NCBI GenBank assembly: GCA_010909165.1
Contig: MU008166.1
Coordinates: forward strand, 558,001 to 622,000
DNA length: 64,000 bases
Reading direction: 5' to 3'
DNA from: Anthoceros angustus
Lineage: Eukaryota > Plantae > Anthocerotophyta
Made by a program: the position numbers and the translations under genes
Part shown: positions 1 to 64,000 of the stretch, piece after piece
Numbering within the stretch: position 1 is the first letter of the stretch
Layout: each line of letters opens with the position of its first letter
The notes under the pieces: model-generated
Seen by the model: only the letters and a program-made list of their open reading frames with translations
What the model was told of the DNA's origin: nothing
The model's database searches: none

Positions 1-3000
1 GCAACGGAATGGGGAAAAGGTATATTGCAGTGTGAAGGTAGAGGCAGCCGCCAGCCACGCATGCGCTGGCCACGTGCCGCCACCCGCCGGCGTGTGTCGC
101 GAGCCTCGGGCCGGGCGGGCGGGCGGGTGGCGGGCTCTGCTTCCTGGTTCCCTTGGGTCAAAGGGCTGGGCCGAGCGGGTCAATGGGACCTGCGACGTCA
201 GCGCTTTACAGCTTGCCAAGTACTGGGGCGTGGCGCGGCGTGGCGTGGCGTGGCCAGGAGCGGCAAGCCTTTTCCCGGTCAAGTACGCTGCAGCCGGTAC
301 CAGGCGCATTCCATTATTTTTAAAAGCCACACCCACTTTCGTGGCGCTTCTGTAATTCCGCTCATTCTGCGCGGAGTTATGGACGGCCCAGCTGGCTGCC
401 CAGGGCTTTTCCAACTTTTCATGCTTCCCTTCATCATCGACTCATCATTGGTTTTCGAATGCACTCCACGCTCTCAACCCATTGTTTACTCATTCCACAG
501 CCTGTCCATTAGTTAAATTTTATTTATATATAAATAATTTTAATATGTAAGAACAACATCTTTTTAGTATGACATAGAAACAATCAAGGACATAAGCTCC
601 CTTCACATAGTTGGTGTTTTAATTTTTTAGAGAATGATGAGAGCTTTATAAAAAAATGAATAATACAAATGAGCTTTGCACATGAGTACAAATAGAAGAG
701 TACAAATAGAAGGGTTGTGTGGGTGAAAGAATGTGGACGGCATGAATTGGATTTGTGTGGCCAATACAGGCGTTTTATCGTTAGAGCAGAGAGGCTTAGC
801 AGCAGCGGCATTCTAAGCCGTGGTAGCCTAGGATTCCATGGGGTGCCAAAACTTAAATGTGCCGTCATTTTTAGCAGTGCCCTTAGCTATATGTAGAGGG
901 TCGTGCTACTCTGTACTCAGACTTTGTGCAATGAACGAGGCTGTGCTTCTAGCTCCAGGGTATCAGCCTTGTGTGTCGCTTGCTGAACATGTTGCCTTGC
1001 TGGTGTGTGCTGTGCCGAACACTCTGTTGCTGATCAGTCTTGGGTGACGGCATCCCTCCTACATGATACATTCAGGGTGAGGTAAGAGTGTTGGGAGTTG
1101 GAATGCATTGAGTGCCGGACTTCATACCCTCATAGCAGCACTTTTGGTACCATTATCATACCATACTATAGCAAGGTGAGTCCATTGTGTGAGTCTCAAC
1201 ATTCTGTTAAGAGGAATCGTGAAGTTACAGTGTCACCTGCTGTAGCAAGTGTAGGAGAGAGGGGTAAGGACCTAGCTGCATAGGTGAGTCTCTTACCTTT
1301 GTAGAAGGAAGTAGTTATCAGTGTCACGAAGAGTCCAACCCAAAGACCCTAAGCACAACACAAGGGAGAACCAGTAGCAAGCCACAACCCCACCCAATCA
1401 GCAATCAGCCGAGTTTCCTCAGCCAGAATTGAATGACGCTAAGAGCAGACAAAAACGAGGCACCAACCCTATCCAACTACCGAGCAATGACACACTTGTT
1501 ATGAATGCTTCTGAATATGGCAACCTGCTCAAGTGATATGGACTTTTGCCGAAATTCTTGGAATAGGGGAGCACCAACCTGGACCAACCTGAAACATGAT
1601 CACATTGCTCTAGCCCTAAAGCATCCACGCGATCACGCCCGATACAGGTGGACCAGGAAAGCAAGGGCTGTTAGTCTACGAGCAATACACACACAATGAC
1701 GACAAATGGCACAAAACGTTCGGATGCACAATATTGGATGAGTTAACCTGGTTACCTCAATGAGAGGAAGGGAAGATGAATTTGTGCTTACCCATTGGCA
1801 AAACATTGAAAGAGATCTTCTTAAATATTCATAGGCCTCTTTGAAATATTTCTTCTCATAGAATGTCAACTCCATAGCAACCTCTTTATTGAGATGTCTA
1901 TCTCAGCTAAAAAGATCATCCTCCTTTGTTGCCCAAATAAGATTATCTGAGGCAAGCTTCACATGATCAAGATCCTGAGCTGTCAGGAGGCTGCAAAATG
2001 TTTGCCCTATCACATTGCATTTATAAATGACCATAAACTCCTCAGGCACACATATGCAATCAACCTTTCCTCCAAACCTTACCAAGTTAACACTACCACG
2101 CTACCACTTCGTCATCGCTTGCAGCAATATATACCAACCAAGCCACAGCTACAGGCAGGTTCCTCCCCAATTTCCTACGAGCATTGGTCGTGCATTCAAA
2201 AGTCCCAGCCAATGATATTTCCTTATCGATTATAATTTTGTTGTCGAAATTCCTTAAGCGTGAAAAAAAATAATAGAGTGGCACCACAGTGGGTTTAAGT
2301 TTTTATTTGAAGATGGATAAAACAGATCTTGCATGTATATAAGTCCTTGTTAGTAACATTTAAGAGCGCTACGGACGAAGATTCAAAAAAGATTTCAAAC
2401 AATATGCGTTACTTCAACTTTGAATATGTTTCCCCTAATTCATTAAATCATAAGAATGGTTGGACTGAATGAGAACCGTCTTGTTCGATGACATCAGTTA
2501 TATCCGACAAAAACAAAACCAACGTTTAGTCTCATTACGGTCAATTCAACTAGTGGCACTCTCCCAACAAGATTGTTACCATTTTTTAGAAGAACTAGTC
2601 CTTCAGGTTCGCTGCTATTTATAGCTAAGATCTTGCAATTGATGCTACAAAATCAATCCGTTGGGTTATGATGATCATCTTGCTCGGCCAATGTCCTGTC
2701 GCATGTTTTGCACATGTGATATCATTTCCCATTTGGTTTTCCTTCTTGTCTGTTAGTTCCCAAGAAATATGCTTCGCAACTATTAGATTGACAAGTATAG
2801 GTATGCAAGAGATTAATATTTTTACCAGTAAGTATCTCCGCATTTTCGTCAAAGTTTAAAGATGGCACATATGAACATCTTCGTAGATAAAGGATGTGAT
2901 AACTTGCATGATTTTGTTGTTCTCCTATCGGACAAAGTGGTCCTTCATGATAAGTAACACAATATTTTTGTCAATTCAGATATGTCTTATTGTGTCTAGC

Positions 3001-3855
3001 TCTATCTACTCCATAATATCTGCAAGGCCTTGGCTGCCATCTTTCAAGACTTCCTGGGGGCTTAGGTTTGGTCCCTGTTGTTCACTAATTCTACGATCCA
3101 ACATGTAAGGACAATATCACCTAAAACTACATTCCTTGCATGATCCATTGTAGCACAATATCAGCTTAAACTACATTCCTTAGGAAAAATTATCACCCGA
3201 AACGACATTCCTTGTACGTCTCCCGTTGTGCAAGTCCTTGGATTGAAGTGGATGTATCTTTCTTACCAGAGGTGTTCTATACTAGAGAAACGGGCGCTAT
3301 CATTGAAACGCGCGCGTGTGGCATGGCAGGCCCCGGTAGCTCAGGAAGGCAAATGGGAGGGCGCCGGGTGTGTAGAGATTGAACGCATTATGGGGATACA
3401 TAGATTAGGTCAGGGGTGACGTAGTAGTAGGTGCTGACCAATGGTCACTTTTGTCAGAAACACTTGCCTCAGCCTCTCCAATTTTGTGAAGGCCATAGTC
3501 GATCAGAACATTTGAACTAGGGCTATTTTGAGTTTTTCCTAGTGATTACCGATGGGGATGCTGGCCTCTATGTATTAGCTAGGAAGCCAGGTAGATGCCA
3601 TGCAGTTGTGCAGAATTTGCCTCGAACTAGGCTGAAATTTTCAGCCTCCAAGAGTCGTTCCCTTTGAAGGCTGTATTTTTTTATTGTGCGTGAGTCGGAT
3701 GAAGGCAAAGCACACACCATTGAAAAGCCTGTGAATGCACGAGGCAAGGCTCATTTTCCTAAATTTATTGATCCCAAGATGTGGACGGAAAAATGATAGG
3801 GTCAAGATCGGGAAATAGGCCAGCACCACCCCGGTCATTCTCGGATTAAAAATGG

Positions 3856-3927
3856 CTGGCAGAACCGTCGGCAGGAATGACTTTTCAAAAATGCCTGGCA
3901 GAACTGTCGGCAGGAATGACTTTTCAA
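3856..3927. repeat. Short direct tandem repeat, 39-bp period, 2 copies
   Basis: CTGGCAGAAC(C/T)GTCGGCAGGAATGACTTTTCAA at 3856 and 3895. Confidence 0.85.
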
Positions 3928-4877
3928 GTTTCGAAAGGGTGCGTTCACCAGTTACTATCAGTTCGGACATAGATTCATCAGTCTGCGTTACTTTTATCCT
4001 AAAATTTTCGCACACCTTTTTCAAATGGGGTGATTAATGATCGTACAAAATTGCAGTTGTCTTGATGCATTAGCTACTGACGGCCTAGGTACTAGTTTTT
4101 TCTAGCGGACCACTACCTCGATTTTGTGGACTCAGGCTGACTCCTTGTCCTTTACGGAAATAGGATCTATTGTTTGTCTCTTTTATAAGAGGGCATTGCC
4201 TAGGTCTGCACCTCCTTGCGACCGATTTTCACAAGATCCAAAACACCGTCACTTGGACAAGTGGTACCGACATTCATACTGATGCAAGCGGCTGCCCGGC
4301 TACAACCCTCTCCTGCGGGTGGTGGCCATGCTTTACCTGAAAAAGACCACATATTCACCATGAGGGCACGCATGACACACCATGACCTACAAACAAACAA
4401 GAAAACCACCAGGTTCGCTTTACACTGCTTACCGCGTGCTTGAGTGCGTATACACATCCCATAGATAGCTCACAGTGTGCTTTGGAGCCTACGAAGAGCT
4501 TGACAAGCAGCGCACAACTTTAACCAGCATCTGCAGCATAGGGCCAGAAGTCAGCACGGACAACATGGTATGACCATGGCACAATGGGTACCGACAAATA
4601 TATCTATCACCTTCACAGGTTACGCAGTGACAAGCTCAAGAGTTGGTGTGATACTAGACTTTCACCAGGAGACTGCTTAGTGGTAGCTCAGAATCTTTGG
4701 CTATATATGCATTCCAAGGGTCATCGAAACTGTGGAATCTAATGATAAGCATTGAACTGGCCAGTTCTGACGAGCCAGACATTCCGTTGGCCAGACTCCT
4801 CCAATTCCCGCTCCTGCTACACGCGACAGATGAACCTCTTACCACGCTTCGCAACTTGCAATCTGGCAAATTGTTGA

Positions 4878-7841
4878 TTATATATATTTGAGACAGATCA
4901 GTCCTTGTGTAAAACGTTGTCCATATATAACAGTTCGCTTGTCCACTTTGGATATGTAGGCCGTGTTATTTTGACCATAAACACAAACCCGGAGACATTT
5001 CAGGATGAGTAATAATGAGTGATGATCCACAGGTACAACTGATCCAGCTTCCTGCGTTCCAAAGAACGGGTGTTTAGGCTCTGTGTATGAACCTCCACTA
5101 TCAGTATGCTTCAGATCTTCAACCAAAAAACTATGCACCTGGCCGTCTAGGTCTGTCCACAAGCTTTGGCCTGGCTGCTTCAAGGCCCTGATCCCTTTTC
5201 TCCTCACCTGCATATCCTGTGCCTGCTCCCACATTTGCACACTGGTGTATATGTTCGACATCAACACATACGCTGCTGCATCTGTCTTGTCTAGCTTCAC
5301 TGCTTCATCAAAAGCAAGGAGCCCCATCTCCACGTTCCTCCACTTCTGACAAGCACCCAAGAGAGTGTGCCAAACTGCAGCATCAGGCAATACAGGCATT
5401 GTGTGTACCATTCCTAGTGCCTCCTCCAGTTGGCCTGCACGACCGAGGAGATCCACCATGCATGTGTAGTGCTCCACCGAGGGAGTCACACCAGAGTGTC
5501 CAGTCATAGCTTCAAAGTATCTCTGTCCCTCGTTCACTAGCCCCACATGACTGCATACTGTTAAAACACTCAGAAGCGTGGCACTGGCTGGCTGTATGCC
5601 ATCCTCTCTCATTCTACGAAACAGGTCAAAAACCATCTCACTGTTACCTTCTCGGGTGTAACCTGAGATCAGAGCATTCCATGCGACAACATCTCTTTCG
5701 GGCAATGCATCAAACACCTGCTGTGCATCAACCATGCTCCCCGACTTGGCATACATGTCTACCAAACTGACAGCTACATGAACATCAGTTTGGAGGCCTT
5801 GCTTTTCAATCTGGACATGAAGCTCCCTTCCCAGCTGCAAAGCAGCCACATGCGCACAAGCTTGCAAGAGGCATACGAAAGTGACTGAGTTAGGGGCAGC
5901 AATCCCTTCTTCTTGCATTGCCCTGTACAGACGAAGAGCTTCCTGACCCATGCCCTGCTGGGAATACCCTGCTATCAGAGTGGTCCATGAAACGACATTC
6001 TTTTGGCAAAGCCCGTCAAATACAACTTGTGCCTCTTCCAAGTTCCCACACTTTGCATACATGTTCACCAAACTATTAGCTACAATCACCTCGCACTGAA
6101 ATCCACATTCTCTGATTTGAGCATGAAGTTGCATCCCCATGTCCAAAGCCGGGGTGCCCAAACTTGCACATGCCTGCAGGAGGCACACAAAAGTCACAGA
6201 ATCAGGGGCAATCATGCCCTCTTCTTGCATGGCCCTGTAGAGACCAAGAGCTTCCTGACCCATGCCCTGCTGGGAATACCCTGCTATCATGGCATTCCAT
6301 GTTACTACATTCTTTTGACCGTGACCAAGTCCATCAAACACACGCTGTGCATCCTCTAAGCTGCCACACTTCGCATACATGTTCACCAAACTGTTGGCTA
6401 CGAACACATCGGCCTGGAGCCCTTGCTCTCCAATGTGGGCATGAAGCTGCTTCCCGTTCTCCAGAGCCACGGTGCCCACACTTGCACAGGCCTGCAGAAG
6501 GCAGACAAATGTCACACAGCTGGGTGCATCTATGCCTGTCTCTTGCATAGCACCATAAAGATGAAGGGCTTCGTGACCCTTTCCCTGCTCGGAATATCCT
6601 GCTATCAGAGCAGTCCATGTCACCACATTCTTTTGACCAAGTCCGTTGAACACACTCCGGGCCTCCTCTAGACTGCCACACTTTACATACATGTTCACCA
6701 GGCTACAACCTAGAACAGCATCCATCATAAGACCTCGTTTTCCAATCTGTGCATGAAGCTCTATTCCCTTCTCTAAGGCTGGGGTACCCACGCTTGCACA
6801 CGCCTGCAGCAGACAGACAAATGTCACAGAATCGGCTACAGCCATGCCTTCCTCTTGCATAGCACTGTAGTGATAAAGGGCTTCCTCACCCATGCCCTGC
6901 TGAGAATATCCTGCAATCAGAGCTGTCCAGGTTACCACATCCTTCCGACTCATTCCGTCAAACACTTTTCGAGCCTCATCCAAGCTGCCACACTTTGCAT
7001 ACATGTCCACCAAGCCATTACAGACAAACAAATCACCATCAGCCCCAGCTGCCAACACATCGGCATGCACCTGCTGCCCAGTTTCTAAGTCTGCTCCCCT
7101 TGCACAAGCCTGAAGAGCGGCTACAAACACATGGCCATCCGGATGCGAGCTCGACCCCCGCATCCGGTAGTACAGCTGTATGGCCCGCTTATCTTGCCCG
7201 TGTTTGACATGCGCAGAAATTATGGCAGACCACGTGAAGGCATCTGGTCTGGCAACCAGTTCAAATACATCCATTGCTTCACCCAACCTGGCATGAGCCG
7301 CATACATCCGCAAGACGTGGTTGCACAAGAACGTGTCCCCCTCACACCCCCCTTTCACTATGACAGCATGCACACGGCGACCCAGAACCAGATCCTTCTT
7401 ACCCACACAGCCCTTCGCAACAGTATAAAAGACTGGCTGAGAAATCCGACAGCCAGTCTCCACCAGAATACCCAGAGCCTCAACAGCCTCAGCGAGCTGC
7501 CCCTGGTCACACAGCTGCCTCACAGTCGCGGCCGTTAAGCCCTTCTCGCATCCTCCAGGCGAAGCCAGAATCTGGCCGGACGGTGCTGGCTTCATTGCAA
7601 GGCTCCCGCAAGCCTGCTCGTTGGGCCTCAGCCTCAGGCTCGCGCTCTTCCACCTGTCATCCCACCACCTCTCCGTTGTTAGGTGCACAGAACCTGTTGA
7701 CACAAGAGGCTGCGCCGCCCTCTGTGTAGCAGACCACGCAGCCATGATTAGCAGACGCCCAGCGTGACGACACGACTGACTGCGGTGTACATCCACGGGG
7801 GCTTTCGGAGGCCGAGCTGCTAAGCACAATCTCTTGAACAC
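4878..7841 (-). CDS. PLS-class PPR protein with E/E+ domains, PG-box type, no DYW domain; likely organellar RNA-editing specificity factor
   Basis: Uninterrupted 987-codon ORF. The track start is GTG; the first ATG is at 7745. It has repeated P-L-S triplets (e.g. [16 protein letters not shown]...VTFVCLLQAC...VFVANSLVNMYAKCGSLEDA), an E domain (EHYTCMVDLLGRAGQLEEA...VWHTLLGAC) and KQPGQSLWTDLDGQVHSF (PG box). No HxE/CxxC deaminase motifs follow. Confidence 0.92.
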   Translation of the reverse strand: MFKRLCLAARPPKAPVDVHRSQSCRHAGRLLIMAAWSATQRAAQPLVSTGSVHLTTERWWDDRWKSASLRLRPNEQACGSLAMKPAPSGQILASPGGCEKGLTAATVRQLCDQGQLAEAVEALGILVETGCRISQPVFYTVAKGCVGKKDLVLGRRVHAVIVKGGCEGDTFLCNHVLRMYAAHARLGEAMDVFELVARPDAFTWSAIISAHVKHGQDKRAIQLYYRMRGSSSHPDGHVFVAALQACARGADLETGQQVHADVLAAGADGDLFVCNGLVDMYAKCGSLDEARKVFDGMSRKDVVTWTALIAGYSQQGMGEEALYHYSAMQEEGMAVADSVTFVCLLQACASVGTPALEKGIELHAQIGKRGLMMDAVLGCSLVNMYVKCGSLEEARSVFNGLGQKNVVTWTALIAGYSEQGKGHEALHLYGAMQETGIDAPSCVTFVCLLQACASVGTVALENGKQLHAHIGEQGLQADVFVANSLVNMYAKCGSLEDAQRVFDGLGHGQKNVVTWNAMIAGYSQQGMGQEALGLYRAMQEEGMIAPDSVTFVCLLQACASLGTPALDMGMQLHAQIRECGFQCEVIVANSLVNMYAKCGNLEEAQVVFDGLCQKNVVSWTTLIAGYSQQGMGQEALRLYRAMQEEGIAAPNSVTFVCLLQACAHVAALQLGRELHVQIEKQGLQTDVHVAVSLVDMYAKSGSMVDAQQVFDALPERDVVAWNALISGYTREGNSEMVFDLFRRMREDGIQPASATLLSVLTVCSHVGLVNEGQRYFEAMTGHSGVTPSVEHYTCMVDLLGRAGQLEEALGMVHTMPVLPDAAVWHTLLGACQKWRNVEMGLLAFDEAVKLDKTDAAAYVLMSNIYTSVQMWEQAQDMQVRRKGIRALKQPGQSLWTDLDGQVHSFLVEDLKHTDSGGSYTEPKHPFFGTQEAGSVVPVDHHSLLLILKCLRVCVYGQNNTAYISKVDKRTVIYGQRFTQGLICLKYI

Positions 7842-8809
7842 GCAACGATTTGCATGTGGATTTGCATGTGGAAAGTGTGCGAGCTGCGTTAAAGCGAACT
7901 ATGCGAGCAGGCTTGGAGGACCCAAACCGGCTCGCATGCTTCGCTCCAACGCTGCTTCGAAGACTTCGCGTCGCTCCAGAAGCTATGGCGGCTGGAAGAT
8001 CTCAGGCATGTCAGCGGCTCTCTAGGGTTGGAAGACCATAAAATGGCGTTGCTGAAAGCTGGCTGGTCGGTAGTGTCCTCGCGATGTTTTTGAAGTGGAG
8101 CAAGGAACTGGACCGGAGGACGGCATCCATAATATTATATATTAAATTAATATATTTTAACTGTCAAATGAAATTAATTTATTTGCCCTGGGGGCAAACT
8201 GAGGGGATACTTCCAACTGCGAATAATAGGCTAGCCAAACGAAACTGATGAAGGTTACCAGCAAGAGCTCCAATATTTGAGACGAACCAGAGACAAGGAT
8301 GCTGTGATGTTGCTGGCTGGTGTATGTCCTGCTGGCATGTAGAAGATGTTCCATGCGGAACATTCATGGGAATCAACGGCAGCTTGCTGAGGCTGTGGAG
8401 GCTTTGGGAGTTTTGGTGCACACGGACTGTCACATTCCGCAACTTGTATTTCACATGGTTATGAAAAAATGTATGGCTAAGAAGGATTTGTCTCTGGGTG
8501 GCCGTGCCCATGCTCTCAGGGTGAGAAAGGGGTACGAGTCGGATAGCTGGAAGCTTCATTGAGAAAGATCGTGGCTGTCGGTCGTGGTGAGCACAAACAT
8601 GAGATGCTGCCGTTGCAGGAGCCTGATTGAAGGGAAAGCAGGGCCCCGCAGCCCTGTGGAAGTATGGTGCAGATATTTGTCGTCGTTGGGTGGAGCAGTG
8701 GTTCGACGCAGGGCTGCACCGGTTGCTTCCTTGCCAGGTGTTACATGTACGTTCTTGTTCATACAGGGCTTGACAATGTCGTTCTCGGCTGTGGGGACTG
8801 ACATTTTTC
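7842..8809. promoter_or_regulatory. Putative shared (bidirectional) promoter region between divergent PPR genes
   Basis: ~1 kb between head-to-head ORFs with an AT-rich island at ~8129-8180. Inferred from arrangement only. Confidence 0.3.
8371..8562 (+). pseudogene. Relic of a PPR N-terminal repeat, paralogous to the start of the PPR array in 4878..7841
   Basis: QRQLAEAVEALGVLVHTDCHIPQLVFHMVMKKCMAKKDLSLGGRAHAL aligns with QGQLAEAVEALGILVETGCRISQPVFYTVAKGCVGKKDLVLGRRVHAV of the minus-strand gene. It ends at a stop after about one repeat. Confidence 0.75.
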
Positions 8810-11800
8810 ATGGAATTGACAGTCGACGGACCAGGACACTTGTTGTTGCGCTTCGGGAATGAGCAGAAAGACTACCAGTTTACAGATTCACTGCACAGAG
8901 CCACGCAGGATTTGCCTCGATTCCAGCTCAGAGAGGACCCTGACAATTCTAGGTTCGCAACACCAGTTGTCGCTTGCTTGATTGTATGGCATTTTGTTGC
9001 TGCACAGCTGATTGTAAGTTCATCGAGATGTTCTGCGTTCTTGTATTTACAGACTGGTCGATTTTGCAGAGTGGCAGCGTTGGAGGTCGGAATCTGGAAC
9101 AAACTCTGCGAGGAAGGACTGCTTACTGAAGCCTTGGAAGCCTTGGATCTCCTGGTGCACCGGGGATCGTATGTTCCAACATATTCCCTATACCGTGCCC
9201 TCAGGCGGTGTGTTGCTGAGAAGGATGCAGTTGCTGGCATTGAGTTTCATGGTCTCACGGTTGAGAGTGGGTATGAGTCAAGCACATTCCTGGCCAGCCA
9301 CATCATCCGCATGTATATCTCGCACGGAAGACTGCAGGAAGCAACACATTTCCTGAACACACGGGCTGTAGCAGACACCTCTATCTGGAATTGCATAATC
9401 CTAGCAAATGCTGAACGTGGTAATTCGACACAGGTCGTAGCACTCTACAGACGGATGCAACAGTTAAGTTTAAAGCCAAGCACCTATATACATGTGGCAG
9501 TTTTAAGAGCGTGTGCCTGTGTCGGAGACTTGGTATTTGGAGAGGAGGTCCATGCTGACATTGTTCGGAGCAAAGTTGAGCTGAATGTATTTGTTGGCAG
9601 TAGTTTGATTGACATGTATGCTAAGTGTGGGAGCTTGGAAGATGCTCGCAAAGTATTTGACAGTTTACCTGGGAGGGATGTGGTGACATGGAATGCCATG
9701 ATTGCAGGGTATGCTCAGCATGGCCTTTGTCACCAAGCCCTGGCACTTTATGCAAGTATGGAGCAAGAGGGCATTATTCCAGCTGATCGTATCACATTTG
9801 TGTGCCTGCTGAAAGCATGTGGTAGCACGGGGGCTTTGCAAGAGGGCAAGGAGCTTCACTTGCAGATAAAGGGAAGGGGGCTGGAATCAGATGCCATTAT
9901 TGGTAACAGCTTGGTGGACATGTATGCAAAATGTGGGAACCTAGGGGATGCTCGGAAAGTGTTTGATAGATTGTCCACAAAAGATGTGGTGACATGGAAT
10001 ACCATGCTCAGTGGATATGCCAACCAAGAGCTTGGTAAGGAAGCTCTGACTCTGTATGAAAGTATGCAGTTGGATGGATTTGTTCGAGCTGATCGCATCA
10101 CATTCTTGTGCATCTTGAAAGCATGTGCTAGCACTGGGGCATTATCCATTGGTGAGCTAGTCCACCGCCAGATTGAGGAAAGGGGGTTGGAAACTGATGT
10201 TGTGGTTGGCAGCAGCTTGATAGATATGTATGCAAAATGTGGGAGCTTGCGAAATGCTCGCAGACTGTTTGACAATCTACCAACTAGAAATGTGGTCACC
10301 TGGAATGCCATGCTTACAGGATATGTACAGCACATGCTTTTTGGAGATGTCTTCTCTCTGTATGCAGACATGCAAAAGGAAGGAAGGACTCCAGCGGACC
10401 ATGTTACATTTGTTTGCCTACTGAAGGCATGTGCGAACACAGGGGCATTACAGCAAGGCAAACACTTTCATTTTGAGATTCAGGAAAGCGGGATAGAATC
10501 CAATGTAATCCTTGGCAACAGCCTGGTAGAGATGTATGCTAAATGTGGAAGTCTGAAGGATGCCCGCAGAGTTTTTGACAATTTGCAGACCAAAGATGTG
10601 GTGTCATGGACTACGATGATCACAGGGTATGCTCAGCATGGACTTGGTATGGAAGCCCTTACGCTGTATGCAAGTATGCAACAAGAGGCTCTGTCTCCAG
10701 TTGATTGTGCCACGTTCGCATGTCTGTTGAAAGCATGTGGCGCTCTGAGTGCATTACGTGAAGGTCAGGAGCTTCACCGCCAGATTCAGGAAGCAGGACT
10801 GGAGACTGATGTCCATATCCAGAAGTGCCTTCTAGACATGTATATCAAATGCAGCAGCCAAGAGGATGCTCGCAGTATCCTTGACAAGCTGCAGGCCGAG
10901 GATTCTGTGACAGCAACCTCCATGATCACGGGGTATGCCAAACAGGGCAGCCTTGTGGATGCTCGTTCAGTGTTTGACCGTTTGCAGGCCAAAGATTTGG
11001 TGGCATGGACTGCCATGATTGCAGCGTATGCCCAGCATGGCCTTGGTCAGGAAGCTCTTGCGCTGTATGCAAATATGAAACTGGAGGGCATCACTTCAGC
11101 TGACCCTGTTATGTATGCGTGCCTTTTGAAAGCATGTGCAAGTGTTGGAGCTTTACAGCAGGGAGTGCAGCTTCATTCTGAGATTAAGGACAGGGGACTA
11201 GAAGCCAATGTGGCCATAGGTAGTAGCCTGGTAGACATGTATTTCAAATGTGGTAGGATGGAGGATGCACGGCAACTGTTCGACCGATTGCCATCCAAAG
11301 ATGTTGTGACATGGAATGCTCTGTTGAACGGGTACGCCCAAGGTAATGAGGGTAAGATGGCAGTGAAGTGCTTCCAGGAGATGGAGCGGAATGGGGTGGT
11401 GCCTGATGACACCACGTTTTTGTGTCTCCTTGTTGCATGCAGTCACCAGGGCCTAGTGGAGGAGGGCCAGCAGTACTTCCAGACGATGGCAGAGAAACAT
11501 GGTATTAAACCTTCTGAATATCATCGGAATATCATTGTTGACCTGCTTGGCCGATCAGGCTACCTAGAGAAGGCAGAAAATATGTTGCAAAATATGCCCT
11601 TTGAGAGTGACGCTGTGGGCTGGAGAGCTTTGCTGAGTGCCTGCAAAAGCCATGGTGACTTAGCACGTGGAAAGCGATGCTTTGACCATCTTGTGCGACT
11701 GCAACCCCAAGATGCCGCCCCTTATGTGCTTTTTGCAGATATTTGTGCAAATGCTGGTAGGTGGGGGGATGTAAAGAGAATAGAACACTTGAGAAGGTCT

Positions 11801-12205
11801 GCTGGTGCTTGCAAAAAGCCTGCGAGGGCCTGGATTGAGGTCAACAGCCAGGTGCAGACGTTCACTGTGGGAGAAGAGAGGGATGATGTTTCATCCAAAT
11901 TAAGGAGTGTCAATATGCTGCTGGAGGACAGCCGAGGACAACCAGGGATGGTGCTGAAGCCTGTAGCCAGCGACAAGGAAGATGCCTTGTGTGGGCATGC
12001 TGAGAAGCTAGCATTGGCATATGGCCTGCTGAACACTAGCGATGGCACACCCTTACTAGTCACCAAGAATCTTCGTATGTGCAGTGACTGTCACAGTGGC
12101 ACCAAGATCATGTCGAAGATTGAGAAACGAGAGATCGTAGTCAGAGATGCACACCGTGTTCACCGTTTTGTGAACGGTGGTTGTTCATGTGGGGATGTGC
12201 ATTGA
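8810..12205 (+). CDS. PLS-class PPR-DYW protein of the DYW:KP clade (candidate U-to-C RNA editing factor)
   Basis: Intact 1131-aa ORF with a long PLS array, E1/E2, KKPARAWIEV in place of the PG box (~11813-11842), HAEKLA (11996), CSDC (12080) and C-terminus CSCGDVH. The 5' end/start codon is uncertain. Confidence 0.93.
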   Translation: MELTVDGPGHLLLRFGNEQKDYQFTDSLHRATQDLPRFQLREDPDNSRFATPVVACLIVWHFVAAQLIVSSSRCSAFLYLQTGRFCRVAALEVGIWNKLCEEGLLTEALEALDLLVHRGSYVPTYSLYRALRRCVAEKDAVAGIEFHGLTVESGYESSTFLASHIIRMYISHGRLQEATHFLNTRAVADTSIWNCIILANAERGNSTQVVALYRRMQQLSLKPSTYIHVAVLRACACVGDLVFGEEVHADIVRSKVELNVFVGSSLIDMYAKCGSLEDARKVFDSLPGRDVVTWNAMIAGYAQHGLCHQALALYASMEQEGIIPADRITFVCLLKACGSTGALQEGKELHLQIKGRGLESDAIIGNSLVDMYAKCGNLGDARKVFDRLSTKDVVTWNTMLSGYANQELGKEALTLYESMQLDGFVRADRITFLCILKACASTGALSIGELVHRQIEERGLETDVVVGSSLIDMYAKCGSLRNARRLFDNLPTRNVVTWNAMLTGYVQHMLFGDVFSLYADMQKEGRTPADHVTFVCLLKACANTGALQQGKHFHFEIQESGIESNVILGNSLVEMYAKCGSLKDARRVFDNLQTKDVVSWTTMITGYAQHGLGMEALTLYASMQQEALSPVDCATFACLLKACGALSALREGQELHRQIQEAGLETDVHIQKCLLDMYIKCSSQEDARSILDKLQAEDSVTATSMITGYAKQGSLVDARSVFDRLQAKDLVAWTAMIAAYAQHGLGQEALALYANMKLEGITSADPVMYACLLKACASVGALQQGVQLHSEIKDRGLEANVAIGSSLVDMYFKCGRMEDARQLFDRLPSKDVVTWNALLNGYAQGNEGKMAVKCFQEMERNGVVPDDTTFLCLLVACSHQGLVEEGQQYFQTMAEKHGIKPSEYHRNIIVDLLGRSGYLEKAENMLQNMPFESDAVGWRALLSACKSHGDLARGKRCFDHLVRLQPQDAAPYVLFADICANAGRWGDVKRIEHLRRSAGACKKPARAWIEVNSQVQTFTVGEERDDVSSKLRSVNMLLEDSRGQPGMVLKPVASDKEDALCGHAEKLALAYGLLNTSDGTPLLVTKNLRMCSDCHSGTKIMSKIEKREIVVRDAHRVHRFVNGGCSCGDVH

Positions 12206-13120
12206 CAAGCAGCTTAGCTGCATATTTCCGGTCGAATCCACCGTGAATTTGTGGATAAGCGTTACAAATCACAGACCTCGCTGCGTAACTGCCAGTGCAC
12301 GCCGGGAACGGGGTGACGGGTTTCCGGCATCAGGAACGTCACGGCCGTTTTCTTGGAATGGGCTAACGTGGCACAAGTTCACGTCCATGCAGTCAAGTCC
12401 GCACCGTTCCGCACAAGGGCCTAGTTCTCCATTGTCCGGCCGCGCACAGGTAGTGTTCGCATTGGATTATTCACCAAAATACCAATTGCGTCGTCGGGGT
12501 TGCTCGAGTTTTTGGCTATTGATGAACTTAGGGTTTTCTTGCTGTTAGGGCTCTTGTCAATATATTCTCATAATATTTTTAATTCACTGTCCTAGCATAT
12601 ATTATGATGATATTTTTACAATTAATATGATGAATTATTTCATAATATTAGTTCTTTCATAGTATTGGTTATGGCTGCATATGAATAAACAGGCCGGTCG
12701 GCAACAGCCGCATATGGAACTTCCATCTACGGACTGTTGCCAATGGACCTAATAATAGGGTGGTCTGATATTAGGACGACGGCCGGAGGAGGCTTACAAC
12801 TCCTTGTACTTCAGAACAAATATCTTGGCGCTTCTACCTATGATAGGTATGTTTTGCGTGGCCTTAGCCTTGTGGGGCTTACATTCATGATGTCACACAT
12901 CTTACAAACATGTGCCTACTGCCCAAAAGCCGCAAGGCCCACAAGCCCCTCTCCGAGGTTCTCGCTTTTGCCAGGCCCTCATGTCATAATTTGCATAATT
13001 GGCATCTACGATAAGTAGGCCCCTCCCACATGCTACCTGATCATTCGTTCGCCTCTGATTGATTTGATTTCAATTGAGGTTTTGCCTAATTTGCTCTTCA
13101 GTTGATGTATTTATTAAAAA

Positions 13121-13531
13121 ATATTCAAGATCGTTTGGATAGTGATGAGTCTCATTTGGATGACCTAAAATCTGCCTCATATGTTCACAAAACCCTATCT
13201 CAAACAACCCGTTGGCTTCATAAAAAACGATATACTCCATACACTTCTCAGTAATAAATAATATTCAAGATCGTTTGGATAGTGATGAGTCTCATTTGGA
13301 TGACCTAAAATCTGCCTTATATGTTCACAAAACCCTATCTCAAACAACCCGTTGGCTTCATAAAAAACGATATACTCCATACACTTCTCAGTAATAAATA
13401 ATATTCAAGATCGTTTGGATAGTGATGAGTCTCATTTGGATGACCTAAAATCTGCCTTATATGTTCACAAAACCCTATCTCAAACAACCCGTTGGCTTCA
13501 TAAAAAACGATATACTCCGTACACTTCTCAG
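13121..13531. repeat. Tandem repeat, 140-bp unit, ~2.9 near-identical copies
   Basis: ATATTCAAGATCGTTTGGATAGTGATGAG... starts at 13121, 13261 and 13401. Confidence 0.95.
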
Positions 13532-13762
13532 ACTCATGCTCTGCACTTCGGATAAATGATGTGTAAGCCGTCACTGGTCGTTGAAGAAACTGAGCCTTGT
13601 CGCACGAGGTAAGCACTTGAATTCATATAAGCACTTCCTCGACCAACAACCAAGCAAGCAAATCTAATATGCATCTACATATATAGGTGCAACCAATCCC
13701 CCTGATAATGTGAGACTCTAAGTCAAAACATTATTATTAGTAGGACTACACACATACGCACC

Positions 13763-13816
13763 TCATGTAGCGCATTGTGCACAAAACCAATCTCCTTCGG
13801 GAATGTCGTCCAGAGG
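13763..13816 (-). other. C-terminal half of a PHD finger ending the retroelement polyprotein
   Basis: Reads PLDDIPEGDWFCAQCAT*, matching the PHD consensus P-L-x-x-(I/V)-P-x-G-x-W-x-C-x-x-C. Confidence 0.7.
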
Positions 13817-13858
13817 TTATGAACCTTGCCCATGAGTGGAGGGTTGTCTTCAACATCC

Positions 13859-14100
13859 TCATGCGCCTGTCATGTGGACCACTCTCCCCCCCAGCCGGTT
13901 GCTCACCATTTTCTTGCTCATCGAGCTTGTGCCTCGCAACACTTGTTCATCCTTGATTAGTTCTATGTGGAACTTTCCTTTGGTGTACTTCCCCATCTCC
14001 GCAAGTGTGAAAGCAAACACATGTCGCGATGCCTCCAACAACTCCTTTAGCCGACGCCTGATTGCTCTTCAACTCGACGCTGTTAACCACTCATGTGGCC
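13859..14100 (-). pseudogene. N-terminal remnant of gypsy reverse transcriptase
   Basis: LLEASRHVFAFTLAEMGKYTKGKFHIELIKDEQV resembles the pre-RT 'F..++..+G.Y...F.IEL....P+' segment of gypsy pol. The RT core, RNase H and integrase are missing. Confidence 0.5.
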
Positions 14101-14244
14101 GTGGCTCGATGGCTTGCACGCCTCTACGTGCTCGCTCCTTGCCTCCAAACTCGCCTTCTCCGCTGAGATGCGAGTGCCGGAATGTCCTTCACCCACCGAA
14201 CCCGCTCAACCCCGCCTTCTTCTCGTTTCGGTTGGTACCCGCTA

Positions 14245-15140
14245 AACAACTGTCATCATGTTCACGTCAAATGCTTGCCCAAGCAATCGACACCGCTCCT
14301 TCTGGCCACTCCCTGTCTCGTGGCTATCAAATCCCATGGCCAACTCCTCTGTGGGTTGGCTCTCCCAAGGCCTCGCCATGTCTGGCCCACCACAACGCCG
14401 GGCCATGGTTCCAAGGCGTAAGACTTGGACTTAGACACAAAGGTTGGCCAAGCCGCCATGGGGTGTCCAGCGTGTTCACAGGAAGTGCGGCAATGTCGAT
14501 GACTTGTTGGGCATGCCTTCCCGATGCTAGCACATCCTTGACAACATGATTAGGTCGCTTGGTGAACGACCTCAAGACACTTCAAATGTTCCAAGGAGCA
14601 AGGTTAGTCCACATGGACCTCAACCTATGAGCCCTCGAACCAAATTGAGTCGCATCCAATAGAAGCTCCGACCCAACACTCCTGGATCGTGGCAAAGTCC
14701 TCCCGAACTTGCTTCTTCACGCCATGCATGCCGGCACATTCTCCAACATGTATCCACAAGGCCTTTCTTGCCCTTTCTCGATCAAGCGCAAGATCCTCAT
14801 CGTCATAGAACAATGCTGTTCGTGGATCCTTCACCTTGACCCTTGCCTCGCAGAGGATAGTCCTTGACACTCCCAACCCCGCGATGACAAGGTCCACCGG
14901 CTGCCCAAGACAACTCAAATGGGACAACCCTATCATGCGAACATCCATCGCGCCTGGTAACCCTTCACCGACTCCCACGCCGAGGTTAGGTACTCCCCAT
15001 CAAGTCTCTTACGCGCTCGCGGACACAATCCTTGCTTTTGGATCCGGGTCACAATGCACGATCTTCGCACTTTGATGCCACACTTTAGCACCGCCCAAGC
15101 CGGATCGATGCCTCCAAAGAGTTCCACGAGCACTATGCCG
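14245..15140 (-). pseudogene. DNA cytosine-5 methyltransferase catalytic domain (DNMT3-like), retrotransposon-borne, frameshifted
   Basis: Motifs in canonical order across frames: I LVELFGGI (15107-15124), IV VDLVIAG-WECQGLS with catalytic Cys (14861-14878), DPRTALFYD, VI GYMLENVP (14735-14743), VIII LLDATQFGSRAHRLRSMWTNLAP (14603-14632), IX EPT..EELAMGF, X ERCRLLGQAFDVNMM (14266-14283). Confidence 0.88.
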
Positions 15141-15512
15141 CCTTCCCGAGGTCGCCATGTGATGACCGGTGTTTAGGTCACAAACAGCTCAACCCTAGGC
15201 AAGAACTTACTAGCCCGCTCATAGGACACCGGGTCCTCTTGCACCATCCTCCACGCCTTTTGCACGGCTCATTGCATAGCCACCACCCGTCCGAGTGACT
15301 TGAAGAACCTCCTCCGAGGGTGGTTGCAACCCTAGCTTGTCTTCCTCCTCCTCGCCGAAATCCTCCATCGCCGGGCCATGTTGTTAGACACACGCCAAGA
15401 GGTTCAAGCACGATGGCGTGTCCTTCACCACGGCGCCAAACACCGGGTAGACGTTGTTGGCAATGAGGTTCTCATGATTCTTGCCATGCACCGCAGAGGA
15501 TGCGGGCACAAT

Positions 15513-15540
15513 AAGGTCTCTAAGAAGTAGAGACGGCTCC
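15513..15540 (+). repeat. Left terminal inverted repeat of the DNA transposon
   Basis: Inverted match to 29290..29314. Confidence 0.75.
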
Positions 15541-15949
15541 TCGTCTCTAATTTTGAGGGTGTGAAAACAGGGGTTTGTTTTCGGAAAACCGTATTAGGCT
15601 CTTTTTACAATTTTACTTAAAAATGATGTATGAGGAATGAAGAGTTTTCAAATGAAACCGTGCATCTCAAGGTTTGTTTACTAATTTTTCCTTTTTTCCC
15701 TCTATACTATATGACCTACCCTTAAAAACACGCAAGATTTGAAGATAAATACCCGATGTGGGGTCTGTTTGCACATTTTCACACCAGCCAAGATTTCAAT
15801 AAGCGTTCACATAAGCGCTCACATAATAAATAGGAAAGTGTTTAAGCCGCTCACATCGTAAATAGGAAAGTGGTGGAACGATTCAACAAATGAAACGACT
15901 GACCGGACATCCGGCGCAGCGCACCGCTCAGCAGGAGTCAAAAGGGTTT

Positions 15950-16600
15950 TGATTTAAATATCCGGACACACGGTGCAAGCGCGCCGCATGCGCATGATGC
16001 CTCGGTGCTTGAGCGAATCGTGCCTTTCCACGCCGGACATGGCGCCGTCGCCATTGGCCGTTGAATAGCACGAATGTGTTCACCCCATCGCCTCCGCGCC
16101 ATCCAAAGTGCTTCGCGTCTGCGCACAACCGGGTCTTGTTCGATGGGGATGCAAAGCCATTCCGCTACAATTGCACCATGCTCCACAACGCGGAGATTTG
16201 GAATGGCCGCGCCTCAAGGATTTGGTTCACCATCATGTCGTGCACGACAATGTGCCGCGTATATGGGTAAACAAGGAATGAGTAAAAGGATCGCTGCGGT
16301 GGTCATCCACCCGCTTCGATTTACCAATCACCGCTTCGATTGTCAATGAGCAAATGTTTCAAAGATCCCTCCGTGAAGAGTGCCAATGCTCAAACATGAA
16401 TGCCGGAGGGCTAGCAAGGGCCACGTTGACAGCAGGATAGCACCGACAACAAAGACCGGCCATCCGGTCGAGGTTGGTGCCGACATGTATGCCTCACTAC
16501 AAGTCAAAGCACAACCGTTCTTCACGAGTCCAACAAGTAAAACGCAACTATGCTTGTCAATCGGGTCCTCCACGCACATCCCCACCAAACGATTCGGATG
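15950..16600 (-). pseudogene. Possible Ulp1/C48 peptidase-like C-terminal domain of the accessory gene (second copy ~17990-18600)
   Basis: VFVVGAILLSTWPLLALRHSCLSIGTLH resembles the 'F+P+....HW.L+++' strand region. The downstream WLCIPIEQD...GEHIRAI segment resembles the Q/C region. The catalytic His and Cys are not clearly intact. Confidence 0.35.
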
Positions 16601-16939
16601 CTAGATATTGTTTTCGCTGTCCACCCATGCGCCGGGAGTCCATCAGTGGATCATACTTCGCCAACGACTCAATGGGAGCCCGCTTTCCCCATCATCGTGC
16701 CCAAATGCGAGTGCCGCACCTGTGTCATCGTCGCACGCCCATGACGCCTCTCGCAGCTTTTCTCACCATCCGCCAATGCACCGCACACATCTCCCACAAC
16801 ACCAAACATCGGCTCTATCACATCTCCGGATGTGGCTCTCTTGCCGAATGCACGCCGCGTGAGCCAAAATCGCGCCACCGCTGAGAGTTCACCATCGGCT
16901 CTTTGCTAAACGCCTTGGGTCCCGTAGCCTTCGATCTCT

Positions 16940-17600
16940 CCCACCTCCTCCTCCTCGCTCGGCCAAAGGCCCAAATTATTCACGAGATCCATGAACCGAA
17001 TCGCCTGGGATCCACGTCTATTGAAATGACATCGCGCCTGCACTTGATAGCCGCAACCATTCGACCCGAGCTCGCACACCCGCCTAAGACCCACTCGCCT
17101 TCCATATCAGTATAGCTCAATGAGCTTCTTCAACAATCGATGGGCTTTTGATATGGGCATACCACCTTATCATCTCGTTATAACACGCTTATGTTCCATC
17201 GCTTTCTCAAAAGCAAGATGTCAACCCTTTCCATCTTTCATACCGCAGAAGACCGAGAGAAATGTTGCGGGACAATCCCGCTTGAGGGCGCCTGCGTGAT
17301 GTAATCACCGCATCATACAACTTGTCCGCTCAGCTTCACATTGGTTTTGTGCACGAATCGACACCTCCTTTACATGTTGCAAGCAATACATCCCGGACCA
17401 TTGACATATCATCCGCGAATGAAATACCACGATTCTAAATACCTCGACGTTGTGATGCCTCGAACCGCATGATGACGTTTTCAAACTCAAGGCGATCAAA
17501 CCGGTCATACTCTCTCGAGTTAGCATCCGGACCCAACCCTCTTGGCAAGTCCGTATAAACATAGCATACGGTCGGGTTCCACAACCGGCCATCCTCACGA
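16940..17600 (-). pseudogene. Beta-class N6-adenine/N4-cytosine DNA methyltransferase domain, copy A (more degraded)
   Basis: YTDLPRG (17537-17551), PYQKP (17142-17150), then GEWVLGGCASSGRMVAAIK. Duplicate of 18990..19660. Confidence 0.7.
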
Positions 17601-18989
17601 TGTTCCCACATATTATGCCTACCTTGGATCTCCGTCATCTCTCGAATGTCTTTAACTTGTCGGGACTTGCGGTCTCCAACAACCGCCGTTGCTCATCCTC
17701 CATTATTTTCCATGCTTTGGCCTTCATAACGTGTTCCTTGAAATTGTCCGGGAGTGCACTCCACTCAAGACAAGCATTCGCCAGCACAAAGGGCAAAGCA
17801 CCACCGTTAGACAAGAACATCGCGGCAAGTGAAGCAAGCCCAAAGCCACCAAGCGCTCACATAATAAATAGGAAAGTGTTTAAGCGTTCACATCGTAAAT
17901 AGGAAAGTGGTGGGAGCGATTCAACAAATGAAACGACTCGACCCGGACATCCGTGCGGCCGCATCGGGAGTCAAAAGGGTTTTGATTTAAATATCCGGAC
18001 ACACGGTGCAAGCGCCCACGCGGTATGATGCCTCGGTGCTTGAGCGAATCGTGCCGTGGGACATGGCGATCGTCTCATCATTGGCCGTTGAATAGCACGA
18101 ATGTATTCACCCATCGCCTCCGCGCCATCCAAAGTGTCACCGCGCTGGCGGTCTTGTTCGGATGGGGTTTGGATGCAAAGCCATTCCTTACAACCATGCT
18201 CCTGGAGATTTGGAATGGCAGCGGCCTCAAGGATTTGGTTCACCATCATGTGTCGTGCACGACAATGTGCTGTCGCGTATATGGGTAAACAAGGAATGAG
18301 TAAAAGGACTGCGCTGCAGTGTGGTCATCCACCCGTTTCGATTTACCAATCAGCCGTTTCAGATTGTCAATGAGCAAATGTTTCAGCATCCCTCTGTGAA
18401 GAGTGCCAATGCTCAAACATGAATGCTGGAGGGCTAGCAACGAAGGGCCACGTTCAGGCAACGGGATAGCACCGGACAGCCGGTGCAGCACCGGCTATCC
18501 GGTGTCGAGGTTGGTGTGCCAGACATGTATGCCTCACTACAAGTCAAAGCACAAATCTGTTGTTCACGAGTCCAACAAGTAAAACGCAACTATGCTTGTC
18601 AATCGGGTCCTCCACGCACATCCCCACCAAACGATTCAGATGCTAGAAATTGTTTCGCTGTCCACCCATGCGTTGGCAGGGGAGTCCACTGGTGGATCAT
18701 ACTTCTCGATCGACTCAATGGGGCTGCTCTTCCCCATCATCGTGCCCAAATGCGAGTGCCGCACCTGTGTCATCGTCGCACGCCTCGCCCATGACGCTCT
18801 CTGCGGTTTCTCACCATCGCCAATGCACACATCTCCCACAACACCAAACATCAGGGGCTCTATCACATCTCCAGATGTGGCTCTCTTGCCGAATGCACGC
18901 TGCTTCAGAGCCACAAAGCGCCTCGCCACCACACCCGGGTGAGTTCACCATCGGCTCTATGCTAAACGTCTTGGGTCCTGCATAGCCTT

Positions 18990-19660
18990 CGATCTCTCCC
19001 ACCTCCTCCTCCTCGTTCGGCCAGGCGTCCAAATTATTCAGTCGTAGATCCATGAACTGAACTGCTCTGGGATCCACGTCTATTGAAATGACACTGCGCC
19101 CAGACTTGATAGCTGCAACCATTCTTGACCCAGAGCCTGCACACCCGTCTAAGACCCACTCGCCTTCCATACTGTATAGCTCAATGAGCTTCTTCAACAA
19201 TCTGATGGGCTTTTGATATGGGCATACCACCCTATCATCTGCTGTGTTATAACACAGCTTATGTTCCTTGCCTTCTCGAAAAGCAAGATGTCAACCCTTT
19301 CCATCTTTCATAGCAGTGCAGGACCGAGAGAAATGTTGCGGTGACAATCACCTTGAGGGCGCCGCCCGTGGTGATGTAATCACCGCATCATACAACTTTG
19401 TTCGAGCTTTCACATTGGTTTTGTGCGGAAGCATGACACCTCCTTTACATGTTGCAAGCAATACATCCCGGACCATTGACATATCATCATGAAATACCAC
19501 GATTCTAAATACCTCGACGTTGTGATGCCTCGAACGCATGATGGCGTTTTCAAACTCAAGCGGCGACGCGTGTCATACTCTCGAGTTAGCATCCGGACCC
19601 AACCCTCTTGGCAAGTCCGGAAGCAACATAGCATACGGTCGGGTTCCACTGGGGCCATCC
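18990..19660 (-). pseudogene. Beta-class N6-adenine/N4-cytosine DNA methyltransferase domain, copy B
   Basis: Catalytic-loop-like YAMLLPDLPRG (19603-19617), then RIVVFH, then CPYQKPIRLLKKLIELYSMEGEWVLDGCAGSGSRMVAAIKSGRSVISIDVDP (QKP 19207-19215, SAM-binding motif 19129-19149). This matches the N6_N4_Mtase pattern QKP..Ll..li...s..Gd.VLDpF.GSGtt..aa...gR..igie. Confidence 0.82.
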
Positions 19661-20499
19661 TCACGATGTTCCCACATATTATGCCTACCTTCTTTGGATC
19701 TCCGATGTCATCTCGAATGTCTTTAACTTGTCGGGACTTGCGGTCTCCAACAAGCCGCCGTTGCTCATCCTCCATTATTTTCCATGCTTTGGCCTTCATA
19801 ACGTGTTCCTTGAAATTAAGTGCACTCCACTCAAGACAAGCATTCGGCACAAAGGGCAAAGCACCAGTGTAGACAAGAACATCGGCAAGTGAAGCAAGCC
19901 CAAAGCCACCAAGCGTTCATACACATGAAATGATCTCAAATGCACCGGCCGTGTGGAATGTCTGCAAGCCACCGCCATCGACCATAGTTTTGAACGCCGG
20001 AAGTTGCCGATCCCACAAGACTGTATTGAGGGTAGCGCCCCTAACTCGCTCAAAGGTCTCACAGCCTGTTCTTTGCAAGTGACGTGGATGAGGTTCAATT
20101 TTTGGCTTTCTCCAGCCCACCCTTGCATTTGCCTCAAACTCATTTCTCCGCATGAACCTTCATACATGCCTTGTTTAAGGTTGTTGTTGCCCGCAGCAGT
20201 AATGTTCGATACCCGGAAACACTTCCACACTCTCACCGCACATCCGCTTTTTAACCTCAATGACCACAAGGTCTCTCACGTAGGTGTGTTCCGTGTCCTC
20301 CTCGTGGCCTTTGTCTGCTCGCTAAGGGCCGCATCCACTGCTCCAGAATCGCTTACATTCCCACTTCTCAAATATCTCGTCCACATACCTGCATTCTTCA
20401 TCAACTTTTGCCACACAAGAGTCCAGTGCTGTCCACAAGCCCGTGATACTGCATCCTTGGGGCCATGCTTTGTTGCATCCCACTTTGGGATCCCGCCAG

Positions 20500-20980
20500 C
20501 GCATACACATCCAACCCCTTGCACTTCAAACCTTTCGATCTCCTAGATAGCAACTCACTTCTAATGTAACGACTCGGTCCATGAAAGTAAATGTCTTTCT
20601 TGCATCCGCGATCGTGTTGTGGTCCGTAGCTACAATCCTCATCTCCCCTCTGTGAGTCCAGCTAGGACATATGCATCCATCCACTTGTACTCTTCCTTCA
20701 AGTGCTGAGACAGACGGACCTTGCTCGAAAGAATGATTACCCCAAGACGAAAAACTGTACACACCTTGGTCCACCTTCTCAACGCCGAATTGCTTTTGTC
20801 AAGACACCGTGAAGGATCGACTATCACAACCATTGGGACACGCCCACCCAGGATGTTGTTTCATCTTTTGCATCAAAGCCTCCACCCAAGCGAGATCCAG
20901 CTTCTCACCGCCGCACAGTTCCTCCGTGGTTTGCAACACTTGATTGGCAGCTTCAAAGTAGACTCCCAAACTCGTTTGAT
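20500..20980 (-). pseudogene. ParB/Sulfiredoxin-like domain upstream of the methyltransferase
   Basis: Cross-frame reading LKLPIKCCKP...KLDLAWVEALMQKMKQHP...VPMVVIVDP...GVYSF..WGNHS (20730-20741)...YKWMDAYVLAGLTEGEMRIVATDHN (20616-20624)...TFTFMDRV. This fits the ParB-like pattern (G)GNH(R/S)...HN. Confidence 0.62.
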
Positions 20981-21907
20981 AGCAATACCGTCCCTTCTAC
21001 CTTTGCAGACCGCTCTTATTGCGAAGCGCTATCGCAGCTACCGCCTTAGCTTTCTCCACAAACCCGGCGTTCATCCTCCTCTTCTTCTTCGCTCTCTCCA
21101 CAATTGCAGGCTTCCTTGTTTCCCTTTGATTTCTTGGCTTTCCCATTGTCATGTGCACCACCCCGAACTGCTTTGCAACAAAAGCTCCTCCTCCTTCCTT
21201 CCTTCCCCGCGATGGGGACTCGCTTGTACCCTTCTACGATCCAACACAGCCCCGTTAGACCTCCGTGAGCAATCACGGATGGGGAGAGAACCTCGAGATC
21301 GCCTTTTCGCCACGCCAAGCCTTCTCTTCGTCGCAGAGCCACCTTCGTGATCCCGATCGCCTTCCGACTCCGCAAAATACCATCCGGAAATGCCTCATTG
21401 TCCTCACCGCCGCCTCACAGTTCCTCGTGGTTTGCAACACTTGATTGGCAGCTTCAAAGTAGACTCCCAAACTCGTTTGATAGCAATACCGTCCCTTCTA
21501 CGTCCGGTTTGCATCTTATTTGCGGAAGCTGTCATCGTCGAGTAGCGCGTCCTTAGCTTTCTCCACAAACAGGCAGTGGTTCATCCTCCTCTTCTTCTTC
21601 GTTCTCCTCCACAATTGCAGGCTTCCCTTGTTTCCCTTTGATTTCTTGGCTTTCCCATTCTTTGTTGTGCACCACCGCTCCGAAATCATTTGCCAAAGCT
21701 CCTCCTCTCTTCCTTCCTTGGACTTCACGATGGGGACTCTGCACCCTTCTACGATCCAACACTCCGTTAGACCTGAGCAATCACGGATGGGGAGAACCTC
21801 GAGATCGTCTTCTTGCGCCAAGTTCTCCTCTTAAATCGGCCTTCGCATCTGATCGTCTTCCGACTCTCGGCAAAATACCATCCGGAAATGCCTCATTGTC
21901 CTCACCG
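20904..21907. repeat. Tandem duplication, ~498-bp unit x2
   Basis: CTCACCG microhomology at 20904, 21403 and 21901. The internal sequence is repeated with indels. Confidence 0.85.
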
Positions 21908-23149
21908 TCGTCCACTGGTGTCCTCCATTACCGGTTAGGCTTCCTTCCCTTTGCGGATGAGTTATGCGCATGGGGTCACCAAGTCCGCTGGCTCAAAACC
22001 CGGACGTCCGGCTGGTCGGGCACATCCGGGGCATCACTAAAAGTGACATGAGACGCAATGCGCCGGGCTCACCGCCATGACCTCTGGACGGTTAGCCAAC
22101 GAAACATTTGCGTAATCTTTATTCCTTGGATGCTTTCTAAGCAAAGTGATTCTGGTTGTTTCTCGTATGCACCGTGGGTTGTTTCCCAATATTTGCACTC
22201 GTAGTAAGCATACCATCTTCTCCATTGGGCGCATCCTTGCAAATGCCCTTGTTGGTTGCTTCTCGATGGTAATTGCTTCGCGATGAACCGGTGGGTTGCT
22301 TCGCACCGGCGGATGCATTTCTACACGGTTCCACATGCACCGCCACGCCATCGATATCCCGGCGGATGCACCGGCCTTGGCCGCCACATACCGGGTGGCA
22401 CCGGAAGTCGACCGCTTTAGCTCCACTAACGGTTTGCCTCACTCCTTCTAAACAAATTTGGTGTATAACCTTGTGGAACACAATGTACCCATCATTGGCT
22501 CTCAACCCCTCGAGCAGCTCAACACCTCCTACCGGCAAGACAGTGTCAAAAGTCTTGATCGCACCGAGTAGACGCGACATTGGGGCCGTGCTCGTCGTGG
22601 TCGCCTTCGGTGCACAGGAAAATTACGTAACTCGGTCATTCTTCTCAACGAATCACGTGAATGTAATCGCTGACATGAAGACTTTGAATCGGACCGTGGT
22701 GCACCCATAATGTACACATACACCAATTGGCCAGCAGGACGCCGCATACCCGTGTCTTGTCCGAGATGTCGAACGAGAGTGCTCCATAAACAACTTTCAA
22801 CATATCGATTTCCGCTTCCTTGTAAGGACTTTGAAACGATGCTCGGTTGGAGTTGATGTGGTGGGGCGCTCACCGCTGGTTCTCGCATGCCGGGGTCTTG
22901 GTCTGGACTCGTAGCGCCCATCCGGGTCATAATCAACGCCTTACGCCGTGCCGTTTTGTCCGCGGCACTCCTTCTCCATCGTGAGCATTGTTCCGCTTCT
23001 TCTTTAGAGGGCCATCAGACAAATTGAGCAAGCGGTCATCAAGGGTCTATGAGCACCTAATCGGAATGCAATGGTGAATCAAGAGCAAGAAACAACCTCT
23101 CCACTGTCCGATGTCGGCGTGACACCAACTTCGGGCGATGTACCACCCC

Positions 23150-23540
23150 GCCACACACTCCTATGGTTCGCATGCGGACAACAATACTATGAGAATGTGC
23201 CTCTATACCCGCCAGATTTAATCCATTTTGGCGCCAAATTCTCTTCCACAATAAGACGATCGCATGATGGCTCATGGCAACTAGATCGGCATGTGCAGAC
23301 TCGCATGAATCGCAGACACGGCCGAATTGCAAAGGTGGTGCGGCATTTTGCCAAGTTTAGCCGGGGTCTGGCTCAACTGTCACAACAAGGAATACAAGAT
23401 ACTTCCACGAATATTCAGGTTTTGCCAAAATCCGCATACATACATCCGACGCCTCGATCATGGCAATCATTTGTGGCATTTAACGCCTTCGCCGCCATGA
23501 TGTAGCCGCAAATCTCACATCCGTGTTTCGGCGTCGGTCA
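23150..23540 (-). pseudogene. Cys/His-rich region resembling an extended PHD (zf-HC5HC2H) finger at the N-terminus of the accessory gene
   Basis: Cross-frame CEICGY..GEGVKCHK...GVGCMY...KCRTTFAIRPCLRFMRVCTCRSSCHEPSC...YCCPH. The spacing is only approximate because of frameshifts. Confidence 0.4.
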
Positions 23541-24323
23541 TTGCGGTCCAAAGATCCGAGATATTTAGTCACATCTTAGAAACCCGACTGCGTGTCTTCG
23601 ACTCGAGCACATTGACCATCATCGCTGGCTTGTCTCGGTAGCACGCTGGCGGCTAACGACCTAAGCGCAGAGGAGGAGTTCTTTGATTTGGTAAACGACA
23701 GAATAGTTCCAGATGATGCAGATCTCGGACATGTGTCTGAGTCCGAGATAGTGGACTTGGCGGCGGTGGCCTCGGCACAGGACTTCCATGTCGCAAGCAC
23801 CGTGTATTCCATCTAGTAGACATTGCACCGCACACCGAGTTGAACCCCGTGACGTCCGGTGATGGCTTGCCCGTGTTACCGGGAACTGAAACGACATGGC
23901 CTTAGATGAAACGGACTGCAGGGTGATACATCGGACGTGGCCGTGCGATGGAGATTTGCTCTTGTTTGATCCTCGGATGGACACGAACGGGCCAAAGGGA
24001 TCAAGAAGAAATCGCGCCCATGTGGGACGGGTGGCCGCGCCGCTATCCGGAGAGGCCTCGATATCCACATCCCGACGACGCAACTGGGCCCGCCGACACC
24101 CGCCCCGCACTGTACCCGGGTTTTGTTCAAGTCACCGGAGCGAAGAAATTGGCCGATGTTCTGCTCGATCCAAGTCCGCAAGCGGATTTCTCCGGCGCCA
24201 CCGAGACAAGGTGGCGCCAACAACAAACCCATTTTGTGCGTCGCAGAGTACTATCAACCATACACACTGTGAACCACTCATGAGAATAAGACGGATTCAA
24301 TCGAGTATTCGAGTCTCCTGATT

Positions 24324-27030
24324 GTGGTGAGATTGTGCATGAGATCGTGGATTTGGATTGCAATATGCACCGTGGGTCTCGAAGGCACTAGTAGAGGAAG
24401 GACACGGAGATCACATCCGCAGCCGACCCAAGACCGCTCGAGATGTGAAATCACCGACCACGGGTTACATTTGCCGAAATGCTGCCTCGCTAATCCTAAG
24501 TCTAAAGGGCTGGAGTTGCATTCCGTGGCGAGGCGGTGTGTTCCACCAAGAACCGCAGCAAGAGTTAAGCGGATCACGCTCGACAAGCACCGTAATCGGA
24601 GCCATGTGCGCACTCGAAGGCAAAGGGAAAAAGTGCTTAGGCCGGGGAAGTGGCAAACTCAAGTCGATCCGTGTGTCCTTTTTTTCCATGACGCAAGGGG
24701 AGCAGGAACAGCATTTACAAGACCTTATTGATATGGTGGAGGACGAGGAAACGGGTGTGGTGACCGGATGGGTGAACAAGGTACCACATGGGAAGGTTCC
24801 GATATGTGTCAGGGCATTCTGCCGGGTGTTCTGCATTGGAGCACTGCGGTACCGGAATGCTCAAACCCGAGTACAAAAGGGAACCAGTTTCTCGAGGCAA
24901 GGCTTGGAAGAATCCCAACTTCATATGGTCTACAAGTCGTGATGTGGATGGATACATTTTCAAAGGAAATGTGGAGAGACTACCCAATGCAGAAGTATTC
25001 AATCACGATACATTCACAAAGGAGGAGATTTTCATAGAGTATGCCAGGCAACAGGCTAGAACAATTACCACACATGTATGTTACAGCTATTTCTGCAAGC
25101 TGTGGATACGCCACTTTCGGTCGGTGAAGATTCCACGATGCAACCGTTTTCAATATGTGTTGACTGTGAGAAACTGAAAGCGAAAATAAAAAATGCGGGG
25201 AACGATAGAGAGCAAGGTGAAGGCCGTGCATCTATCTTAGATATGTGGTTAAACAACAGGATGTCCGGTGATTGGCAGTTGTCCTTTATGGGCCCTCCCA
25301 CACCCTAAAGCCCGTTTTAGGGTTTTGTACAAATATTTGCTCTTCCCGCAGTCCCAAGGAACGCTTTTTCGACTTGGACTTGTACTCATGGTGCGCCTCG
25401 TCTTGTATGTGCGGACACCGAGAGCTCCTTAATTACCACCGCGATCAACAAAGGAGCGGGCGAAGATGCATCGCGGCAAGTGTATGGCTCAACCGACCAA
25501 GTACATTGGAATGGCGATAGATGGTATGGATCAAAAAAAGCGAGTTGCCTCATTTCCGTAGTGCCCAAGGATGTCGATAATGCCCTTGTCTCTTCATGTG
25601 CTTGGGGTTTTGGTGTTTAGCAAATACATGCGGACTTCGTGTACCTAAGCTTCCCAATATTCAATGATCCCAACGGGACAATAGCGTGGTCCAGCATGTT
25701 ATTAACAATTGGGAAGGCCACTTGCCTAAAATTCTATACCTCCGGATGGACAATACCGCGCCCGTAATAAGAATCAAGAGGTGTTGGACAGCGATGTTAG
25801 TGTCCAAGGGTATTTTCAAGAAGGTTAAAGTGGGCTTTTAATTGTTGGCCATACCCATGATCGATTGATCAAATGTTCTCCGCTCACAGTCGAATCTAAA
25901 GGAGGCCTACACCTTGCCGAGCCGATCGCTTGCCCGCAGAGAGCGAGATACTCCATCACCGAATGTCTTCTCATGAAGGAAGTGCCGACTTCAAGAAATA
26001 TCTGGCCACCGGTGGTCCTCCAACATTCTGATCGCACAATCACAAATTTTCAACATCGCTTTAAGATAACTCGAGAAGAGTTGCCTAGTCACGAGTATGT
26101 TACGGTGTTGAGGTGCAAGCAATTTTCCACACCGCACACCGGACCCCGGATGGTGGTACTGTGCGGGATGGAGTACCAGAGAGGAGATTGTGGCGTGAGC
26201 GTGCCATTGCATGTGAGGGCGAAAGGCAAAGGGCAAAAGGAACATGCGATCCGCCTGCATATCGCCGGAGTGGAGGACAATAGGCTTAAAACGCCGATGA
26301 TGTTTTAATGATCAACAACTCATGGTGGGAAGCTCGGGAGGAGCAACTAGCAATAGCGGGTGTGGTAGCCTCGTGCTCTCCTCCACCGGAAACCGCATGG
26401 ACATGGTATAATAGAGGAGAGCAGACCAGCCAACCAAGATCCAGATGAAGTGGTAGTAGATCTTGCATTAGCAAGACGATATTCGGACAAGAGCGAGAGA
26501 TTTACACAGATCATCGCTAGACGACAACGTCTGAACAACAAGACAAAGGGTCTATTGCGAGATTGAAGGCATGATGCTTGCGGTATGCAGCGGATGACCG
26601 GAGGGCCCTTTCTCCGGGTAAGGTTGTGGCATTGACCATGATGGTGTTGAACTGATAGCACAAGTGCATTGGTGGCGGATGAAAACCAAAATGCACCGGA
26701 CGGAAGGTACTGGAAGAGTGGGTGCCATGCACCCCAACAAAGAGGAAAGGGAGACGGAACCCTTTGAAGAGGCATGTGCAACCCATCAATCTAATGGAGA
26801 CAACAATTATGGGTTATGATTTTGAGCTAACGAGGAAGGACTTTGAGCAAAGACACAATGGAAATGTTGAAGAGAAAGATCTTTGAGCTCGAGCGGAGCC
26901 AAGTGAGGAACACCTTTGCTTCCTCCGCTTGATACCGCAGAAGTGGTGACGAACGGATTGATTCCGGCGATCTCGACAATGTTGAATCTTCCGATGCATC
27001 CGCTGATTATTTGGTGGACTTGCTTGAAGG
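24324..27030 (+). pseudogene. Sola-like DDD/E transposase, frameshifted
   Basis: PICVRAFCRVFCIG, FCKLWIRHFRSVKIPR..FSICVDCEKLK (CxxC), YIGMAIDGMDQKK (25517-25540), LPKILYL-MDN...NKNQ (25746-25780), GFLIVGHTHD-IDQMFS (25845-25881). This is the signature of the DGMDQ/DN..NKN/GHTH.DIDQ transposase family related to Sola. The 3' limit is approximate. Confidence 0.75.
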
Positions 27031-29289
27031 TGTGGACTCGTGAGGAGCCGATCGCAACCCACCTAGGATTCTAAATTTTGAGGTTGGCCAGATAGAATCA
27101 TGAAGTCTCGCATGACTTAGCAAGGATGTAACCAAAGGTTTTTGTCCGGTTGAAGGTGCACCGGGTTTTTGTCTACGGTTGATCTTGACCGGATGTCCGG
27201 TTGTTTGTTGGTTCTCAATGTATGGAAGGCATGATTCTGCTTCACCGGTATAGCTTGTTTGGCGCTTGATGGGGAACGGGGAACCCCGATCGTGGTTCGG
27301 GAACGGGAAACCCCGATCGTGGTTCGGCTCAGCTTTGGATGCGAGGGAGCTGGTGTGAAGGGAGGTTGATTAAACCCCAAACCGCAGTTCCTCCCTTACT
27401 CTCCTACTCTCCAATTACTTCCCATGTTCCTGTCCACCTTTACGGTCGGTTTATGCTTGAGTGTGGACTGTTGTTGCCTCCGGTGTGCGTTTCTGCTGGA
27501 GGTGAGGCGGTTGCAGGGTAATAAATCCAGGAAGGGGCTTGTTCATGAGCAAGCGACGGCGTTGCGCAAGGGGCTGACAGCAAGACGACTGGTGGTGCAA
27601 GGCACGCTTTCTTTTCCTGCAATCCAGGTGAGTGCATGGGAGTTGCACACATGACATGTTGCAATTGCCTTTTCCTCCACTCGACTGCTTCTGTCTCGGC
27701 TACTCTGACCAGGTTGGCCATCCTAGTTGCTATTGGTAGCCCGGAACTGGCTGGCAGGTTATGGCGGAGGTGCTGCTGAGCCCACTATCACTGCACAGAA
27801 CTGAGGAACTGTATGCGCCATCGTGCTTTTCGTGTGTTGGGTGTTCATGCTTGCAGAGGTTGCACCGTTGAATAATGAGGACGAGGAGTGGTTCAGATAC
27901 CGCCCCCCCTGATCAAGCGGACATCCAGCAAAGAGGGCTGGAGGAGGTCCTCGACGCAGTGCGGCGGCCGGGCAAGAGGAGGAATCCTCCGTTGGAGGAA
28001 ACCTGTGTGGCACCGTTTCATCCCCGAACGCCGCTTGGTTTTCAAGGGAGGTGGGATCCGAGTTCTTGTGCGCGAGCTGAGGGGAGTGGACACCTCCTGA
28101 GAACCCGACAGATGAGGAACCGCGAGATATCTCGTGTCCCATGTGATGGGAGGAGCCGACGGCAACAAGAGGAGCCGCAGGTGCCCTACCTCGCAGTTGA
28201 AGGCTGAAAATCGGAGCTTTCCTGGGAGGAGAAGGAGGTCAAGATGCGTGGTCTCGCGAGGCGGATGAGGGGAGCTGGCCCTTGTGATGGCGGCGAATCG
28301 CCAAAGCATCGCGAGCGGAAGGAGCTTCCGTGAAGACCGAGCCAGTGATAACGTGTGCATGCCGTTTTTTTCCTCCTCTGGATGCCTTTGTATGCTTGCG
28401 CTTGGTCTTGTGCATGATGAGTGACAAGTGCATTGGTGTATGCATCGTGTTCGGACGGGAGGTGTGAGATTAGGATTTTCGGATAAGTTTTGGGTAGGCA
28501 CATGAGACATTTTAAAGCTTTCCTTTGTTCACATAGGAACTTTCTTAGTTATGTGGGACTGAGTTGAGGGTGAGCTCAAGGAGCTCCATGGACGCCATGT
28601 TCACGCCTCTCGGATTGTGTGTGAGGTTAGGCTTGGATGTTTGGATCACCATGCATTCGATACTTATCATCTTCGTCCATTAGGCGGGGTTGCTTATCGA
28701 TGATGCGAGACGGTGAACGGCCATCAAGTGGATAAGTAAGTCTTCCGAAGGCAAGAGGAGGGTCGTGGCCGGACGTCCGTGCCACGGCCACGGAAACGGA
28801 TATTACTTCCTTGCTCCTTGCGTTTTCTATTCCATACGATTCGAGTGTGTACAAGTGGATATGTTGGTTTGAAATTACTAGGATATTTATACTATTCGAG
28901 GTTGCCTTGGAACACGATTTTTCTAAATAGCATTGGCGCTGGTACTTTTTGCGAAACCGATGTATAAAATAGCCTTCATCATTATTGTTGGTCAAGGGCG
29001 GGGTTTGGAACGAGGCATATATTGATTACTAACGGTACAAATGTGTCGATTAAAATAAATTGCCCGATGTGGCTGGATTTCGTTAAAAACAGAAAAAGGC
29101 TTTTTTCAACTGTGTTCAATCCCAAGGAGCTTGACGGTCCATTGGCATGAGGAACCAAGAAAGGTGCTTTTCACAAAGGTGGGCCCATCAAGAGTGTGTT
29201 TGGGTCTTGTTTGGGTGCAAACCCTTAAAAGAGGGTTCCGTTTTCATTTTAGCTGGTCATGGCCCAAACGACCTCGGTCTCTAAAAAGT

Positions 29290-29314
29290 GGAGCTGTCTC
29301 TACTTAGAGACCTT
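29290..29314 (-). repeat. Right terminal inverted repeat of the DNA transposon (duplicate at 30522..30546)
   Basis: GGAGCTGTCTCTACTTAGAGACCTT. It is preceded by an internal GGTCTCTAA that can pair with TTAGAGACC. Confidence 0.75.
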
Positions 29315-29329
29315 GTTCAATCCGTTCAT

Positions 29330-29700
29330 CGGTTTGCTCAGCCTTCTCCACCGGGTTTATAGTAGATTGTCTCCGTCCACAAATCCACCATGACCTGTGT
29401 TTGTACAAAGCGTCCGCTCCCAAGAAGACATCAAATGTGTCTCGATCGCTGACCAAGAAAAAGGACAAAGGTGAAGTCTGTTCTTGGTTTGAATGAAACC
29501 TTCATTGTACCTTGTCACCCCAACACATGCTCCGTGGTCCCACCGTTCGATCTTCCACTTGGTTTCCTTCAACCTTTCTTGGTGGAGACCCAACGCTTCC
29601 TTCACTCTTCTTCCAACGATCACCGGCTGTGCTCCTGTCAATCAACACCTCCTTGGTGCGAATCCATTGATTTCAATGTGCCTCTCCCGATTGTTGACCA
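29330..29700 (-). pseudogene. Gypsy aspartic protease (second copy ~30570-30930)
   Basis: RRVLIDTGAQPVIVGRRVKEALGL (DTG active site, clearest in the 30741..31247 ORF), followed by GGFVD...YYRPGW. Confidence 0.8.
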
Positions 29701-31199
29701 AAGCCACTCCCACTGCAGATTCCGCTTCTCCACGAGATGCTTGGCTGAGGTCAAGAATGACATCATTGCCACTGGCAAATCTTGGACACTTGCTTCGCCT
29801 CTTCAAGGGTTGTCAACATCCGCCGAGTCAAACCCCCGACTTCCTTCACGCCAACCCCATGTCTTGTAGGTGAAACATGGCATCTCCGAAGCTTTTGTGC
29901 CATCTCCCAAGAATCTGCATGGGTTTCTCCACATCGCCCACTGACTTTGATGTTGCTCCCAGTTGCTCCTGTTGGCAATGGCTCAAACGACTTTGGCATC
30001 TTGGCATAGGTTCTGGAAGAGGATCCCAAGCTTCCTTCCGTGTCTTCCTTGCTCCTTGCTTTCTATTCCATACGATTAGTGTGTACAAGTGGATATGTTG
30101 GTTTGAAATTACTAGGATATTTATACTCAGATTCAGGTTCCTTGGAACACGATTTTTCTAAATAGCATTGGCTGGTTGCCTTGAACCGATGTATAAAATA
30201 GCCTTCATCATTATTGTTGGTCAAGGGCGGGGTTTGGAACGAGGCATATATTGATTACTAACGGTACAAATGTGTCGATTAAAATAAATTGCCCGATGTG
30301 GCTGGATTTCGTTAAAAACAGAAAAAGGCTTTTTTCAACTGTGTTCAATCCCAAGGAGCTTGACGGTCCATTGGCATGAGGAACCAAGAAAGGTGCTTTT
30401 CACAAAGGTGGGCCCATCAAGAGTGTGTTTTGGGTCTTGTTTGGGTGCAAACCCTTAAAAGAGGGTTCGTTTTCATTTTAGAGGTCACGGTTGGCCTAAA
30501 CGACCTCGGTCTCTAAAAAGTGGAGCTGTCTCTACTTAGAGACCTTGTTCAATCCGTTCATCGGTTTGCTCGACTCCAGCCTGGTCGATAGTAGATTGTC
30601 TCCGTCCACAAATCCACCATGACTCGAGGTTTGTACAAAGCGTCCGCTCCCAAGACATCAAAGTGTGCATCGGTGACCAAGCGGTGTACCTCGACAAAGG
30701 TGAAGTCTCTGTTCTTGGTTTGAATGAAACCTTCAGCTTGTCACCCCAACACATGCTCCGTGGTCCCGGTGATGCGGATCTTCCACTTGGTTTCCTTCAA
30801 CCTTTCTTGGTGGAGACCCAACGCTTCCTTCACTCTTCTTCCAACGATCACCGGCTGTGCTCCGGTGTCAATCAACACCCTCCTTGGTGCGAATCCATTG
30901 ATTTCAATGTGCCTCTCCCGATTGTTGACCAAACTCCCACTCGTGCGACATTCCGCTTCTCCACGAGATGCTTGGCTCGAGGTCGACAATGACATCATTG
31001 CCCATTGTGGCACATCTTGGACACTTGCTTCGTCTTCAAGGGTTGTCAACATCCGCCGAGTCAAACCCCTGACTTCCTTCACGCTCAACCCCATGTCTTG
31101 TAGGCTGAAACATGGCATCTCCAGAAGCTTTTGTGCCATCGTCTCCGTCAGCAATCTGCGCATGGGTTTCTCCACATCGCCCACTCTGGACTTTGATGT

Positions 31200-32440
31200 T
31201 GCTCCCACAGTTGCTCCTGTTGGCAATGGCTCAAACGACTTTGGCATCTTGGCATAGGTTCGGGAAGAGGATCCTGAAGCTTCCTTCCGTGTCTTCCGCC
31301 TTTGGTGTCAAGACATCCTCTTCTTCCTGAGCTATCTTCTCTCGTCGCGGAGGTTTCTTCCTGCCCTTGGATCCGGTCAGTCGCCATGTATCAAGCTTGT
31401 GCTCATCTTCTTCGTCCTCGATGATGAACTGCTGCTCTCCTTGATCTTCGCCTTCCGCACCAACTTCTCCAGCTTTGCAAGGCGTGCCACGTAGCATCCA
31501 TCGTCTTCTTTGATGCTTCCGTTTCTTTTGTCCACGGGACTTGGTGCCTCCTCCAGGCGCCTTTGCTCTTCTGATTTTGTGGATGAGGTTGGCCGAGATG
31601 CATTGGCGGGTTGCTGCTCGATAACCCGTGAGCGCAATTCGGATGCTTCTCCCAACATGCCGCTTCATTGTGCCGTACCTCCCACACCTAGGGCATGGCT
31701 CCTCACCCTTGACTCCTCCGAATGCATGCTCGCACTCATGAGGGAATGGTCGTCCCTCGGCACCTCACGCAGGGCTCGCCACTCATGTGGGCTTGTCTCG
31801 CCGAGCTCCTCCACTCGACCTCGCGTCGGTCATGTCGTCCACCACTCCTACTTGTCTTTGGAGTAATCACTTGCAACCACGAGAAATGTCGGGGCCCTAT
31901 CTTGTCGATCTATACACTTCCTTGAGGGTGTAGTGTTGCCCCCGTCTTGTGCACCGCTTGTTGCACCTTCATGCGCAGTGCATATGGCAATGCACAAGTA
32001 CTTCTCTGCCCAGTCGGTCACTCATGATCTTGGTGTCACGTACCAGCTGGTCGATTCTTGATAAGCCATCTTGCGGTCTCGCTGACTTCATCTTGAAGTG
32101 TCGGCTCGGAGATCTTCTCATCCGTGCTTGCGAAACTCCGGTAGGAAGATGTCAACATCTCTTGATGGGATCGTGCCACTCGGTGCCTCTGCCAGGTTCC
32201 TTGAGCTTGAGCGCTACTCACTGGTCCTCCGGATGTGCTCAACAACCTCGCCTTGTGCTCGCGATAACGCCAATGCTTCATCCCCAAGTACTTGCATTTG
32301 GATGAAGCCGTATCGCTTCGTGTATCCGGTCTTCAATTCCATCTCCGCACACACGCCGTACTTCGATGAAGTCCTCCGGTGGCAAGGTGCCCGCTCGTCA
32401 TGAACAACTCCATTCGATCCTTGTCTCCTCCCATCTTGGC
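31200..32440 (-). pseudogene. Gypsy gag with CCHC zinc knuckle, frameshifted
   Basis: Cross-frame CGRYGHNEAACWEKHP at ~31640-31700. Gag-like helical segments run from MGGDKDRMELFM at ~32440. Confidence 0.55.
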
Positions 32441-33083
32441 GACTCCAAGAGACAAGTCCTCCTCGCTTCCATGAGTTGTCGGCGGCACTAACGTGTCTTG
32501 TGTGTTGCCACTCCAGATCCTTCAAAGATTGTTGATTGTGTGTTGGGTTCCTCCGTGTCCTTGTGGTACCAAAATCGAGGTGTTCGCACTTCTCTCTCTT
32601 GGTCGGGACTTGAATTCGCTCGATGGACTTCTTTGGTTGGTAGCTCCGTCCGGATCGAGTGTGTCGAGCATGCACTCCAGGCGGTTAGTGGCTAGATCAA
32701 ACCCTTAATCAAGGTTAACACACCGCACGTACTTCTCGATGAAGTCCTCCGGCAAGGTGCCCGCCGCCCTGTGAACAACTCCATTCGATCCTTGTCTCCT
32801 CCCATCTTGACGACTAAGAGACAAGTCCTCCTCAGCCGCTCCGAGAGTTGTCCCGGCAAAGACTAACGTGTCTTGTGTGTTGCCACCATGATCCTTCAAA
32901 GATTGTTGATTGTGTCGGGTTCCTCCGTCCTTCGGTGGTACCAAAATCGAGGTGTTCGCACTTCTCCTCTTGGTGGGACTTGAATTCGCTCGATGGACTT
33001 GCTTTGGTAGCTCCGTCCGGATCGAGTGTGTCCAGCATGCACTCCAGAGTGGCTAGGTCAAACCCTTAATCAAGGTTAACACA
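32350..33083. repeat. Tandem duplication, ~365-bp unit x2
   Basis: AAACCCTTAATCAAGGTTAACACAC ends both units (~32700 and ~33060); CACAC junction microhomology. Confidence 0.85.
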
Positions 33084-33424
33084 CCCCGCTAACTTAGATC
33101 GTGATTAGTGAAACCTCTAAGTATCTATGCATGTTTAAATTGCATACAAATACTCTGCAGGCTACACTGTCAAAACGTGAGCTGGGTGAGTTGGATAGCA
33201 AAGGCATAAGAACTCCAGAGTTAAGCACCCGTGGGTGGATCAGTACCTGGATGGGGTGCCGACCAATTAGGAGTTTTGGACAGAAAGTGAAATCAAATGG
33301 ACTGATGACATACCCATGCCTATCCACTTCTCCCTTATCCCTTGGAATCCGGAGCCCAAGAGTAGAATACTCTTGGGCTTAAAAGGCCAGTCCCCCTTGT
33401 GGAGGCCTCATTCCTCTCCTTGGT

Positions 33425-34008
33425 ATGGGCTTCTTCGCCTCCTCTCCTTGGCCTTGGACTTGGGCTCCTTCGCCTCCTCTCCTTGGCCTTGGACTTGGGC
33501 TCCTTCGGCTCCTCTCCTTGGTATGGGCTTCTTCGCCTCCTCTCCTTGGCCTTGGACTTGGGCTCCTTCGCCTCCTCTCCTTGGTATGGGCTTCTTCGCC
33601 TCCTCTCCTTGGCCTTGGACTTGGGCTCCTTCGCCTCCTCTCCTTGGCCTTGGACTTGGGCTCCTTCGGCTCCTCTCCTTGGCCTTGGACTTGGGCTTCT
33701 TCGCCTCCTCTCCTTGGCCTTGGACTTGGGCGCCTTCGCCTCCTCTCCTTGGCCTTGGACAAGGGCTCCTTCGCCTCCTCTCCTTGGCCTTGGACTTGGG
33801 CTCCTTCGCCTCCTCTCCTTGGCCTTGGACTTGGGCTCGCCGCCTCCTCCTCCTTGGCCTTGGACAAGGGCCTCGCCTCCTCTCCTTGGCCTTGGACTTG
33901 CCTCCTCCTCCTCTCCTTGGCCTTGGGCTTCGCCTCCTTGGCCTCAAGCCTTGGGCCCTTCGCCTCTCCTTGATCTTCGCCTCCTGGCCTTGGGCTTAGC
34001 CTCGCGCC
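33425..34008. repeat. GC-rich minisatellite of 35-bp units with 28-bp variants
   Basis: CTCCTTCGCCTCCTCTCCTTGGCCTTGGACTTGGG interspersed with CTCCTTCGGCTCCTCTCCTTGGTATGGG. It degrades toward 34000. Confidence 0.95.
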
Positions 34009-34078
34009 CATCGCCTAGCACCGCCTAGCATCGCCTAGCACCGCCTAGCACCGCCTAGCATCGCCTAGCATCGCCTAG
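34009..34078. repeat. 10-bp tandem repeat CA(T/C)CGCCTAG x7, followed by AT-rich TTAGATTAATTAACACTAAT repeats to ~34260
   Basis: Read directly from the sequence. Confidence 0.95.
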
Positions 34079-36246
34079 CATAAGCATATAATTAACATAA
34101 GCATATTAGATTAATTAACACTAATCAATGCTTAATTAGCATAAAGCACCTTAGATTAATTAACACTAATCAATGTTGTTTAATTCGCATAAGCACCTTA
34201 GATTAATTAACACTAATTACTTACTTAAAGATAAGTAATTATATTAATTAATGCTAATCAAACACTAAACCCAAGTGCAAAGATTAGTATCACACGGCAT
34301 GACAGCCTCCATCATGTCACCTCTGAGCCTACAACTTCTTATGGAGCCTCATTGTGATGGCCGAGAGTAGTTGTGATGCCCTACATCCAATACATTCTTC
34401 TAAGTAGATTCTCAAGGCCAAGGAGCATAGTATTGAGGCCCGAGGGCTTCCCAGACAGATATTTAGCAACAATCTAAATAATATAACGACAACTTGAATG
34501 AAGACTAATAGCAACCAGGTACTACTTGGGAGATTTCAAAGACCAAGGAGCAAGAATTGAAGAGTCCTAGAGGCTAAGGCCATGTTGCCTACTTATGTAC
34601 TCTTTGTAGTGGTTCCAAATTTAAATTAGATGATCTTAGTACATATATGTTGGAGATAAAGCCAACCTTTGGTTAAGTAATAGCTAGTTAGGGTCAGGGC
34701 GAGCATTATTTAGATTATAAATAAGACATACTCAAGAGAAAATTTTGTGTTAATCATTCTCATTATTGAATTAACTTTCTGGTCTGTTCTGAAGCTCTCC
34801 AGAAACAAACAATATATCCACTCGGTCACTCACAATGATCTCTCGTGGCGGGCCACAATACTACTCCCACTACCCACATCTCAAATACTCCGAGTACTAC
34901 TGTCCTTGGTATCTACTGCTCCTACTTGTAGTTTAAAGCTGCGAAAGAATGAAAAATAAGATCTTAGTAGGTGAAAGTAGCTGTTAAATGAAGCTATTCT
35001 AGATTAGCCTGAATACTTGTGGTAAATGGTGCTATTCAAATCTGCACATGTACCCTCTCGCCTTGCTAAAATAGGCACTCACTCTAGTCCAAATCCAATT
35101 CGCTTGACTTAACTGATGGCCACACCCGTTGCAAGATAAGGACGCATGATGATGCAAAAAATAGGTATCCCGACAAGGATAAGGATAAAAAATTGAGCGC
35201 TAAAATCGGCTCCATAGCCTACTCTTGCAAAAAGTGTGAAAGCACGGAAGGTGCAGCATGTCAGTCCGAGACAAGAATGAAGGTAACTGACCTAACAAGA
35301 AGTCGTGACGAGACTGAAACCACAAAGAGTTGTGCTGGGACTGAAACCACATAGAGAAAATGGGCCTTGGGACTACAACCTAATCAAACCTATTAGGGCA
35401 AACCCTCACCCGTTAAGGCGGATTAATCCCTAGCGGACGGAGCAACTCATTTCAAGTTGTTTTGGTGTGTTACGAGATCTTTGATGTTTGAATTTTTTTT
35501 TTGGCACCGATTGAGGAGCTTCGACCTTTGAGCAAAGGTTGTTAGAGTATTTAATCTTACCCGCTTAGGGTTTACCATTAGGTTATTTATATTTAGGTTA
35601 TTTACTTGATAGTTACTTATTGAAGAGTCACCTATGCTTAGTAGATAGCCTACTAGCGATATTATTATTCATTGTATTATTGCATTCTTAATAAGATACA
35701 CTTTCTTTGTTCTCAATCCTTCGTGCAATCTGACCATGATTCATTCCGATCATGGTATCAGAGCTCTGCTCTTGACGACCATGCAAGGATGATGACTAGA
35801 TCCTCATCAGCAAGATACCTTCATCCCTGGAGGCGTTTTTCTTACATACGTTTTCTTGGATTGAGGCTATCAATGCCTTTTTTATTGATGGATTGGTATA
35901 ATCTTGCGTTTAATGGTAGCTATGATGAGACAATCCATTGTGTCGTCATAGAGGTTGAATCTCGAGTGGATCGTCTGTTTTCAACCATCGATCCTATAAA
36001 ATTCAAATTCCATTGTGCAATCGCATGAGGGATTCTATGCGTGATCGCATAAGGAATTGCAAAATATAATTTTATTAGAATCGAAATTGATGTCCGGGAA
36101 GAGTAAGGACTTGACAAAGTCACACAATTATTTGAATAATTGTGGAAGTCTCAAGCTCCAGCACCCCTCACGCACAATTTTTCAATATACAAAATTATCG
36201 AACTTTGGAAAATTATGAACCTATTTTCTAAATTACTAATCTCGAA

Positions 36247-36660
36247 ATGCCTTCCACGAAGGCGAGGTAATCGTCATCTGCGCACTTCACGGACCGCACG
36301 GTTGTCAAGCCAATTTGATTGAACCTCGGCCGCGAAGATAGTCTTTGGACGACACACAAATTGGATATTGAGTCTTCCCATTTACGAAATTGTTGTTGCT
36401 CACGGATATCTTATTTGGCGCATCAACAATCTTGAATATATTCTCGCCTCCAGTTCTTGCAGACAAGGTTACCATTCTAGTCCAGTGATCACCGACTTGA
36501 TTCACTTCTGCGAAACAAATGGGCGCTGGATCTTCTCTTCCGAGAATTGAGGCAAACCGATCTCGTGATCCAACGGATCGACAATTTCTCTTATCTGACC
36601 TGGCTGTGCTTTCCTCCCAACCTTGCTTCTGCTCCTAAAAATTCGGTTCGGGACGATTAG
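36247..36660 (+). pseudogene. Extra ORF ('ORF0') in the 5' leader of copia A, frameshifted; homologous to 48989..49537
   Basis: Cross-frame MP..RRRG...HKLDIESSHLR..YEIVVAHGYLIWRINNLEYILASSSCRQ..VITDLIHF..LDLLFRELRQTDLVIQ..CFPPNLASAPKNSVRDD*. Partial repeats at 37472-37590 and 37812-38064. Confidence 0.6.
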
Positions 36661-39600
36661 GGTTTTAGTTCACGTGAAAGGGCACATTGAAGTTAGGGTT
36701 TCGGCGTAAATACATTTAGAGTAGCGTTTGAAGTCGACATGTCTTTTCGTGATCTCCTTCAAAGCCCTTCATCCTCTCTGGTCATGTTCCTTTATTACCA
36801 TACCCTTAGACAAGCGGACCCACAGATTAGCCCACCACCCTATGTACCATGGCTCAGTCCCTCCTCTTCCCCTCCGCCACCTACACCACACCATCAAGCT
36901 GGATCCTACAACCCCGCTTCACTTCTGAGCTCAAAGAGAAGGACAGGTTTACGGGTCAGCGTTATGAGGTGTGGCGAGTTAGGATGAAGTCTACACTTCT
37001 AGCTAGAGGAGTATGGGGCATAGTTGATGGATCTATTCCCCACCAGCCGTCACTGCTCTGGAAGGGGAAAGAGACAAATGGGCTCATGCAAACAGCATTG
37101 CCATAGCCCTCCTTGTCTCCGGCTTGGCTGAGGATCTCATACCACAAATTGAGTTCCTCACCAAGGCCGGTAATCTGGTCACGGCTTGAGGCCCGGTACA
37201 AAATCAATAACGTCCTTACACTGTGCTCGCGCATGGAATTTTATGGACTAAAAATGCGAGAAGGAGACAAAGTGCTTGCTCACAGCAAGCTGACATCTCC
37301 GAGCCCAACTTACCTCACTTGCACTGCCATGGATGAGGTGGACGTGATAGCTCAACCGCCACCACCGCCAGCTTACCAATCCTTTGTAACCGCACATAAT
37401 GTTCATCAGACAGCCAAAGCCGTTGCTGGCGTGCCATTACTCTCACCTTAGATGAGGTGATAGGGGCCCTCTTCCGTGAATTGAGGCAAACCGATCTCGT
37501 GATCCAACCGGATCGACAATTTCTCTTTCAGACAGCTGTAATGCTCCTCCCAACCTTGCTTCCTGCCTAAAAATTCGGTTCGATGCTTAGGGTTTTGGTT
37601 CACGTGAAAGGGCACATTGAAGTTAGGGTTTCGGCGTAAATACATTTAGAGTAGCGTTTGAAGTCGACATGTCTTTTCGTGATCTCCTTCAAAGCCCTTC
37701 ATCCTCTGTGGCTGTTCCTTTATTACCATACCCTTAGACAAGCGGACCCACAGATTAGCCCACCACCCTATGTACCATGGCTCCCCTCCTCTTCCCCTCA
37801 CCTACACCACCGCATCAACAATCTTGAATATTCGCTCCAGTTCTTGCCAGACAAGGTTACCATTCTATAGTGCGAATTCGAGTGATCACAGACTTGATTC
37901 ACTTCTGCGAAACAAATGGGCGCCTGGATCTTCTCTTCCAGGAATTGAGGCAAACCGATCTCGTGATCCAACCAGATACGACAATTTCTCTTGTACAGCC
38001 TGCTGTGGGGCTGTTCCTCCCAACCTTGCTTCCTGTTCCTAAACATTCGGTTCAGGACAGTTAGGGTTTTGGTTCACGTGAAAGGGCACATTGAAGTTAG
38101 GGTTTCGCGTAAATACCTGTTTAGAGTAGCGTTTCGAAGTCGACATGTCTTTTCGTGATCTCCTTCAAAGCCCTTCATCCTCTCGTGGCTTTATTACCTT
38201 TATTACCCTTAGACAAGCGGACCCGCAGTTAGCCCACCCTATGTACCATGGCTCCCCTCCTCTTCCCCTCATACACCACACCATCAAGCTGGATCCTACA
38301 ACCCTGCTTTCACCGAGCTCAAAGAGAAGGACAGCGAGTCAGTTATGAGGTGTGGCGAGTTAGGATGAAGTCTACACTTCTAGCTAGAGGAGTATGGGGC
38401 ATAGTTGATGGATCTATTCCCCACCAAATGTCATCTCCGGAAGGGAAAGAGACAAATGGGCTCATGCAAACAAGATTGCCATAGCCCTCCTTGTCTCCGC
38501 TTGGTGAGGATCTCATACCACAAATTGAGTTCCTCACCAAGGCCAACAACTGGTCACTAAGGCCGACAAAATCAATAACGTCCTTACACTGCATGCTCTG
38601 CGCATGGAATTTTATGGACTAAAAATGCGAGAAGGAGACAAAGTGCTTGCTCACACCAAAGAAGCTCGGGACATCTCTCCGAGCCCAACTTACCTCACTT
38701 GCACATCATGGATGAGGTGGACGTGATAGCTCAACCGCCACCACCGCCACCCAGCTTACCAATCCTTTGTAACCGCACATAATGTTCCCATCAGACAGCC
38801 AAAGCCGGCGTTCTTTGGCGTGCCATTACTCTCACCTTAGATGAGGTGATAGGGGCCCTCTTCCGTGAAGAGCAAAGTAGGCTCTTGTCGGTCTGAAAAC
38901 CCAAAGGCGGCAGTGCTATGACTTTCCGTGGACGAGGGCATATAAAGGCAAATGCGGATCTGACCTCAACACTGTGGTTCCCGCCATGAAGGCCGGCGCC
39001 ATGAGGCGGGACCTTCATCCAAGCGCACCGTAATCAGAATCGTGTGGTATTCTGGTCATTGGGCTAATGAATGCAGGAAAAAGAAGGCCGGAGAGCCCGC
39101 AAGCCTTCTCGTCCTTCGCTAGTCTTGTCGTCGAGACAAATCTGCGAGAATCAAGCAAGCCGAGTCAAGATCCTCACGGTTTGCTTATCTACCCTCACCG
39201 TGACAAAGCAGCTTGGTACACGGATTATACATGACCCCTCGAGATGAATCCCTGTTTGCATCACTTAACCCCTCGTCTAGCATAGATAGGGTGTTTTAGG
39301 TGATGAGAATGTAACATAACTAGTCTACAAATACTAGGACATGGCTCCTGCAATTTTAGGCTTAGTGATGGTTCCATTCTAACCTTAACAGACGTCCTGT
39401 ATGTCCCTAGAATGGCCAAGAATCGCTATCACTCAAGAGATCGCTAAAACTCAGCGGTTTCGACTTTACGCTCAAGAGGGATCCTCTTTGTTTCTCTAGG
39501 GTTGGGTCTCCATCCGTACGTGTTTTTACAGCCTTCCCGAACATGATCTCTATCGCTTAGATTTCATCATCTTCCACAGCGGGCATCGGACCTATTCAAC

Positions 39601-39941
39601 AAGTGTGGGTAACTGACGCTCATGATCGTCCTTTGGCATGCCCGACTCGGCCATGTCAACCGGACTTTGGCTTCTCTTCACAAGGCTGATTATTATCGTG
39701 AGCCCTTACCCAACTGTTTCAAAGAACTCCTCTTTGTGAGACTTGTGCTCTTGCAAAAGCAGAAGGAGTTACCCTTTCCCTCTTGGCCAAAGACATAGAT
39801 CCTCGAACTCGGAGTTGGTCCATGCCGATATATCAGCCGCCAGTTTCCTCACTTGGGGGCAAATTACTACTTCACAATCACCGGTGATTATAGCAGATTC
39901 ACATGGGCGTTCCCAATGAAGAGGAAAAATGAAACTTTCCC

Positions 39942-40934
39942 TTGTTTCAAGATTGGCTTACAGCAGCCAAACAGTTGTTTGCTCAAGATCTTCCGATCGA
40001 TAATGGGACAGAGTTTGTTAATCAGTCCTTCACAAACCTCTTTGCTGAACAAGGAATAATTCATCAACTGATTGTACCTTATACACGGCAGCAGAATGGT
40101 GTCGCCGAACGCAAGAACCAGACTTTGATGGGTATGACAAGGACCATGTTGTTGTGGTCAGGCCTACCATCACCATATTGGGCAGAGGCTGTTGTGACCT
40201 CCACATATATTCTAAATAGGCTGCGTACTAGCTCCCTTGCTGCTAAAACGCCATTCGAGCTTTTCTGGAAGCGTAAGCTCAGCCTTCTTCATCTCAGGAT
40301 TTTCGGCTCTATAGGTTATGCATATGTACCTTCAGAAAAACGCAGAAAGTTAGACAACAGGTCAAAACGGCTTGTGTTTGTTGGCTACAGTGAAACTGTC
40401 AAAGCCTACAAACTGGTTGACCCTGCTTCTTTGCAACCTATCCTTGCAAGGAGTGTCACTTTCCTGGAATCCTTGCAGCCTGCCCCTCTCAATGCCCCAC
40501 GTGATGTTTTTGAACAGCCAGAATCTTCAGAAGACTCCACTAATGTTCAAGAGGGGACAGGTCTTCTTTCACTTTATCCTCTAGATGTTGATGGTACAGC
40601 TCCCATTCCGCAAGCAGTGAACCTTGATGCTAATGACTCTGACCTCATAGATGCAGTCCCCCTACATGATGTCGCTATCCAGGAGGTTGAACAACAAGCA
40701 CCTGCAGTTGAAGAACCAGTCTTAGACCACCCAGATCAGCTAGGGTTAAATGGCATGTTTGACAATGACATTCCTAATGCACAGGAGAAAATTAGAAGAT
40801 CCGATCGATCCACACTCCCGATGATGGACATGTCGTTCCCGTCAATCCTCCATATGAGGATGCTGGCCCTCGTCATTCCACTCGACACAGACCTCCACCT
40901 TCAGAATGGAAGGAACCTCCGTACACCAGCATAG
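39942..40934 (+). pseudogene. Copia integrase core and SH3-like region (element A)
   Basis: DNGTEF...PYTRQQNGVAERKNQTL...WAEAV...RRKLDNRS. Confidence 0.92.
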
Positions 40935-40989
40935 ATTTTTGCCACACTGCTTCTGCAGCTTCCTTTCCACCAGTTGTTCCTCCAGAGCC

Positions 40990-42543
40990 ATCGACACTCA
41001 CTGAGGCCTTTACTGGCCCAGACAAAGACAAGTGGAAGTTTGCTGTGGATGACGAGTACAACAGCTTGATCAAGAACGGTACTTGGCGATTGGTACCCAG
41101 ACCTACAAACAGGAAGGCCATCACTTGTAAATGGGTATTTAAGCACAAGCTTAATGCGAAGGCCATATAGCACGATACAAAGCCAGACTTTGTGCTCGGG
41201 GTTTTACCCAAGTTGCAGGCCTGGACTACCAGGAGACATTTTCTCCAGTTGTGCGTGCTCAATCCATTCGGATGATTCTGGCCCTTGCAGCAGAGTATGA
41301 CCTGGAGCTGCAACAGATGGATGTGTGTACTGCCTTCCTTCATGGGATTCTCGAGGAGGAACTCTATATGGAATGCTCCAGGCACGACCCGCACATCCCA
41401 ACCACGCCTGCTTACTTATTAAATGCTTATACGGACTTAAACAAAGTGCTGAACGCTGCTGGTACAAGCGATGCGATACAGCCCGAAATCCTTGGGTTTC
41501 CAGAAAGGTGTCGACTCAATGTATATGTCTTCCGTGATGGTTCAATTATGTCATTCTCGCCTTTATGTGGACGATGTTATCCTTGCTGCCAAGAACCCGA
41601 AATCTGTCCAAAGTGAAAACATGTTACAAGACCTTCGAGATGATGACGGTGGGGATCTTCTCTTACGCCTTGGTATTCAAGTGTTGCGGTTCGGTCGAAG
41701 GGCTTCTCATTATACACCAACACAAATACATAGCGGAGATATCGCACAAATTCAATATGGACAAGCCCATCCCGCCTCTACACCGTGAGCTGTAGGAGCA
41801 AAACTTACTGTACGAATGCTCACATCGATGATGACCGACAAGAAATGCAAGATGTCCCATACCGCCAAGTCGTTGGGAGTCCGATTTTGTGAGTAATCGA
41901 CTCGACGACATCCAACATTCGTCAAGACGTATCACAATTCTTGGACAACCACAGTCGTGCCCATCGGACTTGTTAAAGGATATTCCGCTACCTTAAAGGT
42001 TCCCATCACATCGGCCTATGCTATAAGCAATTAGGAGGGCAGCCTCACCTTACACTTGAAGGATTTACTGATGCAGACTGGGCCTCTGACAGTGATTCTC
42101 GGAAAAGCTTGTCCACCTATGTTTTCCTTCTTGCTCAGGCCACTGTTAACTGGAGCTGTAAGAAACAGACCAGTATTGCCCTATCAAGCACAGAAGCTGA
42201 ATATAAGTCCTTAACCGATGCAACTAAAGAAGTGGAATGGGAACGGTCATTCTTACATGACCTAGGACAAACGCAGACGGGACCAACTAACCTTTTTTGT
42301 GATAACCAGTCTGCCATCGCCCTTGTAGCCAACCCTCGCTTTCATGCTCGGACCAAACACATCGAGGTCCACCACCATTACGTTAGAGACGCTGCTGAGA
42401 GGGGATTAATCAGAGTTCTCTATGTTCCTACGGAGACCAATACAGCAGACATCCTAACGAAGGCTTTGGCTAAAGACCGACATCAGAAACATATGCAAGG
42501 CTTGGGGCTGATGAATTATCAAGACTATTTTAAACAGATGTGA
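40990..42543 (+). pseudogene. Copia RT and RNase H (element A), frameshifted
   Basis: SIRMILALAAEYDLELQQMDVCTAFLHG, LYVDDVILA, WSCKKQTSIALSSTEAEY, CDNQSAI, HARTKHIEV, ADILTK. Confidence 0.9.
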
Positions 42544-44265
42544 AGGACAGCAGGGAAGAACTTACGGGTGAGGCTCGAGTCCTCAGATTTGTGTTTGTTT
42601 GGTTTATCAAGATGCCTTGACCCTCCTTCTTGAGCCCCTCGACATCGGCAGGGAGGGTTATGACCAAGTACACTGCTACTGTGTGGATGAAGCTCGGCGC
42701 TTACCTAATCACCGAGTTGTTGGCGCTCTCCTTCTTCCTCCCCGCAACTTCTTTAGCTTCTCTAAGAGGAGCTCGGCTTCTCGAAGGGGCCTTAGCAGCT
42801 CTCCTCGCCAGATCCGGAGGCATCTCCTCCTCCTTCAGAGGCTTCACCCAAAGTGTGATGTTCAAGAAGACTTTCCAGCCGCCAATTAGTGGAACCCACG
42901 ATATCTGTTCATCCCACTCTTCCTCGGGTTGGTGGCGGGCGCCTCCCTAGCTCTGCCGCCTCTACCCGTCTCGCTGGCTTGATGGCATGGTACACCAGAA
43001 TCACCCTTGCAATTTGTTGGTAATCTTTGCAGGTGAGGCCGCAAATGCAAATCGGTTATAGTCGCCATCTTCACCGGCCACGCGATCTGGCGTAACCGCC
43101 TCGCTCCGTGACCGCCTTCTCTCGCGTCATCCTCTACGGTCCCGCACATTATTTCTAAATCTGGTGCCTCTGCTTGGAGCCTTCCTAAGCGTTTCGCAAG
43201 GGAGGTGTTAGAGTATTTAATCTTACCCGCTTAGGGTTTACCATTAGGTTATTTATATTTAGGTTATTTACTTGATAGTTACTTATTGAAGAGTCACCTA
43301 TGCTTAGTAGATAGCCTACCCAACAGTCATTATTATTCATTGTATTATTGCATTCTTAATAAGATACACTTTGCTGTTCTCAACCCTGTCGGGCACTTGA
43401 AAGACTATGCTCATTTTTGGATAATCAAGTCGGATACCATCTTTATGCCTAACATGGGAAGATTCCACAAAAATTCCTTATAACGGAGAGGTGGATAGCT
43501 CTACAACCTCTAGGTAGTTTAAAGGGCCCATTTTTGTGTTTGGAAAATCGGAATAGCATGCTACATTCCTCAAATAGGGTTGAATTTTTTGGTGCATGAT
43601 CGTAATGTGTTAAAGTTTTTGAGAGCAACGCATGCTCACTCAATTGCCAAAACAAAGAAAGATGCTTTAATTAAGCACTGATATGTCTTATATACAAAAA
43701 TGTCAAGAGTCATGACTATTCATAATCCTAAACTTTAGGCTGCTAACAACAGCTACGTTTACTTATGTATATATAAATATATATATAACCCTGAACCCAG
43801 ATTATATATCGTAACACGCCCCCTTAAACGGAGCTTTCTGTTAGCAACGCAGAAAAAATTGGCAGACATGGCGGGATCCTTCACACAATGGCAGGATGCG
43901 CGTTCATGATCGCCATTTTCCTCCTGAGCCAGCACATCAAAGCACAGCAGAGAAAACAGGGAAAAACAGGTGCGCAACCTCGAACACCGGTATCTGAGGA
44001 GCAGAGGGTGCGACTTCACAACGGACCAGAAATGACAGCTCGCAGGATGGGAGTTCCGGCTATGGATCGCTTTCTCAGCTGTGAAGGCTCCCGAACCACA
44101 ATATCTGATGACAGAAAAGAGATGCTGACAAAACAGCTGAAGAAGGCTGCCGCTTGTCCCCTTTCTCCAGAGAAGTGACTGCTGTCACCTTTCAGCTGCA
44201 GTGTGCGATTAGGACTGAACTGTTGAGCTTCATCCGCACCACCTGTAGCTGTTGGACCATAGATG

Positions 44266-47200
44266 CTAGGGAGAAGGACAGGGCTCCACACCAAGAGCTT
44301 CCATAAACTGATGATGTTTGCTAGAAGGCAGATACTTGGTCAACAAATCTGCCGGATTAAGATCTGTGGAGACATGCTGGAGCCTGACCACCTTCTCCTC
44401 CACTTGTTGGCGAATAAAGTGATGTTGCACTTCAATGTGCTTGGTACGTGCGTGGCAGGGATTAAACGATCCTTATGAATTGTGGAGATGTTATCACAAT
44501 GGAAGCGTCGGTGTGGAAACCAAGGCCTGCAGAAGGCACGCCTCCCAAACTTGGCGCCCGGTTAGAGCTTTGTACTCTGCCTCGGTAGAGGACAGAGACA
44601 CAGAAGCTTGCTTCTTAGAGCTCCACTGGACAGCGGCATTAGAAAGGATGAAACAGTAGGCTAATATGCTTCGCCTGGCATCTGGATTGGTGGCCCAATC
44701 GGCATCAGCAAATCCAAACACGGTAGGTGTGCAATCTCGCCCCCTGAAGCATAAGCCATAAGTCATAGTGCCTTTCAAATGCCGTAAGATGCGCTTAACC
44801 GCACTCCAGTGGGCCTGACCAGGATTGTCAAGAAATTGTGAAACCGAGCTGACAGCATACTGGATATCCGGACGAGTCCAGCAGCTGATGTAGTTTAAAC
44901 ATCCAACCGCATGACGATATGGATACTGGGACATGGCACGGCATCATCGATGAGGGCAATTGTCGTGAAAGGTTAAGACCAGAACACGAGTAGACCGCGA
45001 TTGGAAGAAGCCAGATGGAATCGGTGGAGAGTCTCAGCGATATACTTGCTTTGGTGAAGCATAAGAGTTCGCTCATCCAGGTTACGAACCAACTGAACAC
45101 CAAGCACAAAGGTGAGAGGGCCGATATCTTTCATGTCGAATTTCTTATGCAGCATACTCTTAACCCAAGCGAGTAACTCCGGATTGTTGGATGCCAGAAT
45201 GGCATCATCAACATAAAGAGCCAAGATGACAAGATGGCCTCCCTTAGAGTACATATACACGTTGGCATCACCAGGGTTCTGCACAAAACCGATGGATTTG
45301 AGGTACTTATCGATGGTTTTGTACCACTCACGTGCAGACTGCTTGAGACCGTAAATAGTCTTCTTCAAACGACATACCCAGGTAGGATGTTCAGAATCAA
45401 CAAAACCCTCGGGCTGTTGCATGTAGATATCCTCCTTAAGCTCACCATACAAAAACGCAGTACAGACGTCCATCTGCTGCAAATCCCATGCATGAGCAGC
45501 GGCAAGAGCAAGTATCATTCTGATGGATTGTGTTTTGACAACAGGGCTGAAGGTGTCCTGGAAATCAACACCCGGAATTTGAGTGAAGCCTCGAGCGACA
45601 AGACGGGATTTATATCTGGCAATCTCGCCTTTCTCATTGAGTTTGTGCTTGAATACCCACTTACAGCTGACCACCTTGCGTCCCGCAGGCAGAGGGCAAA
45701 GTTCCCATGTATCGTTCTTAATAAGTGAATCGTATTCATCTTGGATGGAGGGTATCCAATGAGCTTGATCAGCTCCAGTGATAGCCTCAGTATAAGTACG
45801 GGGCTTGAAAACGGAAGTTCCTCGCATCCTTGAGAAAGGCTGCCTTGACGCCAAAATCGACGGTATGGAGGTTCTTTCCACTGAGTTGGTGGTAACCTCT
45901 CTCGGATGGGATATCTGCGCTCAGCTGGTGGAGCGGGTATAGGGATGTCATCTTCAGCCTCCACTGCAAAATTAGGTAACAAATCGGCGTCGACTGAAAC
46001 ATCTGAAGCTTGGGAGATATCGTCTGGAATGTCCTGATTCGCTTGCTCATCATCTGCAGGTGCTGGGACAGGTGCAGGAGCACCGGCCTGATCTTGAGCA
46101 TTCTCAGCAAATTCTGGGAGAACATCTGCTGCAGGGTCCTCGTCGGGATCAACTGGATTGCCTGGTGGGGCATGTTGAACAGCAGGATCAAACACGAGGG
46201 AATATTCCGAGCTTGCAGCCACAAAATCATCTTGGGGAAACTCAGATGTATCTTCCTCGTCAACAACATCGGTGACAGTAAAGTTGGAAGGGGTATAGGG
46301 CACCGAATCAAAATACGGCTTTGCAGGACTGGTTAGCTCACGGAAAGTGACACTCCTGGCGAACATCGCAGAATTGGTAAGGGGATCATAAAGCTTGTAC
46401 GCCTTTACTTCTTCACCGTAACCAACAAACAATCGTGGCTTGGCACGGGCATCTAACTTGTGTCTCTTTTCCTCAGGGACATATGCGTAGGCTGGAGAGC
46501 GAACACTCTGAGATGAAGTAGACTCGGCTTTCTTCGCCATATGACCTCATAGGGGGTTGCACCATCCACAGCACTTGTCACAAGACGATTGAGAATGTAA
46601 GTTGCCGTTACCATTGCTTCAGCCCAGTATGCTTTGCTAAGACCCGACCATTCCAACATACTACGAGTCATCCCTAACAGAATCTGGTTACGGCGTTCAG
46701 CAACGCCGTTCTGCTCCTGGGTATAGGGGACAATCAATTGGCGGACAATACCCTGATCCAGAAGAAACTGATTGAAGTGGCCATGTGTAAATTCTGTACC
46801 ATTATCGGTACATAGGCACTTCAACAAGCAACCAGTCTGCCTTTGGACCATTTGCAGCCACTCTTGGAAGAGTTCAAAAGTGTCAGACTTGAGCCGCATC
46901 GGGTATGTCCAAGAATACCGACTAAAATCATCGGTAAGTGTAAAATAGTATAAAGCTCCACCCAAAGAGGGTATGTGGACCTTTCCAGAGATATCTGCAT
47001 GTACCAGTTCCAGAATCTGTGAAGCTCGATGTGCCTTGGATGTTGGAAAGGGTCTCTCCTTTTGTTTTGCTATAACGCAGGCATCACACAAAGGAAGGTC
47101 CTTAAAACATTTTGGCAGAGGCTCTCTGTAGCAGGTCAGATTAGACATCTTTATCAGCTTGTCACGGTTGGCATGACCTAGTCGGGCGTGCCAAAGACTG

Positions 47201-48660
47201 GCCTGAGCAGCTTGCGACGACTGGGCAACATGAGCAGAATCTGGAGGTATGACTGTTAAATCAAGTTGATACAAGTCATGTACTATATGTCCAGTAGCAA
47301 CAACCTGACCTCCCTCCCCTCTCGTCTTAAGCTCACAGCGGAAAGAAGAGAAGAGCAAATCATATGTGCGTAGGGACATAAGCTGGCTAATGGACAACAA
47401 GTGCTTAGCCATATGAGGGACGTAAAGAACATTGTCCAGGTGAAGGACTGAACCGTCCCGGAGATGGAAACGACAGGAGCCAGAACCTGCTATCTTCAAA
47501 CCTGTACGTGTAAGCTCATCTCCCAGAAGCACTTTGTCAGCAGTTTGAGAAGAACGAAAATGACTGAGCATTGACTTATCGTTACAGATGTGAGAAGTGG
47601 CCCTGAATCGATATACCAACTCTGTGGGGAAGGGTGAGCAGAAGATGCAAGGCAAACCGTCATGACAACAGGCGGTTTGGTGGAAGTCGACGAGGAAAGT
47701 CGATCCTTGGATGCCACATGAGCTTCAGCCTGTCTGGAGGACTTCTCAGCTTTGCGTGGCTCCCCTGATTTCTTTTTTCTACACTCCGTTCCCGGTACAT
47801 GCACCACACCGATTCTGAGCGGATCTCTTTCTGAGGTGGATTTAGAAGAGCTGCACACCGGAGGTAGGCTTCCTTCGATATTCTTTCCTTGAGAATAGAG
47901 AACTTTATCGCCTTGGTTCACCACTACTAATAGTAGAGTGGCTGCGGCTTTGTTCCTCTTGTAGCAGGGCGCCAATCACATCAGCCAGGTTGATGTTGGT
48001 TGGCTGGCCGGCTGCTCTAGCTGCATCGGCAGCGCGAACAGTTGCTCCATAGTTGGAGACAAAAGTCTGATAGCTAGGAGGCAAGCTGGTCAGAAGTTGG
48101 CTAACAGCATCAAGCTCCGGGAATTGTGAGCCGAGGTTGATGAGTTGAGCCCGCAGTTGACGAAAACGAATGACAAATGGGGACACCTTATCGCCTTCCT
48201 TAAGCCGCAAAGAGAAGAGTTCACCACGCACAGCACACATGGTAAGAATGTTCTTAGCTTCATATGTCTGTGTGAGCAGGATCCAGATGTCTTCAGCTTT
48301 GGTTAAGAAGGCAACATCCGCAAGGAGAGTCTCGTCCAGCCCGCTTATGATGACGGCACGAGCAACATAATTAAGGTTTGCCCACTTGTCCTTCTCTTCT
48401 TGTGTGGCAGACTGTGTGGGTTCCTTAAGCGTGCCGCTAACAACTCCCCAAACGTGTCTCGCTTGCAGGGCAGCTGTCATGCGCACCTTCCAACCTTCGA
48501 ACTTCATGCCATTAAAGCGATCTCGCTCCTTAAATTCAACTGAGTACGAAGGTTGTGGAATCACTGGCACAGGCGGGAGTGGCTGAGGAATCACTCCTCC
48601 ACTACCTGCTCCCCCACTTCCACCACCGCCCGCTCCTCCTCCCCCTCCTGCTGTCGCCAT
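44266..48660 (-). CDS. Copia gag-pol polyprotein of element B, split by several frameshifts (possibly assembly errors)
   Basis: Gag 47905..48660; protease WYIDSG..ATSHIC ~47600; GAG-pre-integrase LWHARLGH and integrase DNGTEF in 46453..47655; RT QMDVCTAFLYG, LYVDD in 44973..45881; RNase H SSTEAEY, HARTKHIEV, ADLLTK ending ~44266. Confidence 0.9.
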
Positions 48661-48988
48661 TCTGACTCGCTTGGAGAAGATACAGGTTGCGGGTGATCAA
48701 GCCGCACCAGGACCTTCTTCAGAAAGTGCGTCAAGATGGATAGCAGGAAAGCCGGAGAAAGAGCGCAAAGCGGCATGGAAGGAAGACGAGGGGGTCAGAC
48801 GGCAGCAAACATTAGGTGATGGCGGTTGGGGAAAGGACTAACTCCGCGTCCTTTGCATGCAGGAATAAAAACGCCACCAGACACATGCACCGGCACTCCT
48901 CCACCTCCGCGGAAAACCGGTCAGCAATACAATCGCAGACAACGCTGCGTGGAGCCGCTGGAGATGCGCAACCAACAGGCGCGCCGTC

Positions 48989-49537
48989 CTAGCGTGCCGG
49001 TGGTGGCGATTCGGATCTGATCCGCTCGCGCCCAGGAGCAGGCACGGAAGGCGAACAACTCCGACAGGAAATCGAGCCGACTTGTCGATGCAAATCGGTC
49101 ACTAAAACTGTGAGTTTCCGCACATCCTCAATTAAAGATGTTTGCGTGCAGAGGAAGAAGTCAATTGCTGCCGTAATCTGGTGATGCCGAGCAGTGGTCA
49201 CCTCGTCCTGTCGTGATGAGACGGTGAGAAAAACTTTTTTCGTTGTTTCGAGCCTGGTGTTGAGTACACGTGATGCCCCAACAATCTCTGGCAAAACAAT
49301 GGCTCGGTGACGGTAAGTCTCCTCCAATTCCTGCTCATGGGATAGGTGCCGTTCTTTGTAGGCGCGACGGGGTGTCCGACTGAATGGAAGGACGTATGGG
49401 AGGTCCTCAGATCCTGGTCCGTAATCCCTACGGAAATTAAGATCACCAGAAAACCTAGAAACTTGATGTCGTATCCTCTGATGATTGCAGGATGCTGGAA
49501 AAGAATGCTCAACGCGGAGGCGTCCACGTCGAGGCAT
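48989..49537 (-). CDS. Intact 182-aa extra ORF ('ORF0') in the 5' leader of copia B; function unknown, probably helical/coiled-coil
   Basis: ATG-initiated, stop-bounded ORF between the PBS and gag (ends 329 bp before the gag ATG). It is colinearly similar to the leader ORF of copia A. Confidence 0.65.
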   Translation of the reverse strand: MPRRGRLRVEHSFPASCNHQRIRHQVSRFSGDLNFRRDYGPGSEDLPYVLPFSRTPRRAYKERHLSHEQELEETYRHRAIVLPEIVGASRVLNTRLETTKKVFLTVSSRQDEVTTARHHQITAAIDFFLCTQTSLIEDVRKLTVLVTDLHRQVGSISCRSCSPSVPAPGRERIRSESPPPAR

Positions 49538-51968
49538 CTTCAGCCAGTTTCAGAGTAAAAGAATCTGCTGCACTAAGGCAGCCAGACTTGCACAGCGGAA
49601 ATCACTCATGTCTGTCTATTTGCCAAGGGCAGAAAACTAGCCTTTATCTAAACGTTCTCGTGCAGGTAGCAAAGTGAGAAATTGGACACACGACCCAAGA
49701 GCCACAGAACTGTGGCTATTGGATTTTGTGTCCAAGAATCCCGTGTTGCTACTCGCAGCTTGAACATCAAGCTAGGAACTGCTACAAAAGGATGATGACA
49801 TGAGATCATGTATCAGAAAAAAACAAAAAACTTGCTCTGATACCATGTTAAAGTTTTTGAGAGCAACGCATGCTCACTCAATTGCCAAAACAAAGAAAGA
49901 TGCTTTAATTAAGCACTGATATGTCTTATATACAAAAATGTCAAGAGTCATGACTATTCATAATCCTAAACTTTAGGCTGCTAACAACAGCTACGTTTAC
50001 TTATGTATATATAAATATATATATAACCCTGAACCCAGATTATATATCGTAACATAATGGTGTCATGTAGCCATTGTCAAGTTTTCTCAAAGAGGCATGG
50101 TGTCGTTTTTCGTAACATTGGAAAGATGCTCGCTCTCGTTGCCGTAGTTATGGAAGCCCCACGCCATCTCGACACGGCTGGAAGAGGCCAAGTTATTTTT
50201 CAATGATTTGCAACGCATTATACGACCTCTAGTACAATGCGATTTATAATACTTAAAGGTGTCTTAGAGATTTAAACATGTATTACAACCTACATCTTAA
50301 TTAGTGCAATGCAAATTATAACACGTATTACAACACAAATTGTAAAATTGGGGCCAACTCCAAGAAGATGGCTTTTGATTCAATGTTGACATGGATTTTA
50401 AAGATTACTTAGGGCCCTTTCCCATGGAACGTGATCCAGCTCACAAAGGACTCATGGGTCGGGTGACCAATTTTCTATGCACCGCATGGACATGAAAATG
50501 GAAGATATGTGCCAGTACACGATGCCGACACATGCCCTTCTATACCGACGCGAGTCTTAAATCATTGATTCCCACATTGAGACTTTTGCAAAAGGTGTCT
50601 TTACGGCGAGTTCAATTATGAACGGGGTCATACGAGTCACCCGGCCACAATAGAACTCACTAAAGAAAGGCGGGGAAGAAATCCGAACTGGACCGGATTT
50701 TGCCCCACATAAGGACAAAGATTGCAATCAGTGCATTGCTTATCAGTACCCTAAACCTCAGATCGGGTTAATGGGAAATGTCCTTTATGACCCCTACAGA
50801 CTTGCCACAGGGGCCTAGATTAGGTAGTTCACAAATAGGATGGTGTGTCCAAATAGCTTAGGCCAAATGGACTCCAGCGAGTGGCTAGATAATAGACTGC
50901 TTCTAGTTATCAATTTGTTATTTCTTTTTGGTTCCAAGGGAAATGCGGGAAGTGCGAGTGCGTGTGCTCAATTTCACCATTGAAATTCTAACGATTTTTT
51001 TTTTTCATCGAAGGACTTAGAATCAATTTGATCTACTTTATCATACATGTAGCATATAGCGTAGGGGCTGAAACGGCTGACGTTTCCTCCCAAGCCATAG
51101 TGCGGGCTCAAGTTTAAAGGTGTTTTCTTGTTTAGGCATAGCAGTGGTAGAATCGGGATATTTATGAAGAGGATGGATGTGTGGTTAGGGGATAGGGAGG
51201 CAGCTTACTGGTCTGGCTAGAGTATAAAGTTGGCTCGATTCTGTTGAGTTCCCAAGGCGGGGTCTCTTTTTTTATTGCTCCACTTTCATCAATCAAGGTA
51301 TGCTTGTGTGCCTTTTGCTTCCATCCAGGCTCCTACAACTTGTTGTTGATGTGCTCTTGTCTAACCCCTATCACTGTGATGTCATGTGCAACAGAGTGAA
51401 TCCAATAGCATGCTTCCCTTTGTGCCAACAGCTACTCACATCATCTATTATTGTCTGACTGACCAGTAACTCTCTGTTACTCTATGTGTGTACAGAATTG
51501 ATGTAGGCCCCGTACGCTATTCCTACCATGGCTAACATTTAGAATTTGTGCTATATGTGAAGTGGGCATGCCCATTCCCTGCATGCTTGTGTGCATGTCA
51601 TCAAAATAAGTGAATGACATTCATCATATATCTATATAAAAAAAACTGTATAAAAAGTATTACCAAATGTGAACCTTTGCGTAAGCCCACTTAGGTCCTA
51701 GGTCTCACATAGTTTCTATGAAGGCCTTGGTAAGTATATACCTACCTAATCTATATTACGGCGACTTCTAACTTGGTCACCTAATCGATATCGTGCCGAG
51801 CTTAGAAAGGCCACGAATAGACCTAAAAGAGCACCGAGACCTAAAAGAGCACAGCAAGGCTGTATAGCTTAAATATGTGCAGGACGCGGACAGAGGAGAC
51901 CGAACAGCGCCCTTTCTTGCCAGGAGCGAGCAACCAGATAACAGGCGGCGGCTGCTTGTCCTCTCATC

Positions 51969-52406
51969 ATGCCGAAGAATAAGGGAAAGGGAGGGAAGAA
52001 TCGCAAGAGGGGAAAGAACGAGGCCGACGATGACAAGAGAGAACTGGTGTTCAAGGAGGACGGGCAAGAGTATGCGCAGGTGCTGAGGATGCTAGGAAAT
52101 GGCCGCTGCGAGGCCTTGTGTATTGATGGCACCAAGAGGCTGTGTCATATTCGAGGGAAGATGCATAAGAAGGTGTGGATTGCTTCAGGTGACATAATTC
52201 TGGTAGGTCTTCGAGACTACCAGGATGACAAAGCGGACGTCATCCTCAAGTACCAACCCGATGAAGCTCGTCTCCTCAAGGCTTATAGTGAGCTTCCCGA
52301 TAACCTGCGTCTCAACGAGGGTATTGCTGGCGGCATGGATGAAGAAGAAGATGGCGGTGGGGATGATTATATCGAATTTGAGGATGAGGATATTGACCGG
52401 ATTTAG
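51969..52406 (+). CDS. eIF1A: Eukaryotic translation initiation factor 1A
   Basis: [18 protein letters not shown]...[25 protein letters not shown]...[14 protein letters not shown]...[14 protein letters not shown]...acidic tail DEDIDRI. Intact, no intron in the CDS. Confidence 0.98.
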
Positions 52407-53142
52407 GTCTGCATGCTGTTGGCTTGTGCACCTTGTGTGGCCTCTAAGCTTCTCTCTGTGTTAAGATAGCATGTATTGTGCCTTGGCCCTGAGGTTGCCA
52501 AGATGCAGTGGTCACGAGGCTGGTGCCGGCAATACTGTTACGTTACATGGTAGTAAAGTTTCCCAATTTCGGTTATGGAATGCCTAAGGCAAGGCCCTGT
52601 TCTTCGTATCAGGGGCTGGACTGCAAGAAGTTGCTGAGGGACCGCACATGACCTCCTCCAAATTCTCGCTGCCGAAAATGGCTCTGTGGACAATGTGTTC
52701 ATGGCCCTATCTAGGACATGGCTTTCACTAGGGCGTATCTGCAACTTTCTACTCAGTTCTCCATGTATTTGGGATGCAGTTTTCCTGCGTGCTGTGGAAA
52801 AGAGTGTTTCTTATTTGACAGGTGCCTTGCTTGAGTCCCGTCCGATTCCTTTGCCTACGGATAATGACATGGCCTTCGTATCGCCCGAGCCAGCATTAAT
52901 TTTCCGGGTAACGATGTGTACATCTGCGTCCGTTCCACCGTGTCCCTCTAATAGCGAACGTCAAGGCACTCTTTCTCGACATAATCTGGTCAGCCCCTTC
53001 GATACGATTCTCTTTTCACGAGTATTTGATACGCGTACCTATTCGACCTCTCTTTATAGGTAATATAGAATCCTTTTCCCTAGGGTGGTGTAGTCTCGCA
53101 GAGGCCCTGTGCGCCTCAACTGCCAAGAGCTGTGCCTGCAAG

Positions 53143-55260
53143 ATGGCGATAGTGTGGCAATCGAATCCGTTGTGCACCCAGCAAATTGGTGGGTGTACTC
53201 GGAATCTGCAACGAGCTCCTTCTCACCTTACCTTAGGTTCGAGTCAACCGCTGCGAAAGAATCATCAATCCTCCAGATGCAGCAGTGTATTGAACCCAGC
53301 ATTTCCCCTTCCAGAGGAAAGGGTGGCTGGGGAAGGATTTCCCAGCAATGATCGTCGCCAGGAGCAGGAGCTATTGTGGCAACAAAGTTTTTTGGACCCT
53401 ACCATGTGGTGGGACAACAGGCGAGGTAGGAAGAGCTCCTGTTCCCCCGACTTCGAATATGCTAATGGGTCATAGTGCCTCTCCTTCTAATTCGAGCTCT
53501 CCGGATAAGCCTGAGCCTGGCAGGCGTGCAGGATCGTAATGGTCGTCGTAACAGCTGTGACCGTGATCACTTTATGTCAGCAGGGGAAGCTCTGTGCGGC
53601 CGTTGGAGCCCTGGAATCTCTGGCGCAGACAGACTCTGCCTTTTCTAAATCTGTTCAAAACTGTGTGCAGCTAAGAAGGATCTGGTTGCGTGCGACGAGT
53701 TCATGAACTCACTGTCAAATGTGGGTCCGAGTCGGATGCATACCTGGGCAATCATATCTTGCGCCTGTGCGCAGGTGGAGGTCGGCTAGAGGAGGCCATG
53801 GATGTGTTCACCAGGGTGGGCAAACCAGATGCCTAAGTATGGGGTTCCATAGTCTCTGCACATGCTAAGCATGAGCAACCTAAAAAGGCCATAAAACTTT
53901 ACCATGATATGCGAGGTCTGGTGTGAAGGGGGATGCGCACCTCTTTGTAGCTGCCCTTCAAGCTTGTGCATTGTCCGCCGACTTGGAATCTGGCAGAATG
54001 GTGCAGTCGGATGTGTTGCCCAGTGGCAGTCCTCCTAACTTGCTTATCTGAAACTGCCTGGTGGACATGTATGCGAAGTGTGGCGAACTGGAAGATGCAC
54101 GCAAGGCCTTTGATAGCTTGGCCACAAAGGATGTGGTGACATGGACGGCCCTGATTGCTGGATAGACACGGTAAGGGCATGGCCAGGATGCGCTTGTTCT
54201 GTATGGACAATGGAGCTAAAGGGCATGTTTGTGTTTAACAAAGTTACTTTTGCTTGCCTTCTGAAGGCATGTGCAAGCACTGGTGCCATACAGAAGGGCA
54301 GGCAGCTGCATTCTCAGATTGTCGAAAGAGGACAGCTGAATAGCATTGTGGTGGGCAACTGCCTGGTAGACATGTATGCAAAATGTGTTGAACTGGGAGG
54401 TGCACGTCAGATGTTTGAAAGCTTGGCCTCAAAAGATGTTGTGACATGGACGGCTCTGATTGCTGGGTATGCCCAGCAAGGGCTCGGGCATGAGGCTCTG
54501 ATTGTGTAGGGACAAATGGAGCAGGAGGGCCTAGTTTTGGCTGACCTTGTTACTTGTGCTTGCCTTCTGAAGGCTTGTGCAAGCGCTGGTGCCTTGCAGA
54601 TGGGCAGGCATCTGCACTCACAGATTATCGGAAGAGGCCAGCTGGATAACATACTGGTAGGCAACTGGATGGTCACAGAGCACTAGCTTCTTTTGAGGAG
54701 ATGTTAGTCGCCGGTATTTAGCCTGATGATGTGACCTATACTCGCCTTTTAGTAGCATGCAGTCATGAGGGACTGGTGAATGACAGTCGCAAGCACGTCA
54801 ATGCTTTTGCTGAACAATATGGCATCAAAACCTACCCTTGAGCACTACGTTATGCTTGGACGTGCAGGCCATTTAGATGAGGCAGAGAACATGCTATTGT
54901 CATGTGAGAGCCAAACTAATGATGTTGGTTTGACGTCTTTGCTGGCTGCCTGCAAAAGTCATGGGGATATAGTGAGGGCGACGCGTTGTTTTGCAAGCCT
55001 TGTTAGACTGAAGCCCCAGCGGTCGTCCGAATATGTGCTCATGGCCAATACCTATGCCGATGCGGGTATGTGGACCGATGTAGAAAGGATTGAAAAACAG
55101 AGACTGGGAGCAGGGGCATGTAAGAAACCTGCAGTGGCGGGCATGGAGGTGGAGAAGCAAGTACATACATTTCAGGTGGGAGAAATCAGAAATAATGACC
55201 TTGCGGTCAAGGTGGAGAGCACGAATGCACATTTGAAGCAGGAAGGGGGGGCTCGTACCC
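53143..55260 (+). pseudogene. PLS-class PPR pseudogene of the KP type, with an N-terminal OSB-type PDF motif and a truncated DYW
   Basis: Transit-peptide-like start MAIVWQSN, then LWQQSFLDPTMWWDNRRGRKSSCSPDF, then PLS repeats ([33 protein letters not shown]) with multiple stops and frameshifts, E domain and KKPAVAGMEVEKQVHTFQVGE (KP at 55125). No HAE/CxxC follows. Confidence 0.88.
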
Positions 55261-56078
55261 CCGACAAAGTTGGTGTTGATCCAGCCGCAGCAGGCGAGGG
55301 TGCGTACGGCCCAAGCAGACGCAGCAGGACAGGGCAAGCAGGAACTGAGCGTGCACCGCGTGCTTTCTTCCTAGTGGTCAATTTGTACAGACCTTATAGA
55401 TAAAAGATGTTACATTTGAAGTTTATCTTTAGTACATTTGAAGCTCTGTCACAGCTGACGAACCACTCAGGCCCCAACGAGGTCGGGGAGGCAAAAACAG
55501 AAATCACGAAGGGCCCCAAAGGAGAACAAAGAACCAGGTCGGACACCCCAGCCCCGAAGGGTGGCTTCACACCGGAGCGGACCCGCCCTACTATTGGTGT
55601 GCAGGGCCGTGCGACTGCGCAAAGCTCTACGCTGAAAGATCAAGGCCGTGACGTGGATGCCACGTTCCGGTCTCAAAATGTGTCAGTTTGGACGGTCCAT
55701 GGTGGTCGGTCCAAACCCCGTCGCCTAAGGCTAATGCTAACTTCATGAGCCGTGCCATTCGTATCGCCCGTGTGGCCACGCACCCCTATTAGGGGTGGGT
55801 TATAGATACTTGAAACGTTCGTTTTCGCGCGCATTAGGAACGAGAATAGGGGATGGGTGAACAGGTTGAGACTGCAGACGGGTGACCAGGTGTGGATGGA
55901 CGGCGTTGAGAGGAGCGCAGACGGGAGCAGTTGAGAGGAGCAACAACGGACGCCCGTTGCCGGAGATGGAGACGCCGGAAAGAAAGAGAGGCATCTTACT
56001 CATGCCTCGGCTTTCGGAGGAAGCTTGATGTATGATCGAGCAAGCGGCGTGATCTCTCCAATATCGTGATATCGCAAA

Positions 56079-58453
56079 ATGGAACATTGCCTCACACTCA
56101 AGTCACGGAACAGGGCCGGCATCTTCACCAAGGAGCATTTGTCATGGGCTATGGGCAATCAAGGGAAGATGAATATGCACATGAATGTGAAACGCGCTTA
56201 CATTCCTGCTGACCGTGTAGGTGATTTTATTGCAGGTGAGAAAGCAAATGTTTGCTTTCCCACCTGCTTCATCAAGCTGCGTCATTGGGTGAAGACTGCC
56301 GAACCAAAGCGGCATGTCAAAGACACACAAGGAGCGGTGACAATCTACCATTGTCGATGGGCGATGGCCGTCGTGGGGAGGCTGCTATGACGGCTTCTTT
56401 CCTTGCTCCAAATGTGAGGCCCAAGACAGGGGCGGGCAATAGACGTCCAACGATGAGTAAGAAATGTGGACGCCTCTTCCAATTTATTGTGACCCAGTTA
56501 CTTCAGTGGCCTGACATAGTGGAAGTGAGGTTGCAGCATTGTTTCACACGGATGCCACAGGTGAATTCTGTCATGGAGAACTCATGCTAGGTCCCTATCC
56601 CATCACCGCTAGCCCATCACAAGAAAAGAGGAGGTGGGTGCAGCACAAGTTGTTGTGTCAAGTACCTAAACAACAGATATTGCTTGACCACGAAGAAGGA
56701 GTGCATGAGAAACGACGGAGGGATGCAAGTTACAAGTTTACCAGCGATGATTTTTTGACACCAAAGGATGTCCAGAATATGGAAGCCTATGTCTCAGCTC
56801 GGACATATCAGCTACACACCAATGACGCAGAGAGTGTCCGTATTTGGATGGACGTCAATAGGCACTTAGTTTTCTATCCTGAGAATCCTGCTGTTTCAAG
56901 CATGGCTCCAACCAGTTTTGTGCTCGGTGTGCAGACACCGTTCATGTTGGAGATGATGGTTACATGGGGGCATAACTCTATCATAGCTATGGATGCCACC
57001 TTCGGATTGAATAAGTGGCATTTCGGTGGTCGGTTGTTGGTGTTCGATAACTTCATGAGCAGGATTCGATGGCTTGGGTGTTGTGCAAGGAGGTTGATGG
57101 AGCGGAATGTCAAATGGTTACAAGTGTTGCGACGGCAGCCAGCGGATAACTTGGAAATAGCGTTTTTAGTAGATGATTGCCAAGCAGAGATCTATGCCAT
57201 CAAGTACGTTTTTGGGGATGGCATGTTGGCATTCTTATGCCTTTGGCACGTAAGGCATGCATGGTTACAAAACTTATTGCAAAAAGTGAAGAATGGGCAG
57301 GCAGGGGTGGACATCATGCAAAAGTTGGGTGACATTATGTACCTTAGAGGGTCACATTTCAGAGGAAGCAGCAAAGCTCAAATTGGTAGATCTGTATGTC
57401 CAATATGAGCCACTCTTTCCAACTTTCATCAAGTACTTCAAGCACCAGTGGGGCAACATCATACACATGTGGCTCAAAGCTGTACGGACAGTGCCCCATG
57501 CAGGGCAGGACTGTAATAGCTCGATTGAAGCATACCATCTTCATTTGAAGGTGAGAGCTTCGTTCACCAAGCAGTTGTTACGAGGTAGGCGTGTTGATTG
57601 GCTTTTGCATATTTTAGTAGATGAGGTGGATGTGCACTTTTGGTATCAACAACAGTGTAAGGAGCATGGCTTCGTTCGAAATAGCAAGCTTGAAGCTTAC
57701 ACCATATGTTAACATATGGTAGAGCATGCAGTGGCTGAGGCTGCCAAAATAGTGGATACGTCTGTGATTCTCCCAACTGCAAAGGACATAAATGCTTATG
57801 TCCTTGCAGGCAAGAACAATAAGGGTATGGCATATGTGGTCTCCAATGTTGACGAAAGTTGGGCAACATCCTCATGCCCTTGCCTGAGGCACACTTGTAA
57901 GCACCAAGTTAAGGTCTTGATGCTACTCCACAAGCTCGTGCCACACTTTCTTTGGTGCGAGCTTATGCACCATAAGCCTCATGGCGGTTCTCACAAGACA
58001 ACTGACAGCGACTTCTACAACCGGTAGGATCACGAAGAGCAAGTTGAGGTAGTTAATTTCGTGCCAGGTAAAACCATTCAGGACACTGCTGAGGATATGA
58101 ACTTGAATGTCGGTCGGGAGTGAGCTTTGGCTCAGTTTGGATGTAGTCTGGAGAACTTACAAAACCTAGTTGAGCGGCATCCTCACCTCGTGGACCATGC
58201 TCAAGGACTTGTAGTAGGTTTTATGCGGACATTAGAGGGCATAGAGGCTACAGCTATGGAGGAGGGCTTGGCCATCATCCTATATATGGTCAAAGATGTG
58301 GGAGGGTATACTTCAACAAAGAGGAAGCGAGCATTTTGGGAATCTGCAGGGAAGAAAACCCAACACAAGAAGACGTCCCAAGCCCTTCAGGATGTCGGTA
58401 ATGTATGGTCTAGGCCCTCCATCAAAGGAGAAGCCTTTTGTAACGCAAGCTAG
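56079..58453 (+). pseudogene. Mutator-like (MULE) transposase with SWIM zinc finger, frameshifted
   Basis: IIAMDATFGLNK (first Asp), FLVDDCQAE..AIKYVF..LCLWHVRHAW (second Asp and CxxH), NSSIEAYH (Glu), SCPC...TCKHQ (SWIM). TIRs were not identified. Confidence 0.82.
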
Positions 58454-58533
58454 AGGTAGAGAAGCGACATCATAGCACTTGTTGTGAATCAAGTGTTTTC
58501 ATAATTGAAAGCCGTGTGTGCATAATCTATTAC

Positions 58534-58762
58534 TGTCACGACCCATGCCCTAACCATGACCTAAGCGCCGATCTCGGGAAAGCATAGTAACTTGAATCAC
58601 GGGCCGTAGGATACGCGCCAAGTAGACGGCGCAATCAGGGCCCGTGATTGCACCCTTTCTCTTGTATAAAGCCCGCGGCTCAACTTAAGCAAAGGATCTT
58701 TTTGTTGCGTGGAACCACTCCTCGGGTGTAGGTTCGCTCGGCCTAGCCCCATGACCATCACA
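58534..58762 (+). repeat. 5' LTR of a Ty3/gypsy element (229 bp), PBS TGGTATCAGAGC at 58765..58776
   Basis: TGTCACGACCC...CATCACA followed by the iMet-tRNA PBS. Confidence 0.8.
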
Positions 58763-59340
58763 ACTGGTATCAGAGCCCAGGTTGAGCGCCACAACCGGTC
58801 ATGGCGCTAGATCCGAACCGTCATCTGGGATTACTGTGCTCCCAATGATCCGAATTGTGGAACGCGATTAGGCGGCTCGTGAGGTTTCCACCATGAAGCG
58901 ATGACTTTGCGAGCGGTGCTCACGGAGTGCACTTCGTAAGGCACCCAAGGACTGGGCACCATACATGGCTGTTGTTGGTAGGGCTAAGCGTGGAACGCAC
59001 ACGGTTGGAGGACACATCACCGTCGTGCAGTGAGGAGGCGGGGGCTGGATCTACTTGACAGCCGAAGTGGAGGTGCGGCTCGGCCTGGCGGCACAAGGCT
59101 TCGACAAATACCTCGATTACTGCAGTGGTAGGGTTCGGATGGTGGCGATCACGGCGGAAGGCAGCACCGCCCACGGCCGGCTAGCCGCGATAGGTCAAGG
59201 CGACCGGCACTAACCCCTCGAGCTACGGACGGGGCAGGGGCTCACACAACCTAAGGCGTAGGGTCCCCTCAGCAGGCGTGCGCAATGGGTGAGGGTACCG
59301 ATCTTTGCCCGCGTTGACTCTGAATGAGGCACACCAATAG

Positions 59341-59769
59341 ATGAGGCAGATGGAGCGTCAGTGCGCGGAGAGCAACGCGAGGGTGGCCCAGCTGGAGGTG
59401 GAGGTTAGCCAACGGCCCACGCAAGTGGCTAACGTAGGATCCAAGGTGTCTAAGCCAAGGCACCTCGAGGGGACGGGAGATGCAACAGAGGTTGAATTGT
59501 GGGTGCACCAGGTGCGAGCCTATCTAGAACTCAGCGGCACGGACCCTCAGCAGTATGTGAGAGTAGCAGCCACGTTTCTTAAGGGAGCTGCCCTGCTATG
59601 GTGGGTTCAACTTTTAGATGCGGTGACACGCGGGGAGGCAACTAGACCTACCAGCCTGCTCGAGTTCTTACAGATGGTGCGTGCTAAGTTTGTGCCTGTC
59701 GAGGGACGACAGGTCGCTAGGGAGAAGCTCGCCGCGCTGCAGCTGACCAACCCAGCATGTCAGATCTAG
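59341..59769 (+). pseudogene. Truncated Ty3/gypsy gag (capsid) ORF
   Basis: KPRHLEG..DATEVELWVHQV..YL...VRVAATFLKGAALLWW...SLLEFLQMVRAKF..AREKLAAL, a Ty3 capsid pattern. Sequence changes character after ~59770. Confidence 0.8.
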
Positions 59770-60389
59770 TCTCGGAAACCCACATTAAAATGTGCCACAG
59801 TGAATTTTTTTGTTTTCTTTGAGTGGTGTGAAAATAAGTCGGATTAATGATGGTTGGGGATATTCATAGTAAAATGTCCTTGGCCTATGGAGTTCTTTTG
59901 TTTTATTGCCTAGGTTAGATAATAAATGGTCCGAAACTCGGTGTTCCTTGGCCCATGGACCTCGGATATCCACTACAAGGTCTATATATGCGGGTAGGGG
60001 TTATTTGGGGTTTTAGGGGTCTAAGTTGGGGTCGACCAGTAGGCGTGGCGAATGAGTATGGGGTTGTGGTGGGGCATGGCGGCGGTCGTGAAGACAACCG
60101 GTGGTGGGGCCAAACTTAACCCTAAGGAAACCGGTAGTGACGGCGTTCAAGCGGAGGCCTGCAGGGAGCGGAGTGGGCGCAGGCTGGGCGTGAGGTCGTC
60201 GAGGCTGCATTCGAGGCGGACCGCGATCGGTCGGAGGCGAGGCGCGATCGTGGTGGAGGCCTCGAACCCTCACTGAAGTCGCAACCCTGGAAGGAAGGCG
60301 GGCCGCGGGCCCGAGGAGGTAGGAACCACAGGCACCTTGGCCGGCGGTGGCACCCGTGAGGCGCGAGACCGGGGACTCTGCGGAAGGAT

Positions 60390-61250
60390 GGCGCCCAAAG
60401 CCACCTGAGATGCGCTTGCCCAATGGCCAAACATGGACCATTGGAAAGTCCATGGGGCACAGTGAAGGAGCTCGGTGGGTTTCATGGAGAAGCGGTGGAC
60501 ACAGGTCGGGGTGAGTGAGTCGCTCGCCACCTAAAGACAAGCAACCGGCGAGGGAATTAGAGCAAAACCTCGGGATTGGGACTGGCATTGGTTAGGGAAG
60601 TGTATGGGCGCGCAAGGAGGAGGCGGAGGTTTGGTGATGGAACCTTCTCGGAAAAGAAGACAGCGTGGCATACAGTGGCGGGCGTAATCGAACCCAATGG
60701 TTGGCGGAGGTGTGGCACATTAATGGTGCAGCGGATGGCTTCTATTCCTCTGACACAAGAAGCGGGATTATTTGTCGACCACTTATTGTTCCTCCATGAA
60801 GTTGTCAAGGCGAAATCGATTGGGGACGAATTCTCTTTGAGAAGTTGAGTGAAGAAAGGTTGAACCTGATTTCTCCTACCCCCCGGCCCTCTCTAATTTC
60901 ACCATTCCTAGTTCATCTTTATGCGCATGCTAACTGCCTGCCAGAGGTAGAAATTGTGGCCTCCCTTCATATGTGGAAGCCAGTCAGGGAGGTGAAGTGG
61001 AAAGCGGAGGAGCCCAAGGAGGAAATCGAGGAGGAATCGGACAGCTGGGAGTCCATGGCGGCAGGGAAGAGAAGGAAATTCTACCAGAAGAGGAAGACCG
61101 GGGCGGCGGGTCAGAAAAAGTGAAGGTGGGCCGCGCGTCACGGTCAGCGGGTGCCGCTACGAAAAAAAAAATGAAAGCCAAAGCGGGCGAGGTGGCGGAG
61201 GAAGAGGCGCGTCCGAGGAAGAAAATTTTTGACTGGATGCGATGATGAGC
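60390..61250 (+). pseudogene. Degraded accessory ORF of a retroelement, family uncertain
   Basis: Cross-frame IRAKPRDW-LALVREVYG...WHTVAGVIEPNGW...LISPFLVHLY followed by an acidic/basic low-complexity tail. The resemblance to accessory ORFs of bryophyte-type gypsy elements is from recollection only. Confidence 0.35.
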
Positions 61251-62959
61251 CACCAGAGGAATTAGGGTGACCTCGGGAGCGGACCCTCCTCGGCATGGGA
61301 AGAGATTTTCAAGGGACTCCACCGCAACAGAGGTGGATGCAACCGAATTGGTGAGGGTGCGCACTTTGTTGGGAAGGAAGGTGCTCGACGGAGGGATGGC
61401 GTCGGCGGGGCCGCCGCAAGTGGAATTGAGCGGCGACATCGATGATGGGCGCCCAGTTGTTGGATCCAAGGCCTTGGCTCTCACATGGCTCGGTGCAAGG
61501 GCGGCGGGAGGAAGTGGTGAAGGCCGGGTTTGAGAAGGAGGCCAGCAACCGGAGGAAGACAAGCGGGCCTTAGAGGAGATAAGATCAAGCTTGAAGATTT
61601 GTGCGGGGCCCGGGGAAGCAGCCATGACGAGTCGTGAGGAAGCTCATGGCTCAAATCAAGGATGCCCACGAGTCAAACCAGAGATGCAGGAGTTGTTGCG
61701 AGCCGAGGCGAGGCGGCCTCGGTGGAAAAGGTCCATAAGCGGAGCGTATAAGCGGGAGCGGATGAGGCACGTGGTGCCGGAAAAGAAGGGAAGCGAGGTG
61801 GCGGGAGGGCTCGTGGCGGGAGGAAGAGGCGCGATCCGAGGAAGGACAGCGGCCGGTGGCGAAACACCTACCACAGTCTTTGGACCAAGCGGTCGTGGAG
61901 ACCACTACCGTGGTAATCCTCGGCAATAGGCGGCGGCAGGCCGGCGCACCCCGAGGACATGGACCGAGCAACGGTGTAGTCTACGGAGGAGGGGTAAGCA
62001 CCTCGCCGAGGTCCTATTATGTTGCGGCACATGGATGAGGAAACTTATGTGGTCTATATGTGAATGGAGGCAGCGTGCTTAACCTCACCGCCCATGTGCG
62101 TGTGGAAATAGGAGGGATCGGGCCTACCTCGCAAGTGAGGACCCGTGCATACTTCTACCATTGCGCCGGTGTGGGGTTGGCCCCTATTATCGGAGGCGAC
62201 TTTGGAGGAGTTGAGTGAGAGGAGGTCCGGCTTGGGTGGATGAGGAACCGTGGTAATCCTCGGCAATAGGCGGCCAGGAGGCGGAAGTTAGGCGGTACAC
62301 CTCAATTAGGACGTCCAGCGGTGAGGTGGAAGTAGTGTGGGAGAACCCGTCCGATCGGCGTGGCGGGAGGCTCGTGGCGGCGGCAATGGAGGACGAGGGC
62401 AGGCGGCCAGTCGAGGGAGGCGCGCGGATAGCGTCGAGGTGGTAGCATCCTAAAGATAATTTGAGGATGCCCCTGGACCTAGGATCGCTTAGAATTGTGG
62501 GTGCGTCCCTTTGGTTTTAGGATCTAAAATCCGGGGCAGGTGCCGGCCGATGTATAAGAGGGGCAACTTTGCCCACCAGATAACTCCGGTTGAGATCCCC
62601 ACGCTGTGGATGGTTGGAGACGTCCGATTAGCGAGGTGGTGTGTGCGAGGCGCTCCTAGGGGTGGTCGAGAGCTTGCTCCAACGGAGGAGGAGGTGATGG
62701 AGCAATCTTGACAAGGAGGAGGAAACCAAGGGATTGGCGCGGGCGGTGGAGCTTGCTCGCACTGCGCCGGGTTCTTCTCCTTCACCTTGTCCCCGAAAGT
62801 TGTGTTCAAATCGAGAAGTGTGAGTGGATGGTTGGAAGCTGTGGGCGAATTGAGGGAGGGAGAGAGAGAGAAGAGATTGGGTGAAGGAGAGATCAAATCA
62901 GTCTGCGATGCGAGGTGTGAGATCGTAAGTGGGAAAGGGGTAATTGGAGGCTAGCGGTG

Positions 62960-63632
62960 GATGTGTGAATTGAGAAACTCAAACCGGTCTTTGGTGGAAA
63001 GTGCACAAGGAAAACAAAGTCTCTAGTAGAAAAGTGGGGTGGCGCCTTTGTGTGTGTGTGTGTGGAGGCGGTGGTATCCTAGGAACTTTGGTCTCTAGGA
63101 ATTGTGTGTGAATTGAGAAACCAAACCGGTCTTTGGTGGAAAGTGCACAAGGAAAACAAAGTCTCTAGTAAAAGTGTGAGTGTGGCGCCTGTGTGTGTGT
63201 GTGTGTGTGTGTGTGGAGTGAGGTGGAATTTGGTCCTAGGAATTGTGTGTGTGTGCATGAAGTGTGGAGTGCCAAATAAAGTCGATCGTGAGCCGGTAGC
63301 CCGTGCTAGGGGCCGCGCGCGGAGATAAGTCGCTAGGGTTTGGTGTGGGACCCACCTCGGTAGTCGTAGCAACTACCGGGTTGTGGAATGAGATTTGCGG
63401 TCGTGAAATGATTTGCGGTCGTTGGACAAGTCGGGGTAGTAGTTGAGTAGATAGGTAAGAGGAGTAATAGCAGTGAGTCCGACTTAGGCAAGGTCGATGG
63501 TGATAGAAGTTAGCGTCTTGGCACAAACCATTCCCTTGGGAGCGAATCCTAAGCCTACAACGACATTGAGGGTGAATGTGGACCTCACGGTGTCCCTGAC
63601 ACAATCCACACTCCACATTTTGGCGCCGTTGC
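62960..63632 (+). mobile_element. 3' part of an LTR with an Athila/Tat-type PBS; the element continues beyond the window
   Basis: LTR-like end CTCCACA (63617) followed by TGGCGCCGTTGC (63621-63632). Upstream are a duplicated ~60-bp block (62964, 63106) and (TG)n tracts. The LTR start was not located. Confidence 0.6.
63189..63215. repeat. (TG)n microsatellite (a shorter tract lies at ~63049-63064)
   Basis: Read directly from the sequence. Confidence 0.95.
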
Positions 63633-64000
63633 GGGAATGGAATCGCTCAGGACGTGGGAAGGACTAACCTAGCTTACGTAGAGTCTAGCATTACTAGATT
63701 GATGGATGCCTCGGGTGGAGACAAGCGATTCGATCCGACTGGGGAAACGCTCGCAAGGCAAGCGCAAGCGGAAAGATTGCGAGAGTTACGAGGAGAGCAC
63801 GGGCGGAGATCACTTCTTTGGGCGAGGAAGGCGGGGAGTCAACTCGGAACTAGGGATCGGATCTTAGCATTGATTCCCAACCTCGACTACTGAAGCGGTA
63901 CAAGGCGGTACAGATCCCCACCTTGTCTTTTGATCTCGCCCATTGCCTAGATCCTGCGTCCGTCAAATTCGTGAATGTAGGATCAGACGTGGCGGCGGCA

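Follow-up and report, generated by a model that had tools for sequence, protein, structure and literature searches.

Positions 15513-29317 of the window (the whole 64,000-nucleotide stretch of Anthoceros angustus DNA that was analysed) very probably hold one old copy, non-functional as assembled, of a two-gene DNA transposon with terminal inverted repeats in a land-plant genome. A transposase gene on the plus strand and a ParB-like/methyltransferase gene on the minus strand lie divergently inside this single element. This is the layout that the earlier note had proposed for a unit of 13.8 kb, and it is borne out by the terminal repeats, by Pfam matches to PF25273 and PF01555, and by matches to a related contig (L007).

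Extent, ends and state of the element

The unit is about 13.8 kb long and is enclosed by inverted repeats of about 28 nt. Its ends and repeated segments are as follows.

15509-15512: probable left target site duplication, the 4-bp CAAT directly before AAGG
15510-15540, plus strand: left terminal inverted repeat, pairing with 29290-29317
15813-17859 and 17851-19919: tandem duplication of about 2 kb, 86% identity (blastn)
20904-21412 and 21403-21910, minus strand: tandem duplication of 0.5 kb, 81% identical, overlapping the acidic N-terminal region and the first part of the ParB-like domain
27272-27327: 27-nt tandem repeat, 2.1 copies, containing CGATCG
28806-30048 and 30044-31297: tandem duplication of 1.24 kb, 90.5% identical, covering the last 0.5 kb of the element and 0.7 kb of flank
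29290-29317, minus strand: right terminal inverted repeat, ending ...CCTTGTT
29318-29321: probable right target site duplication, the 4-bp CAAT directly after ...GTT

The two terminal repeats pair with 2 mismatches and one 3-nt indel, and their length falls within the 11-1124 bp range reported for the Sola superfamily. The 19-nt terminal core was found only at the right end and in the duplicate of that end, with none expected from shuffled sequences, and at the left terminal repeat a stretch of 45 nt holds two copies of the 7-mer GTCTCTA and one of its complement. When the related contigs L001-L008, all from other species, were searched for similarity to the element's ends, none was found. The element would have entered DNA that is itself made of other repeats, and a duplication of the 4-bp CAAT probably accompanied the insertion. 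For CAAT to flank both ends, the left terminus has to be taken 3 nt shorter than the right, a post hoc choice made on a single copy. Removal in silico of the element together with one CAAT left the junction spanned by an open host frame of 100 codons on the minus strand. In the flanks, seven ORFs were blank in Pfam, and a Ty3/gypsy reading of this DNA has motifs recognised by eye as its sole basis. An intact gene for a 1131-aa PPR-E-DYW protein lies 3 kb from the element, which supports a land-plant origin of this DNA.

Of the three tandem duplications detected by blastn, one straddles the right end of the element, and because this 1.24-kb duplication spans the terminus, the right inverted repeat recurs at 30522-30549. 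In the assembled sequence neither gene is intact, and stops and frameshifts interrupt both. Since small indels outnumber substitutions between the duplicated segments, some of this damage may reflect noise in the assembly and not real decay, and the same is perhaps true of the duplications.

The two divergent genes and their linkage

The coding remnants inside the element, with the motifs recognised in them, are listed here.

24625-27040, plus strand: DUF7869-type (Sola-like) DDD transposase remnant (Pfam PF25273, tblastn)
25520-25540, 25743-25760, 25844-25861 and 25864-25881, plus strand: transposase motifs DGMDQKK, RMDNTA, VGHTHD and IDQMFS
21911-24624: region between the divergent genes, with no recognisable coding homology
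20177-20921, minus strand: ParB-like N-terminal domain and linker, in the same gene as the methyltransferase (tblastn, family alignment)
20721-20744 and 20616-20630, minus strand: motifs WGNHSFEQ and ATDHN of the ParB-like part
18943-19817, minus strand: beta-class amino-methyltransferase-like domain, copy B (Pfam PF01555, phmmer, alignment with P0001 and P0004)
19603-19617, 19207-19221 and 19126-19149, minus strand: copy B motifs DLPRG, PYQKP and DGCAGSGS
15813-17859, minus strand: copy A, a duplicate of the 3' half of the ParB-methyltransferase gene (blastn, tblastn, translations)
16887-17754, minus strand: copy A methyltransferase remnant, with DLPRG at 17537-17551 and PYQKP at 17142-17156

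The transposase region matches Pfam DUF7869 (PF25273) at E 2.1e-6, and tblastn with L001, L007, P0167 and P0168 supports the same interval, with 58 alignments from DUF7869 proteins. HSPs fall in all three frames, with many frame changes and more than 10 stops. When the remnant was held against the definition of the Sola superfamily (PMC10741241), the three acidic DUF7869 positions could be aligned in it: DGMDQ at 25520, MDN at 25743 and GHTHD.IDQ at 25844-25881. Its product would be a DDD transposase of the DUF7869 family, a type that we call Sola-like, following the Sola1 label given to a similarly built element in the 2025 Ectocarpus paper rather than a comparison with Repbase Sola1. DUF7869 is present in bivalves, cnidarians, echinoderms and amphioxus. 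Sola1 has been reported in the same four groups, the bivalve record being the one we checked. The ORFs of the region between the two genes found nothing in Pfam, and those of the equivalent region of L007 do not match them.

The minus-strand gene would encode a single protein in which a helical linker connects the ParB-like domain at the N terminus to a beta-class N6_N4_Mtase fold. Within it, the ORF at 18811-19230 matches Pfam N6_N4_Mtase (PF01555) at E 2.2e-10, scoring 41.3 bits where the cut-off is 26.7; this match covers profile positions 163-217 only, while those of the relatives P0017 and P0023 extend over most of the profile. The best phmmer match of copy B has an E value of 1.9e-35, and window positions 19817-18943 are colinear with the 446-aa protein P0001 (44% identity) and also with P0004. 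The motifs run along the minus strand from motif IV (DLPRG) through PYQKP to motif I (DGCAGSGS), the beta-class order in which the target-recognition region stands between motifs IV and I, just as the earlier note had read them (catalytic loop, QKP, then the SAM motif). Copy B is interrupted by three in-frame stops and one or more frameshifts, so that its reading frame is not intact, and copy A is worse, with a change of frame about every 100-150 nt. A search for named land-plant relatives of P0001 returned only Logan proteins.

The ParB-like part is likewise interrupted by stops and frameshifts. By tblastn, window positions 20921-20205 on the minus strand match a 488-aa ParB-like ORF of L007 (E 2e-16), and the domain also matches a 189-aa ORF of L002 (E 2e-9). 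While the domain search confirmed the methyltransferase half of the pairing proposed in the earlier note, the ParB half gave no Pfam ParB_N match: at E values up to 10, none was found in four N-terminal domains of the family, the best hit being to DUF6551 on P0023 (E 0.005). A profile search of PDB sequences with the ParB-like domain gave chance matches only, and hhalign against the ParB_N part of a phage protein gave a probability of 0.2. AlphaFold models of the domain reached mean pLDDT values of 51 and 60. The top 24 Foldseek matches in the PDB were all ParB, Spo0J, Noc, KorB, sulfiredoxin or Atu1540, but at E values of 0.04-2, and fold comparison of the models gave VIA Z scores of 3.5 or lower; as AlphaFold confidence is low, these fold matches are only suggestive. 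Among the 100 nearest named Atlas clusters, 62-67 were ParB_N or DUF6551. The evidence for the ParB assignment is weak but consistent, and the likeness to ParB reaches significance in no single test.

Could the two genes have come together by accident? Chance nesting or a chimeric assembly might have left a methyltransferase and a transposase from different elements between two similar repeats. The repeat-rich patchwork with its three tandem duplications, the second right inverted repeat and the indel-rich differences, which hint at poor assembly quality here, would fit such a history. The gene pair, however, recurs in independent DNA. On L001, a Chara-like metagenome contig, a DUF7869 gene diverges from the gene for P0017, a 789-aa ParB-like/methyltransferase protein. 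On L007, a Logan contig of the closest subfamily, a 619-aa DUF7869 gene diverges from ParB-like and methyltransferase ORFs, and both window genes match both genes of this contig. The two members of the gene pair are also found no more than 8 kb apart in Chara braunii (L003), and the divergent pair is found in the published Ectocarpus element. Because the pair recurs on unrelated contigs, as well as in Chara braunii, we consider an accidental association highly improbable; the linkage claimed in the earlier note holds. At the level of the family, the transposase of this two-gene element would cut and paste at the GTCTCTA-rich termini, while the accessory protein would bind DNA via its ParB-like domain and act via its methyltransferase fold.

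Motif IV and the role of the accessory protein

At motif IV, both window copies, P0001, P0004, P0007 and L007 have DLPRG and not DPPY, and no (D/N/S)PP(Y/F/W) motif is found in the window methyltransferase. Elsewhere the motif reads DFPYG, DAPYG or DIPHG in deeper relatives and DLPYG in phage-like matches. In enzymes with (D/N/S)PP(Y/F/W), the aromatic residue stacks on the flipped base. The presence of D-L-P-R in place of D-x-P-Y therefore makes canonical 6mA/4mC writing doubtful in the plant lineage.

This bears on the proposal that the family's methyltransferase, targeted by the ParB-like domain, writes 6mA/4mC on its own element, as a self-mark or to escape host silencing. The SAM motif DGCAGSGS, PYQKP and the acidic residue that follows motif I have all been retained, and the fold belongs to the family of genuine DNA amino-methyltransferases, with P0017 aligning end-to-end with a phage methyltransferase domain (25% identity, E 3e-12), including motif IV, T/YxKP and motif I. 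The authors of the Ectocarpus study propose the same for their element (PMC12477816). The window copy, however, is broken even in its better methyltransferase copy, the aromatic base-stacking residue is absent from every member of the closest lineage seen, and no palindrome or parS-like array stands out in the element, where no palindromic 8-12-mer occurs three or more times. Self-marking, which the earlier note had suggested for this element, now appears unlikely.

Alternatively, the accessory protein might be a pseudo-enzyme, a ParB-like DNA clamp joined to a SAM- and DNA-binding fold, which aids transposition or shields the element while leaving bases unmodified. DLPRG is shared by members whose identity to the window is only 31-60%, and the SAM motifs are kept alongside it, so the arginine looks selected rather than like a defect of one copy; moreover, P0001 has an open frame of 446 aa. 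Against this, an arginine could still stack on a base, and the DLPRG sequences come from one public sample (SRR33208241) and the window only. A pseudo-enzyme is a possibility that we regard as rather doubtful. We offer no more than tentatively the broader suggestion that the land-plant Sola-like lineage keeps a ParB-like/methyltransferase-fold protein in which D-x-P-Y has become D-L-P-R in every member seen, and which may have a non-canonical role, for example as a SAM-binding DNA clamp protecting or targeting the element. In the plant lineage, this accessory protein may serve mainly as a DNA- and SAM-binding factor. That the catalytic motif has changed in a conserved way matters for the question of whether accessory proteins of this kind truly methylate DNA; the single broken copy adds little by itself.

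Relation to known systems

The best-covering phage matches to the methyltransferase domain include fusions of ParB_N with N6_N4_Mtase from tailed phages, in keeping with a phage-type origin. These proteins (e.g. from Streptococcus phages Javan69 and phi-SsUD.1) have the same domain order as the window gene, but are 417-442 aa long, have a canonical DPPY and are without the long linker or a transposon context, and their ParB parts have no detectable sequence similarity to that of the window family. The sperm 4mC methyltransferases MpDN4MT1a/b of Marchantia are likewise prokaryote-type amino-methyltransferases in a land plant. These, however, are host genes with a canonical TSPPY and no ParB domain mentioned, and they are absent among the relatives found here; a connection to DN4MT1 is not supported.

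The Plavaka (EnSpm/CMC-type) elements of the red alga Bostrychia, with the accessory genes PAG2 and PAG3, are also DNA transposons with prokaryote-type DNA-modification and ParB-like accessory genes, and the idea proposed for them is likewise that the element's own DNA is bound and modified (10.1101/2025.02.11.637652). Their transposase belongs to a different superfamily from that of the window element. In Plavaka, one gene combines ParB with a 2OG oxygenase and a separate one combines the N6-adenine methylase with a SET domain, whereas the window has the ParB-like and methyltransferase parts in one gene; tandem inverted-repeat arrays are reported for Plavaka, and none stands out in the window copy.

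Our literature search for land-plant transposons of the window design found no description. The earlier note had taken the architecture to be new, but Sola1-1_Ec32 of Ectocarpus, classed as Sola1, has the same two divergent genes, for a transposase and a ParB-methyltransferase (Genome Biol 2025, PMC12477816). That element resides in a brown alga and measures 21.5 kb, whereas the window family belongs to a land plant and measures about 11-14 kb. Its accessory protein has 1104 aa against about 790 aa in P0017, and motif IV in the window lineage reads DLPRG. The likeness between the two elements is drawn from the published description and not from sequence comparison. As the design was published in 2025 for a brown alga, the window copy represents a new host record and not a new kind of element, and it extends the class of transposons with their own prokaryote-type DNA-modification gene from algae to land plants.

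Genes of the element and their linkage

The earlier note had described an element with a DDD/E transposase on the plus strand and, divergently, a ParB-like domain followed by a beta-class amino-methyltransferase. Its genes were located as follows (window positions).

18811-19230, minus strand: N6_N4_Mtase open reading frame (Pfam E 2.2e-10; bit score 41.3, cut-off 26.7)
19603-19617, 19207-19221 and 19126-19149, minus strand: methyltransferase motifs DLPRG, PYQKP and DGCAGSGS, respectively
24625-27040, plus strand: DUF7869 transposase remnant, from alignments with the 580-aa L001 and 619-aa L007 sequences (both contigs with relatives) and proteins P0167 and P0168

The Pfam match, above cut-off on the frame as assembled, bears out the methyltransferase assignment, and the motifs lie in the claimed beta-class order (catalytic loop, QKP, then SAM motif). 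An exhaustive phmmer search with 18814-19290 (minus strand) returned 3094 proteins at E <= 0.001, led by P0001 (1.9e-35) and then P0002 to P0004, four proteins from public read assemblies; P0001 (446 aa) aligns with window 19817-18943 in a colinear, intron-free manner at 44% identity. The better of the two methyltransferase copies is interrupted by three in-frame stops and shifts frame at least once. The transposase was likewise recovered: one 51-aa plus-strand frame matches DUF7869 in Pfam (E 2.1e-6), and all three acidic motifs of the family (DGMDQ, MDN and GHTHD.IDQ) can be discerned, in a remnant with many frame changes and more than 10 stops. DUF7869 proteins are frequent in Chara, Cymbomonas, bivalves, corals, echinoderms and amphioxus. 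In the intact transposases of L007 (56-1915, minus strand) and L001 (378-2120, minus strand), the C-terminal third bears a visual resemblance to a small chromo/Tudor-type reader module, on the basis of a GHPFWLGKV...VHWW stretch whose remnant aligns to window 26323-26883.

The linkage of the two genes recurs divergently elsewhere. L001, a metagenome contig whose proteins are closest to Chara braunii, has its DUF7869 gene and the ParB-like/methyltransferase gene P0017 on opposite strands, and L007, of the subfamily nearest the window, has the same layout, with both genes matching those of the window. On Chara braunii contig L003 (BFEA01000138.1), ParB-methyltransferase and DUF7869 genes lie 8 kb apart on the same strand (10328-12315 and 20385-21999), a pair that may represent two neighbouring elements or another layout. 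Because the pair recurs on all three contigs, chance nesting is very unlikely, and the pairing of transposase and ParB-methyltransferase is real.

The putative ParB-like domain and motif IV

Upstream of the methyltransferase, and on its strand, window positions 20921-20205 align with a 488-aa frame of L007 (E 2e-16) and a 189-aa frame of contig L002 (E 2e-9). In intact relatives (P0017, 789 aa; P0023, 670 aa; Chara braunii and Adiantum proteins) this region is the N-terminal domain, and the methyltransferase the end, of one protein. Pfam found no ParB_N in the N-terminal domain, its sole match being DUF6551 (E 0.005); a PDB profile search and hhalign were negative for it, and two AlphaFold models were of low confidence. 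The top 24 Foldseek matches in the PDB were all ParB, Spo0J, Noc, KorB, sulfiredoxin or Atu1540 (E 0.04-2), the nearest named Atlas clusters were mostly ParB_N or DUF6551, a conserved pattern (a GG-HS-EA stretch followed by V-GL-EA and HN) is akin to ParB boxes, and ParB_N + N6_N4_Mtase fusions are among the phage proteins that best cover the methyltransferase domain. These four lines, short of significance, point the same way, to a ParB-like domain. The Ectocarpus authors also assign such a domain to the protein of Sola1-1_Ec32, a like-built brown algal family (PMC12477816).

The proposal that the element writes its own 6mA/4mC mark was not supported. Amino-methyltransferases are defined in part by the aromatic residue of their (D/N/S)PP(Y/F/W) motif. 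At this position, motif IV, both window copies as well as P0001, P0004, P0007 and L007 read DLPRG. Among the deeper eukaryotic relatives, P0017 has DFPYG, Adiantum DAPYG and P0023 DIPHG, and phage-like matches have DLPYG or DPPY. That a conserved arginine replaces the aromatic residue, with the SAM motifs retained, argues against simply assuming that the DLPRG lineage writes 6mA or 4mC. The conserved DLPRG is the single point of this copy that merits follow-up.

Element ends and state of the copy

The inverted-repeat-bounded unit claimed earlier was found at 15510-29317, its imperfect arms (15510-15540 and 29290-29317, about 28 nt) differing by two mismatches and a 3-nt indel. Beyond these arms, the repeat's 19-nt core is present in the 64-kb window only at the right-end duplicate, and shuffles gave 0 matches; the 7-mer GTCTCTA or its complement is present in three copies within 45 nt at each terminus. 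The left end reads CAAT, then AAGG..., and the right end ...CCTTGTT, then CAAT. If the left terminus shed 3 nt (AAC), CAAT would be a 4-bp duplication flanking the element, in agreement with the 4-bp target duplications made by Sola elements (PMC10741241). With the element and one CAAT taken out, a 100-codon minus-strand open frame spans the junction. By eye, the flanks (14625-15133 and 29318-29640, minus strand) resemble a decayed retrotransposon, with, to the left, a C5-methyltransferase-like stretch (ELFGGI) and, to the right, a protease-like one (DVFLGADAL); a Pfam search of flank frames gave no match, so this look is unconfirmed by Pfam. At 13112-13531, a 140-nt unit stands in three tandem copies (97-98% identical).

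Three tandem duplications sit within or across the element, and an intact gene lies 3 kb from it.

15813-17859 and 17851-19919: duplication 1, 86% identical, yielding the second, more broken methyltransferase copy
20904-21412 and 21403-21910: duplication 2, 81% identical
28806-30048 and 30044-31297: duplication 3, 90.5% identical, with the right inverted repeat again at 30522-30549
8810-12205, plus strand: intact PLS-class PPR-E-DYW gene, 1131 aa (Pfam DYW_deaminase E 1e-30)

Between duplicates, small indels exceed substitutions (107 vs 77, 34 vs 26 and 45 vs 27 for duplications 1, 2 and 3), and the differences form short scrambled clusters separated by perfectly identical blocks. Neutral decay would not usually leave such a pattern, and faulty assembly or polishing of repeats may lie behind it. 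The intact PPR-E-DYW gene shows accurate assembly of the window's unique DNA and marks the window as land-plant nuclear DNA. As assembled, the element copy appears dead.

Comparison with known transposons

Our literature searches found no description of a transposase plus ParB-methyltransferase transposon design in land plants. The observation made in the earlier note is confirmed and its interpretation partly supported: a land-plant element with this gene pair stands, and the novelty of the architecture does not, given Sola1-1_Ec32. In this 21.5-kb family from a 2025 Ectocarpus transposon survey, the gene opposite the transposase encodes a 1104-aa protein with ParB-like and N4C/N6A methyltransferase domains (PMC12477816). 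Bostrychia Plavaka elements also have ParB and N6-methylase accessory genes (bioRxiv 10.1101/2025.02.11.637652). Marchantia DN4MT1, in contrast, is a host enzyme of the TSPPY type and differs from the DLPRG transposon protein of the window. Like Sola1-1_Ec32, the window element pairs its transposase with an opposite-strand ParB-like/methyltransferase gene, and it extends a known transposon kind to a new host group.
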